DNA of 64,000 nucleotides, from contig JAAOMT010000436.1 in assembly GCA_016748015.1 (NCBI GenBank), forward strand, positions 1,064,033 through 1,128,032, read 5' to 3'. The stretch is from Geosiphon pyriformis uo1 (taxonomy: Eukaryota; Fungi; Glomeromycota). The notes below the pieces were generated by a model. That model worked only from the letters and a program-made list of their open reading frames with translations, was not told the origin of the DNA and did no database searches. Of the stretch, positions 1 to 64,000 are shown piece after piece. The position numbers and the translations under genes are program-made. Within the stretch, counting starts at the first letter, position 1. Every line of letters starts with the position of its first letter.

Positions 1-1642
1 AAAGTTACCAAACCTTGAAAAGTATGCAGAGAGAAGTTCAAACCCTTCATCTAGAAATAAGTAAGAGACATTCGTGTTAAAGGTTACCTCTCTCTCTCTC
101 TCTGAAACAGCATTATTGATCAAGTTATTACCCAATTTAGAACAACTTCAAGAAGATCGCCAGAACATGCAAAAGGAAATTGATACTTCTTTCAATATCC
201 TAGATCAATTATCAAAGGAAGAGGAAAATATGAGAGAAGACCAAATCAAGTTGCAGGTTTGATCAATCATTGTTGCTCAACGTTTTAACATCTATTCTAA
301 GAATCTCATCCCAATATGTATATGGTTCAAATTGTAATTATAGGCTATTGTTGATCAAACTCAGTTAGAACTACATAAAGAAAGAGAAATGTTGTCCGCT
401 TTCGATGAAGAAATTAAAGAGCTTGAGACTGCTCATAAGTTTAAAGTCTCACAATTGACTGAGGCTCAACTAGAAATGTCCAAGATTAATCATGAAGTTG
501 AAAGGTTTCTTCGAGAAAAACAAGCAGCTCAACAAGCTGTGCTCGCAATGGAAAGAGATTATGAGTGGATCGTTGATCAAAAGCAGTATGTTTGAATTTG
601 TTGATTTTTACATGAACAGTGTGGGGGTGAGGATCAACAATAAAATCAAACAATCTTAGTCATTTTGGAAAGCCCAATACTCCGTACGATTTCGTCAATC
701 AAAATCCTAATGATTGCAAGAAAATGTTACGGCAGCTTGAAGAAAAACATAACAACATGCGAAAAAAAATAAACGAAAAAGTCATGCCGATTATAGAAAG
801 GTAAATCGTGTTTAGGATAAAGATTTCAATCATAAATTTTGAAAGTATCACCAATATCTTTTTCCATGTAGTGTGGAAAAGAAGGAAACCGCACTGAACC
901 AAATGTTGGCAACGGTTCAAAAAGACAAGAAAAAAATCGAAAACACTATTGCTTCCCTTGATGACTACAAAAAGGATGCCCTGGAAAAAACTTGGGAGAA
1001 GGTTAATCGGTAAGCAAAAAATTATTTCAATTTATATCTGAGCTCAAGAAAGTTAAAAAATTTTAATCAAATCAATTTTCAGCGATTTTGGCGCCATTTT
1101 CAGCGACTTATTGGACAATAGTTTTGCCAAGTTGGAACCACCAGAAGGTGAAACCCTTCTTGAAGGGCTAGAATTTAAAGTTTGTCTGGGAGGTGTTTGG
1201 AAACAAAGCCTAACAGAACTAAGTGGTGGACAGAGGTAAACGTGTGTGTGGGGAAAATTAATCAATTTTAATATTTCTCAAATTAATTGAAGTTTTCTAT
1301 TAGGTCGTTGATCGCTTTGTCGTTGATCCTCTCTTTGTTGCAGTTCAAACCTGCTCCGATGTATATCCTCGATGAAGTGGACGCTGCTCTTGATCTTTCT
1401 CACACACAAAATATCGGACAATTGCTTAGAACAAGGTTCAAAGGATCTCAGTTTATCGTTGTATCACTCAAGGATGGCATGTTTAACAATGCCAACGTTT
1501 TATTCCGTACTCGATTCCGCGATGGGACTTCAGTCGTCGAGGTTTGAGCAATATTTGATTTCTGATTTCCAATTAATGAATTCATTTATAGATAATCTTT
1601 TGTTTTATCCAGCGCAATTGTTACTTAAAATCAAATCGATGA
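1..1642 (+). CDS. SMC2: Condensin subunit SMC2, 3' portion (multi-exon; gene starts upstream of window)
   Basis: Coiled-coil exons, then signature LSGGQR|SL (split by intron at ~1235-1302) and Walker B/D-loop [21 protein letters not shown], which is SMC2-specific. GT-AG introns. Last exon inferred 1613-1642 (RNCYLKSNR*). Confidence 0.93.
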
Positions 1643-2691
1643 CAAACCGTTTTATTCACATAAATGGCAAGTATTAAATATGCAACAAAAACAAAAAATT
1701 GTAATTTATTTTGGTCGAATGTAATTTGAGAAGAAAATAAATTCAAAGACTGAAATGATAACTAGAACTTGAAATGGTTGAATTTTTAACTGGTGCATTT
1801 AAAAGACGGACGACTCACCAATTATTCTGTCTTTGAATTTTAAATGCCGCTTTTTTATAATTTTTTTGTCTAAAATTAGATGAAATAACCTTTCAAGATA
1901 GTCGAAAATGAAATTGGTCATTGGAAAAATTTAAAAGTTTTAATTTTCATAATTCAAATTATCCCTTGATCCATTGAATTTAATAGGTGTATATGGAAAT
2001 ATGAAAGTACTGAACGGTTCAAAGGTTTTTTTTGTTAAAGTTCAATGTTGATAGCGCTTAGAATTTTTTCAATATCCACTTGTTCGCAATCCATGTTATT
2101 TTTAGATTGATATGTCATATTTTGATTTTGATCAAAAGTCTTCGCATTTTTGAAAGTTTTTTCATATTTTTTGTTAATCAAATTCTACAACACAAAATTT
2201 TAAAATTAAATTATTTAAAAAAAAACCGTTTCAAATTACAGAAAACACAACTTTGATGAATATGATTTCTCGTGAAAGATTATTCTAATTTACTGAATAA
2301 AGCCTAACCCCAATCCGAATTTGGATATTTTTTTATAAAATAGAAATAAAAAACAAATCTTAATTATGAGCAAAATATTCATTTATTAATCAAGTCGTTA
2401 ATAAATTGGAAATTTTGTTAATATATCATAAATGGGAATCAAGTATTATGAATAACATTAATATTTAATTAAAGCTAATCAAAAAATTTTATATTTACAT
2501 ATATATTTTTTATTTGTAAAATACACTAGTAATAATTTTTAAAAAAAATTGTTTTATTTATATATATATATATATGGATTTTAAGTTTAAAAAATAAATG
2601 ATTTTTTTTTATATTAAATTACTTAATTAAAAATTTATATCAAGTTTAATTTATAATTAAAATTATTATGTATAAAGAATTTTTACCTTTT

Positions 2692-4800
2692 TTATTATTA
2701 TTATTATTATTATTATTTAATGTACAAACCCAACCACTATCTAATATAAACCCAGTTCAGACTAAACTATGTTAATATAAAGAGAAAAACCTACTTTGAA
2801 AAAACATCTTATGTATATATACAACCAATAAACTACTATTTATAATTATATTACTTATTTATTTAGCAGTTTCATTTTTATTTGACTTAACACTAAGTAG
2901 TTGATGTTTCCAAAAAGCCATCAACTAAGAAAATATATTTTTATTAATATTATATTTCAATTTAACTTTAATCATATTATAATTTATCCTATTTAAAACT
3001 TTACCAAAAGCAAAAATCTTATTTTAAATAATCTTAACTATATTTTTCAGTTTATTATATAAAACAGAAAATATATTAAGCAATATAATAACCAAAATAA
3101 TTAATATATCAATTAATTTAATAATAAACTTAATTAATAAAATCAAAATAATCAATTTAGATTTTAAAAAAACCAAAGAAAAACCAATTAAAAAATTTAC
3201 AATAACAAAAACAACAATAAAAGAAATCAACAAGACAAAAACCTTAACATAAAATTTAATATCTGTATAATAAAATTTAAAATCATGAAAAAATTTATAA
3301 TTTACAATTAAATAATTTGTATTTTAATATTTAAGACAATATTAATATTTTAGAGTTTTTTATTAAATATAATATTTTTTTAATATAACAGTTTTAATAA
3401 TAATAGCTTTTAAATTAATTTTTAAACCAAAAATAATAATAGTATATTGTATTTATTAAGCAAAATTAAAAAAATTAAAAATAAAACAATTTACAAATTT
3501 CAAAGACAATATAACTTAAAAAAAAGTTAATTAATTTGGTTTTAAATATATTTTAAAAAAAAATGAATTTTTATTAATTTATAAAAAAAAAATTTTAATA
3601 TTATTCTTATTTATTAAAATTATAATTATATATTAAAATAGCTATAATTGTATTAAAAAACTTAAAATATACAATAGTATATTGTTAAATACTAGTAAAC
3701 TTTAATATAATTTTAAAAATTTTACCAAAAATACCAAAAATTATCTTAATATTAATTACAAATATACTTATTATATAGAATAATAACAAAAAAAACTCAA
3801 AAACTCAAAAACTATCATAAACTTAACAATTTTAAAAATAGAAAAAAAAACTAAATTAACAAATCTAGTTTAAAATACAGTATTTAAAAAAACTTAAAAA
3901 ACAAACTTTATACAAAAAACTTTATATTGTTTTTAGATATAAACTTAATATTAATAAAACTATATATAAATTAAAATACAGTTTTAATAAGAGTCAATTT
4001 AATCTTAAAAAAAGCATTAAACATTAAAAATTTTTTATTCAATAAATTTTTAATAATTAATGATTGTTTTTTAAGTATTATTAAAAACAACATTAAAAAA
4101 CAAAAAAAAAAGTTAATTTTGTTTTTATTTAATTAGTTTAATTTTTAAAATTAAGTAATCTAATAATTTGATTTAAATAAAAACATATATAAAAACATAT
4201 TTTGTTTTATTTTTAAAACTGGTAAAAATCAACTAAAAATTAATATATTAAATAATATAACTAAGAATTGATTTATATTAAGATTAGTTAATATGTTTTT
4301 ATTATTATTGTTTAAAACAAAAAAAAATTATTATTTATAATCACAACAAAATTAAATATTATTATTAGTAATAATAATATAAAATTAACAAAAAAGCCAA
4401 AAAAAATCAAAGCTTTATTGTTTACAAAAAAAAGTTGACATTAAAATATTAGAATCAAAACCAAAAAAAAAGTTTTGGCATATTAAAAAAATTATTATTA
4501 AGAATAATAGAAGTTTAAAAAAATTGGTTTTAATTAATCTGGCTTTTTTAATTATTTAAATAACAATAAAAAAAAAATATAATTTGGTTATTGGCTTTTT
4601 ATTAAATATTTTAGAACTTTTAAAAAAAACAAAAATTACATTAAAATTATCTCAAATAAGTTTCTTTAATAAAACTTTAAAAGAAAAAAAACTCTTAATT
4701 AAAAATAAAAAAAGTGCTTTTAAACTAATAGAAAATTGGTCAATTATTATGTTATTTAAAAAAAGTGTTTTTATAAAATATTAGAAATAATTTTAATTTA
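2692..4800 (-). mobile_element. Heavily AT-eroded LINE-derived element (ORF1-like remnant, short 3' UTR, (TAA)n tail)
   Basis: Extremely AT-rich block between genes. Minus-strand translation keeps ORF1-like stretches (IKFISKNNIKFFCIKFV near 3.9 kb; coiled-coil-like end at 3024-3233). Minus strand ends ...TTTGTACATTAAA(TAA)n at 2692-2725, similar to the CATTAAATAAA end of the intact LINE at 49.8 kb. Boundaries approximate. Confidence 0.5.
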
Positions 4801-5634
4801 AAATAATTTGTTTTTTTTTAAAAACAGCTTAAATAATTAAAATTAATTATTATGTTATTTTAAGGTAAAATATAATTTTTTATTATATATTTATGTTACA
4901 ATTAAATAATAATAATAATTTTTTGGTTTAATAATTTATCTTAATTTAATTGTAATTATTTTATTTATCAAAATTCGTAATTAAATAAAATTTTTTATAT
5001 ATTTACAAAAAGTTTGTTTTCCAAATATTTATTTATTAACCAAATTTGTTATTTGAATTGATCTTTGTTTAATATATTTTACAAATAATAATATGTATTT
5101 CAATACTTTTAAATTTTGTTTGAACAAATCTTAAAACCCAACTTTTTTTTAATATTATAAATCCTCAATATAATTTTTAGTTCTAAACTTGTTATTACTA
5201 TTTTTAATCACAACACATAAGCCTTGACGTTTATTACAAAATTTGATTATGAAAGAAAACCTCATAATTGGTGCCAACCCACAGGTGTCACATAGATACC
5301 TCAATTGACCCTACACATGGCATATTGAAACAGAAATTGATTTATTTTCTTTATACAAGAACAATTGACAAGGCTGTAACGAAGTTGCCTTCTCAATTAG
5401 GGTATCTCTTAAACCTTCGAGTTTTCATCCTCACACCAATAATTACATGTCCCTATTAATGAGAGCGTGAATGGATGGTAATAGGTCTAGCAAAATAATG
5501 GAAAGAATGCAAACAAGATTTGAAAACTGAAGTGCCTGTCACGAAGATTTTCAACAGGTAAAATGACAATTTGCCATTCACCCACCGTATATATATCAAA
5601 AGGTGTTTCCAAATCGAGTTTTCGTACCCGAATA

Positions 5635-7074
5635 TTATTTTGATCTTATGTACTTGCCCACAACCAAAGCATGATCACGTTCGTAAGGCTCCAAGGTAAG
5701 TTGTTCCTGAGGTTTTATATGTTCCTCTTGTAATTTCTTTACCTCTCTAGCAAAAACAGTAGCAGCATCTACGGTAGAGTCAATACAATTCGCCTTAATT
5801 GATATGACAATGTAACCGTTATTTTTGAGGAAATGATGCGCATTTAAAGCGATAATACGGGCTTGATCAGGTTGTGCTACGTCAGCAAATATGATATCGA
5901 CCATATCCACGAGCATACGATATTTTTGTGGATGACGAGCATCTTCAATTATTGGAATAACATTTGTTCGTTTCTTTGCAACATTTATAAGGTCACGTCC
6001 TGAACGATGTGAGAATTCAACAGCATAAACAATACCAGCCTTTCAAGAAAAAATAAAAATAAAAATTAGACAATTTAATATTTGGGTGATTAATTATTTT
6101 TTTTTAACAAAAATAACACGTTCATATAAGAAAATTCCTAACCGAGCCCACGATATCAGCCACGTGGGATACGGTGGTTCCAGAAGCGGCACCAAGATAT
6201 AAAACCTTCTTTCCAGGTGAGATATGAATATGATCTATGCCGCCCAAAATACCAGCAGCCAATTTTGATCTGAATGGATTCCATACTCTGTATTCAACTT
6301 TTACACCGTCCCCATCTTCTATAGATATTCTCTTTTCACCATATACAGATTCTCCGGATACCAAATTTTTCGTAATCAAAAGATCTTCTTTACCACGTGC
6401 AATAAATACTCCTTTTAATCGATCAAAAATAATTTTACATTAGATAAAGTAGTTTAAATTCTTCAACAATTATATTTTAACGAAACCTTGATGTCTGTGC
6501 GGTTCAACAATGACTTTAGATCCTCCTCTAGCACCACCCCTTCCTCCGCGTCCCCCTCGACCGCGTGGACCTGAGCCACCACGAGCTGGTCCTCCACGTC
6601 CAGCGCCACGAGGGCCTCCAGCACCACGAAAACCTGCAGCACCATGTTTTTGAACGCCTTTTTCAATAAATTGGATATATATATGATAAGAAACCATGAA
6701 GAGTTGCTTTTTTTTTATAAAAAATGGTACCAACCTCCACGAAAAGTAGGACCACCTTATACAAGGAAATAAAAAGACAAGGCTTTACTTTTTGAATTCC
6801 TTTTTATCATTATTCTCAGAACATACGAAACAATTTATTCATCGAGGCAACTGTGCTTGTAAAATACCTCCACGACCTCCACGACCCCCACGAGCAACAC
6901 CAAAACCACCACCACCACGTCCACCTGCCGCACCACCTCGGCCACGACCACCACGGCTAGCACCGCCACCACCTCGTCCAGCAGCGTCTCAAGAAAAGTT
7001 CATAAAAGTTAGTAGGAAGAATACTTTGAGTAAGTACACAAGAAAAATTCTAAACTATACTCACTATAAACCAT
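5635..7074 (-). CDS. NOP1: Fibrillarin, rRNA 2'-O-methyltransferase (multi-exon)
   Basis: RGG/GAR N-terminus, [73 protein letters not shown] at 7074 followed by GTGAGT intron; 21-nt microexon at 6735-6755. Confidence 0.97.
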
Positions 7075-7314
7075 AATTTTGGCAGATAAATCTTAAGTGC
7101 AAAACCCTTGGGCTATATAGATAGAGGTAGAAGTTTAAAAACGAAGTTTATGAATTATGTACTTTGACAATAATACTCTCAACAACCATGCTTAAGAAAA
7201 ATCTTTTTTCTCGCGCATTTCACAAATTTCTGATTGGATAATAAATGTAACATTGTGTGATCACTATTTTTATGTTTTTCAAGGTTTTGGTCATTTATTT
7301 TTGGTCATAATAAA
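7075..7314. promoter_or_regulatory. 240-bp divergent intergenic region shared by NOP1 and SF3B5 (putative bidirectional promoter)
   Basis: Head-to-head ATGs at 7074 (-) and 7315 (+). Confidence 0.6.
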
Positions 7315-7934
7315 ATGGTAACCATTCTTTGATTTTTGGTATTTTTCACGTAGTGTCGACTGACCTCTTTTATTTTTAAAAAGGATCGATTCAACTTAAA
7401 CAGTCAGCTTGAACACTGTCAGTACAAACCCTATTAGCGTTCTCCTTGATTTTATATTGTAGCTATCACGTGGTAACAACCAGTAGATTTGTATGACGAA
7501 GAAAGACAGAGGCTAATATTTTCTCTTTGGTTTGCTTCTATAATCAAGTGCAATCAAAATATGTTGGGACAGGTCATGCTGACACTAATAAATTGTAAGT
7601 AAAATTTAATTTTGCGCAAACGAATTGGTTAAAGTTAAAAGCATCTCGAGTTTTATCATAAGTTCATCACTAATAAGATTATTTAAAAAGTGAATGGATG
7701 GTAAACCAACATCGGGATAGTTACGCTTCATATGTTGGTCATCATGCTTTGATATCGTATTTCGCAGTCGCACAGAACGAATGCATCGCTCGAGTGAAAT
7801 TCGAATTTGTTGAGGTGAGTTTGGTTTCCCAAAGTAGGTAGATTACATGTTGTTTAAAGATTAATTTTCTCGTATGAATGTTTTCACAGAAAATGCTACA
7901 ACCTTGTGGATTGCCTGTACCAAGAGACGAATAA
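7315..7934 (+). CDS. SF3B5: Splicing factor 3B subunit 5 (SF3b10/Ysf3), 5 small exons, not in ORF track
   Basis: Manual splice: ATG(7315-7317)|DRFNLNSQLEH(7384-7417)|LQSKYVGTGHADTNKF(7549-7594)|EWMVNQHRDSYASYVGHHALISYFAVAQNECIARVKFEFVE(7691-7814)|KMLQPCGLPVPRDE*(7890-7934). All introns GT-AG; matches the SF3B5 consensus. Confidence 0.95.
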
Positions 7935-8282
7935 ACAATTTAACCAAAGTAACTGTCAAAGATCCACACTTTTTATCAAATGGCGTAGAATGTTAATGAA
8001 CTTAATCTCTATTATCGTATTTTTTTGGTATTCCTCGGAATTACCTATAATATTCTACCTTGGAATTTGCACTTGGAAATTATTCAATTGAAAGCTTTAC
8101 AAAGCTTGTCCTTTAGGATGGTTTTATTAGAATTTACCTGAAATATCTTCAATAATTGAGATGTCAATCATAATAAACTGCAGATCATTGGCATCTATTG
8201 GTACGGTTGATGATTGGCAGATTCATTATTTATTTAAATTAATAGACCAACTTTTGTTTTTCTTCGCGTACATTTTTTTAAC

Positions 8283-11200
8283 ATGCAAAACAGCTTCAAA
8301 ACCAAGGTGTTGGTCTTAACCTTATTGATCACTCAAATGATAGGCCTAGCCTTGTTCGCTCGAGGTTTTTTTCCCTACAAATCATACCTATCGGGTTTCT
8401 CGGAGAAGAAGCAAATACCCCCCTTGCCCACAGGAGCAGAATCACTTTTAAACCCAAAGTTTAGTCGACTCGTTTTCATGCTGATTGATGCTCTTCGAAG
8501 GTATTATTCTATATCGAACTTAACATCTTTTCCTGATAAATTTACTTTAAACCTTTTTCTTTTTAGTGACTTTGTCTACGGTGAAAACTCTGGAATGACT
8601 TTTGTCAACAGGTTTGCTTTTCTCCACCTTTTCCAGATTAAATGATTGTTTTTTATGCAAAAATTTCATTGGTAAAAATTATCCCGGTTTTTTACCAGAA
8701 TGATTGCAGAACGCCGAGCTATCCCTTTCACTGCTTTAGCAACAGCACCTACTGTCACGCTACCCAGAATTAAAGCTCTCACTACCGGTATTTAGTTTAG
8801 AATAAAAGAATAAAAGAATATTTAATTATAAATCTAATCTCAATCTCTTTGAGGCGCTATACCCAATTTTTTGGATGCTATACTCAACATTGCGGAATCT
8901 GACACTTCCTCCTCCTTGGCTCATCAAGATAATTGGTTGATCCAAATGAAGAGAACCGCCAATATGAATATATCTTTTTTTGGGGATGATACATGGATTA
9001 AACTGTTTCCTAATATTTTCCATACAACAGATGGGACTACCTCATTTGTTACGGCGGTAGATAAGTGAGCTATTCTTGCAAAAGAAATTCTTGTTTCACT
9101 CATAAATTTTAATAATTTATATTCTCACTGCGCTTTATAGGATACTGTCGAAGTGGATCTAAATGTGACCAGACACGTATTGCCGGAATTAAAAAAGCCT
9201 CACTGGGATGTATTAATCTTCCACTATCTGGGCTTAGATCATATAGGGCATTCTAGTGGTCCTCACAGGTGTGAAGTGCATCATTTGCAATATGTCGTAA
9301 TTGATTTATTTCCCATTGAATGAAAATTTCTTCGTAGCCCTATGATGAAACCTAAACAAATTGAAATGGATGATATTGTGAAGACTATTTTTGAAACCAT
9401 CTCCGAACAGGACAACAAGAGAGCTATTACCGACTCTAATTCAAAACCAACTCTTTTTGTACTATGTGGAGATCACGGAATGAACGAGGTTTGTTCTAGT
9501 TAAGGAGCAATTTGGGGGGAGGGGGCAATTAATATATTAAAGATGAATAAATTTTTTATAATCAGCTCGGAAATCATGGTGGGGCATCCAAAGGGGAAAT
9601 ATCAACGGTAATTTTTAATCCTAATTCATTTTTGTGATAAACCAATAATTTCAACTAGCGGTTCAAATTTTTTAATTTTCTAGGCAATTGTGTTTATGAG
9701 TTCTGCATTCGGAAATTTTACTCGATCTCCTAAAACCTATGAAACTCCCCACAATGTCGGGTCTCTAAGTTTCTACGATCTGATCAATCAAATTGATTTG
9801 GTTCCCACTATTTGTTTTCTTTTCGGTATACCAATCCCCAAGAATAATTTAGGAAAAATAGTGCTGCAAGTTGGAGATTTAGATGGTATATCTTGAGCTC
9901 AAGATCGTCTATATATGACTACTAGATTCTAATATTTTTTGATTTTAGGAATCACTTCTTTACGAGCACTGCAATTAAACGCACGTCAAATTGCCGTTAT
10001 TTTGCAAACTTTATGGACTTCATTCAACATCAACTTTCACAAAAGCGATTTATCTCATATTTCAGATATTGCTTGCGACTCGATAGTCGAAGAAAAAAAT
10101 CGATTGCAATGTCTTTACGACCAGGCACATCAACTTCATGCCAAAGCTTACTATACTGGTTCCGCAGAAATAATCGAAAGGTCGCTCTATTTATATGAAA
10201 AGGTGACTTGGAGCGCCTCGATTTAATTCTCAACTAAGGCTTTAAGAAAACGACCATTAAATTTCCGATTAAAATATTTTTTTGTTGGCATTCAAATCTC
10301 ATAGTTCATTGATGAAGCAAGCTCACGAATTTCTTCGAGTTCTCGTGAATATGGGCTAGGCAGCATGTATTGTGGAATAATTGTTATTACCTTTGCAACA
10401 TGTTGGTTTATAGCGCTATTGATCGACCAATACAAAAGCGGGGAATCCGAAACTGTAGCGCTCAGAATTCATCGTTTTTGGACTCGTGAACGATCACTTG
10501 GGTTCTTTGGTGCCATCGGATTGTCTGTTACCATGTTTGCCAGCAGTTACATTGAAGAAGAGCACCAATTTTGGTATTTTTGGATGCAAACTTTGTGGAT
10601 CGGCTTCCTAGTAAAGAGGTTTGTTACCATTCCTTTACTCATCAAAAGCCTTTCCTACATAATCGCCTTGATTCCTATCATAAACTTGTAGTATTGGAAA
10701 CCATCTCACTTCAAATCTTTCAAATAAATTGGCAATTATTGGCCAATTAGTTTGTCTCCGTTTGATCAGAAGCTGGAATCAAACAGGTTTGAAGATAAAA
10801 CCAGTTTTAGTAATGTACATTAGCACGATATTATGTTAACAAGCTTTCTAATTCATCCTCAATAGGTCAAAAGTATGCAGGTGAAATTGATCTCGGGCAC
10901 TATCTGAAAACATCCCATATCGAACTCATGTGGATATTTTTCTTTGGAACAATTCTCTTCCTTGCCAGATACACTATCCGACAAATTTGGATCTCGCTTC
11001 ACACAAGACAAAAAGAGTTGCTCACAAAGTCCGCACGAATTCTTAATCAGGGGTTACATTTTCTTTGCATATTTATGACGTTCTTGATTACCTTTCTCTT
11101 GATATCATACAAGACACAAGTGGCCATTCAAAATCTCGATTATTCAAACTTTCTCAAAGGCTTTAGCCCCTCGGATTTAATAAGTGAAGAAATCTTGATG

Positions 11201-12044
11201 AATTACGCAAGAACTATATACATCTTTCTTCTAACGCTCTTTATAACAATAACATGTATCAGAGTTGTGCATGGCTTCCAAAGACCCTCTGATAACCGCA
11301 GAATAGGTAGTTAATCCTTTTGTTGATCAGTTTACTCATTTTTCTGAATCGGCTAACATTTCATTACAATATCTGGTGTCAGCTAACAACACTTTTTCGA
11401 GGATCACACTCTGTGTAGTCACATATATGCTTATTCTCCTATCTCGACCACATAATGTTCCTCTTTTTGCATTATTTGCAATCCAACTCTACCTGTTCAT
11501 TTATATTCATAGATCTTTTGAAATTTCCGGTTTTTTTTCCTCATATTATTTTACGTTTCTAGCCCTGCAGAATTCCTCCTTTTTCGCTCTCGGGAATTCA
11601 AATTCTTTAGCTTCAGTAGACCTCAGTAATGCTTATATTGGCATCCGTAATTATAATGTCGTCTGGGTTGGAGTCTTGACTTTTCTAGCAAACTGGGCTG
11701 GCCCGATTTGGTGGGCTGTAGCCAGCAATCTTATACGACAAGAGATTATTAACCCACGAAATTTGGAAGCTAGCGGACAAATATTATTCAAAGGGACACA
11801 GTATTGTTCTATAAATTTCAAACAGCCGAAACCGCCACTTTTTCTCGATTATATTTTATATACTTCCACATTTCATGCGATTGTTCTCTTAATCCTTTCT
11901 ATCGCGATGATGATTTTTCGGAATCATTTATTCGTCTGGACGGTATTCTCGCCAAAGTACCTGTATCAGATTGTATGGAATATTCTTCACCATTTTGGAA
12001 TCGAAGTTGTCGTTTGTGGACTATTGGATTGGGTTGAACAATAG
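8283..12044 (+). CDS. GPI7: GPI ethanolamine phosphate transferase 2 (PIG-G/Gpi7/Las21), multi-exon
   Basis: LFARGFFPYK, VFMLIDALR|SDF, PTVTLPRIKALTTG, FFGDDTWIKLFP, HYLGLDHIGH, GDHGMNE|LGNHGG, ASSYIEEEHQFWY, GNSNSLASVDLSNAY, RNHLFVWTVFSPKYLY. Confidence 0.93.
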
Positions 12045-12352
12045 CGATGTTATTTCGAAATGCTTTGTTACGACCAGGTTAAATATACCGGCTCTTGGTA
12101 TTTTGGAAATTAACGCACATCAATTTTTCTTGGTGGATTGCGTCGACAAGGTCGACCATTAATAATATAACAACTTTAGCACAAGTGATCTTTTTTATGG
12201 GTTTCAAATATTTAGAGATCAATGGATTCCAATAATTTCAGATTAGATGTTAAACTAAGTTGCACGCGTCAATGAACGAGTTATGCTCAGTGATCTAGAG
12301 AAAACAAACGATGAAATAATCACCTTTATCCTTGGTTTAACGTGCACGTAAA

Positions 12353-13705
12353 TTACGAAGTTAAGAATGAAGTTTCTGATTTGGTTTTCTTATTTGCCTT
12401 CACGGCCGATTTCTTTGTCACTACCGCCGAAGGACATAGACTACTAACAGGACATTCGGAACATTTCGGATTTCGGGAGAAGCACTTCGTTTGACCAAAC
12501 CCTACCAAGAGTGCATTGATTTCTGTCCAATATTCTTGAGGGAGCCAGGATTCTAGGGCCTTTGCATTGGAAATAAAAATTTGAACCCAATTTTGAAAAA
12601 AATCAAGAATACTAAACTAACCATTCTAGTTGCTTCTGGGCCTGCCTTTTCTGTTTTACACCAACCTAACCGATTGCTTATTCGATGAACGTGTACATCA
12701 ACTCCGATTCCTGCGTTTCTATTTAAAATTAGAAATGTGAGTTTTGATCGTATTAAAAGGAAGCTACAAATTCTTTGAGACCCACTTTTCCCAGGCGCAT
12801 TGCATGCAAAGATAAGCCTATTAGAAAATAGATCAGTAAAGAAGAATTACCAAAGAGAATTCAGTTATCTTGTATATTTAGAAAAGCAAACCATTTTAGG
12901 GCCAACGCCAGGCAAACTCATCAAACCTTCTACAGTGTCGGGTATGTCTTCGTTATACTTTTCCTTGCATATTACGGCAGTTTTTTTAATGTAACTGAAA
13001 AATGTCGAAATACGCGGCATGTCAAAAAACTAAAATCCCAGGGAAATCATAATAACCCACGTATACATCGGTTAATAAGTACCCCGTTTTTTGATTATGA
13101 AATCCCACTTTAGATATACAATCATCGAACAATCCCTTGTCAGCGTCTATCACGCTTTGTATAGTTAATCCTCCTGGCAGCCGTTCTTTCAAGTTATGAA
13201 CTGCTTGGGCGGTAACATTATCTTTAGTTTGTGAGGAAAGCATCAGGGCAACAAGAGTCTGAAATCTCGATATCTAAAAAAAAAGATCCAGAACTTTTTG
13301 AAACCCATTTAAAAATCTTTGCACCAAAATCTCTAAAGAGTGATGTACCTGTGGGGTTACAATTTCACTCACTGGATCTGCCAATCTTTCGCACCCCATC
13401 GTATCAACCGGAGCGGTGATGCCTATACGATACTTTTTAAGACTTTCAAGAACTTCCTTCCAATTAGAAGGTTCAGAGGGAACCATTTTAGTTGTCAACT
13501 GTGTTCGAGTCATTTTTTTAGTTGAGCGTTGCTTTTTTATCGTATTAATCGATAATGCGTCACTAGCTTTGATTTTAACTGGTTGCTCAGAAGGAAATTG
13601 AGGTTCTTCAAGTTCAACTTTAAGGTGAGCGCGCGTTCTTTTCCGCGTCATGGGGCCATCATAAAACCTCTCTGTAACTTCGTTCTTAACAGAGACTGTA
13701 GCCAT
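12353..13705 (-). CDS. NTH1: Endonuclease III-like DNA glycosylase/AP lyase with 4Fe-4S motif, multi-exon
   Basis: [30 protein letters not shown], helix-hairpin-helix [25 protein letters not shown]-terminal [17 protein letters not shown] (C-x6-C-x2-C-x5-C). Start at MATVSV (13705) inferred. Confidence 0.93.
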
Positions 13706-13949
13706 TGCTGAGAAATTTACTCTTCCTAAATTTAAAGGACTATCGTAATTAGCAACTTTTCGATTGAAGTTCAAAATATAGAAGCTTTTTTTCATACTCG
13801 AGAAGAATTTTCCTTCTTTCTATTGCCAAAAAATTTCTGTGAAACCCGATTATCAAAATAATTTGATACCTGATAGAATGACATCTAATATAAATTTATC
13901 TAGTGTACACTTAAAAATTTTCTGTGTTTCCTGATTTGCGAAAGTTGGC
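13706..13949. promoter_or_regulatory. Divergent NTH1/DBP9 promoter with RRPE-like AAAAATTTT at 13913-13921
   Basis: Head-to-head genes 244 bp apart. RRPE-type motif just upstream of a ribosome-biogenesis gene, but low specificity in AT-rich DNA. Confidence 0.4.
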
Positions 13950-16628
13950 ATGTCAGTGACTCCATCACCTAAAGCACCTGGAAGCTCGGACGACAAAAGG
14001 GCCGAGCCAGTCCTCAATGACCTTTCCTCAGACTCATTCTTTTCCTTCGTTCACAATTCTGGATTAGACCCTCGGCTTCTACGAGCACTTTCTAAGCTCA
14101 ATTTCGTCAAGCCAACTTTGATTCAAGAGAAGGCGATACCGCTTGCCTTAGCTGGGAAAGATGTCTTGGCTAGGGCAAAGACTGGTAGTGGAAAAACTGC
14201 CGCATATTGTTTACCTGTAATACAAAAAATATTGACCGCGAAAGAGGTAGAGTTTCAGCTTTATCCGAAAATTATTATTATCACAAAGGAAATTTCTCTA
14301 TCTTTCTGAAACTATTCGGTATTTAGACTTTGAATCAGAAACACTTTGATAACGCGATTTGATATAGTCTCAATTTCATTTGCTTTCCAAGAACTTAGAC
14401 GGCCCTGCTGTTATCCGAAATGTAACACGTTCATTGATTCTTGTCCCGACTCGCGAGCTAGCCCAACAAGTTACCAAACAAATAAACCAATTTCTTGTCT
14501 ACTGCTCAAAAGAAATTAAAGTTGTCAATATAGGCACCAATGTGCCGGTGGAGGTACAAAGGTATAATTTTAGGGAATTGATATTTGAATATGAGCATCA
14601 CACTCAATCCAATTAATCATTAATTAATTTTAGACTGATTTTATCGGAAGGGCCTGACATCGTGGTTGCTACTCCCTTTCGTGCTCTTGCTCAATTACAG
14701 ACGAAAGTACGATTGCAGCTTTCTTCGTTCTCCTGCTATATTTTAAAGAACGAATTCAATTAACTTTTTTTTAAAAGAACTTAGTCATTCATGCCCTTCA
14801 AACACTTGTCATTGACGAGGCTGACCTTATCCTCTCATACGGATACGAAGATGATATGCAAAAGCTGTTAACTTATCTCCCAAAAATTTTTCAAAGTCTT
14901 ATTATGAGTGCAACATTAAGTAAGGTTAGTATAAGTCGTATTTATTTTTTTAAATTGAATATTTAGTTATTAATTTTTATTTTTATATTCGCGTACTCTA
15001 GGATGTAGAAACTTTGAAGCGATGGATATTAAGGAATCCGGTATTATAAAAACTTTTTTTATAATACATTCCAAACGAATAATATGATGCTTACAGCCGT
15101 CTTATTAAAGGTTATTCTAAGGCTTGAGGAAGAGAAAGATGAACTGGATCTGTTATCGCAATATTGTGTTCTGTAAATGTACCCTCTATTTATATTCCGT
15201 TCTTTTATTATTTTCGGCTTTTTAATTCTGGATTTTCTACAGATGCTCGGAAATGGACAAATTTTTAATAATCTTTGTAATATTGAGACTTCAATTGATC
15301 AAGGGCAAATGCCTCATATTTGTCAATGATATAGATCGAGGTTATAGATTGAAATTGTTTTTGGAACAATTCTCGATAAAAAGCTGCGTGCTTAATTCGG
15401 AGCTGCCTTTAAATTCCCGGTATATTTTACTTGATATAATTCTTTGCAAAGTAAGATTTTGCAAACTTAGGCCTCTTAATATTTCAGATACCACATTGTG
15501 GAAGAATTTAATAAAGGTGTATATCAATACATAATTGCAACAGACGAAAGCGATCTTAAACGAGAAAGAGATACCGATGACGAAGACGAAAACGAGGATG
15601 GTAAGGGAGTATAAAACTTGCTCTTCTATTTATCAAAGCTAATATAGCTACTTAATATAGATAAAGATGAGGAAAGTTCCATTAATCAAGCTCCATTGCA
15701 AGTTGAATCATCACAACACTTGAGCCGCAAGAGAAAAAAAAGATCTGAAAAACTTAAACAGGATAAAGAATATGGTGTTTCCCGCGGTATTGATTTTGTC
15801 AATGTTGTGGCAGTCATCAATTTCGATTTTCCAACATCGGCCAAATCATATACACATCGTGTTGGAAGAACAGCACGAGCTAACCGAAAAGGGATGAGTT
15901 TGAGTTTTATAGTACCAAAAAAATTGGTCGGAATAAACAAAAATATCACTTGTCCTACAGCTGTTAATGATGAGGCCTTGTTTGCACGCGTGGAACAACA
16001 ACAATCCGAGACTGGAAGGGTTATAAAACCCTATATGTTTGATATGAAGCAGATCGAAGGTTTTCGCTATCGTGTGGAGGATGCTTTGAAGGCAGTGACT
16101 CGTATTGCTATCAAAGAGGCACGAATTAAAGAAGTCAAACGAGAGATATTGAGTTCGGAAAAGTTAAAGGTAAAACTTTGAAAATTTTTCATTCTTATTG
16201 TTTTATTTAATAAATTTTCCTTCTAGGCTCATTTTGAAGATAACCCTAAAGATTTGGATTTTCTACGTCATGATAAACCCTTACATCCTACACGAGTTTA
16301 TCCCCACATGAAAGACATACCAAAGTATTTAATGCCAAAAATATCCACTCTGAAACTTCCGGATTCCGGGAATGGAGAAGCTCCTCATGTCGGATATGTT
16401 CCTTATCATAAGGATTCAACTAATCGATATCGCAAACATAAGCGCAAGGGATCAAAATTTTCTGGAAAGGTCTGTGATAATTTAATTACATAAAACATCC
16501 TTTGCATCTGATAAGTGACTAAATTTCTTGAATAAATAAAGAAACGAAAAGATGACCCCCTCAAAACCTTCCAAACCCCTGGTGGGGGTAAAAATTCATT
16601 GAAAAAACAGGTAATCGATCGCAATTAG
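13950..16628 (+). CDS. DBP9: DEAD-box RNA helicase Dbp9/DDX56, multi-exon
   Basis: Q motif [91 protein letters not shown]. Confidence 0.95.
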
Positions 16629-16940
16629 TTTGATTCACCATAACAGTGTCTAATTATTTAAATTTAAATCTTGGAATTGATTTCCTAAAGAGGCCCTCAT
16701 AGACCAATACGATTGAAAGGTAAAAAATATCTCTTCACGAGAACTTTTATACAGGGTGCAACTTTTTACATACGGACCACAGAATTACTATGTACAAAGG
16801 TTTGCTCAACAAAGCAAATAGATACCAAAGAGATTCTCATTTAGAATGGTATGAAACGTTAGATTGCTTCTCAGGAAATCAATTCACAGAAAGGAGATCC
16901 TGTTTATGGACATTAGATACATACAGGGCGCCATAACACT

Positions 16941-18881
16941 TTATTCACCTGTTTCATCAGCATGCGATCGCACATTTGGTTTGTGTGTTTTAAAATGACG
17001 AGTCACTTGATCAGGTCGCGAAAATCTTTTGTCGCAGGAAGTTGAAGGGCATTTAAAAGGACGTTCCCCGGTGTGGACACGCATCTAAAGTCGGAGAAAT
17101 ATTAATGTTGATATTTAGAACCCTGAAAGCGAAGCCTCATAAAACGTTAATTTCATACATGTTTAGTGAGATTAGATGATTCAGCAAACCGTTTGGCACA
17201 TCCTTCATATTTACACTTGAAGGGTTTTTCGCCTAATAAATGATTATACATAAGGTATAGATAATTTAATCAAATAAAAATTATAGAATGATCAACAAAT
17301 ACCAGTATGGACTCGCATATGTATTGTCAAAGCCCCTGAGATTGAAAATTCCCGATTACAACCAGGCACTTGACACTTATAAGGTTTTTCACCCGTATGA
17401 ATTCTCATGTGTTGAGTCATAATGTTGGCTTCTGAAAAGCGTTTCTTGCACAGTGTACACTGATAAGGTTTATCACCTATAGATTAAAAAATGAGCATTA
17501 AATTCCAATTTTTAAATAAAATTTACCAGGCAATAAATAACGTCCTGTATACCAGTGTGTGTTTGAATATGGCGCATTACTTTTTGACGTTGGGTAAAAG
17601 GTCTTCCGTTACGATCGCAATCCTCCCAAAGACAAATATATTGACTTTTGCCTGAACCTATATGAAATTCACTCACATGGCCCGTCAACTCATCAAATGT
17701 TTCAAATCGCAAAGAGCATCCGTCCCACCTACAGGAATGTTGATATTGTTGGGTGTTTAAATGATCAGAGCACACGTGCTCTATCAATTCATCGCTTCCC
17801 TCCTTTTCTAATGAACAGGAAGCCCAGAGGCAATGGTTACTTCGACTACGACCAGCTACATGTAATTTTGAGAGATGTGGAACTAATTGATCAATTGATC
17901 TAAACACAGCAGCACACGTTGACCACAGACATCGCGCTTCATCAGACTGATCTTCCAGTAAATCATTTTCCTTGCGCTTTGCTCCGGGAAAAACTCCGGA
18001 ATTTAATGAAGATGCATCTGAGGCTATGTCAGAGATAGAACTATCGGAAAATGAGTTTGAAATTGGTGATGAATTCAGTACAATTTCATCTGAGAGTTCA
18101 GAAAATGATTGCGGACTTGGGACAGAGTCCAGTTCGATTTCATTAGATCCATTATGTGCTGATGTAAGAAAACTGAATCCTGTGCCCAGTGATTCATTGC
18201 CTACAATATTTAAGCAATTTCCGTGGATGGGTGTATCATCAGTAACTGACCGCTAAATGAAATAAGTTCAAGAAATCCATGTTTATCAAAATGAGAATGA
18301 ATAGTTGACATTAAATAATATGAATAATAACTAAAATCAGATCATTTTTCATTATTGTGAGGATTTATCATAGATGAATTTTGAATTAATAAAATATTTA
18401 ATCTAACCTGTTCTTGATTATTCTCATTGGATAAAATTGATTTTGCGAAATCATCTGTAGATGCTTCGATACCTGTAGATTGGGATACTCGGGTGGATAA
18501 AGGGTCACCAAAGGTTGGCAATTTGGTCGAGGAGGGGATTTCGTATTCAAATATTGGTGGAGTATTGGCATAATTTATTAGATTCGAAGTAAAAGATTTA
18601 TAACTGGCATTTTGAAAAGAAAAATTTGGAGATCTTTCAGAATCAACTTCTGAAACACCAATTGAATGTGAAATTTGTTTAGTAGCAGCAGCTTCGGCTT
18701 CGGCTTCAGCAGCAGCAACAGGACAACACTCAGTACAGCACTCTCCCGCAATTGCGTTTGGAGAAGGCGAAGGACTCGGGGCTATATAACTTTTATGATT
18801 TGATGATATAGAATCTTGCGTAAAAGAGAATTGACTAAAGGAAGGTGGAGTTGATTGAGTCGTAGAGTTAAATTCTGTCAT
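16941..18881 (-). CDS. ZAP1: ZAP1/ZafA-like zinc-responsive C2H2 transcription factor, multi-exon
   Basis: Trp-containing paired fingers (CRWDGC...[16 protein letters not shown]...[14 protein letters not shown]) followed by four TGEKP-linked fingers ([20 protein letters not shown]), the Zap1 pattern. Ser-rich N-terminus with CCTECC. Start uncertain; first in-frame ATG is 18881. Confidence 0.8.
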
Positions 18882-20968
18882 AGACAAATAAGAATAAGTA
18901 AAATCGCCACCAGCACGAGAAAAGTCGGTTTGGGGGTTATGTCTTAGAAATGAGTAACTTCCAAAAAAATCATTATCAGTTTGGGTTTGGGTTGAAATTG
19001 TTCTTTGTTTGGAGACCACGGTTGTTTCGACGTCTTGCGCTGACGCTTCCTGGTTTGCTCCGGCAAGATATGGTATGCTGAATCTCCGCTAGATGACATT
19101 TGGGGTGTATAAGGGTAATTCTCAAAAATACTGAAGATAAAATTATACCAATTATTAATAAATAATCACAAACCTCCATGAAAATTTTCATTCAGAACAT
19201 GTAAAAGTTTAAAAATTGGGGGAAACAATCTTTTAGGGGAGGGTGGAATTTCAACCAAGGAAAATTTAAGAGTAGTTAGTATCGTTTAGTTTTGTAAAGG
19301 AAAATAGTTTGAGTATCAGTGTAGAGGAGAAACTCATTATGAAAATTGGCAAAGTTTTCGAAGAAATTTCCGAGAAAATGGAAGGCAAAAACACCGCCGA
19401 ATGGCGCATGTTTATGACTTACAAAATAGAAATGATGGTCGATCGTGGCTTTTTATTGGTAGAAGGAATAGTTTCCCGCAACTTACCTATTTTTTTGTTG
19501 GGGAAAATATTGGGAAAATCTTAGAGAAAAATTAAAGAAAAAAAAAAGGGTTGTGATGAAAGTTGATCAATTTAAAATAAATTATTCTAGCGCAGTATAA
19601 TTGACTTCAGGAATCCGCCAGCAGCAAAAATCGCGCGGCCAAAATCCCTCAAATTGATTTGGCAGAAATAGCTCATGTATAGGAATTTGTACGGCATCAT
19701 TCATTCGCAAATCTTACGTGATTTCCTAACATTTCTAAATCAAGTTTAAAGAAAATCCATAAATTAGATTTGGACAGCCCCATTTTAAAACTTTAAAACG
19801 GGCCATCTCTTATAATCGGGTCTGTGAATTGAGGTATTTTTGCCAATACGAGGTCTTTTAATTCCCAAAATGCTTACTAGGATAGTAGGAGTCGTACGAA
19901 AAATATGAAACGGAATTTGAAAATGTGCGCGTGCGTAATGCACTGCAGATCCAATGAGGTCTAATAAATCGAAGCTTATTAATGGGTTTATTGTGTTACC
20001 ATAGTCTTGAAAATAAAAATGCCATAATAAACCAATTATAAATTTTTCTAATTATTTAGAAGAGGGTTTAATATTCTAGTTTAATTTCATTCACAATATA
20101 TATAATATTCAGAAATAATTTCAAGTAATTAAAATATTGCTTTTGTTTATTGAATTATGTAAAAAAACATACATATTACATTGTTATTAATTAAGATTCA
20201 AACTTATATTATTATTATTATTAAAATTTTAATTATTGTTAAAAATAATATTTTTGGTAAATTAAAAAGGTTAAAAACACCAAAATAAATTGGTTATTAT
20301 ACCAAAAAATTAAGACAAAGAATGTTAAAAACTATTAATATTGAATTTTTGTTTTTTATACAAAAAATTTTATTATAAAAATCTTTAAATATACCAAACT
20401 TTTTAAATAACAGAACAAAATTATAGCACTAACTTATAAGTTCTAAATCAATATATTTACTTATAATACCATTAACTTATTAATAATTGTATTAATCTAT
20501 TGTTTTATATTTTTTAAATTTTTTTTGAATAATTATATAATTAAGTAAACTTAATAAGTTTTTTGTTTTTTAATTTAATATTAATTTAATATTTTATTAT
20601 GTTTATCTTTTTGAATTTATTTTTATTAATAAAAGTATTAACATAGTTATCAATTAGAATTTTTAATTGTATTTATTATAATAAATTCAAATTTTTTATT
20701 TTTTTTAATTAAAGTAAATAGTATTTTTTAGTATTAATTTATGTTTATAATATAAGATTACAATACAAATATAATCAAATAAAATTTAAAATAAGTTAGA
20801 ATATTAATTGTTTTAACTTAATATTTAAGTATTAAATAATAGTATTAAATAAAATTTTAATTATATTTTTGAAAATATTTTAAATATTTTTGTTGTTTTT
20901 AGCTAAAATATACAAATTATTAATATTAATTAAGTTTAATTAATAATTATTGTTTTTGTTTTAAATAT

Positions 20969-21750
20969 TGTTATAGATGATTATTTGGGGTCTCAAATTA
21001 AATAACAAATCTGTAACTTGGTGCTCAATATCTTAACAATATTGATATTACTGGCACATTGGTTGTATCTGAAAGTTTTTAGAATGGAGTCTTTTGTATA
21101 ATGGACAAAGATTCAATAATAATGTAGTTGGTTGGTGAGTTGTGTTCCCAATTTCTGTCTTTAGCTTGGTGGTCAGTTTATTCTGACATTCATGCCCTTC
21201 TGGTAAGCTATCCGTTAATATATATATAATTTTACACTTATTTCTGGGTCTTTTACCAGACTATTCGTAACATCAATTACTCAGTGCTTTAATCCTTAAT
21301 CAGTTAATTTTCAACAAAAAAAATAAAAGAAATAAATAAATAAATAAAAATAAAGAAATGAGCCAAGGTGATACACAAGTTAGTATCTTATTAATAGCTG
21401 TGATCAAGAGCTATTGTTCTAGCATAGTTAAGTACTAATTATTATTAACATGAAGTGTTGATAGTAGAGAGTGGATTTGGATAGTAAATGATTTATTTAT
21501 TTAATATTTATAAATAGAAGATTTCTAACTAGAGATTCTGCTCTTTCTACTTCTAACGCTATCACTATATATACATAATTGATGTTCTATGAAATCGCTC
21601 ATATTTCCGAGTGATATGCTATGATTTTTTGAGCAATGTGCCATGATTTCTGACATTGCTCCACATTGCTGAACAATATGCTCACATGCTAAATACTATT
21701 CTCTTATTGGTCTACTATTTTCTATATCTGTTTTTTTTTTATGAGTAACA
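20969..21750 (-). repeat. 3' LTR of element B
   Basis: Direct repeat of 40495-40698 plus 41407-42084; preceded on the minus strand by PPT AAAAGAAGGAGATAA. Confidence 0.92.
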
Positions 21751-21763
21751 TTATCTCCTTCTT

Positions 21764-22174
21764 TTAATATTGAGCTCCATCGAAATCTTTGTTTTGAATT
21801 AATTCTAATACTTTTTTTTCAAGTATTGTTTGTTCAACTTTGTTTTTCATGTCTTCTATTTGTGTATTGTTCATTCTTCCCCATTGGTTAATGGTTATGG
21901 TTTCTATTTCAGAGTGTAATAGTATTTCTGGGTAGTTCCGAAATATGTTGTGTAGTCAGTACATTGTTTTAACATGTAGTGTTGAATTTGTTTTCTTTCC
22001 GATAAATTTTTCAATTTGTTGTATTATGTTTTGGTTAAATATTCTTTTGGATTTGTCGATATACAACTTCTGAATATTCAACTTTTGACTTAATTGGTAA
22101 TAATAGTATAATATTGGAAGTTGTTCTGTCCATTGCTTCTAATTCTCTTTTGTAAGTTCTTCTGTTGGTGCCAT
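21764..22174 (-). pseudogene. Element B ORF3, C-terminal part (joins 32534-32762)
   Basis: Removing insertion C and one CCAT copy gives an in-frame join ...GKIPIM|APTEELTKEN... ending DFDGAQY*. About 211 aa in total, with two internal stops (TAG, TGA) explainable as TGG and CGA transitions. Confidence 0.8.
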
Positions 22175-23072
22175 TGTTACCCAAGTAGAAAAACTGATCC
22201 AAAGTTATAAAAAAACATGACCAAAACATAACATAACACAGAATAGCGTGCAATAATATTGGATAACACATTATAATTTAGAATAATACAGAATAATGCA
22301 TTATAACATAGGATAACACAGAATAACATGTAATAACACCAAATAACATATTATAACATAAGATAACTAGTAATAACATAGAAAAACAAAGCAATTACAG
22401 AAATAGCAAAGCAATAGTTAGCAATAACAGAACAATCAGAAGTAATTCTGTAGAACAAAAAAAATGTATAAAATGAGTAGTTGTAAAAGTTAGAAAAACA
22501 TCCAGAGAGAAAATTAGACTTTCAGAAATCAATTAAACTCTCAGAGTCAATTAGACTCATAGGTTATAATTATTAAATACTCCTTCTTTCAAAGATAGTT
22601 GTTATCAACCGAAATGGAATTATATTAATAAAATATTTCTTTAATTTTTCAAATCCATGTTATTATTCACTACTTAAGCTGCTAGCACAATAGCTCTTGA
22701 TTATGGCTATTGACAGGACACTTATTTTTTATTTATTTTTTTTTTCTCTTTGTGGAGTGGTAACATAAGAAAATTGACTGTCTGAGAATAGATTTCGTGA
22801 TAGCTTGGTAAAAGAGGGAGGCTCCCCCTAGGTTTTGGATATTAACATTATCTTGATAGCTTACCAGAAGGGTAAAAAGACAATGCCAGACCCTAACAAC
22901 TGCACTTGTTAGCTTGGAGAAAAAAGCTCACATTTATGGAAAACATTGCAATTGACGAAAAACAAATTCTGTGCCTTATAACCAAAGAACTCAACAAGTA
23001 AATTCACATCTAGGAATAGACTTTCAAAGACTAATAACCAAGATTAACCCAACAGAATTACGCAGAAGACGC

Positions 23073-23552
23073 TGTTATCGGAGGTTTTTGGTCTCTTTTC
23101 TTAAATGTTGTTGATGCCTGTTTGTTGTGAATTCACATTTTCTGGATGTGGTTGAACCTCCAATAACTGAATTTATCTTCAAATTATCTCTTATAATTTG
23201 AACTGCTGGGCTTATAAGTGGAATGGCCAATTCCTTGCCAGTTACTTTATGTAGTTACATTGTAGTAAATGTCAACTTTTTCCCAGGAATTGCTTGTCTG
23301 GAAGCTCACTAAAAATATGTAGTTACTTTGCTGTGAAAGTCAACTCTTTTATAGGAATCTTGTCTGTAGNNNNNNNNNNNNNNNNNNNNCCTACTTTCTG
23401 TTATACTAATTAGATTATTTTAATTGAATCGTAATATGTGATAATTGATTAAATAATAAATGATAATTTGAAATGATATTAATATACTAATGAATTATAG
23501 GAATTATAAGGGTAATTTCATGCTAATTAATAGCTAAAATTCTACTGGTAAC
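23073..23552 (-). repeat. 3' LTR of element A (collapsed by assembly gap 23370-23389)
   Basis: Both sides of the gap match the two ends of 31493-32465. Confidence 0.92.
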
Positions 23553-24239
23553 ATAATCTCCTTCTCAAGACTGAGCTCCATCAAAGTCCAAGCACTATCT
23601 GTAATATTGAGATAGTGATCTAAAATAATTGAAGTAATCTGGTCTGAAAATTGTTGAAATTTCAGTTCTGTAAGTTTGCCAATATATTGGACTTTCATTG
23701 GTTGCAGTATTGGATTTTGTAGAACATTTTCACAAGTATTAAACAAGTCATAGAGTCTAAGAGCTGCTCTAAGTTTGTAGCGAGTGTTTGTTGGTCCAGC
23801 TGCTGTTTTGAATTCATTGTGGATTTGTTTTTGTATAACTTCAGGAGTGAGATTTGTTGCTTCAAGTTCCAGTTTTCGTTCATAAAGTGTTTTTCCAATT
23901 TGAAAGTATTTATAGATAGGGTGTGTTCATTGTTCTGTTCATTAAGAAGTAATAGAAGTTTTTGTTGCATTGTAGCATTTGGTGGAATGTCAATAGGGGC
24001 AATTAAAAGATTTTCTTTTAGTGCTTGCTTCAAAAGTCTTGGTAATCTATTTTCAGAGTGACTTCTTGTTTTTTTTCTATAGAGTAATAGTTCTGTAAAT
24101 GATTTACTACTGGGGCTGTGATTTCTTTCTGAATGTAATTAATTTGACTTCCATTAATCGTTATAGATAAGTTAGGGAGTGTTTTCAAGGCTAACATTAA
24201 TTTTTGGGATATTTGTTGAATATTTCGGGAAATAATCAT
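23534..24239 (-). pseudogene. Element A ORF3, unknown protein (~235 codons, two frameshifts), between integrase and 3' LTR
   Basis: Three overlapping ORF-track fragments. Frame repaired using the eroded copy at ~55048-55760: MIISRNIQQISQKLMLAL...RKKTRSHSENRLPRLL...IYKYFQIGKTL...RAALRLYDLFNTCENVL...VQYIGKLTELKFQQF. Confidence 0.8.
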
Positions 24240-27200
24240 GATAAAATTGACTAATTATGAAAAGAGAAAATAAAGAAAATGATTTTTGGATATGGGGTTT
24301 TTATTTGTTTTTGGGTTTGGGTGTTTTGTAATTATTTACTATTTTTGTCTTTGTGTTTTTATTAGAAAATTATTGTAAAATTTAAGTGTTCAAGTTTGGT
24401 TGTTGTTCTATTATAATTATTGGTTCTAAATTTTGGGGAATATCTTCAGGATTAATTAAAGAGGAATGTGTACCAATTTGTGGAATTAATGGTTCAGGAT
24501 TGTTTCTGGAATGATAGTGTTTCAATCTGTCTTCATGTGCAATTTTTGCTAATATTTTGTCATCAAGTCTTAACTTATATGATCCATTGCCTAGAATTTC
24601 GTGAATATAAAATGGTCCATCCCATTTGTTTTCAAATTTCCCACTCCATTGTTTTTTAGCCTTAGTTCTGTGTAAGAGAACTTTATTTCCAACTTTAAAT
24701 TCATTGGTAATAGATGGTAATTTGTTGTCATGTCTTTCTTTTTGTTGAGCTTGGGAATGTTCAATATAAGTTGCTGCTATTCTTCTTTTTCCTTCCAGTG
24801 TACTAAAAAGAGTGTAGGCTCTTCTTTGGAGTGTCTTTTAAAAGTTTTCTTCATTGATTGGTTGCACTGGATATGTTTCCACTGTGAAATTAATTGGTAA
24901 TGTTGCTGTCCTTTTATAAGTAAGATCAAATGGTGTGTGTTTCATAGTATCTTGTTTTAGTGTTCTGTATGCTAGTAACACTGATGGAATAAAGATATCC
25001 CATTTCTGCTCAAAGTCTGTTGAGACTTTGGCTAGAGATTTACACAATGTTCTGTTGAAACATTCTACAAGTTCATTTGTTTGAGGGTGATAAAGTGATG
25101 ATAGAGGTTTTTTGATATTGAACCGTTCACAAATTTCTTGTATCAAATTGTTCACAAAATGTGTTTTTTGATCAGATAAGAGTTCAATTGGGCATCTATG
25201 TTTACAGATAATGTCTTCATAGATGAAATTTGCTATTGATTTTGCATCTGCTCTTTGGATGGCTCTAGCTTCAGGCCATTTGGTAAGATAATTCACTGCA
25301 ACTGCAATATAACAATTTCTTTGGGTTGTGATAGGTAATGGTCCGACTAAATTAATTCCAACTCTGTCAAAAGGTTGTCCAACTTTGATTGGATTTAAAG
25401 GTTCTGTAGGGCAAGTTCCTCCTCTTCTTTGACAATTATTACAAGATTCTACATATTGTCGAATATCTTTTTGTATGTGAGGCCAAAAATAATGTTCAAG
25501 GGTTCTTTGAATTGTTCCCTCTTTTCCCAAGTGTGCTGAAGACGGATCTGTGTGCATGTTGTATAAAATTGTTTCTTTTTCATTCTCTTGTACTAATCTG
25601 AGTGGCTGGTTTGGTTTTCTGTGATTTTTATAATAGATTTTGTTCTGGTATATGAAATATTGTTTTAATTGGTGTTGTAAATAGTGTTTTTCACTTGAAG
25701 ACCAGTTTTCTAGCATGGTAAGAGTCTCCAAATAATTTTTAAGATTGCTGTAGTTTCTGGAATCCATTCTTGTTTGATTATTTTTGTTGGTAAGTTGGTA
25801 AGTTGTGGTGGAATTGTTGTTGGTATTAATCTTGTCTCATTCTTGAGAGGCTATTAACATTGGTATGTAGTTTTCCTAGTTTGTAGTATACAATATATCT
25901 GTAGTCTGCTAGGAAATCATTCCATTGAGACTGTTTGGCACTTTGTTCAGTTTTCTTTTTATTGAGCCATTTGAGGCCAATGTTGTCTGTTATTATGTTA
26001 AATTCTTTTCCATTCTTCAGATATTGTTGAAAATGGTTAAGAGCCCAAATAACTGCAACAGCTTCTAATTCAGTTGAGCCATATTTGAGTTCTGTTGGCT
26101 TGAGTATTCTGCTGGCATAGGCAATAACTTGTTCTTGGCCATTTTCATCTAATTGTGATAAGATGGCACCAAATGCTATGTGTGAGGCATCAGTAGCTAA
26201 TTGGAATCATTTGTTAAAGTCTGGGTAAGCAAGAACTGGGGCTGTTGTCAATTTTGTTTTGAGAATTTCAAAAGCTTTTTGTTGTTCTTCAGTCTATTTG
26301 TATAGTACGTTTTTGTTGGTAAGATAATTGAGTGGTTTGGTGATTTCTGAGAATCCTTTTATGAATTTTCAATAGTAAGAGGCTAATTCCACAAATCCTC
26401 TTAGTTCTGTAGTATTTCTGGGGGTTTGAAAGTTTTTGACAGCACTGATTGTTTCTGGATTTGGTTTGATTCCATCTTTACTAACTATGTGTTCAAGAAA
26501 GATCAAGCTTGTTTTTCCAAAGTGACATTTCTCAATATTTAACTTTAATACTGCTTTTCGTAATTGTTGAAAAACTTCTCGCAGATAAATGAGATGGGCT
26601 TCAAAGCTTGGTGAGTATACATCAGTATCATCAAGATAAACAATTACTGATTGCCATAAGAGCTCTTTATAGACAACATCCATAAGTCACTGAAATGTTG
26701 CTGGTGCATTGCAGAGTTCAAAAGGCATAACATTAAACTCATAATTTTCTCCTTGAGTGGTAAATGCTGTTTTGGGTCTATCTTTTGGGTTCATTTCGAC
26801 TTGCCAGTATCCACTTTCCAGGTCTAAAGTTAAAAAGAACTTGGCTTTTTCTAGAGCATCTAGCATGTCATCAATTCTTGGAAGAAAGTAGGCATCTCCA
26901 ATTGTAACACTATTCAGTTGTCTATAATCAACACAGAATCTGATTTTTCCGTTTTTCTTTTTAACTAAAACTACTGGTGAGGCCTAAGGACTTCTTGATG
27001 GTTGAATTAATCTATTATTGAGCATTCTTTGGACCTCTTCTCTGATGAATTGGTGGCTGGCAGGTGGCATTCGATAAGCTTGTTGACGTTTTGGTAGAGC
27101 ATCTCCTGTATGAATCTGATGTTGAACAATGTCTGTTTTTCTCAAGTCATTGTTGTCTTTTGCAAATATATCTGCAAATTCAGCTATCAATTGTTTCAAT

Positions 27201-27674
27201 TGTCTTTGTTGTTGAGGTTCTAAGAGACCCATATTGATTCAAGAGAGTTTTTCTTCCAACAAGTGGTAGTTTTCAGTAGTGGGAATGATATTTGGATTTG
27301 GAAATAGAGTGTACTTTACAATTTCGATAAAATTAGAGACAATTTGAGGGTTTTCATCTTGAAAGATATTGCTGTGTATGATTCCAATTTTTAATTTGTT
27401 TAATAAAACAATAGGGTAATTATTGGGGTTGTAGAATGTAACTCGAAATTTTTTCATTTCTTTGGGAATATAAACATTTGGAATTAATATTTTATGCTTC
27501 AAACAGATTTGTTCATTGGATTCAAAAATTTGTTGTGTAGTGGTGGGTTTTGAGCAAGTGTAAATTTCGTGATGTTCTTCAAAAGGTGAAATGGTAATTG
27601 GCTGAAGAAGTTGAAGAATCTGGTGAGATTTATTTTGTGTATTAAGAATTATGTTTACTGGGACTGTAAATCGT

Positions 27675-28060
27675 CCAGTTGAACCAAAACCTTGAGTTTT
27701 TCTTTTACTTTTTCCCAATTGTTCTCTGTTGTTTACTGATTGTAAACCCGAAATGTTGATTAAGGATAAGTAAATTGCTTGAGCAATTTTTTTAGCATGT
27801 TCAATTTTGAATGATTTGTTTGTCTCATTCTGTAATATGATGGTAATGTTTCCAGTGTATCCTGCATCTATAACTCCTCCTTTAATATTGATTCCTTTGC
27901 TTGCCAATGATGATCTGGAGGCAATTTGAACCATTGCTCCTGGTGGAATTTCAAGAGCAATTTTGAGATTGATTTTTGTCAAAGACTTTGGTTGGAGAAT
28001 CAAAGTATCTTTTCCTGGGTATCTTAGGTCATATCCAGCATCAATTTTGTGTGCTTTTTC
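27675..28060 (-). other. dUTPase domain within element A pol (between protease and RT)
   Basis: All five trimeric dUTPase motifs: AGYDL, SRSSLA, GVIDAGYTG, KIAQAI, RKTQGFGSTG. Confidence 0.95.
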
Positions 28061-31000
28061 TGGTCTGATTTCTTGGCCATGGTTGTCAAAATATTTAAGT
28101 TGTAGAGGTGGTTGCTTTTCAAGAAGATAGATAGGAGTGGTTGGTAGTTTTTCTACTAGTTCAGATACTCCAAATTCGATTTCATTTTCATCATTCTCAT
28201 TTGGCAGAGGAATGCTAAGAGCATAACATTCTAAACACCATTGGTCATTATAAGGCATAACACATTCTTCACACAATTGAATGTTCATTTGCTCTAATTG
28301 TTAAATTTGAGCTTTTTTGGTCGGATATGTGTGGCTTGCAATTTGGTGGTAGGTTTCTACTTCATCTTCATAATCGAATCCAGCTAATTCCATGGTATAC
28401 TCAATAAATTCAGCTTCTTTCATTTGGCGAACATCTTCTTGGGTGGCTCTATTGATCAATGCCATTGCTAGGTCAAAAATTATTTCAGCATCATGAGGGT
28501 AGTGGTAAAGTTTATTGAGAACACTGTTGTATGTTGCATCAAATAGTGTTCCTCTTCTGACTTTTTCCGAAATTAATAGAGCATATTGACAGGTTTGATC
28601 ACATACTCCTCCTCTCATTGCTATATCAATCCAATTGCATTCTTCTGGTAGCATTTCTTCACATGTAAAGCAAGGTGTGTTGTCCTATTTTCCACTTCTT
28701 TTTGGAGATCCAAATCGTTCTCTATGGCATGCTTTGCAAAAGTAACAGGTATGAGTTTCATATTTCTTTTCTGGAGAAATACATGCTCCCATTGATGAAA
28801 GTTTTTTGTTGCAATCTTTGCATTTGAGTGGAATATAGGGTGGTTGTTTCCATGGTTCTGGTGTAAAATATCTAATTTTCTTCCATCCCTTTAATTCTTC
28901 AAAAATCTCTTGTTCGGTTTTTTCAGCCCAATTGGATGTTGATCCAAGAGCCATGTAGGTTTCAGTAAGTGGCATTTTTTTCTCCTTTTCAAATTCAAAT
29001 ACTGGAGCTTTTTCTGATTGTTTGTTAAAAGTACCACAGATTGCAGATACTATGGTATATTGTCCTTGGTATGAGATTTTAAGTTCTTGAGTTTCCCAGT
29101 TCAGGTTTGCATTGGCCTTGAGAAGCCAATCATTTCCGACTAGAGCTTGGTATTGGGGTGCATCCATAACAAGAACTTTAACTGGAATGGTGATTCCATC
29201 AATTGAAAAAGGGAAATCATCAATTTCTCCTATTGGAGTCTTCTTTATACCATCAGCTATAACAATAACTGTTTGAGCTGGTCTGTTTACATTTTGTTTG
29301 AGTTGTTGCATTAGCTGGTAAGTAATGATACTTCCAGCTGATCCACTATCTAAGATTAAGCGAATGGGTTTTCCTTCCACTGTAGCTTCTGTGTACATGG
29401 CAGTAATTGCTTTCTGTTCATTAACTGCTGCATTACTAAGCAGAAATGGTGATTCATTTGCTTCAAATTCAAATGAAAATATATTTGACAGATTAGCATT
29501 TTGGGCAATTTGAGCTAATGGGATGGTATGGTTGGAAGGGTTTGATCTTAGTGCTGTAACTTCATTTTCAGAAAGTGCAGTTTGTTGAAAATTCGATTCC
29601 TCTGATATTGTAAGATAACTGAGTTAAGTGTGATAGTGATTGGGTCTTTGCTGACCCAAATTTTGGGGAACCAACTGGTTATTTGGATTGATTCTGTTGT
29701 GGTTATTCTGCAATTGATTTTGGGGTGTGAATTGGTTATGTTGAACCAATCTTCTTGCTGGTACTTAATATTGTTGAATGGGTGGTGTCTAATATGGCTG
29801 AATTGGTAAAAGTTGCTGATATTGTTGCTGTATTGATTGTAAAGCTGGTGGATAGTAGTTTTGATTTTGTGGTCTTGGTGAATAATAGGTTGGTGGTGGA
29901 AATTGGTAATAGGATTGTTGTGGTGAAGAGTAACGTTGATTACTCCTGTTTTGTTGGTCTCTTTGTAATTTCCTACAATCTCGTTTCCAGTGTCCTGGAA
30001 TTTCACAATAATGACAATTTTTAGATTGGTTGTTGGATGGTAATCCAAAATTGTTTTGGTTGCATCGTTGTGGTAGTTGATATCTTTGTGGTTGTTGCTG
30101 CTATTGTTGTTGGTTTGTAAAATAGCTTTCAACTTTCTTTGTGAGTTGGTCTATCTTTTCTTCAGCTGCTGAGCTGGTTTCTCTAATTGCAAGGTTTACA
30201 AACTTGGTGTGATTTGCTTCTTCCATTGCCATCTCATAGCTCTTTGCATGTCTAATAGCAATTGCTAAGTCTGCTGGAGCATGTGGATGGACTTTCTTAA
30301 TCAGTTTGTCTTTTAACCCTGCTATAAACTGATTCAGAATTTGAGCATCAGAATAGTAGTCATTGGTTTCTAATTGTCGAATTTGTCTGAGAAGTTTGTT
30401 AAATCTTCCAAGATAGGTCATAACAGATTCAGATGTTTCTTGTTTAATATTGCGAAAGCAGTTTCTGAGAGTGATAGAAGTATTGTTGTCAGTAAATTGT
30501 TGTAAAAAAGCATCTTTGAATGCTTGCCAGTTTTCAAATGGTTCTTCTAAATTTTCAAACCATTCTCCTGCTGTTCCTTGGAGAAAGTAGGGAATTGCTT
30601 TGAGCATTCTTGCTGCAATCCAACCATTTGCATCTCCTGCTTTTTGAACCTTGTTAAGCCATTCTTGAGGACTGGTATCATTGTTTTCACCAGTGAATTC
30701 TGGGATTTTTGCAATGTAAGCAGTTGTCATTTCTTCTTCATTTTCTGTAATTTCTTCTGGTTCTGATTCAGTTTCTTCACTTTTCAAGCTTTCTGAGTGA
30801 TTACTTTCGTTTTCCTGTAAGTAATCAATAATATTGGCACTTGTTGATATTGGTTCCTGCTGTTGAGCAGGATTTCTAGGTGACTGAAAATCTTCTGGTC
30901 TGGAAAAACGGCTAAGTGATGAACTTGGTGTTTGTGGTTGAACAAGTAAAATTAGAAATAGTGTAATAAAAAGTGGTAATTTGACACTGGTTCCTTGTTC

Positions 31001-31474
31001 AAGTGTTTGCAAGTGTTTGGCAGTTGTCTTTTGTAGTGTTGGAGTATTTGGAGTGGTTTTTGAGTATTGTTTCAATCTTTGTTTGTCTTTGTTGCTTGTT
31101 TCTGTCTCTGATTCAAAGTCAAAAGAGTATTTAGACTGTACTGGGTATTTTTCTTCACAATACTCAATAATATTAAAATTAAGTTCTTGGAAGTAGGTAG
31201 CAAGTGTTTCACTGTTCAGGTCTTCTGTTCCCAATTGTGAATAGTGCACTAAATTATTGTAGAAATTGCTTCTAACTTCTGAAATGTTGTAGTTTTCAAA
31301 AAGATAATTGTTAATGTGGTTTTCAATGTATTGATATACTGATTTCTTTACAACTTCAATTCCGTCTGGAATGTTGAATCTTTGCTTGCAGTGGGTGTAA
31401 ATTGACTGGTAATACTCTAGAGTTGCTGTGTCTGGTGTGGTCACCACTTTGAATTTGTTGTTGCTGTATTATTT

Positions 31475-31490
31475 CCATGGGAGAGCACCA
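31475..31490 (-). promoter_or_regulatory. Primer-binding site of element A (TGGTGCTCTCCCATGG)
   Basis: TGG-starting sequence 2 nt inside the 5' LTR; primer tRNA not assignable by eye. Confidence 0.85.
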
Positions 31491-31492
31491 AA

Positions 31493-32465
31493 TGTTACCA
31501 AAGGTTTTTGGTCTCTTTTCTTAAATGTTGTTGATGCCTGTTTGTTGTGAATTCACATTTTCTGGATGTGGTTGAACCTCCAATAACTGAATTTATCTTC
31601 AAATTATCTCTTATAATTTGAACTGCTGGACTTATAAGTGGAATGGCCAATTCCTTGCCAGTTACTTTATGTAGTTACATTGTAGTAAATGTCAACTTTT
31701 TCCCAGGAATTGCTTGTCTGGAAGCTCACTAAAAATATGTAGTTACTTTGCTGTGAAAGTCAACTCTTTTATAGGAATCTTGTCTGTAGAGTACTCTAAT
31801 AATTGTAATAAGAAAAGAAAAGAAAAATAAAAGAAATGTAAAAGAAATAAGTTTTTATCAAGAGAACCATTTTCTATCCAGGCCTGGAGTCACTAATAGT
31901 TTACTGAAATTGGTAGCTAATCAATTTCAAAATGTTAGTTGGGTTTTAGGGGGTTTTTCCAAGTACAATAATTAAAGAATTTGGTTTTTCGAATTATTTG
32001 ATATTTATTTCTTTTTGTGTGTATAGGAACGGTTTTAAAAGATAAATCTAAAGTAAGATACATTTTCCAGAAGAAAAAAGCTCTTCTTTTATACAACTTG
32101 TTGTAGTACTAGTCTATGAACTTGCACTTTTTCTCTTTGCTCAAATTTCGGTGAACTAAAGATACATTTTAATGAACTACAAGTTATTTCGCTGAACTAT
32201 TAATTAATTTGGATGAACTATTCATAATTTCGGCGAATTTCTGTAAATTTCGGTGAATTTTTGAATGTTACAAAGTTCAGAATATTGTGTAATTTGATCA
32301 TCCTACTTTCTGTTATACTAATTAGATTATTTTAATTGAATTGTGATATGTGATAATTGATTAAATAATAAATGATAATTTGAAATGATATTAATATACT
32401 AATAAATTATAGGAATTATAAGGGTAATTTCATGCTAATTAATAGCTAAAATTTTACTGGTAACA
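31493..32465 (-). repeat. 5' LTR of element A (973 bp)
   Basis: TGTTACC...GGTAACA termini; repeat of 23073-23552 and inverted homolog of 55730-56774. Confidence 0.95.
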
Positions 32466-32533
32466 ATGCATCCCCAATAATTAAGAACACCAAACATTAC
32501 CAGTTCTATTACCCACCAAGTTTACCTATAACA

Positions 32534-32762
32534 CCATAATAGGTATTTTCCCAAAAGTGTTCTTTACTTTTTCTATTATATTATCTGACCAGTTTTTATC
32601 ATTCTTTGGTAACCGCTGATATGGTGTATTCTTTGTCTTTCTTTTGATGTTTTGATAGCAAATTGTTTGGTTGTTAATGATAATTTCCATGTTTAAAGGT
32701 TGTTGACTTAAGGCCTGGAATAATTGTTGAGCTATAGTGTAAATATGATTTGGTATTTCCAT
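32534..32762 (-). pseudogene. Element B ORF3, N-terminal part
   Basis: MEIPNHIYTIAQQLFQALSQQPLNMEIIINNQTICY... starts ~60 nt after the pol stop; cut by LTR C at the CCAT TSD. Confidence 0.8.
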
Positions 32763-32822
32763 TTTTCTTGGTTGCCTTTGTCATGTATACTGTGTCTTTA
32801 TATACTCTTTTATTGTTTAATT

Positions 32823-35800
32823 TTACATGTTTGGTTCAATGATTATGATTGGTTCCAGATCTCATAAAATCTCATTTGGTTGAACCAGTATTTATTATAT
32901 TCTTAATTGTAGAATGTTATTAGTAAATGATGATGCTATTTAGTGATATGGTTTCAGTCAATCACCATGTGCTACTTTGGCTAAGATTTTGTTATCCCAT
33001 CTTAGTTTATAAGCTCCATTTCTAAGAATTTCTTCTATGTGAAATGGTCCATCCCATTTGGGATCAAATTTTCCACTCCATTGTTTTTCCGCTTTGGTAT
33101 GATGTAGAAGTACTTTGTCTCTAATCTTGAATTCAACTGGTTTATCTGGTAATTGGTTATCATGTTGTTTTTTTTGCTTTTCTTGAGACTTTTGAATGTT
33201 ATTAGCTGCTTTTTGTTGTCTGTTTTCTAGTGTTTCTATTAGGTCATATGTTTTTCTCAACAATGTTTCTTGGAAATTAGCTTCTGTTATTGGTTCTATT
33301 GGATATGTGCTGACTTCTCTCTCCACTGGTAATGTTGCTGTCCTACTATATACCAATTCAAATAGTGTTGCTTGTGTAGTATCTTGTCTTATTGTTTGAT
33401 AAGCAAATAATACTAATGGTATAAACAAATTCCATTTATCTTGGTTTTCTTGACTGATTTTGGCAATTGTTTCACACAGTGTTCTGTTAAACTTTTTGAC
33501 TAGTCCATTTGTTTATGGATGATATAGTGATAATAATGGTCTTTTTATCTCAAATCTTTGACTTAATTCTATTAATGTTCTATTCACAAAATGAGTTCCT
33601 TGATCTGATAGTAGTTCTTTTGAACATCTGTGTCGACATATCAAATCTTGATGGATGAATTTGGCAACAAATTCTGCATCTGCTCTTTGAATGGCTTTTG
33701 TTTCTGGCCATTTTGTAAGATAGTTCATGGCTACTGCAATATATCTGTTGCCTCTGCTGGTGATTGTTAATGGTCTGACTAAGTTAATTCCAATGTGATC
33801 AAATGATTGTCCTACTTTGATTGGTCTTAATGATTCACTTGGTCTTGTTCCACCTCTTTTTTGACAAGCATTACAATTTTGAATATATTGGATGATGTTT
33901 GGATACATTGATGGCCAATAATATCTCTTTCTGATTCTTTTCATGGTCACTTCTTTATGAAAATGTTCTGTTGTTGGGTCTAAGTGCATGTTGAATAATA
34001 TTGTCTCTTTCTCTGGTTCTGTGATTACTCTAGTTGGTTGATCTGGATTTCTTCTGTTCTTCCAGTAAAATATATTTTGATGGTTAATAAAATTTTTTGA
34101 TTGTTGTTTTATGTTCTTTTGTTCTTTTTGAGATAATTTCTCCTTGAACAATTGGGTATTTATATAATATTAAAGTTGTTGTATTTTTGTATATTTATCT
34201 TTTGTTATATTTTTGGTTGGAATGTTTTTAGACTTGTCTCATTCATAACAGTCTGTTGGCATTTTTATTGTCTTTTCCCTTTTTATAATGTACTGTATAA
34301 TTAAATGGTGAAAGTTTTATTTTCCATCTGGCATGGTAATTGTTTGTAAATTCTTGTTTCTGGATTGAAGTCAATCCTTTGTGATTAGTGTACACTTCAA
34401 ATTTTTGACTCAAGTATTTTTTCCATTTGATAACAGCCCAATAAATAGCTAAGTGTTCTAGTGCTGGAGTTCTATAGTTTTTCTCAGCTAGACTTAAGTT
34501 TCTACTGGCATAAGCTACTGGATGTTCTCTTTCATCTGATTTTTTCTGTAATAATACTGCTCCTAATGCTTGACCTAATGTATCAGTGGTGATTATGAAT
34601 GGTTTGCTATGATCTGGATACATCAATATTGGAGCTTGGATAAGCTTTCTTCTTAATGTGTTAAATGCTTCTTGTTGAGCTTCAGTTCATTCATACTTTA
34701 TATTCTTGGTCTGTAGATGGTGAAGTGGCTGAGCCAGTTTTGAAAAGTCTTTGATAAAACGGTGATAATAGTCTGTGAAACCTAAAAATGCTCTTAGTTC
34801 TGTCAAGTTAGTTGGTACCAGAAAGTTTTTAACTACTTCAATCTTGTCTGAATCCATTTTGATTCTATTTTTGCTCACTACATGTTCCAAAAACTTGAGT
34901 TTGGTTTTTCCAAAGAAACATTTGGTTGTATTTAGTTTTAATTCTGCTCTTTTTAATCTTTCGAACACTTGTTAGAAATAATGCAGATAATTATTAAATG
35001 TTTTTGAGAACACATTGATGTCATTCAAGTATATGACTACTGATTTCCATAGTAATCCAGTATAGACAATTTCCATAAGCCATTGGAATGTTGCTGGAGC
35101 ATTCATCAAGCCAAATGACATGACTTTAAACTCAAAATTTTTTTTTCTTGTGGTGAATGCTGTTTTTTCTTTGTTGGCTGAATTCATGGCTACTTGCCAG
35201 TAACTACTATCTAAATCTAGTGTTGAGAACCATTTATTTCCTTTAAAAGCGTCGAATAGTTCTTGGATCTTTGGAGTTAGATAGCTATCATCTTTTGTTA
35301 CTTTATTCAGTTTCCAGTAGTCTACACAAAAACGAATTTTTCCATTTTTTTTATGAACCAATACCACTGGTGATGACTATAGACTCATTGATGGCTGAAT
35401 TAGCCTATTGTTAAGCATTTGGTTAATTTCTTGATGAATGATCTTATGGCTAACTGGTGGTACTCTGTATGCTCTTTGTTTAATTGGCATTGTATTTCCA
35501 GTCTTAATCTGATGCTAAATGATGTTGGTTCAGCCAAATTCATTTTCGCTAGCAAAGATGTCATTGAAATTGTTGAGTAACATTTTGAGTTGCATCTGTT
35601 AAAGTGAATCTAGATTTCTCATGTTCATCTGTTCTAATTGTTTTAGTTGGAGCAAATAACATTTACTTTTTCTGTAAATGGTTTGTGATGTAATGTCCAC
35701 ATATCCACAAAGCTGTGGAAAATCTGGAATGTGATTTGGTGGTTGATCCTCAACTTCAGTAGTTAAATATCCAATAATAATTCCCTTTGGTATTTCAATA

Positions 35801-38800
35801 ATCTTTTTAATTGCATAATAGATAGAAATTTTGATGTTTTTGGGGCTTTTGGGTGATATGTAGAGATTGGTGAGTCCAATCTCCCCTGATTTACAAATAG
35901 TGGCTTCTGCTTTAAACAATTGAGCTTGATTCCTTACTTCTTTTTTTATGGCTAATATATACTGGTCATATGGCGGAATGGAAATTGTTTGACGGATTGA
36001 GATAATTTCTCTTTTGTTAACAATTTCTTCCTCTGCCATATTAACTGGTATATCTATTCTACCTGTGGATTCAAATCCCTATATCCCTCTTGCTGTTATC
36101 CTTAATTCTTTCCTGTTTTCTACTGATACTAATTTAGCTATTTTCACCAAAGGCAGGAATATTGCCTGTGCTATCTTTTCATTTGGCTCTATGGTATAGG
36201 CCTTTTCTGAGTCATTTTGTAGCATAGCAATGATATTTCCTACATACCCTGTGTCAATTATTTCTCCTCTGATGTTGATTCCTTTTTTTGCTAGGCTATT
36301 TCTAGATGTTAATTGAACCATAGTTGTTGTTAGAATTTCTAGAGCTATTTTGAGATCAATATATGTGCACAAATTTGGTTTTAATTTGATGGCTTCTTTT
36401 CCCAGATATCTCAAATCAAACCCTGCATTGGTATCATGCACACATTCTGGCATGATACTTTTATTATTGTTACTATACCATTTGAGTTCTTGCTCCTTAG
36501 ATAGATCAGAAAGTGCAATGTATATTTCAGGGTTTGAATTGGAGTCTGAATCGTTGATATTTTCATTGTCATATTGAACAGAGCTGAAAACAGTGTTTTC
36601 CTTATTATTGTTGTCAGAGTTTGAATCAGGATTGAAAAGTTGATTCCAATTCTGATGTGCAGTTGCTCATTGGTTCATCTTCTTCTGAGATCATGTAGAT
36701 CATGCATGGTGGTGGATTGTAAATGAGGTCACACTTATTACAATACTGGAAGTCACATGGGATCAAACAGTGGTCACATAATCAGGTGTTTATTTCTTCT
36801 AAGCATTGTTCCTGCTCTTCTCTGGTGGGTGCTAATTACTGGTAATGTTCATGAAATTCCTCTGGGTTGTCCTTAATGTTGCCAAAGATGTTGAAAGTTT
36901 GGACGTATTCAGGTTCAAGAAGAGATAAAGGGTTGTTTTTTATTTTCAGTAGTTTACTGGTTGTTACACCTTTTGTTTTCGCATATGTCATTCTCCAGAG
37001 TTCATGTTCATTGTAGAAATATCTTTTTAATTGTTACAATGCTCTTTTTCAGATGTTATTAATAGAAGTTTTTTTGCATACCTAGTTGTTTATTAAGATG
37101 GTATACTGGCATGTCTTATTACATATCTTTCCTCACCCAGGAATGTCATTCCACATTCTTTCGTTAGGCAAGATAGTTTCACATGCGAGACATGGTTGGT
37201 TGTCCCATTTTCCTTGTCATTTCAGTCATCCAAAGCATTCTATGATGCATGGGCGGCAATAGAATTTTGTTGTTATGACATATTCTTTATCATTGCCATA
37301 ACAAGTGCCTATTGATGACAGTTTCTTGCTGCAATTAACATACTCTAATTTTGGTCAACAATAATTGGATGGTTGTAATAAAGTATAAGCATATGGACTG
37401 TAAGTGCTGCTGGTGAGGATAGTTTCTTCTTTTTTCTTCTTTCTCTTTCCTTTGTCAGTTTTTTTCTACTTTCAGGTTGTAGATTCATCTTGATCATTAT
37501 CTATTTCCCAGGCTTGGCTGGTATTCCAAGTAAGTTTTTTGTTCTCCTTCTCTTTTCCTTTGTCATCTCAAGAAAGTATCAGTAGTAGCTCGTTATGGTT
37601 TTCATCAGCCCAAGAGACTTGGTATGCTTCCCAGGTAGGTTTTTCTTTGTCTTCCTCGAATTTGATAAGTGAGGTTGTCAAATTGGTGGTTTTGAAATGG
37701 CCACACATGGCTGGTACATGTGTGTGTTGACCATTTTGGCTCAGTTGGAGCTCTTGCATTGTCCAGTCCAGTATGGCATTGGTTTTAGATAACCAGTCAT
37801 TCTCTACTAATACCTGATATTGGGTTGCTTCCATCACTAGAACTTTAATGGGAATGATGATGCCATTAACTTCAAAAGGGAAGTCATCAATCTCACCAAT
37901 AGGAGTTTTGGTTGCTCCATTGGTGGTTATGATTCTGGCACTGGCAGTACAATCAACTCGGCAACCTAATTGGTCCATGAGTTGTTTTGTAATGATGCTG
38001 CCAGCTAATCCACTGTCTAGAATCAGTTTGATGGAGTGGCCATCAACTTTAGCATTAGTGTACATGGCAGTAATGGGTTTTTCTTCCAGAGTGGCTCCAC
38101 TAAATAACGGTGTGGTCGACGGTTCTTTGAGTTTAAATGGGAAGATGGCATCCAGTAATTCGTTCTCAATAATAGTAGCTGGCAAAATGTTACTGGTAAG
38201 TGTTGGGTGTTGGTTGGCTTTCAGGTTATTGGGTTGAGCATCTTTTGGGGTAATCAGTAGACTTAAATAGTTCTGGGTGTTGGGCATACCCAGTGTCCAA
38301 ATTCCATTGTTAAGATCTTGCTGATTGTGTAGAAGAACTAAGAATTGGTTGGTGGACTACCATCAATGATCTCCAGCTTTGTTGAGTCAATCTCGGCCTT
38401 TGAGTTCTGTTTTGAGATAAGTTCTGTGGTGGTGTTTGAATTTGTTGGGGCTGATATATTACCTGAGGCTGTGGCTGATAAATGGGTTGTGGCTATGGCT
38501 AATAATTTGCTGGTGTCATTGGTTGATAAATTGGTGTTTAATATACTGGTGGTTGATAAGGTGGCTGCTGCATCATAGGTAGGTAATTCTGATGATATGG
38601 TTCTGAGTTTGGTGGGTTATTTGGAATTTGAAACCAGCAATCAGGGTTTTGATATTGATTTCCCGATTATTGGTTATTTAAGTGATGGCAGCAATCGATT
38701 TGTAGATGTCCTTGTTTACCACAATAGTGGCAAACACGTATTTCCTGTTGCCACTGTTGATTGGTTGACAATAATGAACATGACTGATTCTGGAAACGAT

Positions 38801-40490
38801 TTGCATTTCCAGAATTATTGCATCATTGTAGTAGTTAATAAATTGCATGATTGTCAATTAAGTATTTCTCTAATTTTTGATTGATGGAATCACTAAATTG
38901 TTTTAATTTGGAATCCAATTCAGATGATCCATTTATTACTAGATTAACGGCTTGGGCATGGTTAGCTTCGAGTTCAGCAGCTTCAAAATCTCTGGCATTT
39001 GTGACAGTTGCTTACAGATCAATGGGATGCATTGGACATATGCATTGCAGAATGCTACTGCATAATCCGCGAATAAACTGATTTAGAATCTGGGCTACTG
39101 TGAAATAATTGGGGTCAATGGCTTGGATATGGTGCAGATTTCTGTGGAAGCATCCTAAGTAAGTAGTGACTGCTTTATTTTCTTCTTGTTTAATGGTAGT
39201 GAAGGTGTTTGCTAGTCTGTTAATGCTGTTATTATTGCTAAAGTATCTTAAGAACTCTATTTTGAATGCATTAAAATCTTGGGGTTTGTTGACTTGGCAG
39301 TATTCTGAAAAAAATATGAGATGGCTTGTATGGCTTTGGCATCATTCCATCCATTAGCTGCAATGGCTTTCCCCACATCATTTAGCCATACTTGGGCATT
39401 GTTCTTTTTGCCAGTGAATTTTTTGAGTTTGGCTATTGGTGTGTATGCTATTAGATCTAAGTTGGGTTGTGGTGGTTGTTGAAGTGGTACTAGTGGCTGT
39501 TGAATCTGCTGGTGTGGTTGTTGTAGTGGCTGGCCAATTGGTTCAACTGGTGGTAGATTAATGATAATAACAGAAGATAGGTCTGGTTGATTAATTAGAT
39601 TGGAATTCTGATTGTTCTGATTTGGCAGTGGTTGAATATTCAGAGTTTTGATTTCCGGGTTTTTTAAATTTGAATTTTGCTGGGTTTGAAGATTCAGGAT
39701 TCCAAATTCCGAGTTTTCTGTGATTGAGTTTTAGTAAGTAAATTCTTGATCTTTAGATTTTTTTTCTTCCTCTTCTTCTGATTCTGTTATTTCCCAAAGA
39801 CTCGTGTTTTCAAAATCTGGTTAAGATGGTGGTGATTGGAATCCTGATGGCGTTGGCGATCATAATTTAAATTCTTCAAAGTAATCGCCATATGGTCCTA
39901 ATAACTCTGTTTTTTATTGTTTACTTTAAAATGAGAAGTGTCTAAAGATTGATGTCATGTTTGATATGGATGCGTCTGTTGATAAGATGTTGATGGCACT
40001 TCCGGGTGTATAATGGTATGATAGATGAGTGGGTGATTCAACTTGAGTTTTCTTCCAATTGGGTGGTTGGATTTGTTTTGGTGTTACTGCTGGAGTTTGC
40101 AATTTTCCTTTGCCTTTATCTGCGTAGGTGATGGGAAATTGTTGTTGTGTATACTTTTCAATAGTTTGATTGATTTCCCTAATAATTGGTGCGAAACTGT
40201 AGTTTCTTGGTAAGCTGGTATGTTGAAATAATTCTGTATAAAAATTTTCTCTTGTGGATTCAATGTTAACTGTTCCTCCTAAGCAGTCTGTGATTTTATT
40301 GTTGACATAAAAGTTAAAGACTGATTCCACTGGGAAATAATTATTGTTCAACCCTAATTGTTAACTGTACTATTGGAATAAGGATTTGGCAAATCCTAAA
40401 TGGTTTGTTTCTATGATTTCTGATTTTGCTGCTTTTGGATGATTGTTAATGGTGCTGGTTCTCTGTAGGATTATATCTCACAGAGAACAC
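32823..40490 (-). pseudogene. Element B gag-pol polyprotein, many stops and frameshifts
   Basis: Gag; CCHC CHYCGKQGHLQIDC ~38695-38745; protease LILDSGLAGSII ~38000; dUTPase; RT (RFCVDYWKLN, YLND); RNase H (HPVAYASRNL); integrase (KWPETKAI, SDQGTHF, KFDPKWDGPFHI); C-terminal LEPIIII shared with A. Confidence 0.92.
36060..36445 (-). other. dUTPase domain within element B pol
   Basis: AGFDL, SRNSLA, IIDTGYVG, KIAQAI, RGI*GFESTG (eroded motifs I-V). Confidence 0.92.
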
Positions 40491-40492
40491 CA
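40477..40492 (-). promoter_or_regulatory. Primer-binding site of element B (TGGTGTTCTCTGTGAG)
   Basis: 2 nt inside the 5' LTR; resembles the complement of an elongator Met/Ile-type tRNA 3' end (not verified). Confidence 0.8.
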
Positions 40493-40494
40493 AA

Positions 40495-42084
40495 TATTAC
40501 AGATGATTATTTGGGGTCTCAAATTAAATAACAAATCTGTAACTTGGCACTTAATATCTTAACAATACTGATATTACTGGCATGTTGGTTGTATCTGAAG
40601 GTTTTTAGAGTGGAGTGCTTTGTATAATGAACAAAGATTCAATGATAATGTAGTTGGTTGGTGAGTTGTGTTCCCAATTTCTGTCTTTAGTTTGGTGGTG
40701 TTACAGTTTAAGAATTTAGAAAAAAGAATCATAAAAATAATACAAACTATTCAATCATAATATAGCACAGTAATAATCTTAGAAAGGTAATGATTAACAT
40801 AGTAGCAAACACCATCTTGCAATAGTGGCAAGCACCAGTTCACAATAGCAGCCAACACCAACTGGTGATAGCAGCAAACACCAGGTTGAAATATCAAAAA
40901 GAAAGTATTTTCTCATAGAACTACAAACATGTATATATACNNNNNNNNNNNNNNNNNNNNNNNNNNNNNNNNNNNNNNNNNNNNNNNNNNNNNNNNNNNN
41001 NNNNNNNNNNNNNNNNNNNNNNNNNNNNNNNNNNNNNNNNNNNNNNNNNNNNNNNNNNNNNNNNNNNNNNNNNNNNNNNNNNNNNNNNNNNNTAGAAAAG
41101 TGCTAAAGACCATTAACATTCTGTGTTTCTAGATTAGAGAAACACATCAGGCAATTGCAAGGATAGCCTCAGAGAAGACCCCAGACAGTGGGTAGATTTC
41201 AGTTCAGCCTCTGAAAAGGAGTACATAAACACACACAACAATCAAGAATTAAAGAATAACTTACATCGCAACAGTAAAAAGAAAGCCTTCAGTGTAACAG
41301 TGACATTATCACACAAATAGAACTGAGGAACTCACGAAAGACTGATTGCAATTAAAGTGGGATATCAGCAATTAAATATAACAAGAAAACCATCCCGTAA
41401 CAGTGGCCAGTTTATTTTGGCATTCGTGCCTTTTTGGTAAGCTATCCGTTAACATATATATAATTTTACCCTTATTTCTGAGTCTTTTACCAGGCTATTC
41501 ATGATGTCAATTACTCAGCACTTTAATTCTTAATCAGTTAATTTTCAACAAGAAAAATCAAAGAAATAAATAAATAAATAAAAATAAAGAAATAAGCCAA
41601 AGTAATACACAAGTTAGTATCTTATCAATAGCTGTAATCAAGAGCTATTGTTCCAGTGTAGTTAAGTACTAATTATTATCAACATGAAGTGTTGATAGTG
41701 AAGAGTAAATTTGGATAGTAAATGATTTATTTATTTAATATTTGTGAATAGAAGATTTCTAACTAGAGATTCTGCTCTTTCTATTACTAACGCTACTGCT
41801 ATATATACATAATTGATGTTCTATAAGATTGCTCACATTCCTGAGTGATGTGCTATGATTTCTTGAGCAATGCTTATATTGCTGAACAATGTGCCCTAAT
41901 TTTCTAACATCACTCCACATTGCTGAGCAATGTGCTGTGTTTTCTGATATTGCTCCACATTATTGAGCAATGTGCCATGATTTCTGATATTGCTCTACAT
42001 TGTTGAGCAATATGCTCATGTGCTAAATACTATTCTCTTATTGGTCTACTATTTTTTATATCTGTTTTCTTTTTATGAGTAACA
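40495..42084 (-). repeat. 5' LTR of element B, interrupted by insertion D
   Basis: Matches 20969-21750 on both sides of 40699-41402; has extra copies of a ~37-bp unit at ~41865-42020. Confidence 0.9.
40699..41402. mobile_element. LTR insertion D (solo LTR or collapsed element; spans N gap 40941-41092)
   Basis: TGTTAC...GTAACA termini; TSD GTGG at 40695-40698 and 41403-41406; absent from the other B LTR. Confidence 0.85.
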
Positions 42085-42938
42085 ATATTTATATTAATTT
42101 TTAATTTTTTTAATTTTTTAATATATAATAATAAATAGTAAAATAAATATAAACTAATTAATAAAAATAAATTTTTTTTGTTTGTAAATTTGAATTTTTG
42201 TATTTTTTTATACAATTAAATCTGAAATAATCTATATTTTTAGTAAATACAAATTGTTATAAATTATTACAGATTATAAGTTTTTTTAGGTTTAAGTATA
42301 TATAGTATACATATACTAAAAATAGATATAATATTATTAAAAAATAAATTTATTTGCATAAAAATCTTTAAATAGTTTATGCAATATTAAAGAAACTTAT
42401 AAGAGTTATTTGTTTTTGTTTATCTTGTATTTTCTAGTATATATTTAACATAAACAAACTTACTAATTACATCATAAAATTTTTTGCTATTTTTAAGTTT
42501 TATTAAGATTTGTAATAGCAATTAGTACATTCTTAATATTTATTATTTTTGTATTTTTTATTTTTTATTTTTTATTAGAGCTATTATACTTTGTTTTATA
42601 ATTTGTTATAATATAATTTGCAATCTCATCATCATCCAGATATTCCAAAATAATTGTATTGTTTTTATTAGATAAATTTACCAATTTTTTAATTGATTAA
42701 TTTAGCTGTATATAATTAAACTTTTTGTAGCAATCTTTAATTTTTTTAATATTATTTTTTGATATTATTTCTAAATTTGTAGTTTTATTCTAAAAGTTGT
42801 TATTTGTATTGATTGAAAAAATGCCAACTTTGTACCAGCAATAAGTAATTATTTTATTTAAACCATTTTTTTATGTTCTATAAATTAAACATATTGTTTG
42901 AAGTTTGTTAATTATATAAATATTATTAGTACTATTAT

Positions 42939-42978
<40 letters not shown>

Positions 42979-43089
42979 ATCCCCTGGTCACAATGAGAGC
43001 ATTGAGTAGCCAGAGAAATACACTTCCCTTTTTCCCTTTTCCTTTTTTGTTTTTTTGTTATTTCTTTCAATACCCCTTTGTCCACTGCT

Positions 43090-45048
43090 ATGGAACTGGC
43101 AAGTTCTTCTGCTGGTGGTTCTGGGTCTGGTTCGACTGAGTTGAGGACCCAATCTGGCATTAGAAGCAAGAAGCGTGTTGAGAGTGTCCATTTTTGCGGT
43201 GCATCATACAAGAAGCCAAGAAAGCCTGAAGCTGCTGAGAGGATGGTGGATTTGTCGGCTGGTTCTCTCTCTGTAGGCATTTTGGGTGCTGACGGGGTGG
43301 AATGCAAGAAGTCCTGGGGCAGTGACGTGGAAAGTGATGGTAATAGTGTTAGCAAGATCTCAGATATGGAAAACTTAAAGAATATGGTTGCAGAAGAAAC
43401 GAGTTACGTGGATTCAAATGCCTTGGACACTGATGATATGACGAACGATACCACTCCAAGGATGACAAGGACTGTGACTTACATGCTAGGCCAATTGTCA
43501 AAACCTCTTGCTTTTGACAAAATGAGTGATGATGAGAACACTATAGTACTTCTGTTCCCGAAATTCTCTGGTTTCAAGCGCTTGCTGGCAGTTGAGTCAC
43601 GTGTCACGGAAAATAGGAATTTTGAACCAGTTAAATTGTTTGTCTTAGATATTGAGATTTTGGCAGTGCCTGGAAAGACAAATGTTGACAAATTAATGGC
43701 TGTAAAAAAAAATTTTTATCGAATTGATGGATTTGGAGGAGCTTCAACTCCCTCAAAATTTCCAGGAATAATAAGATCTTCATTTACATCTGAAAAAAGT
43801 TTGATTAAGGCAAGGGAAATGGCAATTAGTGAAAAAATTTTGGTAAATGATGATCTAAGAAAAGTAAACAGCCATTCAGATTAGGAGGTAATCATCAAGG
43901 AAATCCCAGTGGATCTTCCCAAATCGGTAATTGAGGCAGTGTTCTCCAGGTTTGGCAAGATTATTTCAATCAAAGTACAACTTATTGGTCTTTGGCAAAA
44001 GACCTTAATGGAATATAAATCATCTAAGATAGCTGATTTGGTCGCAGCTAGATGGTCTGTGCTTATAGAAAAGGATTCTGTTCACGTGGCAAAGGCAAAT
44101 ATTGATAAACAAACGTGGATATATAGGGATCAGCATCGGGCATTGCTTTACACTCTTCCAGTTGGCACCACCGCCCATGATTTGTCTGAATTGGTAGAGA
44201 CTTATGGCGGGAGAACTTGTTATATTGGCTGTAATCCAACTTCATATGTTCATGATTGGTGTGCTGTGATTTGTTTTGAAAGTGAGGCATCCAAGTTGGC
44301 TGCTATTGGTTTGGTTCTGGTTTTCAAGAGTGCAAGTTTGCATTGGGCTGATCTTTTTTTGACCTGTTGCACAGTGTGTAAACAGTTCAGTCATGTTTCT
44401 GGTGTTTGTTCTATGGGTGAGAATTCTGGTGCTCGCAGTAAGTGGGTGGTAACTTCTCAGGATCGGGTTTGTCTGGCTAATGTATATAAGAAAAAGTGGG
44501 CTCCTATCACTTACCCAGTTTCTTTTGGTGGCAAGACATGGGCCCAAATTGCTGGTGGCCCTCCCTCTTATGTGGTTTCTTCTGGTCCTTCTGGTGTTGG
44601 TGCGAATTTCAGTACTGAATCTGCTTCAGTAGTATTCCCCCCTTCTGATATCTCTGGTTTGTGCAATTGGGTGGCGTCTTTGGAATGCTCTTTGGAGCTT
44701 TTGACGGACCAAGTTTCTGCCATTGCAAAAAAACTGGGCTGTATTGAAGTGGTATCTTCAGTGTCTTCTTTTCTTGCCTCCCATCCTATTGCATCTGCTT
44801 CTCTGGCCTCATGCATGGATTTGGATATGGCACTGGATGTTCCATTGGCAACATCTCCTTCTCTTCGCCCAACTGTTGATGATGCTGGCCCTGATTTTGG
44901 TTCCAGTAGTTCGAAGGTTTTGACTGCCAAGATTGGTGGTTTGGAGTCAAAGTTGATGGCTTTGGATGCATCAGTCGGCTCGGTTTTGGCTAGATTGAAT
45001 ATGTTGTGTTCTGGTTTGGGTTTTTCAGTTCTCTTGTCTTCTCAATGA
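43090..45048 (+). pseudogene. LINE ORF1 (RRM-like regions, CCHC knuckle, C-terminal coiled coil), one internal stop at 43882
   Basis: VIIKEIPVDLPKSVIEAVFSRFGKIISIK, ALLYTLPVGTTAHDL, CTVCKQFSHVSGVC. Confidence 0.85.
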
Positions 45049-48000
45049 CCAGTTTGATTTGGAAGGTTGCTACATGTAATGTTCGGGGCATGAATGTTTC
45101 TGTGAAACAGAAAGATATAATTCATTGGCACAAGGACATAGGCAATTTAGTTTCTATTTTTACTAAAATGAAGTTAAAGGATAGGGTTCGTCCCTGGATC
45201 ATCAACAAGTTTGATGGTGTTTGGGTGTTTACTTCTGGTTTGGATTCTGGATATCTGAGTGCTGGTGTGGCAGTTGTAATGGACTCTTCTTTGGCAAGGC
45301 ATATATGCAAAGTTTCTGAAGTGCCTGGCCGGCTTCTGTCTGTTAAATTACTCTTCAAGAATAAGCTCTCAATGTCAATTCTGGGGCTCTATGCTGGTGC
45401 TTCTTCGGTGGTGCAGTTTTCTCAGGCTGATGAGATTAACTCTCTTATTGCAAGGGCTGTTAATGAATCTTTTTTCATCGTTCTTGGGGATGATTTTAAT
45501 GAGAACAGTTCTCATGAAAGTGCAAGTTTCAAAAAATGCTTTGATTTGGGTCTGGTCAATTCTTTGGTCGGTAGTCCAGCGGTGAAAATACCCACTTGGG
45601 AAAATTCTAGGGGTGTTAAGAAAACAATTGATTACGTGTTTGTCTCCTCGAGTCTTGTCAATGCAATAGTGCATCGTGAAGTTTTGAATGTCAGTGGGCA
45701 TTTTGACATGGACTATCAGACTGTTTCAGTGGATTTGGGTTTGGGCGGGCTCTTGAATATGCGTTTGAATTCTCTCCGCAAGCAAGCGAATAGAGATCAT
45801 TGGAAGTTTGACATCAAAAGTGCCAATGAAGCTAAATGGTTGGAGTTTAAGGATGCTTCAGCTGCTAATGTCTCTATGTTTTTGGATGCTTTTGAGGTTT
45901 TCGGATGTGGACATTATATGGGACATTGTTCGCAAGATTATGGTTCTTTCAGCGGATAGTACATTTAAGAAAAAATGGTTCAAAGGTTTTGATGGCGTAT
46001 TTACCAAGACTTCTTCTAGGTTTCACAAGCTGGAACTGCTGGTTTCTAAGTTGGTCAAGGCTTCGCATTTGGCTTCTAATGATGGTTTTGCTTCTTTGTT
46101 GGAGGTGTGGCACAGACTCGACTCTTCTGGTGTATTGGTAATCAAGTCTCTGTTTCTTTTAGGATCTAATTTTGATCTTATTCATTCTGCACTGGCCAAA
46201 GTAAGGAAATCGTACTGCTCTTTCAAGTTATTGGAATCCAGGTGCACTGAAAAATCCTCGATCAAGCAGGCTATTAGTAAGAAAATGAAGAGTTTTGAGC
46301 TGAACAAGGGTCATACCATTAGGAGTGTTTTGGAGTGTCCTTTTCGCAAAGTGGTTCTGGATCATTTGGTTGTAGAAGATGAGTTGATTTTAGAGCCTGG
46401 TTTGGTTAAGTCTAAGGTGGACAAAATTATGGAGGGATGAACCAAAAGATGTGAAGTGGTGTCTGACTTATCTGGGAATTGGGCTCGTCAATATCAGCCT
46501 CTGAATTACGTGTTCGATGGTGCTTTTTCTAATGTCATGTGTTCGATTAGTTTCGATGAGTTGTCAGCTGTTGTTAAGGATCTTCCTGATAGAAAAGTGG
46601 CTGGTCTTTCTGGTATCTCCAACAAATTATGGAAACATTGTGACAAATTTGTTTTGGATATGCTTTTGGTGCTCTTGAATTTCTGTTTGGTTGGTGAGTT
46701 GGTTCCTGAGCCTTGGAGAGAAGCTTGGGTTTCGATGATTCCTAAACCATATGAATGGGAGGGAGTTTTCACAAACACCCGTCCTATAGCTTTGATTGAA
46801 ACGGCTCACAAGATTCTCTCCAAGATTCTTTTAGATAGGATCTCTCTGGCTTACAGCACTTTTGATGTTCTTTGTGGGGACAATTTTTCGGTTTTGAAAA
46901 GTACAATGACACAATCCCCCATTTTTGCTATCGGTTCTGTGGTTAAGGATGCCTTGGAGAAGAACTGCAAACTTTGGCTGGTTTTGCAGAACATGTGCAA
47001 GACTTATGACTTGGTTGGTTGGGAACATCTTAGGAGAAGTCTGGTCAGGATCAAAATGTGTGACAGGTTTATTAGATTTTTTAGCAGTATTCACAATGGT
47101 CGTGTCAACAGAGTGATAACAGACTTTGGCTTGACTGATGGGTATTGTGTCCATAATAGGCTGGATCAGGGAGAAGTTTTCTTACCTCTTCTCTGGCATA
47201 TTTTTTATGATCCACTTTTGTGTGAGATCAAGAGACAGAATAGTGTGTATGGCTACAGGTTGAATTCTTATTTCATATCAAGAACTGGCTGGGTGGACTC
47301 TCAAGCTGGACTGTCTTCGTTTCTTGCTACCAGCGCTTTTGTTGATGATACTATTTGGGTTGGTAGCAGCCAGACTGCTACACAACGCATTCTTGATGTG
47401 GCTAGCGAGTTTTTCAGGTTTAACAATATTTCTGTAAATAACAACAAAACAGTGGCCATCCTCATCAATTGTCAGGTGCTGGACCCTCATTTAACTATTA
47501 GTGGTGCACCTATTTCTATTGCCAAGAAAGGGGAATCTCATTGTTACCTAGGCATTTTTTTATCTTCTGAAGGTTTCTCAAAGCCCAGCTTAGCTAAGGC
47601 CTAGGCAGATGTGTGGTTTTTTGTAAATCTAGTTTTGAGAAAAGCAGTTTCTAATAAACAGTGTGCGTATTTGGTATCTGCGGTTTTTTTTCCTATCATC
47701 AGCTATAGAACTCAGTTTAGTTTCATTTCTGTGGGCATTTGTAACAAATGGGATGCTCTGGTGTGCAAGATCTTGAAGTCCAAGTCTGGATTGCCCCATA
47801 ATTTCCCCAATGATGCACTGCTCCACCTCTTATTGTATGGTTTGAAGACTTTTGAGCAGATTCAAGCTGAGAGTAAATTGGCGTCCGCTGTTGCTTTTGC
47901 AAACTCTGCTGGTATTTTGGGTCATCTTTTTTCTCATAGGGCTCATGATCTTTAAGTACTTAGCTGGCACCCACGTTACCCTTTGCTGTTTCCATTTCGT

Positions 48001-49721
48001 ATTGGTGTTAATCCCTCAAACAATTTTTTGGCTGGTGTGATTTGTATTTTTTCTGGGTATAATTTGTCTTTAGGAGGTTCTCTGGCTTGTGCTTTTCGTC
48101 GTTGGTGCAGTACTCCTATGTCTTTGGTTCTTGGTAAATTCCGTTTTTTCAAGTGTGTCTCTTTGCTTAGACGTTATGGAATTGCTTTCGTGGAATAGCT
48201 TTATGACTGTAATGATAATGTTTTCAGTTAAGGAACCTTCAAGCATTGGAAGAGGCTAGACCCTCGTGGTCCAGTCCCTTTCTGGTTTGTTTTTTCTGTT
48301 CGCTTTCTTGGTGGTGTTGTATCTTTCTCCTCAAATTCTTCTTTGGTGGATGGTCATGCTGTGTCTGATATTTATCTTTCTCATAATTTTGGTGTGATTC
48401 ATAATGCTTTGCTGACCGTTAATGCTGTCCGCCTTTCTGTGTATATGGATGGATCTTTTTTTGGTCTGGGTACTGTTGACGTGAGAGCAGATGCTGCCAT
48501 TTTTTTTAAGGACATTAACTTGGGTTTAGGTGTTGGAGTGTCTGGTTTGGTTTCTTCTACTCTGATGAAGCTGCAAGCCATAGCTTTGGTCCTTGAGTGT
48601 GTTCTTTTTTCTTGTTTGATTGATTTGTTCTTGGATAGCCAAGCTGCTTTGGATGCATGTAGGTTGGAGTTTTTGCTGGTTTGTCTGGATTTCAGGAACC
48701 GCTGTTGGATCAAGTGTCATCACATTGTGACTGTTATTTGTCAAAAAAATTTGGATGTGAATTGGGTTAAGGTGAAAGGTCACTCAGGTGTCTCTGGCAA
48801 TGAGCGTGCTGATGCACTTGCCAAAAATGCTGCTTTCTCTGCTTAGCACCTACTTCATTTAGTCAGTGAACATTTTCTATGTGCTGGTGGTACAGCGGTT
48901 TCTGGTAATTCTAGACACTTTGTTCGTGATATTTTCCAGTTAGTTCATCGAACTCATTGGGAGGTTGGAGTAGGTTGCGTATTGTGGATGATAGTTTGCA
49001 TGCTGATATCAATTGGTCTAAGTCTTCTATGGTGTGGCACCCCAATTCTTACTTGGCATCAGGTTTTACCAGCATGCGCATGGCAGGCTGTCATACTTAC
49101 TTTATGAAGGCTCTCTATCATCGGCTTCCTGTTGCTGTGCACAAGCGTTTATATGATAGGAGATACTCCAGTGTGGTCTGTCTGTTCTGTGGTGATGTTG
49201 AGATCTTGGATCATGTCTTTTCGTGTCCTCAGGATGCTGTTGGCCATGCTTGTTTGTTGGGCACTCATGTTTCAGCTTGGGAGGCTCTTTCTGGTCTATC
49301 TCGCTCTTCTTTATGTGTCTTACAGGTCTTGGCTTCTTGTGTTTCTGAAGTTGGAGTTGGTGTTGCTCTATATAAGAGCTTTGTTTTTGATGAATGGTTT
49401 CATGAGTCGGTCTTGGTTTTTAAAGATTCTAAGGAGGGTACTAAAAGGATTGTGAGCTTTGTGCGTGAGTTCTGTTTTGCATTTCGGGATGATATTTGGT
49501 TGGTCCATGCCAAACACCAAGCGTTTATGGAAAAGCACGGTTTGATTCCACATAATGGCTTCACTCCTGCTTCTGTGTCTGGTTTGCCTATGGTGTTTTT
49601 GGCTGGTGTGGTTAGATTGCTGGGGGTGGCTGAGGCTTTTGGAGTTGGTTTCGGGTTTCGTAAGTTTTGTCCATTTTTTTCAGGTATTGAAGATTTGGTT
49701 TCTGTACATATAAGTGTATAG
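45045..49721 (+). pseudogene. LINE ORF2 (endonuclease-RT-RNase H-zinc finger), several nonsense transitions and a frameshift near 45900
   Basis: APE: ATCNVRG, LGDDFN, TIDYVF, DMDY. RT: RPIALIE, LDQGEVFLPLLW, AFVDDT, YLGIF. RNase H: VYMDGS, DSQAAL, VKGHSGVSGNERADALAK. Zinc finger: CLFCGDVEILDHVFSC. Confidence 0.92.
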
Positions 49722-50954
49722 TATAGTCCTGACTGGCCCGAGTGGCTGGTCACGTGTAATAAGTGCATGATTCACACCTAGTTTAGATCATTTGTATAAT
49801 ATATAGTATTAGGTCGTGTTTGGACCTCACTCATTAAATAAAAAATCAAAAAATCAAAAAATCCAATACATGATAAAAAAATGGTAATAGTAATATGTTT
49901 TAAAACAATGAATAATTTTAGCATTTATAGGCTAAATATATACTGTCAAATTAAATACAAATCATTTTATATGAATATTTATAATAAATCTTATATCATA
50001 GTTATAATTAGCAAAATAGTCTACTAATAACAATATAGTTTGGTTTTTTTTATGCAGCTAATAATTTTAATTAACAAGTTACTATCAAAAAATATTACCA
50101 GTTATCTAAGCATAAGTGTTTAAATAATATTTAAAACCAAATTGGTTTTCTGTTTTTTTTTGAAAACAGTGTAGATATTTAACATAACTAATAATAAGTG
50201 GTGATAAATATTCAGTTCTATTAATATTAGTTGTAAAGACAAATATTAATCACATTTTTGATTGTTTAATACTATAATATAGTATTGTTACAAAACTTTG
50301 ATTTGGTAATATGGCATAAAATAGTACAGTTTTATCCATGTTAAAAATATTGTATAACTTTTAATCAACAAGAAATGTCATTATATATACTCATTTATTT
50401 TTAATATGTTCAATATTGGCTAATAATATTTATCATAAAAGTAAAGTAAATGCAATCTAACATAGTTTTTAAAACTCTTAAACTAGTTATTGAATAGTTT
50501 TTGGCATTTATTTTCTGGAATATTTAATTAATTATAAAACTTTATGCCAGCAGCTTAAATTACATCTTAAATAAATATTATTTTATACAATTCTGCTTCT
50601 TAAACAAAAATAATAAGTGCTTTATTAAAGTCAAGATTACATATTATATGTATATGCTTATTAGTCAAATTACATATTGTATTTGCTTATAAACAAAAAT
50701 TTGGTTTATTTTTGATCCAAGCTAAAACTAAAGACTATTTTATATATAAAAAATTATTTTTTTTAAAGTGTTTTGCAGTTTTTAATTGGTTTTTATTATT
50801 TGTATAATATTAATTAAGCACTATAAGCTTATTATAAAGTATAATATTTTTATAACTTTGTAGAATACAAGCTAAAAAGATAGTATGCTTTTGCTATTAA
50901 ATATAATAGAATCAAAAGACAAAAAAAAAGTACAATTAAAACTTTGATTAGATA

Positions 50955-51685
50955 GAACTGATCCAAAAATCTGATTTAATTACTTATATAATTGATATTA
51001 ATTTAAAACTTTAAACAATTTGAAATTTTAATTTAATTATTTATATAATCAATAATAATTTAAATCTTGAAACAATTCAAAACTCTGACTTAATTACTTA
51101 TATAATTAATAATAATTTAGAGCTTGAAACAATTTAAAACTTCAATTTAATTACTTATAAAATTAATAATAATTTAGAACTTGGAACAATTCAAAACTCT
51201 AATTTAATTATTTATATAATTAATAATAATTTAAAACTTAAAACAATTTGAAATTTTAATTTGATTATTTACAAAATTAGTAATAAGTTAAAATTTGAGA
51301 CAATTCAAAACTCTAACTTGATTACTCATATAATTGATAATAATTTAGAACTTGGGATAATTTAAAACTCTGACTTGATTATTTACAAGATCAATAATAA
51401 TTTAAAACTTAAAACAATTCAAAACTTCAACTTAATTATTCATAAAATTAATGATAATTTAGAACTTAGAACAATTCAAAACTTCAATTTGATTACTCAT
51501 ATAATTAATAATAATTTAAAACTTAGAACAATTTAAAACTATAACTTAATTACTCACAAAATTAGTAATAATTTAAAACTTAAGACAATTCAAAATTCTG
51601 ACTTGATTATTTACACAATTAATAATAATTTAAAACTTGAGACAATTTGAAACTTTAACTTAATTACTTACATAATTAATAATTA
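50955..51685. repeat. Tandem array, 57-bp unit, ~12-13 diverged copies
   Basis: Unit approximately AAACAATTCAAAACTCTGACTTAATTACTTATATAATTAATAATAATTTAGAACTTG; AACAATT recurs every 57 nt (51014, 51071, 51128...). Confidence 0.9.
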
Positions 51686-52948
51686 TTCTGTTAAATAAGT
51701 AATGTTATATTATCATATAGCATTTTTAATCATAAAAATATTGATTTGTTTTACTGCAATTTTACTAGAATTAGCAGAATTTAAACTAAATTTAGTATCT
51801 GAAATAATTTATACTAATAGTAAAAAGTTATAAGTTATTAGATATTACAGATATAAGTTATAAACATAAAAATTTTTTAATTACTAAATTAGTAGATTCA
51901 AAATGCTATAACTTATTACAGATTATGAGTTATCTTAATATGAGTTATTTTAGGTTTGATTGTAGTAATTTTTGATTTTTTTTAATATTTATTAAAACTA
52001 ATTATGTTATTTTAACTAAAAATAAAAATATAGCTTGTATTATTTTTTTATTTTGTAATATAATAATAATTTTTTATATATTTAACATTAAAAAAATTTG
52101 TTTTGAATATTTTAAATTAAATTTTGTATATATTTTATTAAGGTTCTGATGTTCAGTTTGGTTTGATTTGGTTTGAGTTCAATTGAATTATTAAATTAAA
52201 CTAAACTTAAACAAAAGATTTGGCAAAATTTTAAATTCAAATTCAAACCAGACTTAAAATTACCAAACTTAAATCAAACTCAAACACATATAACAAGTCT
52301 GATTTAAGTTTAATTCGAAGTTCATAAACATGTTCAAGTTTAATTATTAAAAACATTATATTATACTATATTATTATTTAATTTTTTTTTCAATAGTTCT
52401 TAAAAACACTGTACTATTCCTATAGTTTTAGGCACTAAGTAAAATTTCATATTTGTAATCATATTCTCACTTGCAAAAAAGACATATTTAAAAGCAACAA
52501 ATAATTCTTGGATTGTTAAATAATTATGAGCCATATATGCAAGATAAAAAAATTGTGTTTAATATGCCTAAATATCGAATTATTAATAATAATATGGTTG
52601 AAACCCATACTTTTTATTAGTTATTACATGTATTAATCATTGATGTCATATAATTAGCCACTTTATTTTTAGATAGTGATCATTAACTTGATTAATGACC
52701 TGATCATTAACCTGATTATTAATTTAATTATTAATTTGGTCATTAATCACTTTTAATAGCTATATAAATAATAAGTCTCTTAGCTATAGAAAGATATGAT
52801 CAAAGTAACAAAATAAAATTCACTATTAATTACTTTTTTTTATATTGCTTATTTCCTTTTCTTTATTTTCAAGTATCTGAACATCTTGGGATAAAAGATT
52901 ACTTGTTGGCATTCATATATTTTATCTTTTTTTTTTCTTGATTTATAT

Positions 52949-53738
52949 TGTTAGAATTAGCTTAAGAAGTAATTGCTTGTTTTTGTGATTTATTAAATAA
53001 AGAAATAATTAAGAAGCACAACAATATCTGTTATTAATTCTAAAAATTGCCAAGTTGAAGCATAAAATAATAGCAGTAGTGTTATTTTGTTAACAATTAT
53101 AGACTATTCCTCTATTTTCAGATTTTCAAAAAAAATTTATAACTGTAATTTTTATAAGACTGATTATGCACATTGAATCTTTACTCATTCAATTTACTTT
53201 TTTATTGTAATTTTCTCTTTGATTATTTCTATAAAAAAAAATAATAAAATAATAAAAAAATAATAAAAATAATAAAAAGAGAATAATGAAATAAGCCAAG
53301 ACAAAAGAAAGTTAGTATCTCGTTAATAGCTATAATTAAAAGCTATTGTTCTAGGATGGTTAAATATCAGTAATTATCAACATGAATTGTTGATAAATAG
53401 AAAGATGAATTGCAATATTTTAATAACTATTTTATTAATATTTGATGTTTTTACTTTAAGTTATAAAATACTATCATATGAAAGGATAAGTATAGGATTA
53501 AAACTGAAGATTCTAAGCTAAAGATTCTGTTTTTTTCTGCTTTTAATGCTACTGTTATATATACATAAATTTTATTGTACAAGATTCTTTGAATTTCTTA
53601 ATTTTCTAGCCAGAAATTCTAAAATTTCAGGAATCCTGTAATTTTTTGAGAGAAATTCTGGAATTCCACTTTTACTATGTTTTATTTTGATTGGCTAATT
53701 ATGTATTAATATATAATTTTTATATTTTATGAGTAACA
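52949..53738 (-). repeat. B-family-related LTR (E), eroded
   Basis: Ends TATGAGTAACA like the B LTRs; shares AATAGCTATAATTAAAAGCTATTGTTCTAG and GATTCTG...TATATATACATAA blocks. Left end TGTTAG at 52949 is tentative. Confidence 0.7.
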
Positions 53739-56700
53739 ACATTCATAAAAACTCTTCATTAGCACACTTAGGAAGAAACAATATAATCCAAAGAACACTT
53801 GAATATTATTTTTGGCCATACATATACTAAGATATTTGACAATATATAGAATTATGTAATAATTATTAAAGAAAAAGAAGAATTTACCCTATTGAATCTT
53901 TAAATTTAATCAAAGTTGGACAACTTTTTGACAAAATGAAAATCAATTTAGTCAAACTATTACTCATTACAATCCAAGGAAATTATTATATTATAGTTAT
54001 AGTAGATTATCTCACCAAATAGCCTAAAACCAGAGCTATTTAAAAAGCAAACACAAAATTAGTAGCAAATTTCATTTATAAAAACATTATTTGTAAACAT
54101 AAATCCCCAATTAAACTCTTATCTAATCAAAGAACACACTTTGTAAACAATTTAATACAAAGAATTTGTAAATAATTCAAGATCAAAAAACTTTTATTAT
54201 TACTTTCTTATTCTAACAAATAGATTAGTAGAATATTTTAACTGAACATTGTGTAAATTACTAGCCAAAGTTTTAACTAATTTTGAGTAAAAATAGAATA
54301 TCTTTATTTCATTAATGTTATTAGCATATAGAATATTAAAACAAAATACTATAAAACACATACCATTTGATTTTACCTATAGAAAAACAGCAATGCTACT
54401 AATTAATTTTATTGTGAAAACATATTTAGTACAACCAATTAACAAAAAAAACTTTTAAGAGACATTATAATAAAAAGTTTACATTTTTTTTAGTACATTA
54501 AAAGGAAAAAAATAAATAGTAGCAACTTATATTAAATACTTTCAAGCTTAACAAAAAGAACAACATAACAAAAAATTGTTACCAGTTACTAATAAATTTA
54601 AAATTGAAAACAAAGTTTTCTTATACAGAACTAAAACTGAAAAAAATAAAGTGGAAAATTTGAACATAAATAGAACAGACAATTTTATATTCATAAAATT
54701 TTAGATAATAAATCATACAAGTTAAAACTTGATGACAAAATTCTAACCAAAGTTGTACATAAAGATTGATTAAAACATTATTATTTTAGAAACAATTTTG
54801 AACTATTAATTTCACAAATTAGTATATATTTTTTGTTAATTAATCCAAAGATATTCCTTGATATTTAGAACTAATAGTTATTATAAAACAACAACCAAGT
54901 TTGAACATTTAATTTAAAATAATACAGAAACATTAAACAAAAATAGTAAAATAACTACCAAAAAATACAAAACCAAAAATAGATAAAAATCTCTATACCA
55001 AAAATAATTTCTTTTTTATTTTTTTGTTTTACAAAATTTATTTATAATGTTTATTTCCTGAAACATTTAACAAATATTCCAAAAATTAATGTTAGCTTTA
55101 AAAACACTTTCTGACTTATTTATAATAATCAATAGAAATCAAATTAATTATATTCAAAAAAAAACTACAGTCTTAATAGTAAATAATTTTTAGAAATATT
55201 ATTCTTATAAAAAAAACACAAGAAATCATTCTGAAAGTCAATTACCAAAACTTTTAAAACAAGTTTTGAAAAAAAAATTATTGTTCATACCTATTAATAT
55301 TTTTTTAAATGTCACAATACAACAAAAACTTCAAATGTGTTTTAATGAAAGCAGTGAATATATCTCTAATTATTAATATTTTCAAATTAAAAAAACACTG
55401 TACCAATGAAAACTAGAATTTGAAGCAACCAATCTTATTTTTAAAGCTATATAAAAGTGAATACACAATAAATTCAAGACAACAACTAGACCAATAAATG
55501 CTTGCTACAAACCCAGAACAGCTTTTAGACTCCATAACTTATTTAATACATGTAAAAACATTCTACAAAATCCAATATTTTAACCAATAAAGATTTAATA
55601 TATTGGCAAGTTTACAGAACTGAAATTTCAACAATTTTTAAACCAAATTATTTTAATAATCTTGGATTATTATCTCGAAATCACAGATAGTACTTGGATT
55701 TTAATAAAGTTTAGTCTTAAAAAAAATTATGTTATTAGTAGAATTTTAGTCATAAATTAACATAAAATTACTCTTATAATTTCTATTATTAATTAATATA
55801 TATTAATATTGTTTCAATTATTACTTATTACTTAATTAAATTATTAAATATTATTATTTAATTAATAATCCAATTTGTACAATAAAAATTAAGATGATTA
55901 AATAACATAATACTTCAAACTATATAACATTCAAGAATTTGCTGAAATTTGTAGAAATTTGCCAAAATAATAAATAGTTTACTAAAATAGTTAATAATTT
56001 GTCAAAATAACTTGTAGTTCGACAAAATATATCTTTAGTTTATTAAAATTATAATAAAAAAAAAAGTTCAAGTTTATAGACTAATATTACAACAAATTAT
56101 ATAAAAAAAAAACTTCTCTCTTTGAAAAAATATATCTTATTATAGATATCTTAGTTAAAATTTATCATTGTTAGTATAATTCAAAATAAAATATATTTTA
56201 AAAACTAATTTTTTTAGTTATTACATTTAAAATTCTCCAAAACTCAACTAATGTTTTGAAATTAATTAGCTATTAATTTTAGTAATTTGTTAATAACTCC
56301 AGATCTAAATAGAAAACAATTTTTTTAACAAAATTCTATTTCTTTTACATTTTCTTTATTTTTCTCTTTATTTTTCTTTTTTTTTCTTAATATAATTATT
56401 AGGGTAGCTTATAAACAAGATTTTTGTAGAAAAGTTGATTTTTACCACAAAGTAACTATATATTTTTAGTGAGCTTCTAAACAAACAATTCTTGGAAAAG
56501 AATTGACTTTTACTACAAAGTAACTATACATTTTTAGTAAGCTTCCAAACAAGCAATTTTTGAAAAAAAGTTGATGTTTACTACAACATAACTATACAAA
56601 ATAATTGGTATAGAATTGGCTATTTTACTTATAAGCCCAGTAGTTTAAATTATAAAAGATAATTTAAAAATAAATTCAGTTATTGAAAGTTTACAAGCTT

Positions 56701-56774
56701 CTAATAAACAGAAATTAACAACAATTAAACATTAAACAACATTTAAAAAAAGAGACCAAAAATTTTTGGTAATA
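53739..56774 (+). mobile_element. Hypermutated 3' half of an A-family Gypsy element (integrase, ORF3, PPT, 3' LTR 55730-56774)
   Basis: Colinear with the reverse complement of ~25560-23553 and with the A LTR; differences dominated by G->A and C->T. Confidence 0.9.
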
Positions 56775-59700
56775 TTATCAATTTTTTTTTTCTTATTATT
56801 ATTAAAATTTGTCTCTAATATAGATTGTATAACTGATACTATAATATTATTAAAATTGCTATTTAACAAAAAACTGTTATTTGATATTGGTATAATGTTT
56901 AGTGTGTACTCTATTTCAAAAAGAGTATATATTCTAAAGGTTTATTTATTATATAAAAGTTGGAAAATAAAACTGTTTGAATAAATTAATAACTTACAAT
57001 TCTTTTATTTTATTAATATTGTTATCTAAAAATTCTCTTTTTGTGAAATAATAGAATTTTCTCCTTGGATTCAATGCAGTATAAAATATTACAGTTGTAT
57101 TTGTTTTAGAGTAATATTTAACCAACTTTCCTCTTATTGCCTTAGCTATTATAACAAATAATAGATTTAATATTAAATATATTAAATAAATAACTAAATA
57201 AATACAATTAAAATTATAATGTTTTATTAGATTCATTATTATTAACTGTATCTTTAACATAATTAAAAATGATATTAAAGAAAGAAATAATTAAAGAGAC
57301 AGTATTATTTGAACCAACTAATATTTTAACCATAATATCTTTAAATAATTTAAGAAATTTAGCAATTTTATCAAAAACAGACCATTAATTATATAAAATA
57401 ACATATTGATAAAGATCAATATAAGTACTAGTAAAAGTGTTTAATGCCTATAAATTTACAGTTAGAATTTTTATATTTAAAATATATTGAATCAAAAATA
57501 AATAACTTGTTAATTTAAGAGATAACTCATTCCTAATTATGTTATAAGTAGAATTCTACCAAGTAGAACAATTCAGAATAGATTTATAGTATTTAATTTG
57601 ATATGTATTACAGATATGTTTAAGAAGCTCAAAATATTAAGATAAAATACAAATTGCAGAGTTAAGTTCTCTAATCTTTAATTTATACAAAGTTTACATT
57701 AAAAAAATTTCAGGTAAATATATTTGATTTGGGTTTTTAATAAATACCTTGAAAACATTATTTTTTATTTCATTTAAGGCTGTTTGTACTGCCAAGTTTA
57801 GAATATGATCAAAACATTAAAATTAAAAGTCCTTTAAGTTTCATTGAATGTTTTTTTTTTAATTTTTTTACTAACTTTTTTATAAAAATATTATTATTTG
57901 CAATATTATTGAGAATAATAACAAAAAGCTGTCAAAAAAAAATTAAGTTATAACTAATATAAAAAGAAAGTAAGTATAATTCTTTTTTAAACTTTTTTCT
58001 TAATCTTTTTGGCTGAAAATTTGGCTTAAAATAATAATAAAAACCATTTAAACTAATATTAAAAAAATGCAGTTTTTAATACTATGAGCACTATAATAAC
58101 TCTGAACTTTAGATAATACTAATGTTAAAAACCAATTTAAGTTAATATTAAAAAAATGTGATTTTTAATAATATGAGCATTATGATAACTTTGAGCTTCA
58201 AATAATACTAATATGCTGTATAGTATGCTAATTTTATTATTGGTCATTGGCTAATTCAAATTTATACCAAAATATATGTACATACTTTGATATAATTCTA
58301 TAATTTTTAAATATTTTAAAAAATCTATTTACAATGTTTATTCTATTATGTTATCTACTCATTAATCAAAAATCAATTATTGTTTATTAAAGATCTTAAT
58401 TATTATTAATATAATAAGCAGTAATGAAAACAAAAATATTATTATTAGGAGATATTCAGAGATCTGATATAAAAAAAACTTTGGACTTGATAATACCTAA
58501 GTATGAATAAAAAAAAAGAAATATTTTATAATAAAAATAGTGCTTATTCTTAATTTTTGTCTACCCAAGATATAAAGTTTTATGATTTTATTCTTAATTG
58601 TATTAGCACAAACAGGTTGAGAAATTGTTTTTAAATATTAGAATATTTTGATTAATTTAAAATTTTCTACTATAAAAAGTGATTGCTGGCAGTTGATAAG
58701 CCAAATAGTAATCATATCACAAAGTTTTTTATTATCAATATTAATAGTAATTATTACAAAAAACTAGAACAGTTTTCTAGTTAGATTAACCAAAAATCAT
58801 TAAAAAAATAACAATCTCATATGTTAAAACATTTTTTTAATTAACTTGTAATTTTTTTAAATATTTTGTCTTTTTTTATAATATTTTTCTATTGTAATAT
58901 ATATTGTCTGATAGAAAGTCTTTAAATAGTGCCATAAAAGTTTAATAGTGCCTATAATTCTACAAAAAAATAGTTTATATACACATTTTAAGACCATATA
59001 TTTGGCTGTTTTTTTTTCTTTTGTCCACTTAAACTTATAAAAATAGTCTTATATTTACTTTAAAAACTATGTTTACCAAATATATTAATATTTGGATTAT
59101 TTGGGTTATTAAATTCTATTATTTCGAATTTTAAATCTTTAATAACATTAAATAATGCCAATAATAAATTAATTTTGGTAAGTTGAAAAGTAGAATTATT
59201 ATACATATATAATTTTATATATCTTTTTAACTAATTATAATAATTAAAAAAAAAATAATTAATAAATAAGTAGTACAAGTTATATTTTTTTTAATTCTAT
59301 TAAACTTAAACAAATTTGTAAACTTTGAATCAAACTTGAACTAAACTCAAACTTATTAAAAAAGTTTAATGCTAAACTCAAATCAAATCTACTTTAAAAA
59401 ATTAGTTTAGTTCAAGTTTAGTTTATAATTCAAACCAAACTTAAACAACACCTAAAGTTTAGTTTGGTTTGGTTTAATCAAAACCCTATATTTTATATAT
59501 TTGTTTTAATTTGATATTTTTTTAATTATTAATAAAATTATTTGAATTCTAACTTTCTTAATAAATTTAAAAATACTATATATTATTTAATTTTTAAAAT
59601 AGTATTTGAATTTTTATTAATGATAAAAATAATGTTTAATTAAAATTGTTCTTTAATTTTAATTTTAATTTTAGTTTATTAATAAAATATTTTTATATTA

Positions 59701-60249
59701 AAATAATATTATGATAAGATAATTTCTTTTATAATATAATAACAAAATAATATAATTAAAATTAATTGTTTATAATAAAATTATATATATATATATATAA
59801 TTTAAAACAATAAAAATAAATAAATTATTGTTTATTATAAAATTATAACAAAAAATTGGCTTAATATAAAATTAATACTTTTTTCAATTTATAAAAAAAC
59901 TGTATATATAGTTAAATTACATAAATTTTATATATTATATTGGTATTATTTAATTATTTATATATATTAAATTAATTAATTTAATTTAAACTTATTTTGT
60001 ATATTATTTTTCTAAAAATTAAATAATTAAATTTAAATATAATTAATATAATTAAAAACAAATTAATTAATTATATTTTTTATACTTATTTTTAAAATAT
60101 AATTGTAAATTTAAAATTTTTTATATTTAATTTAAGTTTTAATTATACTGTATTATAATTTTGTTATAAATAAATTAATTGTTGATTTTTTATTTTTTTG
60201 TTGTTAATTAATATTGTTAAATTAATTTTAATATTATAACTTTTTTTTA

Positions 60250-61523
60250 TAGAATTTCAATTAAACTAAACTAAACCAAACTTTGGATATTGTTTAAGTT
60301 TGGTTCAAATTATAAATTGAACTTAAACCAAACTAATTTTTCAAAATAAGTTCAGTTTGAGTTTGGTATTAAACTTTTTTGACAAGTTTAAGTTTGGTTC
60401 AAAGTTTACAAATTTGTTTAAGTTTGATGAAATTAAAAGAAAATATAACTTGTACTATTTATTCATTAATTATTATTTTGTTTAATTACTATGATCAATT
60501 AAAAAGATATATAAAATTATGCATGTATAATAACTCTACTTTTTAACTTACTAAAATAAATTTATTGTTAGTATTATCCAATGTTACTAAAGATTTAAAA
60601 TTCAAAATAATAAAATTTGATAACTTAAATAGTCCAAATATTAATATATTTGGTAAACATAGTTTTTAAAGTAAATATAAAACTATTTTAATAAGTTTAA
60701 GTATATAAAAAAAAATAGTTAAATATATGATCTCAAAATATGTGTATAAATTATTTTTTTGTGTAATTATAGGTATTACTAAACTCTTATAACACTATTT
60801 AGAGACTTTTTATTAGACAATATATATTACAATAAAAAAATATTATAAAAAAAGACAAAATGTCTAAAAAGATTACAAGTTAATTAAAAAAATGTTTTAA
60901 CAAATAAGATTGCTATTTTTTTTTATGATTTTTGGCCAATCTAATTAGAAAACTGCTCTAGTTTTCTGTAATAACTACTATTAACATTAATAATAAAAAA
61001 CTTTGTAACATGATTACTATTTGGCTTATCAACTGCTAGCAATTATTTTTTATAGTAAAAAATTTTGAATTAATTGAAATATTCTAATATTTAAACACCA
61101 CTTTTCAACCTGTTTATGTTAATGCAATTAAGAATAAAGTCATAGAACTCTATGTTTTGAGTAAACAAAATTAAGAATAAGCACTACTTTTATTATAAAA
61201 TGTTTCTTTTTTTTACTTATACTTATAACATGATAGATATACTTAGATACTATTAAGTCCAAATTTTTTTTTACATCAGATCTCTAAATATTTTTCAATA
61301 ATAAAGTCTTTGTCTTTATTACTGTTTATTATATTAATGACAATTAAGATTTTTAACAAACAATAATTGATTTTGGATTAATGAATAAATGACATGATAA
61401 AATAAATATTGTAAATAGATTTTTTAAAATATTAAAAGATTATAAAATTACATTAAAAGTATGTACATATATTTTTGTATGAATTTGAATTAATTAATAA
61501 CCAATAATAAGATTGGCATACTA
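60250..61523 (+). mobile_element. Second copy of the hAT 5' end, inverted relative to 58221-59488, truncated
   Basis: Starts TAGAATTTCAAT (eroded TIR). About 1.27 kb of reverse-complement match to 58221-59488; homology stops abruptly at ~61523. Confidence 0.88.
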
Positions 61524-61599
61524 TTGTTATTTATAGAATATAGGAATTATATAATTAAAACTTCTTTCTCTTATTTATCCTAAATTTCCAGAAAGAGTC

Positions 61600-64000
61600 A
61601 AAAGTTTTTTTTTATCATTCAGTATGATAAAACCAAACCGTTTTTTGATTTTGAGGCCATTGTTGGCTCTAGTATTGCTGTTATGAAGAAGATTGCTGAA
61701 AAGTCTGGTTTTGGTGGTGGTTTCAAACCTGTTTTGTCAAGAAAAAAGAGAAAAGGTGTTGCTTTGGAAGAAGGTGTTAATGGCAAAAGAGTTCCGACTA
61801 AGGAGTTTGGTGGTCATTCTTGGGGTTCTGAGACTAATGACACTACTGAGTCTAAGAGTATTGATATGGAAGAGGAGTGTTTAATAGAAGAAACTAGCTT
61901 TAACTATGGTGAAAGTGGCACTATCATTGATGGGAAGCATAATCAAATGCCTAAGAGGCCAAGCATTAAAACTAAGAAAACTTTGGGCAAGCTGTTAAAA
62001 AAGATAAGCTTCTCAAGTCTTGATATCAATGATGATATTCTCTTGGATGCCTCCTTAGAACTTTCCTTTTCCTTGAAAAATTTGGTTTCTGTTTCTGTTA
62101 GAAAGTCTTTTGCTCTGGATATCGGATTGGACAGAGTGGTTAAAAAATTCTCTTAAGAGAAGTTCATAATGGTTAGAAGGTTGTTTCAAAAGTCAATGGT
62201 TTTAGGGAGGTTTCTACCCCCTTAAAATTTTCTGGGATCATCCGTGCTTCCTTCATTTCTGAAGTTAGCTTGGCGCAGGCTATGGAAAAGGCAAGAGCAG
62301 CAGACATTTTGGTAAACACCAATCTCAAGAAATCTACTGGTTGTTTAGATCGGGCTGTAGTGATAAAGGAAATTCCAGTTGGAACATTGGCTGAGGCTGT
62401 GTGTGCTGCGCTATCTGAATTTGGAATAATTAAGTCGATCAAAATGCAATTAGTGGAGCTGTGGCAAAAAGCTATAGTAGAATTTGAGCAATTGGATCAG
62501 GCTGATTTAGTCACAGATAAGTAGTCTATTCTGATCAGAAAGAATGCCATATGTGTTGCTAGGGCTGATTTAGACAAAAAAATGTGGAATAAGAGAGATT
62601 ATCATAAGGCACTGCTCTATACTTTGCCAATGGGAACTAATGCTCATGATATTTGAGACTTTGTTCAATCTGTGGATGAGAAAACTTGTATCATCAATCA
62701 CCATCCAGTTACATATGCTCAGACCAGGTGTGCTGTTGTTTGCTTCAAATCTGCTGAGTTTTTGGATGTTGTTATGGGAACCACACTGGTGTTTAAGGGC
62801 ACTAATTTACGTTGGTCTAGTCTTGTTTCTGTCAGGTGTGCCAAGTGTGGGAAGTTAGATCATATGTCATTAAACTGTACTAAAAGTGGGAAGGTTTTTT
62901 CTAGTAGTTTATTTTATAAGGTGCTATTGGATGCAGATAAAAGCAGGCTGACTGCAATATATGCCAAACAATCTGCTCCAGTTGCTTGTCCCATTTCTTT
63001 TGGTGGTTTTTCTTGGGCAAAGGTTGTGAGTGGGTCTTCTTTTCTCCCTCTTTCTGGCCGAATTGTTTCAGTAAATGTTGGCTCCTCTTTGGAAATGAAG
63101 CCATCCCTACTAGTTGTGACAAAAATCAATGATAGGTTTGCCGCTCTTAAGTGCAGTCTCACCAGCCTTGCAGAGCATGTTGACATGCTGGCTAAGAAAT
63201 TGGAAACATCTAAGCCAATAGTTTCCCAGCTTAGTCTTGGATGTCAGCTGTTAGTGACCCTTTCATCACAGAATCAAAAAGTGGATACAGTAATGAGTGA
63301 GGGTTTGGGTGTGGCCACTGATGGTAAGACTGTTGCAAAGGCAGTGGTTTTCGATTCCTCTGTTATTGAAAAAATGGAAGACACTTTAAAAAATCTTGCA
63401 ATTACAGTTATGGGCCTTTTGGCCAAAATGGACAATGCCAGTTTGGTTTCTGCTGGTTTCTTCTCTCAATGACAAATCTAATCTGGAAAGTTGCTATATG
63501 CAATATTAGAAGCATGAACAATCCTGTGAAGCAAGATGATATTGTGCATTGGCATAAGGACATGAACAATCTAATTTCAATTTTTACAGAAACTAAGCTA
63601 AAAGGGAGGATGCGTTCTTAGATTGTTAAAAGATATGAGAATGTCTGTGTGTTTACTTCTGGGTTGGACTTTGATTACTTGGGGTCAGGTGTTATAGTGG
63701 TCATAAATGCTTCTTTGGCTAGACATGTGTGTAAAATTTCTGAGGTACCTGGTTGGCTCATCTGTATCAGGCTGCTTTTTAAAAATAAGCTTTCTGTCTT
63801 GATTTTGGGGCTTTATGCTGGTGCATCTCCCATGATCTGTTTTTCTCAGGCTAATGAAATCAATTCACTTGTGGCTAGAGCTGTGAATAAATCTTCTTTT
63901 GTTATTTTTGGTGGTAATTTCAATGAAAATGGTTCTCATAGATGTGCCAGCTTTAAAAAATGTCTTGATCTAAGGTTAGTCAATTCTTTGGTTGGGAGTT
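61600..64000 (+). mobile_element. Second LINE of the same lineage: ORF1 (~61683-63472, disrupted) and start of ORF2 endonuclease (63469 to beyond window)
   Basis: VVIKEIPVGT, ALLYTLPMGTNAHDI, CAKCGKLDHMSLNC; ORF2 MTNLIWKVAICNIRS...FTETKL...GGNFN homologous to 45045 onward. Left boundary approximate. Confidence 0.9.

What the first reader, a model, noticed from the sequence alone, without database searches (positions are those of the whole stretch)
23534..24239. Conserved, non-env third ORF in the env position of two divergent fungal Gypsy elements
Seen: A (23534-24239), B (32762-32534 joined to 22174-21764 once insertion C is removed) and the eroded copy (~55048-55760) each carry a separate ~210-235 aa ORF between the pol stop and the PPT/3' LTR. 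A and B are too divergent for easy DNA alignment there, yet the proteins align in four blocks: QQISQKLMLALKTLPNLSITINGSQINY / YTIAQQLFQALSQQPLNMEIIINNQTICY; RKKTRSHSENRLPR / KRKTKNTPYQRLPK; IYKYFQIGKTL / LYYYYQLSQKL; AALRLYDLFNTCENVL...VQYIGKLTELKF / TMYRLHNIFRNYPEIL...INQWGRMNNTQI. There is no obvious signal peptide, furin site or TM helix, so it is not a classical Env, and it has a basic NLS-like patch. Inference: a selected accessory protein of unknown function, e.g. nucleic-acid-binding transactivator, anti-silencing factor or nucleus-to-nucleus movement factor in coenocytic hyphae.
Basis: partly seen in the sequence, partly recalled or inferred. Interest (0 to 1): 0.85.

Follow-up and report, generated by a model that had tools for sequence, protein, structure and literature searches.

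The report
Accessory third gene of mycorrhizal retrotransposons
Jumping genes of mycorrhizal-type fungi carry, where retroviruses keep their envelope gene, a conserved extra gene for a small helical protein of no known family, which likely binds the element's own DNA to keep it switched on, though binding is untested and the copies in this window are broken.

Summary
The third gene is real, but no copy in this window is intact. A has two one-base deletions, B two stops and a nested insertion, and the eroded copy nine stops. Intact 211-225 aa relatives are Geosiphon pyriformis proteins. A and B are homologous (z 6.5-8.5), and A versus the eroded copy shows third-codon-position bias like integrase (31/51, p 5e-5). 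Among 111 metagenomic loci of the same Gypsy clade, one has the long form and 34 a shorter ~145 aa form (profile match E 1.5e-6), with dN/dS 0.04-0.28. The family spans 440 clusters at 50% identity, including Rhizophagus, Glomus, Dentiscutata, Gigaspora and Cetraspora. One sub-clade lost the gene; others hold a Nudix, Mrr-like or helix-turn-helix-like gene in that slot. A confident model (pLDDT 90) is all-helical with no significant fold match, no membrane helix and no conserved catalytic set; 14 basic and 7 aromatic columns are conserved. Best reading: a dispensable nucleic-acid-binding accessory factor, most likely acting on its own LTR (0.4). It is not Env, and the NLS and nuclear-movement ideas are unsupported. 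This scan noted similar genes in other genomes before; I could not confirm they are the same family.

The parts
23534..24239 (-). ORF3 of element A, long form (235 codons in register with intact relatives); broken by two single-base deletions; the last codons run through the PPT into the 3' LTR
23534..23926 (-). open C-terminal part of A's ORF3, holding the domain shared with the short form
24240..24381 (-). 142-nt spacer between the pol stop and the ORF3 ATG; pyrimidine tract followed by an AG about 14 nt before the ATG (candidate splice acceptor, inferred)
23554..23566 (-). polypurine tract of A, inside the ORF3 frame
23073..23553 (-). 3' LTR of A (shortened by an assembly gap at 23370-23389)
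24382..31468 (-). decayed gag-pol of A: capsid, protease, dUTPase, RT, RNase H, integrase with SH3 tail; no chromodomain hit
31475..31490 (-). primer-binding-site-like sequence of A (tRNA not identified)
31493..32465 (-). 5' LTR of A; 8 differences in 460 aligned bases from the 3' LTR
32534..32762 (-). 5' part of ORF3 of element B
21764..22174 (-). 3' part of ORF3 of element B, two internal stops; ends just before the PPT
22175..23072 (.). left part of solo LTR C, inserted in B's ORF3 and itself split by A
32466..32533 (.). right part of solo LTR C (begins with A's target duplication)
20969..21750 (-). 3' LTR of B
32944..40360 (-). decayed gag-pol region of B (protease, dUTPase, RT, RNase H, integrase)
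40495..42084 (-). 5' LTR of B (holds an assembly gap)
55047..55760 (+). ORF3 of eroded copy D (A-type), one frame with 9 internal stops
53736..54915 (+). integrase remnant of D
55730..56776 (+). 3' LTR of D

Best explanation
This is a conserved but dispensable third gene of a Gypsy retrotransposon clade of mycorrhizal-type fungi, and its small helical protein likely binds the element's own LTR DNA and would keep or raise the element's transcription against host silencing. Shown: position between pol and the PPT, two homologous sizes, purifying selection, loss in one sub-clade, other genes in the same slot in others, no membrane helix. Predicted: an all-helical fold (three long helices plus a small C-terminal three-helix unit). 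Inferred: it is not an enzyme (no conserved catalytic set); it binds nucleic acid (conserved Arg/Lys and Tyr/Phe); the target is DNA of its own LTR; the effect is activating. Also inferred: the short form is made by translational coupling, since its start lies at or near the pol stop, and the long form from a spliced or internally started message. I put 'real selected accessory gene' at about 0.97, 'binds nucleic acid' at about 0.65 and the LTR-DNA regulator reading at 0.4.
For: Selection: non-decay substitutions A vs D fall 10/10/31 on codon positions 1/2/3 (p 5e-5), integrase 19/12/39, LTR control 34/31/23; dN/dS 0.04-0.28 in 9 informative pairs of 10 among short forms. Homology long to short: Prob 90%, E 1.5e-6; score 41.3 against at most 19.7 in 60 column shuffles; a profile with no long-form member ranks A's ORF3 first in the window's six frames (E 0.0028). 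Dispensable: 12 tree rows without it form one clade (100/99) inside the carriers, and 12 of 20 such loci have a PPT-like tract within 90 nt of the pol stop. Chemistry in 141 short forms: 14 columns at least 50% K/R (R52 96%, R45 86%), 7 aromatic columns, median pI 8.8, best His column 60%, best Cys column 35%, hydropathy at least 1.6 in 0 of 141. Model pLDDT 90, pTM 0.84. Three loci hold a 127-aa protein with weak helix-turn-helix hits in the same slot, ending at the PPT. Rhizophagus transposons are CG-methylated and produce small RNAs (10.1101/2021.03.30.436303, passages), and the window's elements are CpG-depleted (o/e 0.07-0.19 against 0.92), so there is silencing to resist.
Against: No match to any DNA-binding family or fold: Foldseek best E 0.6 (PDB) and 0.13 (viral), VIA best Z 6.6, with generic helical and MIT-like bundles on top. 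The only sequence hint in the PDB is ribosomal protein uS13, which binds RNA (E 0.061). The DUF1016_N lead failed. 38% of short forms have pI 8 or less. The long form lacks the helix carrying R45 and R52 in recognisable form, and its own model is poor (pLDDT 44). The helix-turn-helix hits of the replacement gene are under Pfam's cut-offs, and other replacements are enzymes (Nudix, Mrr-like), so the slot does not imply regulation. No binding site was identified and surface exposure of the conserved residues was not computed.
Confidence: 0.4

Rival explanations
1. The protein binds the element's RNA (export, packaging, translation or shielding from small-RNA silencing), using a C-terminal unit like the helix-two-turn-helix of uS13.
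For: The best PDB sequence hit of the deep profile is uS13 over profile positions 84-146 (E 0.061). The model has three short helices there. The basic and aromatic conservation fits RNA as well as DNA. Gypsy loci in Rhizophagus produce small RNAs (passages).
Against: The uS13 hit is not significant, and uS13 is not among the listed fold matches (that part of the model was barely tested alone).
Confidence: 0.25
2. The protein is an adaptor that binds host or element proteins through an MIT-like three-helix bundle (particle assembly, trafficking, entry into neighbouring nuclei).
For: Several MIT domains and importin/HEAT repeats are among the top VIA rows (Z 4.6-6.6). Plant transposon accessory proteins are predicted to have many host contacts (PMC13547354, passages).
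Against: Z under 8 is background for helical bundles. The short form has no NLS-bearing extension.
Confidence: 0.15
3. The protein is an integration cofactor that works with integrase and helps choose target sites, standing in for the absent chromodomain.
For: It is always next to integrase in the loci examined; two database gene models fuse it to integrase (P0243, P0165); ORF3 and integrase-tail identities correlate (r 0.42, p 0.0015, 15 loci); the three target duplications in the window fit a decayed central CpG.
Against: The gene is a separate frame after the pol stop in the loci examined, so the fusions may be annotation artefacts. Linked genes correlate by descent alone. A whole sub-clade transposes without it.
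Confidence: 0.1
4. It is an envelope-like or cell-to-cell movement protein.
For: It occupies the env position.
Against: No hydrophobic segment in 141 of 141 short forms or 5 long forms; small; all-helical; no glycoprotein match. Two records that run past the usual stop have hydrophobic tails (P0139, P0148), read from LTR-side sequence.
Confidence: 0.03
5. It is not a gene: an AT-rich spacer that gene finders mis-called.
For: All three window copies are broken; no RNA evidence was obtained.
Against: Third-position bias, dN/dS far below 1, 440 clusters and a confident model.
Confidence: 0.02

Closest known systems
Variable ORF3 cargo of bdelloid rotifer LTR retrotransposons (PMC5408684; abstract and outline seen)
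   Same: Third ORF after pol with interchangeable non-env contents; lineages with dUTPase.
   Different: Their cargoes are env-like, GDSL esterase or DEDDy exonuclease. This protein matches none in Pfam, has no conserved catalytic set, and is fungal.
Additional ORFs and PR-RT dUTPase in fungal Ty3/Gypsy elements (PMC2864245; passages seen)
   Same: A figure legend names an additional ORF of unknown function; dUTPase lies between protease and RT in PosPlaTy3-5, as in A and B.
   Different: The passages concern other fungi and mostly chromoviruses. No sequence comparison was made, and the supplements were not read.
Plant accessory proteins: Athila domain, ATLANTYS ASY2-like domain, VANC anti-silencing factors (PMC13547354; passages seen)
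   Same: Lineage-specific, non-catalytic transposon accessory proteins; VANC is the functional model for the best explanation (its mode of action is partly recalled).
   Different: No Pfam hit to these families in 141 + 17 members; VANC belongs to DNA transposons; anti-silencing was not tested here.
Env of errantiviruses and retroviruses (PMC13524379; passages seen)
   Same: Same position, after pol and before the 3' LTR.
   Different: No membrane anchor, much smaller, all-helical soluble model.
DUF1016_N / YhcG N-terminal domain (PF17761; PMC1189080 passages) and uS13 helix-two-turn-helix
   Same: Weak sequence hints over the core helices (E 0.0028 in one member, 2 of 17 at any level; uS13 E 0.061).
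   Different: Profile comparisons with 44 YhcG domains gave E 0.02-0.36 and Prob under 3%; no fold support for either.

Membership tests
Ty3/Gypsy LTR retrotransposon (elements A, B) | Order PR-RT-RNase H-integrase between LTRs, with PBS, PPT and target duplication | tested here: met
Chromovirus | Chromodomain at the integrase C-terminus | tested here: not met
   Only SH3_Tf2-1 hits the last pol frame of A, which then stops; tails in the 111 loci are mostly about 58 aa after the motif
Env / env-like ORF3 | Position between pol and the 3' LTR | tested here: met
Env / env-like ORF3 | Transmembrane anchor and hydrophobic signal segment | tested here: not met
   hydropathy at least 1.6 in 0 of 141 short forms; at most 1.06 in 5 long forms; hydropathy scan only, no signal-peptide predictor
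Env / env-like ORF3 | Conserved furin site | tested here: inconclusive
   R-x-[KR]-R occurs somewhere in 41 of 141 basic proteins; position not checked
DUF1016_N (PF17761) | Score above the Pfam gathering cut-off (32.8 bits) | tested here: not met
   best 18.2 bits; not among the 25 families listed for 141 short forms
DUF1016_N (PF17761) | Profile-profile homology | tested here: inconclusive
   E 0.02-0.36, Prob 0.2-2.3%
S13-like helix-two-turn-helix | Fold and sequence match of the C-terminal unit | tested here: inconclusive
   E 0.061; not listed in fold searches of the whole model; unit not folded alone
MIT domain | Three-helix bundle match above background | tested here: inconclusive
   Z 4.6-5.5, rmsd 3.4-5.3 for most rows, tied with unrelated bundles
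Enzymatic ORF3 (GDSL, DEDDy, Nudix, Mrr) | Family hit and conserved catalytic residues | tested here: not met
   no such Pfam hit; only D10 and the PPT-encoded E143 exceed 80% acidic; no His/Cys cluster
Transposon anti-silencing / trans-activator (VANC-like in function) | Sequence-specific binding to own element and loss of silencing | not testable with these tools
   needs binding and reporter assays

The most novel reading that the evidence does not exclude
Glomeromycotan Gypsy elements carry their own LTR-binding trans-activator or anti-silencing protein of an undescribed fold, held in a swappable slot that overlaps the polypurine tract. It may help explain the LTR expansion of Geosiphon (41% of the genome, PMC11952901, passages) despite CG methylation.
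Probability: 0.3. Interest if true: 0.8.

Novelty: new variant of a known kind. Interest (0 to 1): 0.55.

Why it matters
Extra genes after pol are known, but this family is large (440 clusters), conserved across several mycorrhizal genera, has no Pfam or fold match and was not found in my paper searches. It comes with a natural comparison: sister elements that have it, lack it or hold another gene in its place. If it counters silencing, it would be a fungal retrotransposon counterpart of plant VANC and a handle on how transposons expand in mycorrhizal genomes. It also explains hundreds of 'hypothetical proteins' in these annotations as transposon genes.

Tried and rejected
Plain Nei-Gojobori dN/dS for A vs D (0.36) was set aside: an off-frame control gave 0.30 because C-to-T/G-to-A decay dominates. 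The long-form model was too poor to use (pLDDT 44) and its Foldseek search found nothing. DUF1016_N lead: not supported. phrog_23683 hit 9 of 17 members (best E 8e-5) but only A-type ones; no member could be fetched from 5 genomes, so it is untested. NCBIfam gave nothing meaningful. tblastn of one long form against phages and plasmids: no match. Three scans of viral contigs: nothing. The 228-aa gene in the slot of L112 does not match the long form (E 0.26). A recalled link to ParB-type HTH domains was not supported by the passages of PMC4738411. Homodimer job: no verdict, score 0.00, alignment not used, fold uncertain. No RNA holder listed, so expression and splicing are untested. The ESM Atlas gave no answer. 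No whole genome is held. A fibrillarin search against phages was uninformative. Look-ups by sequence in earlier findings: 0 of 3 found a match. Paper searches that found no description of this family. Repbase and subscription papers, including the Geosiphon genome paper, are not in the library, and no supplements were read.

Full report
Setting. The window holds nested, decayed Gypsy elements. A (23073-32465, minus strand) has capsid, protease, dUTPase, RT, RNase H and integrase with an SH3 tail. It sits in solo LTR C, which sits in the third gene of element B (20969-42084). D is an eroded, 5'-truncated A-type copy. All 120 listed of 151 homologues of A's C-terminal part, and all 11 of B's, are hypothetical proteins of Geosiphon pyriformis. 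I infer that the host is that fungus or a close relative.

Observation. A's 706 bases are two short of 236 codons, and other copies carry the two missing bases. B falls into one frame of 211 codons with two stops once C is removed; D has nine stops. Intact relatives are 221 and 225 aa (A type, annotated from the second ATG) and 211 aa (B type). A and B types are homologous: z 6.5-8.5, 47 identities in 192 aligned positions. The direct profile comparison was weak (E 0.0038). The gene ends in or beside the polypurine tract, so its last residues are constrained by the DNA signal.

Selection. Simple dN/dS between A and D was useless because an off-frame control was as low. Leaving out the decay-type transitions, substitutions fall 10/10/31 on codon positions 1/2/3 (p 5e-5), in both halves of the gene (p 0.003 and 0.0008), like integrase (19/12/39) and unlike the LTR (34/31/23).

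Relatives. A motif from the integrase tail found 111 metagenomic loci, all with an integrase 34-62% identical to A's. L092 has a full 230-aa long form (E 2e-23). Thirty-four loci have a shorter gene of about 130-165 aa starting at or near the pol stop, in three cases overlapping it by four bases. Nineteen of those loci built the profile, so their own scores are circular. Of the 49 loci with at least 450 nt after pol: 19 short, 1 long, 20 none found, 3 helix-turn-helix-like, 2 Nudix, 2 cysteine-rich, 1 Mrr-like, 1 unrelated. Long and short forms are homologous (Prob 84-90%, E 8e-6 and 1.5e-6). The short-form profile picks A's gene as its best hit in the window, and 52 of 133 long-form proteins score E under 0.01 at a nominal database size of 1000. 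Short forms have dN/dS 0.04-0.28 in nine pairs, which are not all independent; a tenth pair had one change. The profile finds 440 clusters at 50% identity. Named members are from Rhizophagus irregularis, Glomus cerebriforme, Dentiscutata erythropus, Gigaspora margarita and Cetraspora pellucida; most are unnamed. Loci were picked by integrase, so I did not test whether every family member lies in a Gypsy element.

History. In an integrase tree of 36 rows (15 of 51 dropped for too little downstream DNA; midpoint root only), A, B and L092 form a clade (99/94), short forms are spread over the other side, and the 12 rows without the gene form one clade (100/99) among short-form carriers. In 12 of 20 such loci a PPT-like tract follows pol within 90 nt; one has it at 265 nt and seven were not called. 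The simplest reading is an old gene with one loss and several replacements; no root or clade test was run. The gene is therefore useful but not essential.

Protein. The long-form model failed. The short-form model from 141 sequences is confident (pLDDT 90, pTM 0.84): eight helices, three long ones at 32-48, 52-67 and 84-97, and a small C-terminal unit. Foldseek found nothing at E 0.001 in PDB or viral models, and VIA's best Z was 6.6, which is background for helical bundles; this does not prove a new fold. Pfam has no recurring hit. Fourteen columns are mostly Arg/Lys and seven aromatic; there is no His/Cys cluster and no hydrophobic segment. Weak hints to uS13 (E 0.061) and DUF1016_N did not firm up.

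Mechanism. Shown: a linked, selected, dispensable, soluble protein. Inferred: non-enzymatic and nucleic-acid binding (about 0.65). I commit to binding of the element's own LTR to sustain transcription (0.4). The reasons are that transposons in these fungi are CG-methylated and targeted by small RNA (10.1101/2021.03.30.436303, passages), the window's elements are CpG-depleted, and a helix-turn-helix-like gene fills the same slot in one lineage. Each of these is indirect. RNA binding (0.25), a protein adaptor (0.15), an integration cofactor (0.1) and Env (0.03) are the rivals. How the gene is expressed is inferred only: coupling to the pol stop for short forms, and a pyrimidine tract plus AG kept among A-family copies for the long form. 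B shows no such tract.

Known context. Non-env third genes are described in rotifers (PMC5408684, abstract and outline), fungi (PMC2864245, passages) and plants (PMC13547354, passages; PMC9289625, search listing only). My searches found no description of this family. Repbase, subscription papers and supplements were not seen and could hold one. Three earlier notes of this scan describe similar genes in other genomes with a similar reading. My reading was recorded before I saw them, sequence look-ups did not link them to this family, and they are not independent support.

Verdict. A real, apparently undescribed accessory gene family in a known kind of slot; function unproven. New variant of a known kind, interest 0.55.

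Noticed in passing
L104:1876-2886, L140:2223-2501, L120:2-214: Nudix-domain gene directly after pol in related Gypsy elements (Pfam E 1.6e-10, 3.9e-7, 7.9e-5).
   Followed up: partly
L129:762-1460: Mrr-like restriction-endonuclease-domain gene right after pol (Mrr_cat E 5.9e-8); no PPT called, so membership of the element is unconfirmed.
   Followed up: partly
L138:1506-1886, L151:671-1051, L156:445-825: 127-aa gene with a weak C-terminal helix-turn-helix signal filling the slot up to the PPT.
   Followed up: partly
L112:1157-1840; L135:2961-3380; L118:3019-3255; L084:312-647: An unrelated 228-codon gene in the slot of the sister lineage of A/B, and cysteine-rich ORFs after pol.
   Followed up: no
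window 53736-55740 against 23549-25562: Copy D has lost about 45% of its cytosines to T on both strands in CA, CC and CT contexts and 61% in CG: RIP-like in scale but without dinucleotide preference. RIP signatures were reported absent in Gigaspora margarita (passage).
   Followed up: partly
window 23069-23072/32466-32469; 22171-22174/32534-32537; 20965-20968/42085-42088: The three 4-bp target duplications are all compatible with a present or decayed central CpG; three sites are too few for a test.
   Followed up: partly
window 27242-28300 and 36082-36666: dUTPase between protease and RT in both A and B.
   Followed up: partly
window 56420-56623 and 41884-42015 / 21630-21754: Tandem repeats inside the LTRs (68 nt in the A/D type, 40 nt in B, with different copy numbers in B's two LTRs): candidate binding sites, untested.
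   Followed up: no
P0236 (Gigaspora margarita, 495 aa): Two copies of the ORF3 domain in a longer protein; possibly a context outside Gypsy elements.
   Followed up: no
window 50847-51773; 58220-61524; 43000-49700 and 61584-64000: A 57-nt tandem array, a long (about 1.2 kb) inverted-repeat structure, and two LINE-like elements with endonuclease, RT and RNase H.
   Followed up: no

What the first reader, a model, noticed from the sequence alone, without database searches (positions are those of the whole stretch)
28220..28830. Unrecognised ~200-aa multi-cysteine domain between protease and dUTPase
Seen in A: CKDCNKKLSSMGAC...YFCKAC...GK*DNTPCFTC...GVCDQTCQY...LCEECVMPYNDQWCLEC. Seen in B (~36720-37350): (Y)VNCSKKLSSIGTC...FYCRPC...GKWDNQPCLAC...KICNKTCQY...LCDHCLIPCDFQYCNKC. 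The CxxC spacing and the KKLSSxG and GKWDNxPC motifs are conserved while flanking acidic linkers are not. Standard Ty3/Gypsy Pol has no such domain here. Inference: a multi-zinc module (chromatin reader, RING-like E3 or nucleic-acid binder) that might steer integration, since these integrases lack a chromodomain.
Basis: partly seen in the sequence, partly recalled or inferred. Interest (0 to 1): 0.75.

Follow-up and report, generated by a model that had tools for sequence, protein, structure and literature searches.

The report
Unnamed three-zinc domain in fungal retrotransposons
A family of gypsy-type jumping genes, present as hundreds of decayed copies in the fungus Geosiphon, carries between its protease and its dUTP-destroying enzyme a conserved, unnamed domain of about 200 residues with 13 fixed cysteines, which is predicted to bind three zinc ions and likely works as a protein adaptor inside the particle rather than as a guide for where the element inserts.

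Summary
The domain is real. Copies A (28193-28846, minus strand) and B (36695-37360) are 35% identical with a coding pattern of change, in frame between protease and dUTPase of two decayed Ty3/Gypsy elements. Thirteen cysteines are fixed across five lineages. All 240 listed word-search hits are Geosiphon pyriformis; one stop-free relative (P0268) comes from an unnamed assembly. Pfam, PHROGs, NCBIfam, PDB and fold searches gave no significant match. Predicted anatomy: two treble-clef zinc fingers, a four-helix bundle and a C-terminal cysteine cluster, set off by variable linkers. It fails the PHD, RING, LIM, tandem-MYM, badnavirus and deaminase patterns and is net acidic. The integrase is a separate reading frame behind a family-wide stop, so the domain cannot act as a fused chromodomain substitute. 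My best reading (0.4) is a non-enzymatic adaptor that keeps the dUTPase at the reverse-transcription complex; no partner is shown. The scan earlier noted smaller, apparently different Cys/His modules in the same slot, and the split integrase, in another fungal genome. Verdict: new variant of a known kind, modest interest.

The parts
28193..28846 (-). Cys domain, copy A (218 codons, two premature stops at 28687 and 28303)
28727..28822 (-). Finger 1, C-x2-C-x24-C-x2-C, predicted treble clef (Cys codons start at 28822, 28813, 28738, 28729)
   Evidence: pLDDT 81-88; weak LIM/ZZ/ribosomal-protein-like rows
28589..28672 (-). Finger 2, C-x2-C-x19-C-x3-C, likely a treble clef whose last two Cys begin helix 1 (28672, 28663, 28603, 28591)
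   Evidence: model confidence only 62-72
28418..28597 (-). Predicted four-helix bundle (Y-x3-I-x3-V-x2-G-T-P-x2-A-A ... G-x-T ... K)
   Evidence: pLDDT 86-92 over residues 81-130; no clear fold match
28226..28273 (-). C-terminal cluster C-x2-C-x3-C-x4-C-x2-C (third Cys decayed to Tyr in this copy)
   Evidence: low model confidence, not folded alone
36695..37360 (-). Cys domain, copy B (lineage B; several stops; first Cys decayed to Tyr)
31493..32465 (-). 5' LTR of element A (TG...CA ends; primer-binding-like TGG site follows)
23073..23553 (-). 3' LTR of element A, with an assembly gap at 23370-23389; 8 differences from the 5' LTR in 461 aligned bases
29969..31468 (-). gag of A: Ty3 capsid / Retrotrans_gag and one CCHC knuckle
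29126..29389 (-). Aspartic protease of A
   Evidence: Asp_protease_2 E 5.7e-10
27674..28063 (-). Trimeric-type dUTPase of A
   Evidence: PF00692 E 1.5e-23
25826..26965 (-). RT and RNase H of A, ending in the family-wide stop TAA at 25828-25826
24382..25836 (-). Integrase of A as a separate +1 frame with an ATG at 25767; H2C2, rve, SH3; no chromodomain match
23534..24198 (-). ORF3 region of A, unnamed, shared with the partial copy at 55088-55736 but not with B
20969..42084 (-). Element B (LTRs 20969-21750 and 40495-42084, 4-base duplication ATAT), into which A is inserted (4-base duplication ACGC/ATGC)

Best explanation
The stretch is a conserved accessory domain of the Gag-Pol frame of one Ty3/Gypsy clade, placed between protease and dUTPase; it is predicted to fold as two treble-clef zinc fingers, a four-helix bundle and a third zinc site, and it likely works as a non-enzymatic protein adaptor that would hold the neighbouring dUTPase at the reverse-transcription complex inside the particle. 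Shown: its place in the single long frame, its selective conservation, 13 fixed Cys, inheritance together with protease and dUTPase, net acidic charge, and separation from the integrase. Predicted: the folds and the zinc sites. Inferred: that it is packaged with Gag-Pol; that the short conserved hydrophobic islands in both linkers are protease sites; that its partner is a protein of the particle. I put about 0.9 on 'real, unnamed, zinc-binding accessory domain' and about 0.4 on this mechanism.
For: One frame of 1853 codons from gag to RNase H with 12 scattered stops in A. Among 368 stored proteins with the domain, the protease lies upstream in 88 of 89 and the dUTPase downstream in 144 of 147 (3 unclear). 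Lineage by domain agrees with lineage by protease in 58 of 59 and by dUTPase in 111 of 114 proteins. At the 13 Cys columns 2149 of 2377 residues are Cys and 161 are Tyr, the one-step G>A product. Cys make up 17 of 219 residues in the domain and 3 of 845 elsewhere in stop-free P0268. The 53 columns shared by the lineages are mostly Cys, Pro, Gly and hydrophobic residues, with 4 Lys, 3 Asp and no His: no obvious catalytic set. Charge is 25 K+R against 40 D+E in P0268. Precedent for zinc modules beside a retroelement dUTPase: the nucleocapsid-dUTPase fusion of Mason-Pfizer monkey virus (PMC1802613, abstract; PMC4531489, passages) and the extra knuckle after the dUTPase in rotifer Juno elements (PMC5408684, passages).
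Against: No binding partner is shown by any search. Co-occurrence with the dUTPase is weak evidence: all lineages descend from one ancestor, the proteins were retrieved by the domain itself, and it is just as constantly beside the protease. The linker to the dUTPase varies (41 residues in A, about 80-84 in B), so there is no fixed geometry, and a cleavage-like island sits just before the dUTPase. Unlike nucleocapsid it is acidic and has no CCHC knuckle. The domain evolves faster (A/B 35%) than protease (61%), dUTPase (53%), RT (59%) and integrase (57%), which would also fit a conflict with the host. Model confidence is low for finger 2 and the C-terminal cluster.
Confidence: 0.4

Rival explanations
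1. Host-facing accessory factor: the protease would release the domain, which would bind a host protein to counter silencing, cytosine decay or RNA retention, in the manner of retroviral accessory proteins or CERV of the worm element Cer1.
For: Faster divergence than the enzymes; variable linkers with conserved hydrophobic islands on both sides; basic clusters just upstream of finger 1 in P0268 and lineage A; strong host pressure on these elements (CpG observed/expected 0.18-0.19 in A and B against 0.91 at 8-19 kb). CERV has a Cys-rich loop needed for RNA export (PMC10309623, abstract and passages).
Against: CERV comes from its own spliced mRNA, whereas a domain inside Gag-Pol would normally be freed only in the particle (established retroelement biology). 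No sequence or fold link to such proteins was found. RING pattern not met.
Confidence: 0.25
2. Integration-steering chromatin reader: the acidic zinc module with conserved Trp residues would read histone tails and lead the integration complex to heterochromatin.
For: No Pfam chromodomain in either integrase; two fixed Trp and an acidic surface; A is inserted in B; weak structural rows include ZZ- and PHD-like domains.
Against: It is not on the integrase polypeptide: both elements stop after RNase H at the same codon, and no variant at 10% or more appears at that stop among 1063 contigs laid. PHD pattern not met. The structural rows are tied with LIM and ribosomal treble clefs at Z about 4. One nested insertion is expected in a genome that is 41.2% LTR sequence (PMC11952901, passages).
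Confidence: 0.13
3. Integrase-recruiting adaptor: because integrase is a separate reading frame, the domain would be the hook by which Gag-Pol brings it into the particle.
For: Both oddities occur in the same two elements, and a separately made integrase needs some route into the particle (inference).
Against: Earlier scan notes report a split integrase in another fungal genome, while no look-alike of this domain is on record there, so the split likely exists without it; unchecked here. No binding was tested.
Confidence: 0.1
4. Second nucleic-acid chaperone: finger 1 would bind the element's RNA or cDNA like a nucleocapsid domain.
For: Finger 1 keeps a fixed K-K-L after its first Cys pair and is neutral to basic; treble clefs of ribosomal proteins and PARP are among the weak structural rows.
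Against: The whole domain is net acidic; Gag already has a CCHC knuckle; no CCHC or GATA-type signature beyond a spacing that pairs Cys across the two predicted fingers.
Confidence: 0.1

Closest known systems
dUTPase-bearing fungal Ty3/Gypsy elements (PosPlaTy3-5 of Postia placenta; Phanerochaete and Tuber elements; PMC2864245, passages)
   Same: LTR element with a dUTPase between protease and RT.
   Different: Those are described in a survey of chromodomain elements; the passages seen mention no Cys domain before the dUTPase. Here there is a 200-residue Cys domain, no chromodomain match and a separate integrase frame.
Nucleocapsid-dUTPase fusion of betaretroviruses (PMC1802613, abstract; PMC4531489, passages)
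   Same: A zinc-binding module directly N-terminal to a retroelement dUTPase.
   Different: There it is the basic CCHC nucleocapsid from Gag and the fusion is shown; here an acidic all-Cys module behind the protease, unrelated in pattern, with fusion or release unknown.
Juno elements of bdelloid rotifers (PMC5408684, passages) and Burro elements of planarians (PMC6431247, passages)
   Same: Gypsy-like elements with a dUTPase between protease and RT and extra zinc or protein-interaction domains in the polyprotein.
   Different: Juno's extra part is one knuckle after the dUTPase; Burro's are recognisable captured host domains. This domain matches no library family searched.
Treble-clef zinc fingers (LIM half-domain, ZZ, ribosomal L24e/TRASH, FCS)
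   Same: Finger 1 overlays on them (rmsd about 2-3 A over 37-47 residues, Z up to 4.2); finger 2 fits the single C-x2-C-x19-22-C-x3-C spacing (pattern recalled).
   Different: No match is significant or stands above the others; the full LIM and tandem MYM patterns fail; the helical bundle and last cluster have no counterpart in these families.
Smaller Cys/His modules between protease and dUTPase noted earlier by this scan in another fungal genome (unchecked AI notes)
   Same: Same slot, same kind of host, unnamed.
   Different: Most are 33-45 residues with His; their quoted C-x-H-x12-C-x2-C motif is absent here, and sequence look-ups found no look-alike.

Membership tests
Ty3/Gypsy LTR retrotransposon | Paired LTRs with TG...CA ends and a short target duplication | tested here: met
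   (A: ACGC/ATGC; B: ATAT)
Ty3/Gypsy LTR retrotransposon | Order gag, protease, RT, RNase H, integrase | tested here: met
   Pfam hits; integrase is in its own frame
Chromovirus | Chromodomain at the integrase C-terminus | tested here: not met
   Only H2C2, rve and SH3_Tf2-1 in A and B at E up to 0.1; for B the read ended at a stop shortly before the frame's end
Chromovirus | Placement in the chromovirus clade by an RT tree | not tested
   no reference RT set was fetched
PHD finger | C4-H-C3 ligand pattern (recalled) | tested here: not met
   0 of 10 representatives; no His among shared columns
PHD finger | Cross-braced two-zinc fold | tested here: inconclusive
   weak rows only; finger 2 is poorly modelled
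RING / RING-like E3 | C3HC4 or C3H2C3 pattern (recalled) | tested here: not met
   1 of 10 representatives, through non-conserved residues
RING / RING-like E3 | RING fold and E2 binding | tested here: inconclusive
   finger 2 overlays on parts of RING chains at Z 3.0-3.5, expected for any treble clef; binding not testable
LIM domain | Two fingers joined by two residues, His at ligand 3 (recalled) | tested here: not met
   0 of 10; fingers are 18-21 residues apart; best sequence row E 0.69, best fold row E 0.046
MYM / FCS / TRASH fingers | Single C-x2-C-x19-22-C-x3-C finger (recalled) | tested here: met
   10 of 10 for finger 2; a short pattern, weak on its own
MYM / FCS / TRASH fingers | Tandem MYM pattern or a Pfam profile match | tested here: not met
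   0 of 10; none among the 25 families listed for 48 members
Badnavirus second Cys motif | CX2CX11CX2CX4CX2C in the coat protein (PMC4926197, passage) | tested here: not met
   0 of 10; lies behind the protease
Zinc-dependent deaminase | H-x-E 23-36 residues before P-C-x2-C (recalled) | tested here: not met
   0 of 10; the P-C-x2-C is present but the His is not shared by lineages
Nucleocapsid-dUTPase fusion | CCHC knuckle fused to the dUTPase | tested here: not met
   no CCHC pattern in the domain
Nucleocapsid-dUTPase fusion | Stable fusion product in particles | not testable with these tools
   needs processing data

The most novel reading that the evidence does not exclude
A new fold family of retroelement accessory protein: a protease-released, three-zinc adaptor that links a separately translated integrase, or a host chromatin or silencing factor, to the particle, and that helped this clade overrun the Geosiphon genome; the protease-dUTPase junction would be a slot where fungal Gypsy elements repeatedly try out zinc adaptors.
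Probability: 0.15. Interest if true: 0.7.

Novelty: new variant of a known kind. Interest (0 to 1): 0.36.

Why it matters
It adds an unnamed, selectively kept domain to the parts list of Ty3/Gypsy polyproteins, in a fungus where LTR sequence is 41.2% of the genome (PMC11952901, passages). Several hundred 'hypothetical proteins' of G. pyriformis turn out to be decayed pieces of it, which matters for annotating that genome. A stop-free relative (P0268) makes the domain testable at the bench. If it counters host silencing or recruits the split integrase, it would be a new kind of retrotransposon accessory function. As it stands it is a narrow, lineage-restricted addition with no shown function.

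Tried and rejected
Library searches with no significant match to the domain: Pfam, PDB sequences (one search hit only RT and dUTPase parts of its profile), PHROGs, NCBIfam, annotated phages by tblastn. Fold searches: Foldseek PDB and viral libraries, none at E up to 0.001; VIA best Z 6.5 for the helical bundle (2vqc, rmsd 2.9, 63 aligned) and 4.1-4.2 for finger 1, all within the range of common arrangements; absence here does not show a new fold, and the C-terminal cluster was not folded alone. Related loci: none in viral contigs or metagenome contigs, with the domain or with the clade's protease. A search of long proteins with the P0268 domain returned only itself among 93 candidates, and missed known Geosiphon proteins of that length, so it is insensitive. 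No whole genome was held, so no genome-wide census. The ESM Atlas gave no answer. No RNA holder listed. A complex prediction of domain plus dUTPase trimer gave no verdict. Internal duplication of finger 1 and finger 2: no similarity. Spacer after the dUTPase as a decayed second dUTPase: E 0.14, unsupported. Deaminase, PHD, RING, LIM, badnavirus and CCHC patterns rejected. The local A/B alignment for the domain failed (14 codons) and was replaced by the global one; the P0268 charge row was cut wrongly and replaced. Literature: no paper held all terms; listings showed no title describing this domain. The G. pyriformis genome paper is not held, so it and its supplements, and Repbase or GyDB entries, may mention the domain unseen.

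Full report
Setting. The window holds two decayed LTR elements on the minus strand. Element A (23073-32465) has LTRs that differ at 8 of 461 aligned bases and sits inside element B (20969-42084) with a 4-base duplication. Pfam gives the order capsid, CCHC knuckle, protease, [unmatched stretch], dUTPase, RT, RNase H, integrase. In A one frame of 1853 codons runs from gag to the end of RNase H with 12 scattered stops. The host is likely Geosiphon pyriformis, a fungus: all 120 listed hits (347 found among 494 candidates) and all 120 listed hits (231 among 758) carry that name.

The two copies are 35% identical over 202 codons, with identity 0.52/0.65/0.38 at the three codon positions and 35 of 71 identical residues on different codons. 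Twelve Cys pair up, more than in any of 500 shuffles. Aligned to a profile, 368 of 369 stored proteins hold the domain; they fall into lineages A (157), B1 (103), B2 (102), C (5) and D (1), and 13 Cys columns are the majority residue in each lineage that covers them (lineage C does not cover the last two). Of 2377 residues at these columns 2149 are Cys and 161 Tyr. Cys is kept in 90% of cells, against 78% for the other 40 shared columns, and most departures are one-step C>T or G>A changes. The elements are strongly CpG-depleted (0.18-0.19, against 0.91 at 8-19 kb), which fits decay after methylation (inference). The two stops and the Cys>Tyr change of copy A are not shared by most of the depth among 5247 contigs of run X1. 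The stored Geosiphon proteins are gene models on broken copies, many with internal gaps, so missing parts in them say nothing.

Distribution. A profile search of 1.84 billion representatives found 520 proteins at E up to 0.001; only the best 150 were listed, and the profile included linkers and the start of the dUTPase. Of the 127 new ids, 20 were looked up: 19 are G. pyriformis and one, P0268, is from an unnamed ENA assembly on a 19-kb contig. The other 106 with a domain hit are at least 67% identical to a named Geosiphon protein, whereas P0268 reaches 48%. P0268 is a stop-free 1064-residue frame with protease, the domain with all 13 Cys, dUTPase and the start of RT; it is 43% and 37% identical to A and B in the domain. 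The 370 unlisted hits were not seen, so distant relatives are not excluded. Viral and metagenome contig scans found nothing.

Anatomy. The pattern is C-x2-C-x24-C-x2-C, 18-21 residues, C-x2-C-x19-C-x3-C, about 100 residues, C-x2-C-x3-C-x4-C-x2-C. AlphaFold2 on the P0268 domain gives mean pLDDT 67 and pTM 0.42, with a confident run of helices at 84-97, 102-113, 117-132 and 136-143. A second model of the two fingers from lineage C gives pLDDT 81-88 for finger 1 and 62-72 for the rest. Finger 1 overlays on treble clefs of several unrelated families with nothing to choose between them; the bundle's best row is Z 6.5. Three zinc sites are therefore predicted, not shown. The domain is flanked by linkers that differ between lineages (19-80 residues upstream, 41-84 downstream), each with a short conserved hydrophobic island, and a third island follows the dUTPase. 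I read these as possible protease sites; that reading rests on recalled retropepsin preferences. The domain is net acidic.

Inheritance. Where a neighbour is present in a stored protein, the protease is upstream in 88 of 89, the dUTPase downstream in 144 of 147 and RT downstream in 22 of 22. Lineage by domain agrees with lineage by protease in 58 of 59 and by dUTPase in 111 of 114; a tree of 27 chosen rows recovers A, B and C with strong support, P0268 on a long branch. So the domain is an old, vertically kept part of this clade. It diverges faster than protease, dUTPase, RT and integrase and about as fast as RNase H (38%). ORF3 of A has no match in B.

The integrase is apart. In A and B the long frame ends at the same codon just after RNase H, and integrase begins in the +1 frame, with an ATG about 60 bases on in A. 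Among 1063 contigs laid on this junction none of the listed variants at 10% or more touches the stop, and loose ends from other subfamilies keep the same ATG-GAT start behind different upstream sequence. The domain is thus not on the integrase chain, unlike a chromodomain (established knowledge; recalled). Rare frameshifting at the junction is not excluded.

Mechanism. No call shows a partner. A domain within Gag-Pol is packaged and processed in the particle (established retroelement biology), the shared residues look structural rather than catalytic, and the charge disfavours general nucleic-acid binding. That leaves a protein adaptor. I favour the dUTPase or the reverse-transcription complex as its place of action (0.4), because unrelated retroelements also put zinc modules beside their dUTPase: Mason-Pfizer monkey virus (PMC1802613, abstract; PMC4531489, passages) and rotifer Juno elements (PMC5408684, passages). 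I came to these two leads through earlier notes of this scan. Rivals: a host-facing factor like CERV of Cer1 (PMC10309623, abstract and passages) at 0.25; chromatin reader 0.13; integrase hook 0.1; nucleic-acid chaperone 0.1.

Known context. A dUTPase between protease and RT is known in fungal, rotifer and planarian Gypsy-like elements (PMC2864245; PMC5408684; PMC6431247; passages only), and extra domains in such polyproteins are common (PMC3248453; PMC11011659; passages). Passages of PMC10508981 and PMC5911963 describe other separate frames, not a split integrase. G. pyriformis is 41.2% LTR sequence (PMC11952901, passages). Searches for this domain in print found nothing (listings 18, 19, 49, 68, 97, 98, 106, 116); the genome paper was not available. 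Ligand patterns for PHD, RING, LIM, MYM, TRASH, GATA and deaminases are recalled; the badnavirus motif is from PMC4926197 (passage).

Verdict. The element is an ordinary member of Ty3/Gypsy by structure. The domain is real, unnamed in the libraries searched, narrow in known distribution and of unshown function. New variant of a known kind; interest 0.36.

Noticed in passing
window 25750-25840 and 34170-34260 (minus strand): Integrase is a separate +1 frame behind a stop shared by A, B and the family's contigs; A has an ATG at 25767 and B has ATA at about the matching place.
   Followed up: partly
window 23073-32465 inside 20969-42084: Element A is nested in the 3' part of element B; duplications ACGC/ATGC (A) and ATAT (B). 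B's LTRs are 86-92% alike, A's about 98%.
   Followed up: yes
window 23600-40400: CpG observed/expected 0.18-0.19 in the elements against 0.91 at 8-19 kb; A has 12 stops in its long frame although its LTRs differ by under 2%.
   Followed up: partly
window 53736-56776 (+): Third, more decayed partial copy of the A family: integrase, ORF3 and one LTR only.
   Followed up: partly
window 23534-24198 (-) and 55088-55736 (+): Unnamed ORF3 of the A family, 61% identical between the two copies over 122 residues, no Pfam match; B has a different 3' region.
   Followed up: partly
window 27240-27670 (-): About 140 codons of unassigned spacer between dUTPase and RT, also in B and P0268; its end matches the tail of Spuma_A9PTase (E 7e-5).
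   Followed up: partly
window 43006-49721 (+) and 61584-64000 (+): Two LINE-like elements (endonuclease, RT, RNase H; zinc knuckle), about 71% alike over 536 bases.
   Followed up: no
window 50847-51773: Tandem array with a 57-base period, copies 67-84% alike.
   Followed up: no
window 58220-61524: Long AT-rich inverted repeat (arms over 1 kb, about 85-88% complementary), foldback- or MITE-like.
   Followed up: no
window 10814-19088: Likely host genes: PIGO/PIGG GPI ethanolamine-phosphate transferase (10814-12044), a helicase C-terminal domain (15648-16181), a Zap1-like C2H2 protein (17512-18252).
   Followed up: no
proteins P0273, P0304, P0367: Domain lineage and dUTPase or protease lineage disagree; may be further lineages or chimeric gene models.
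   Followed up: no
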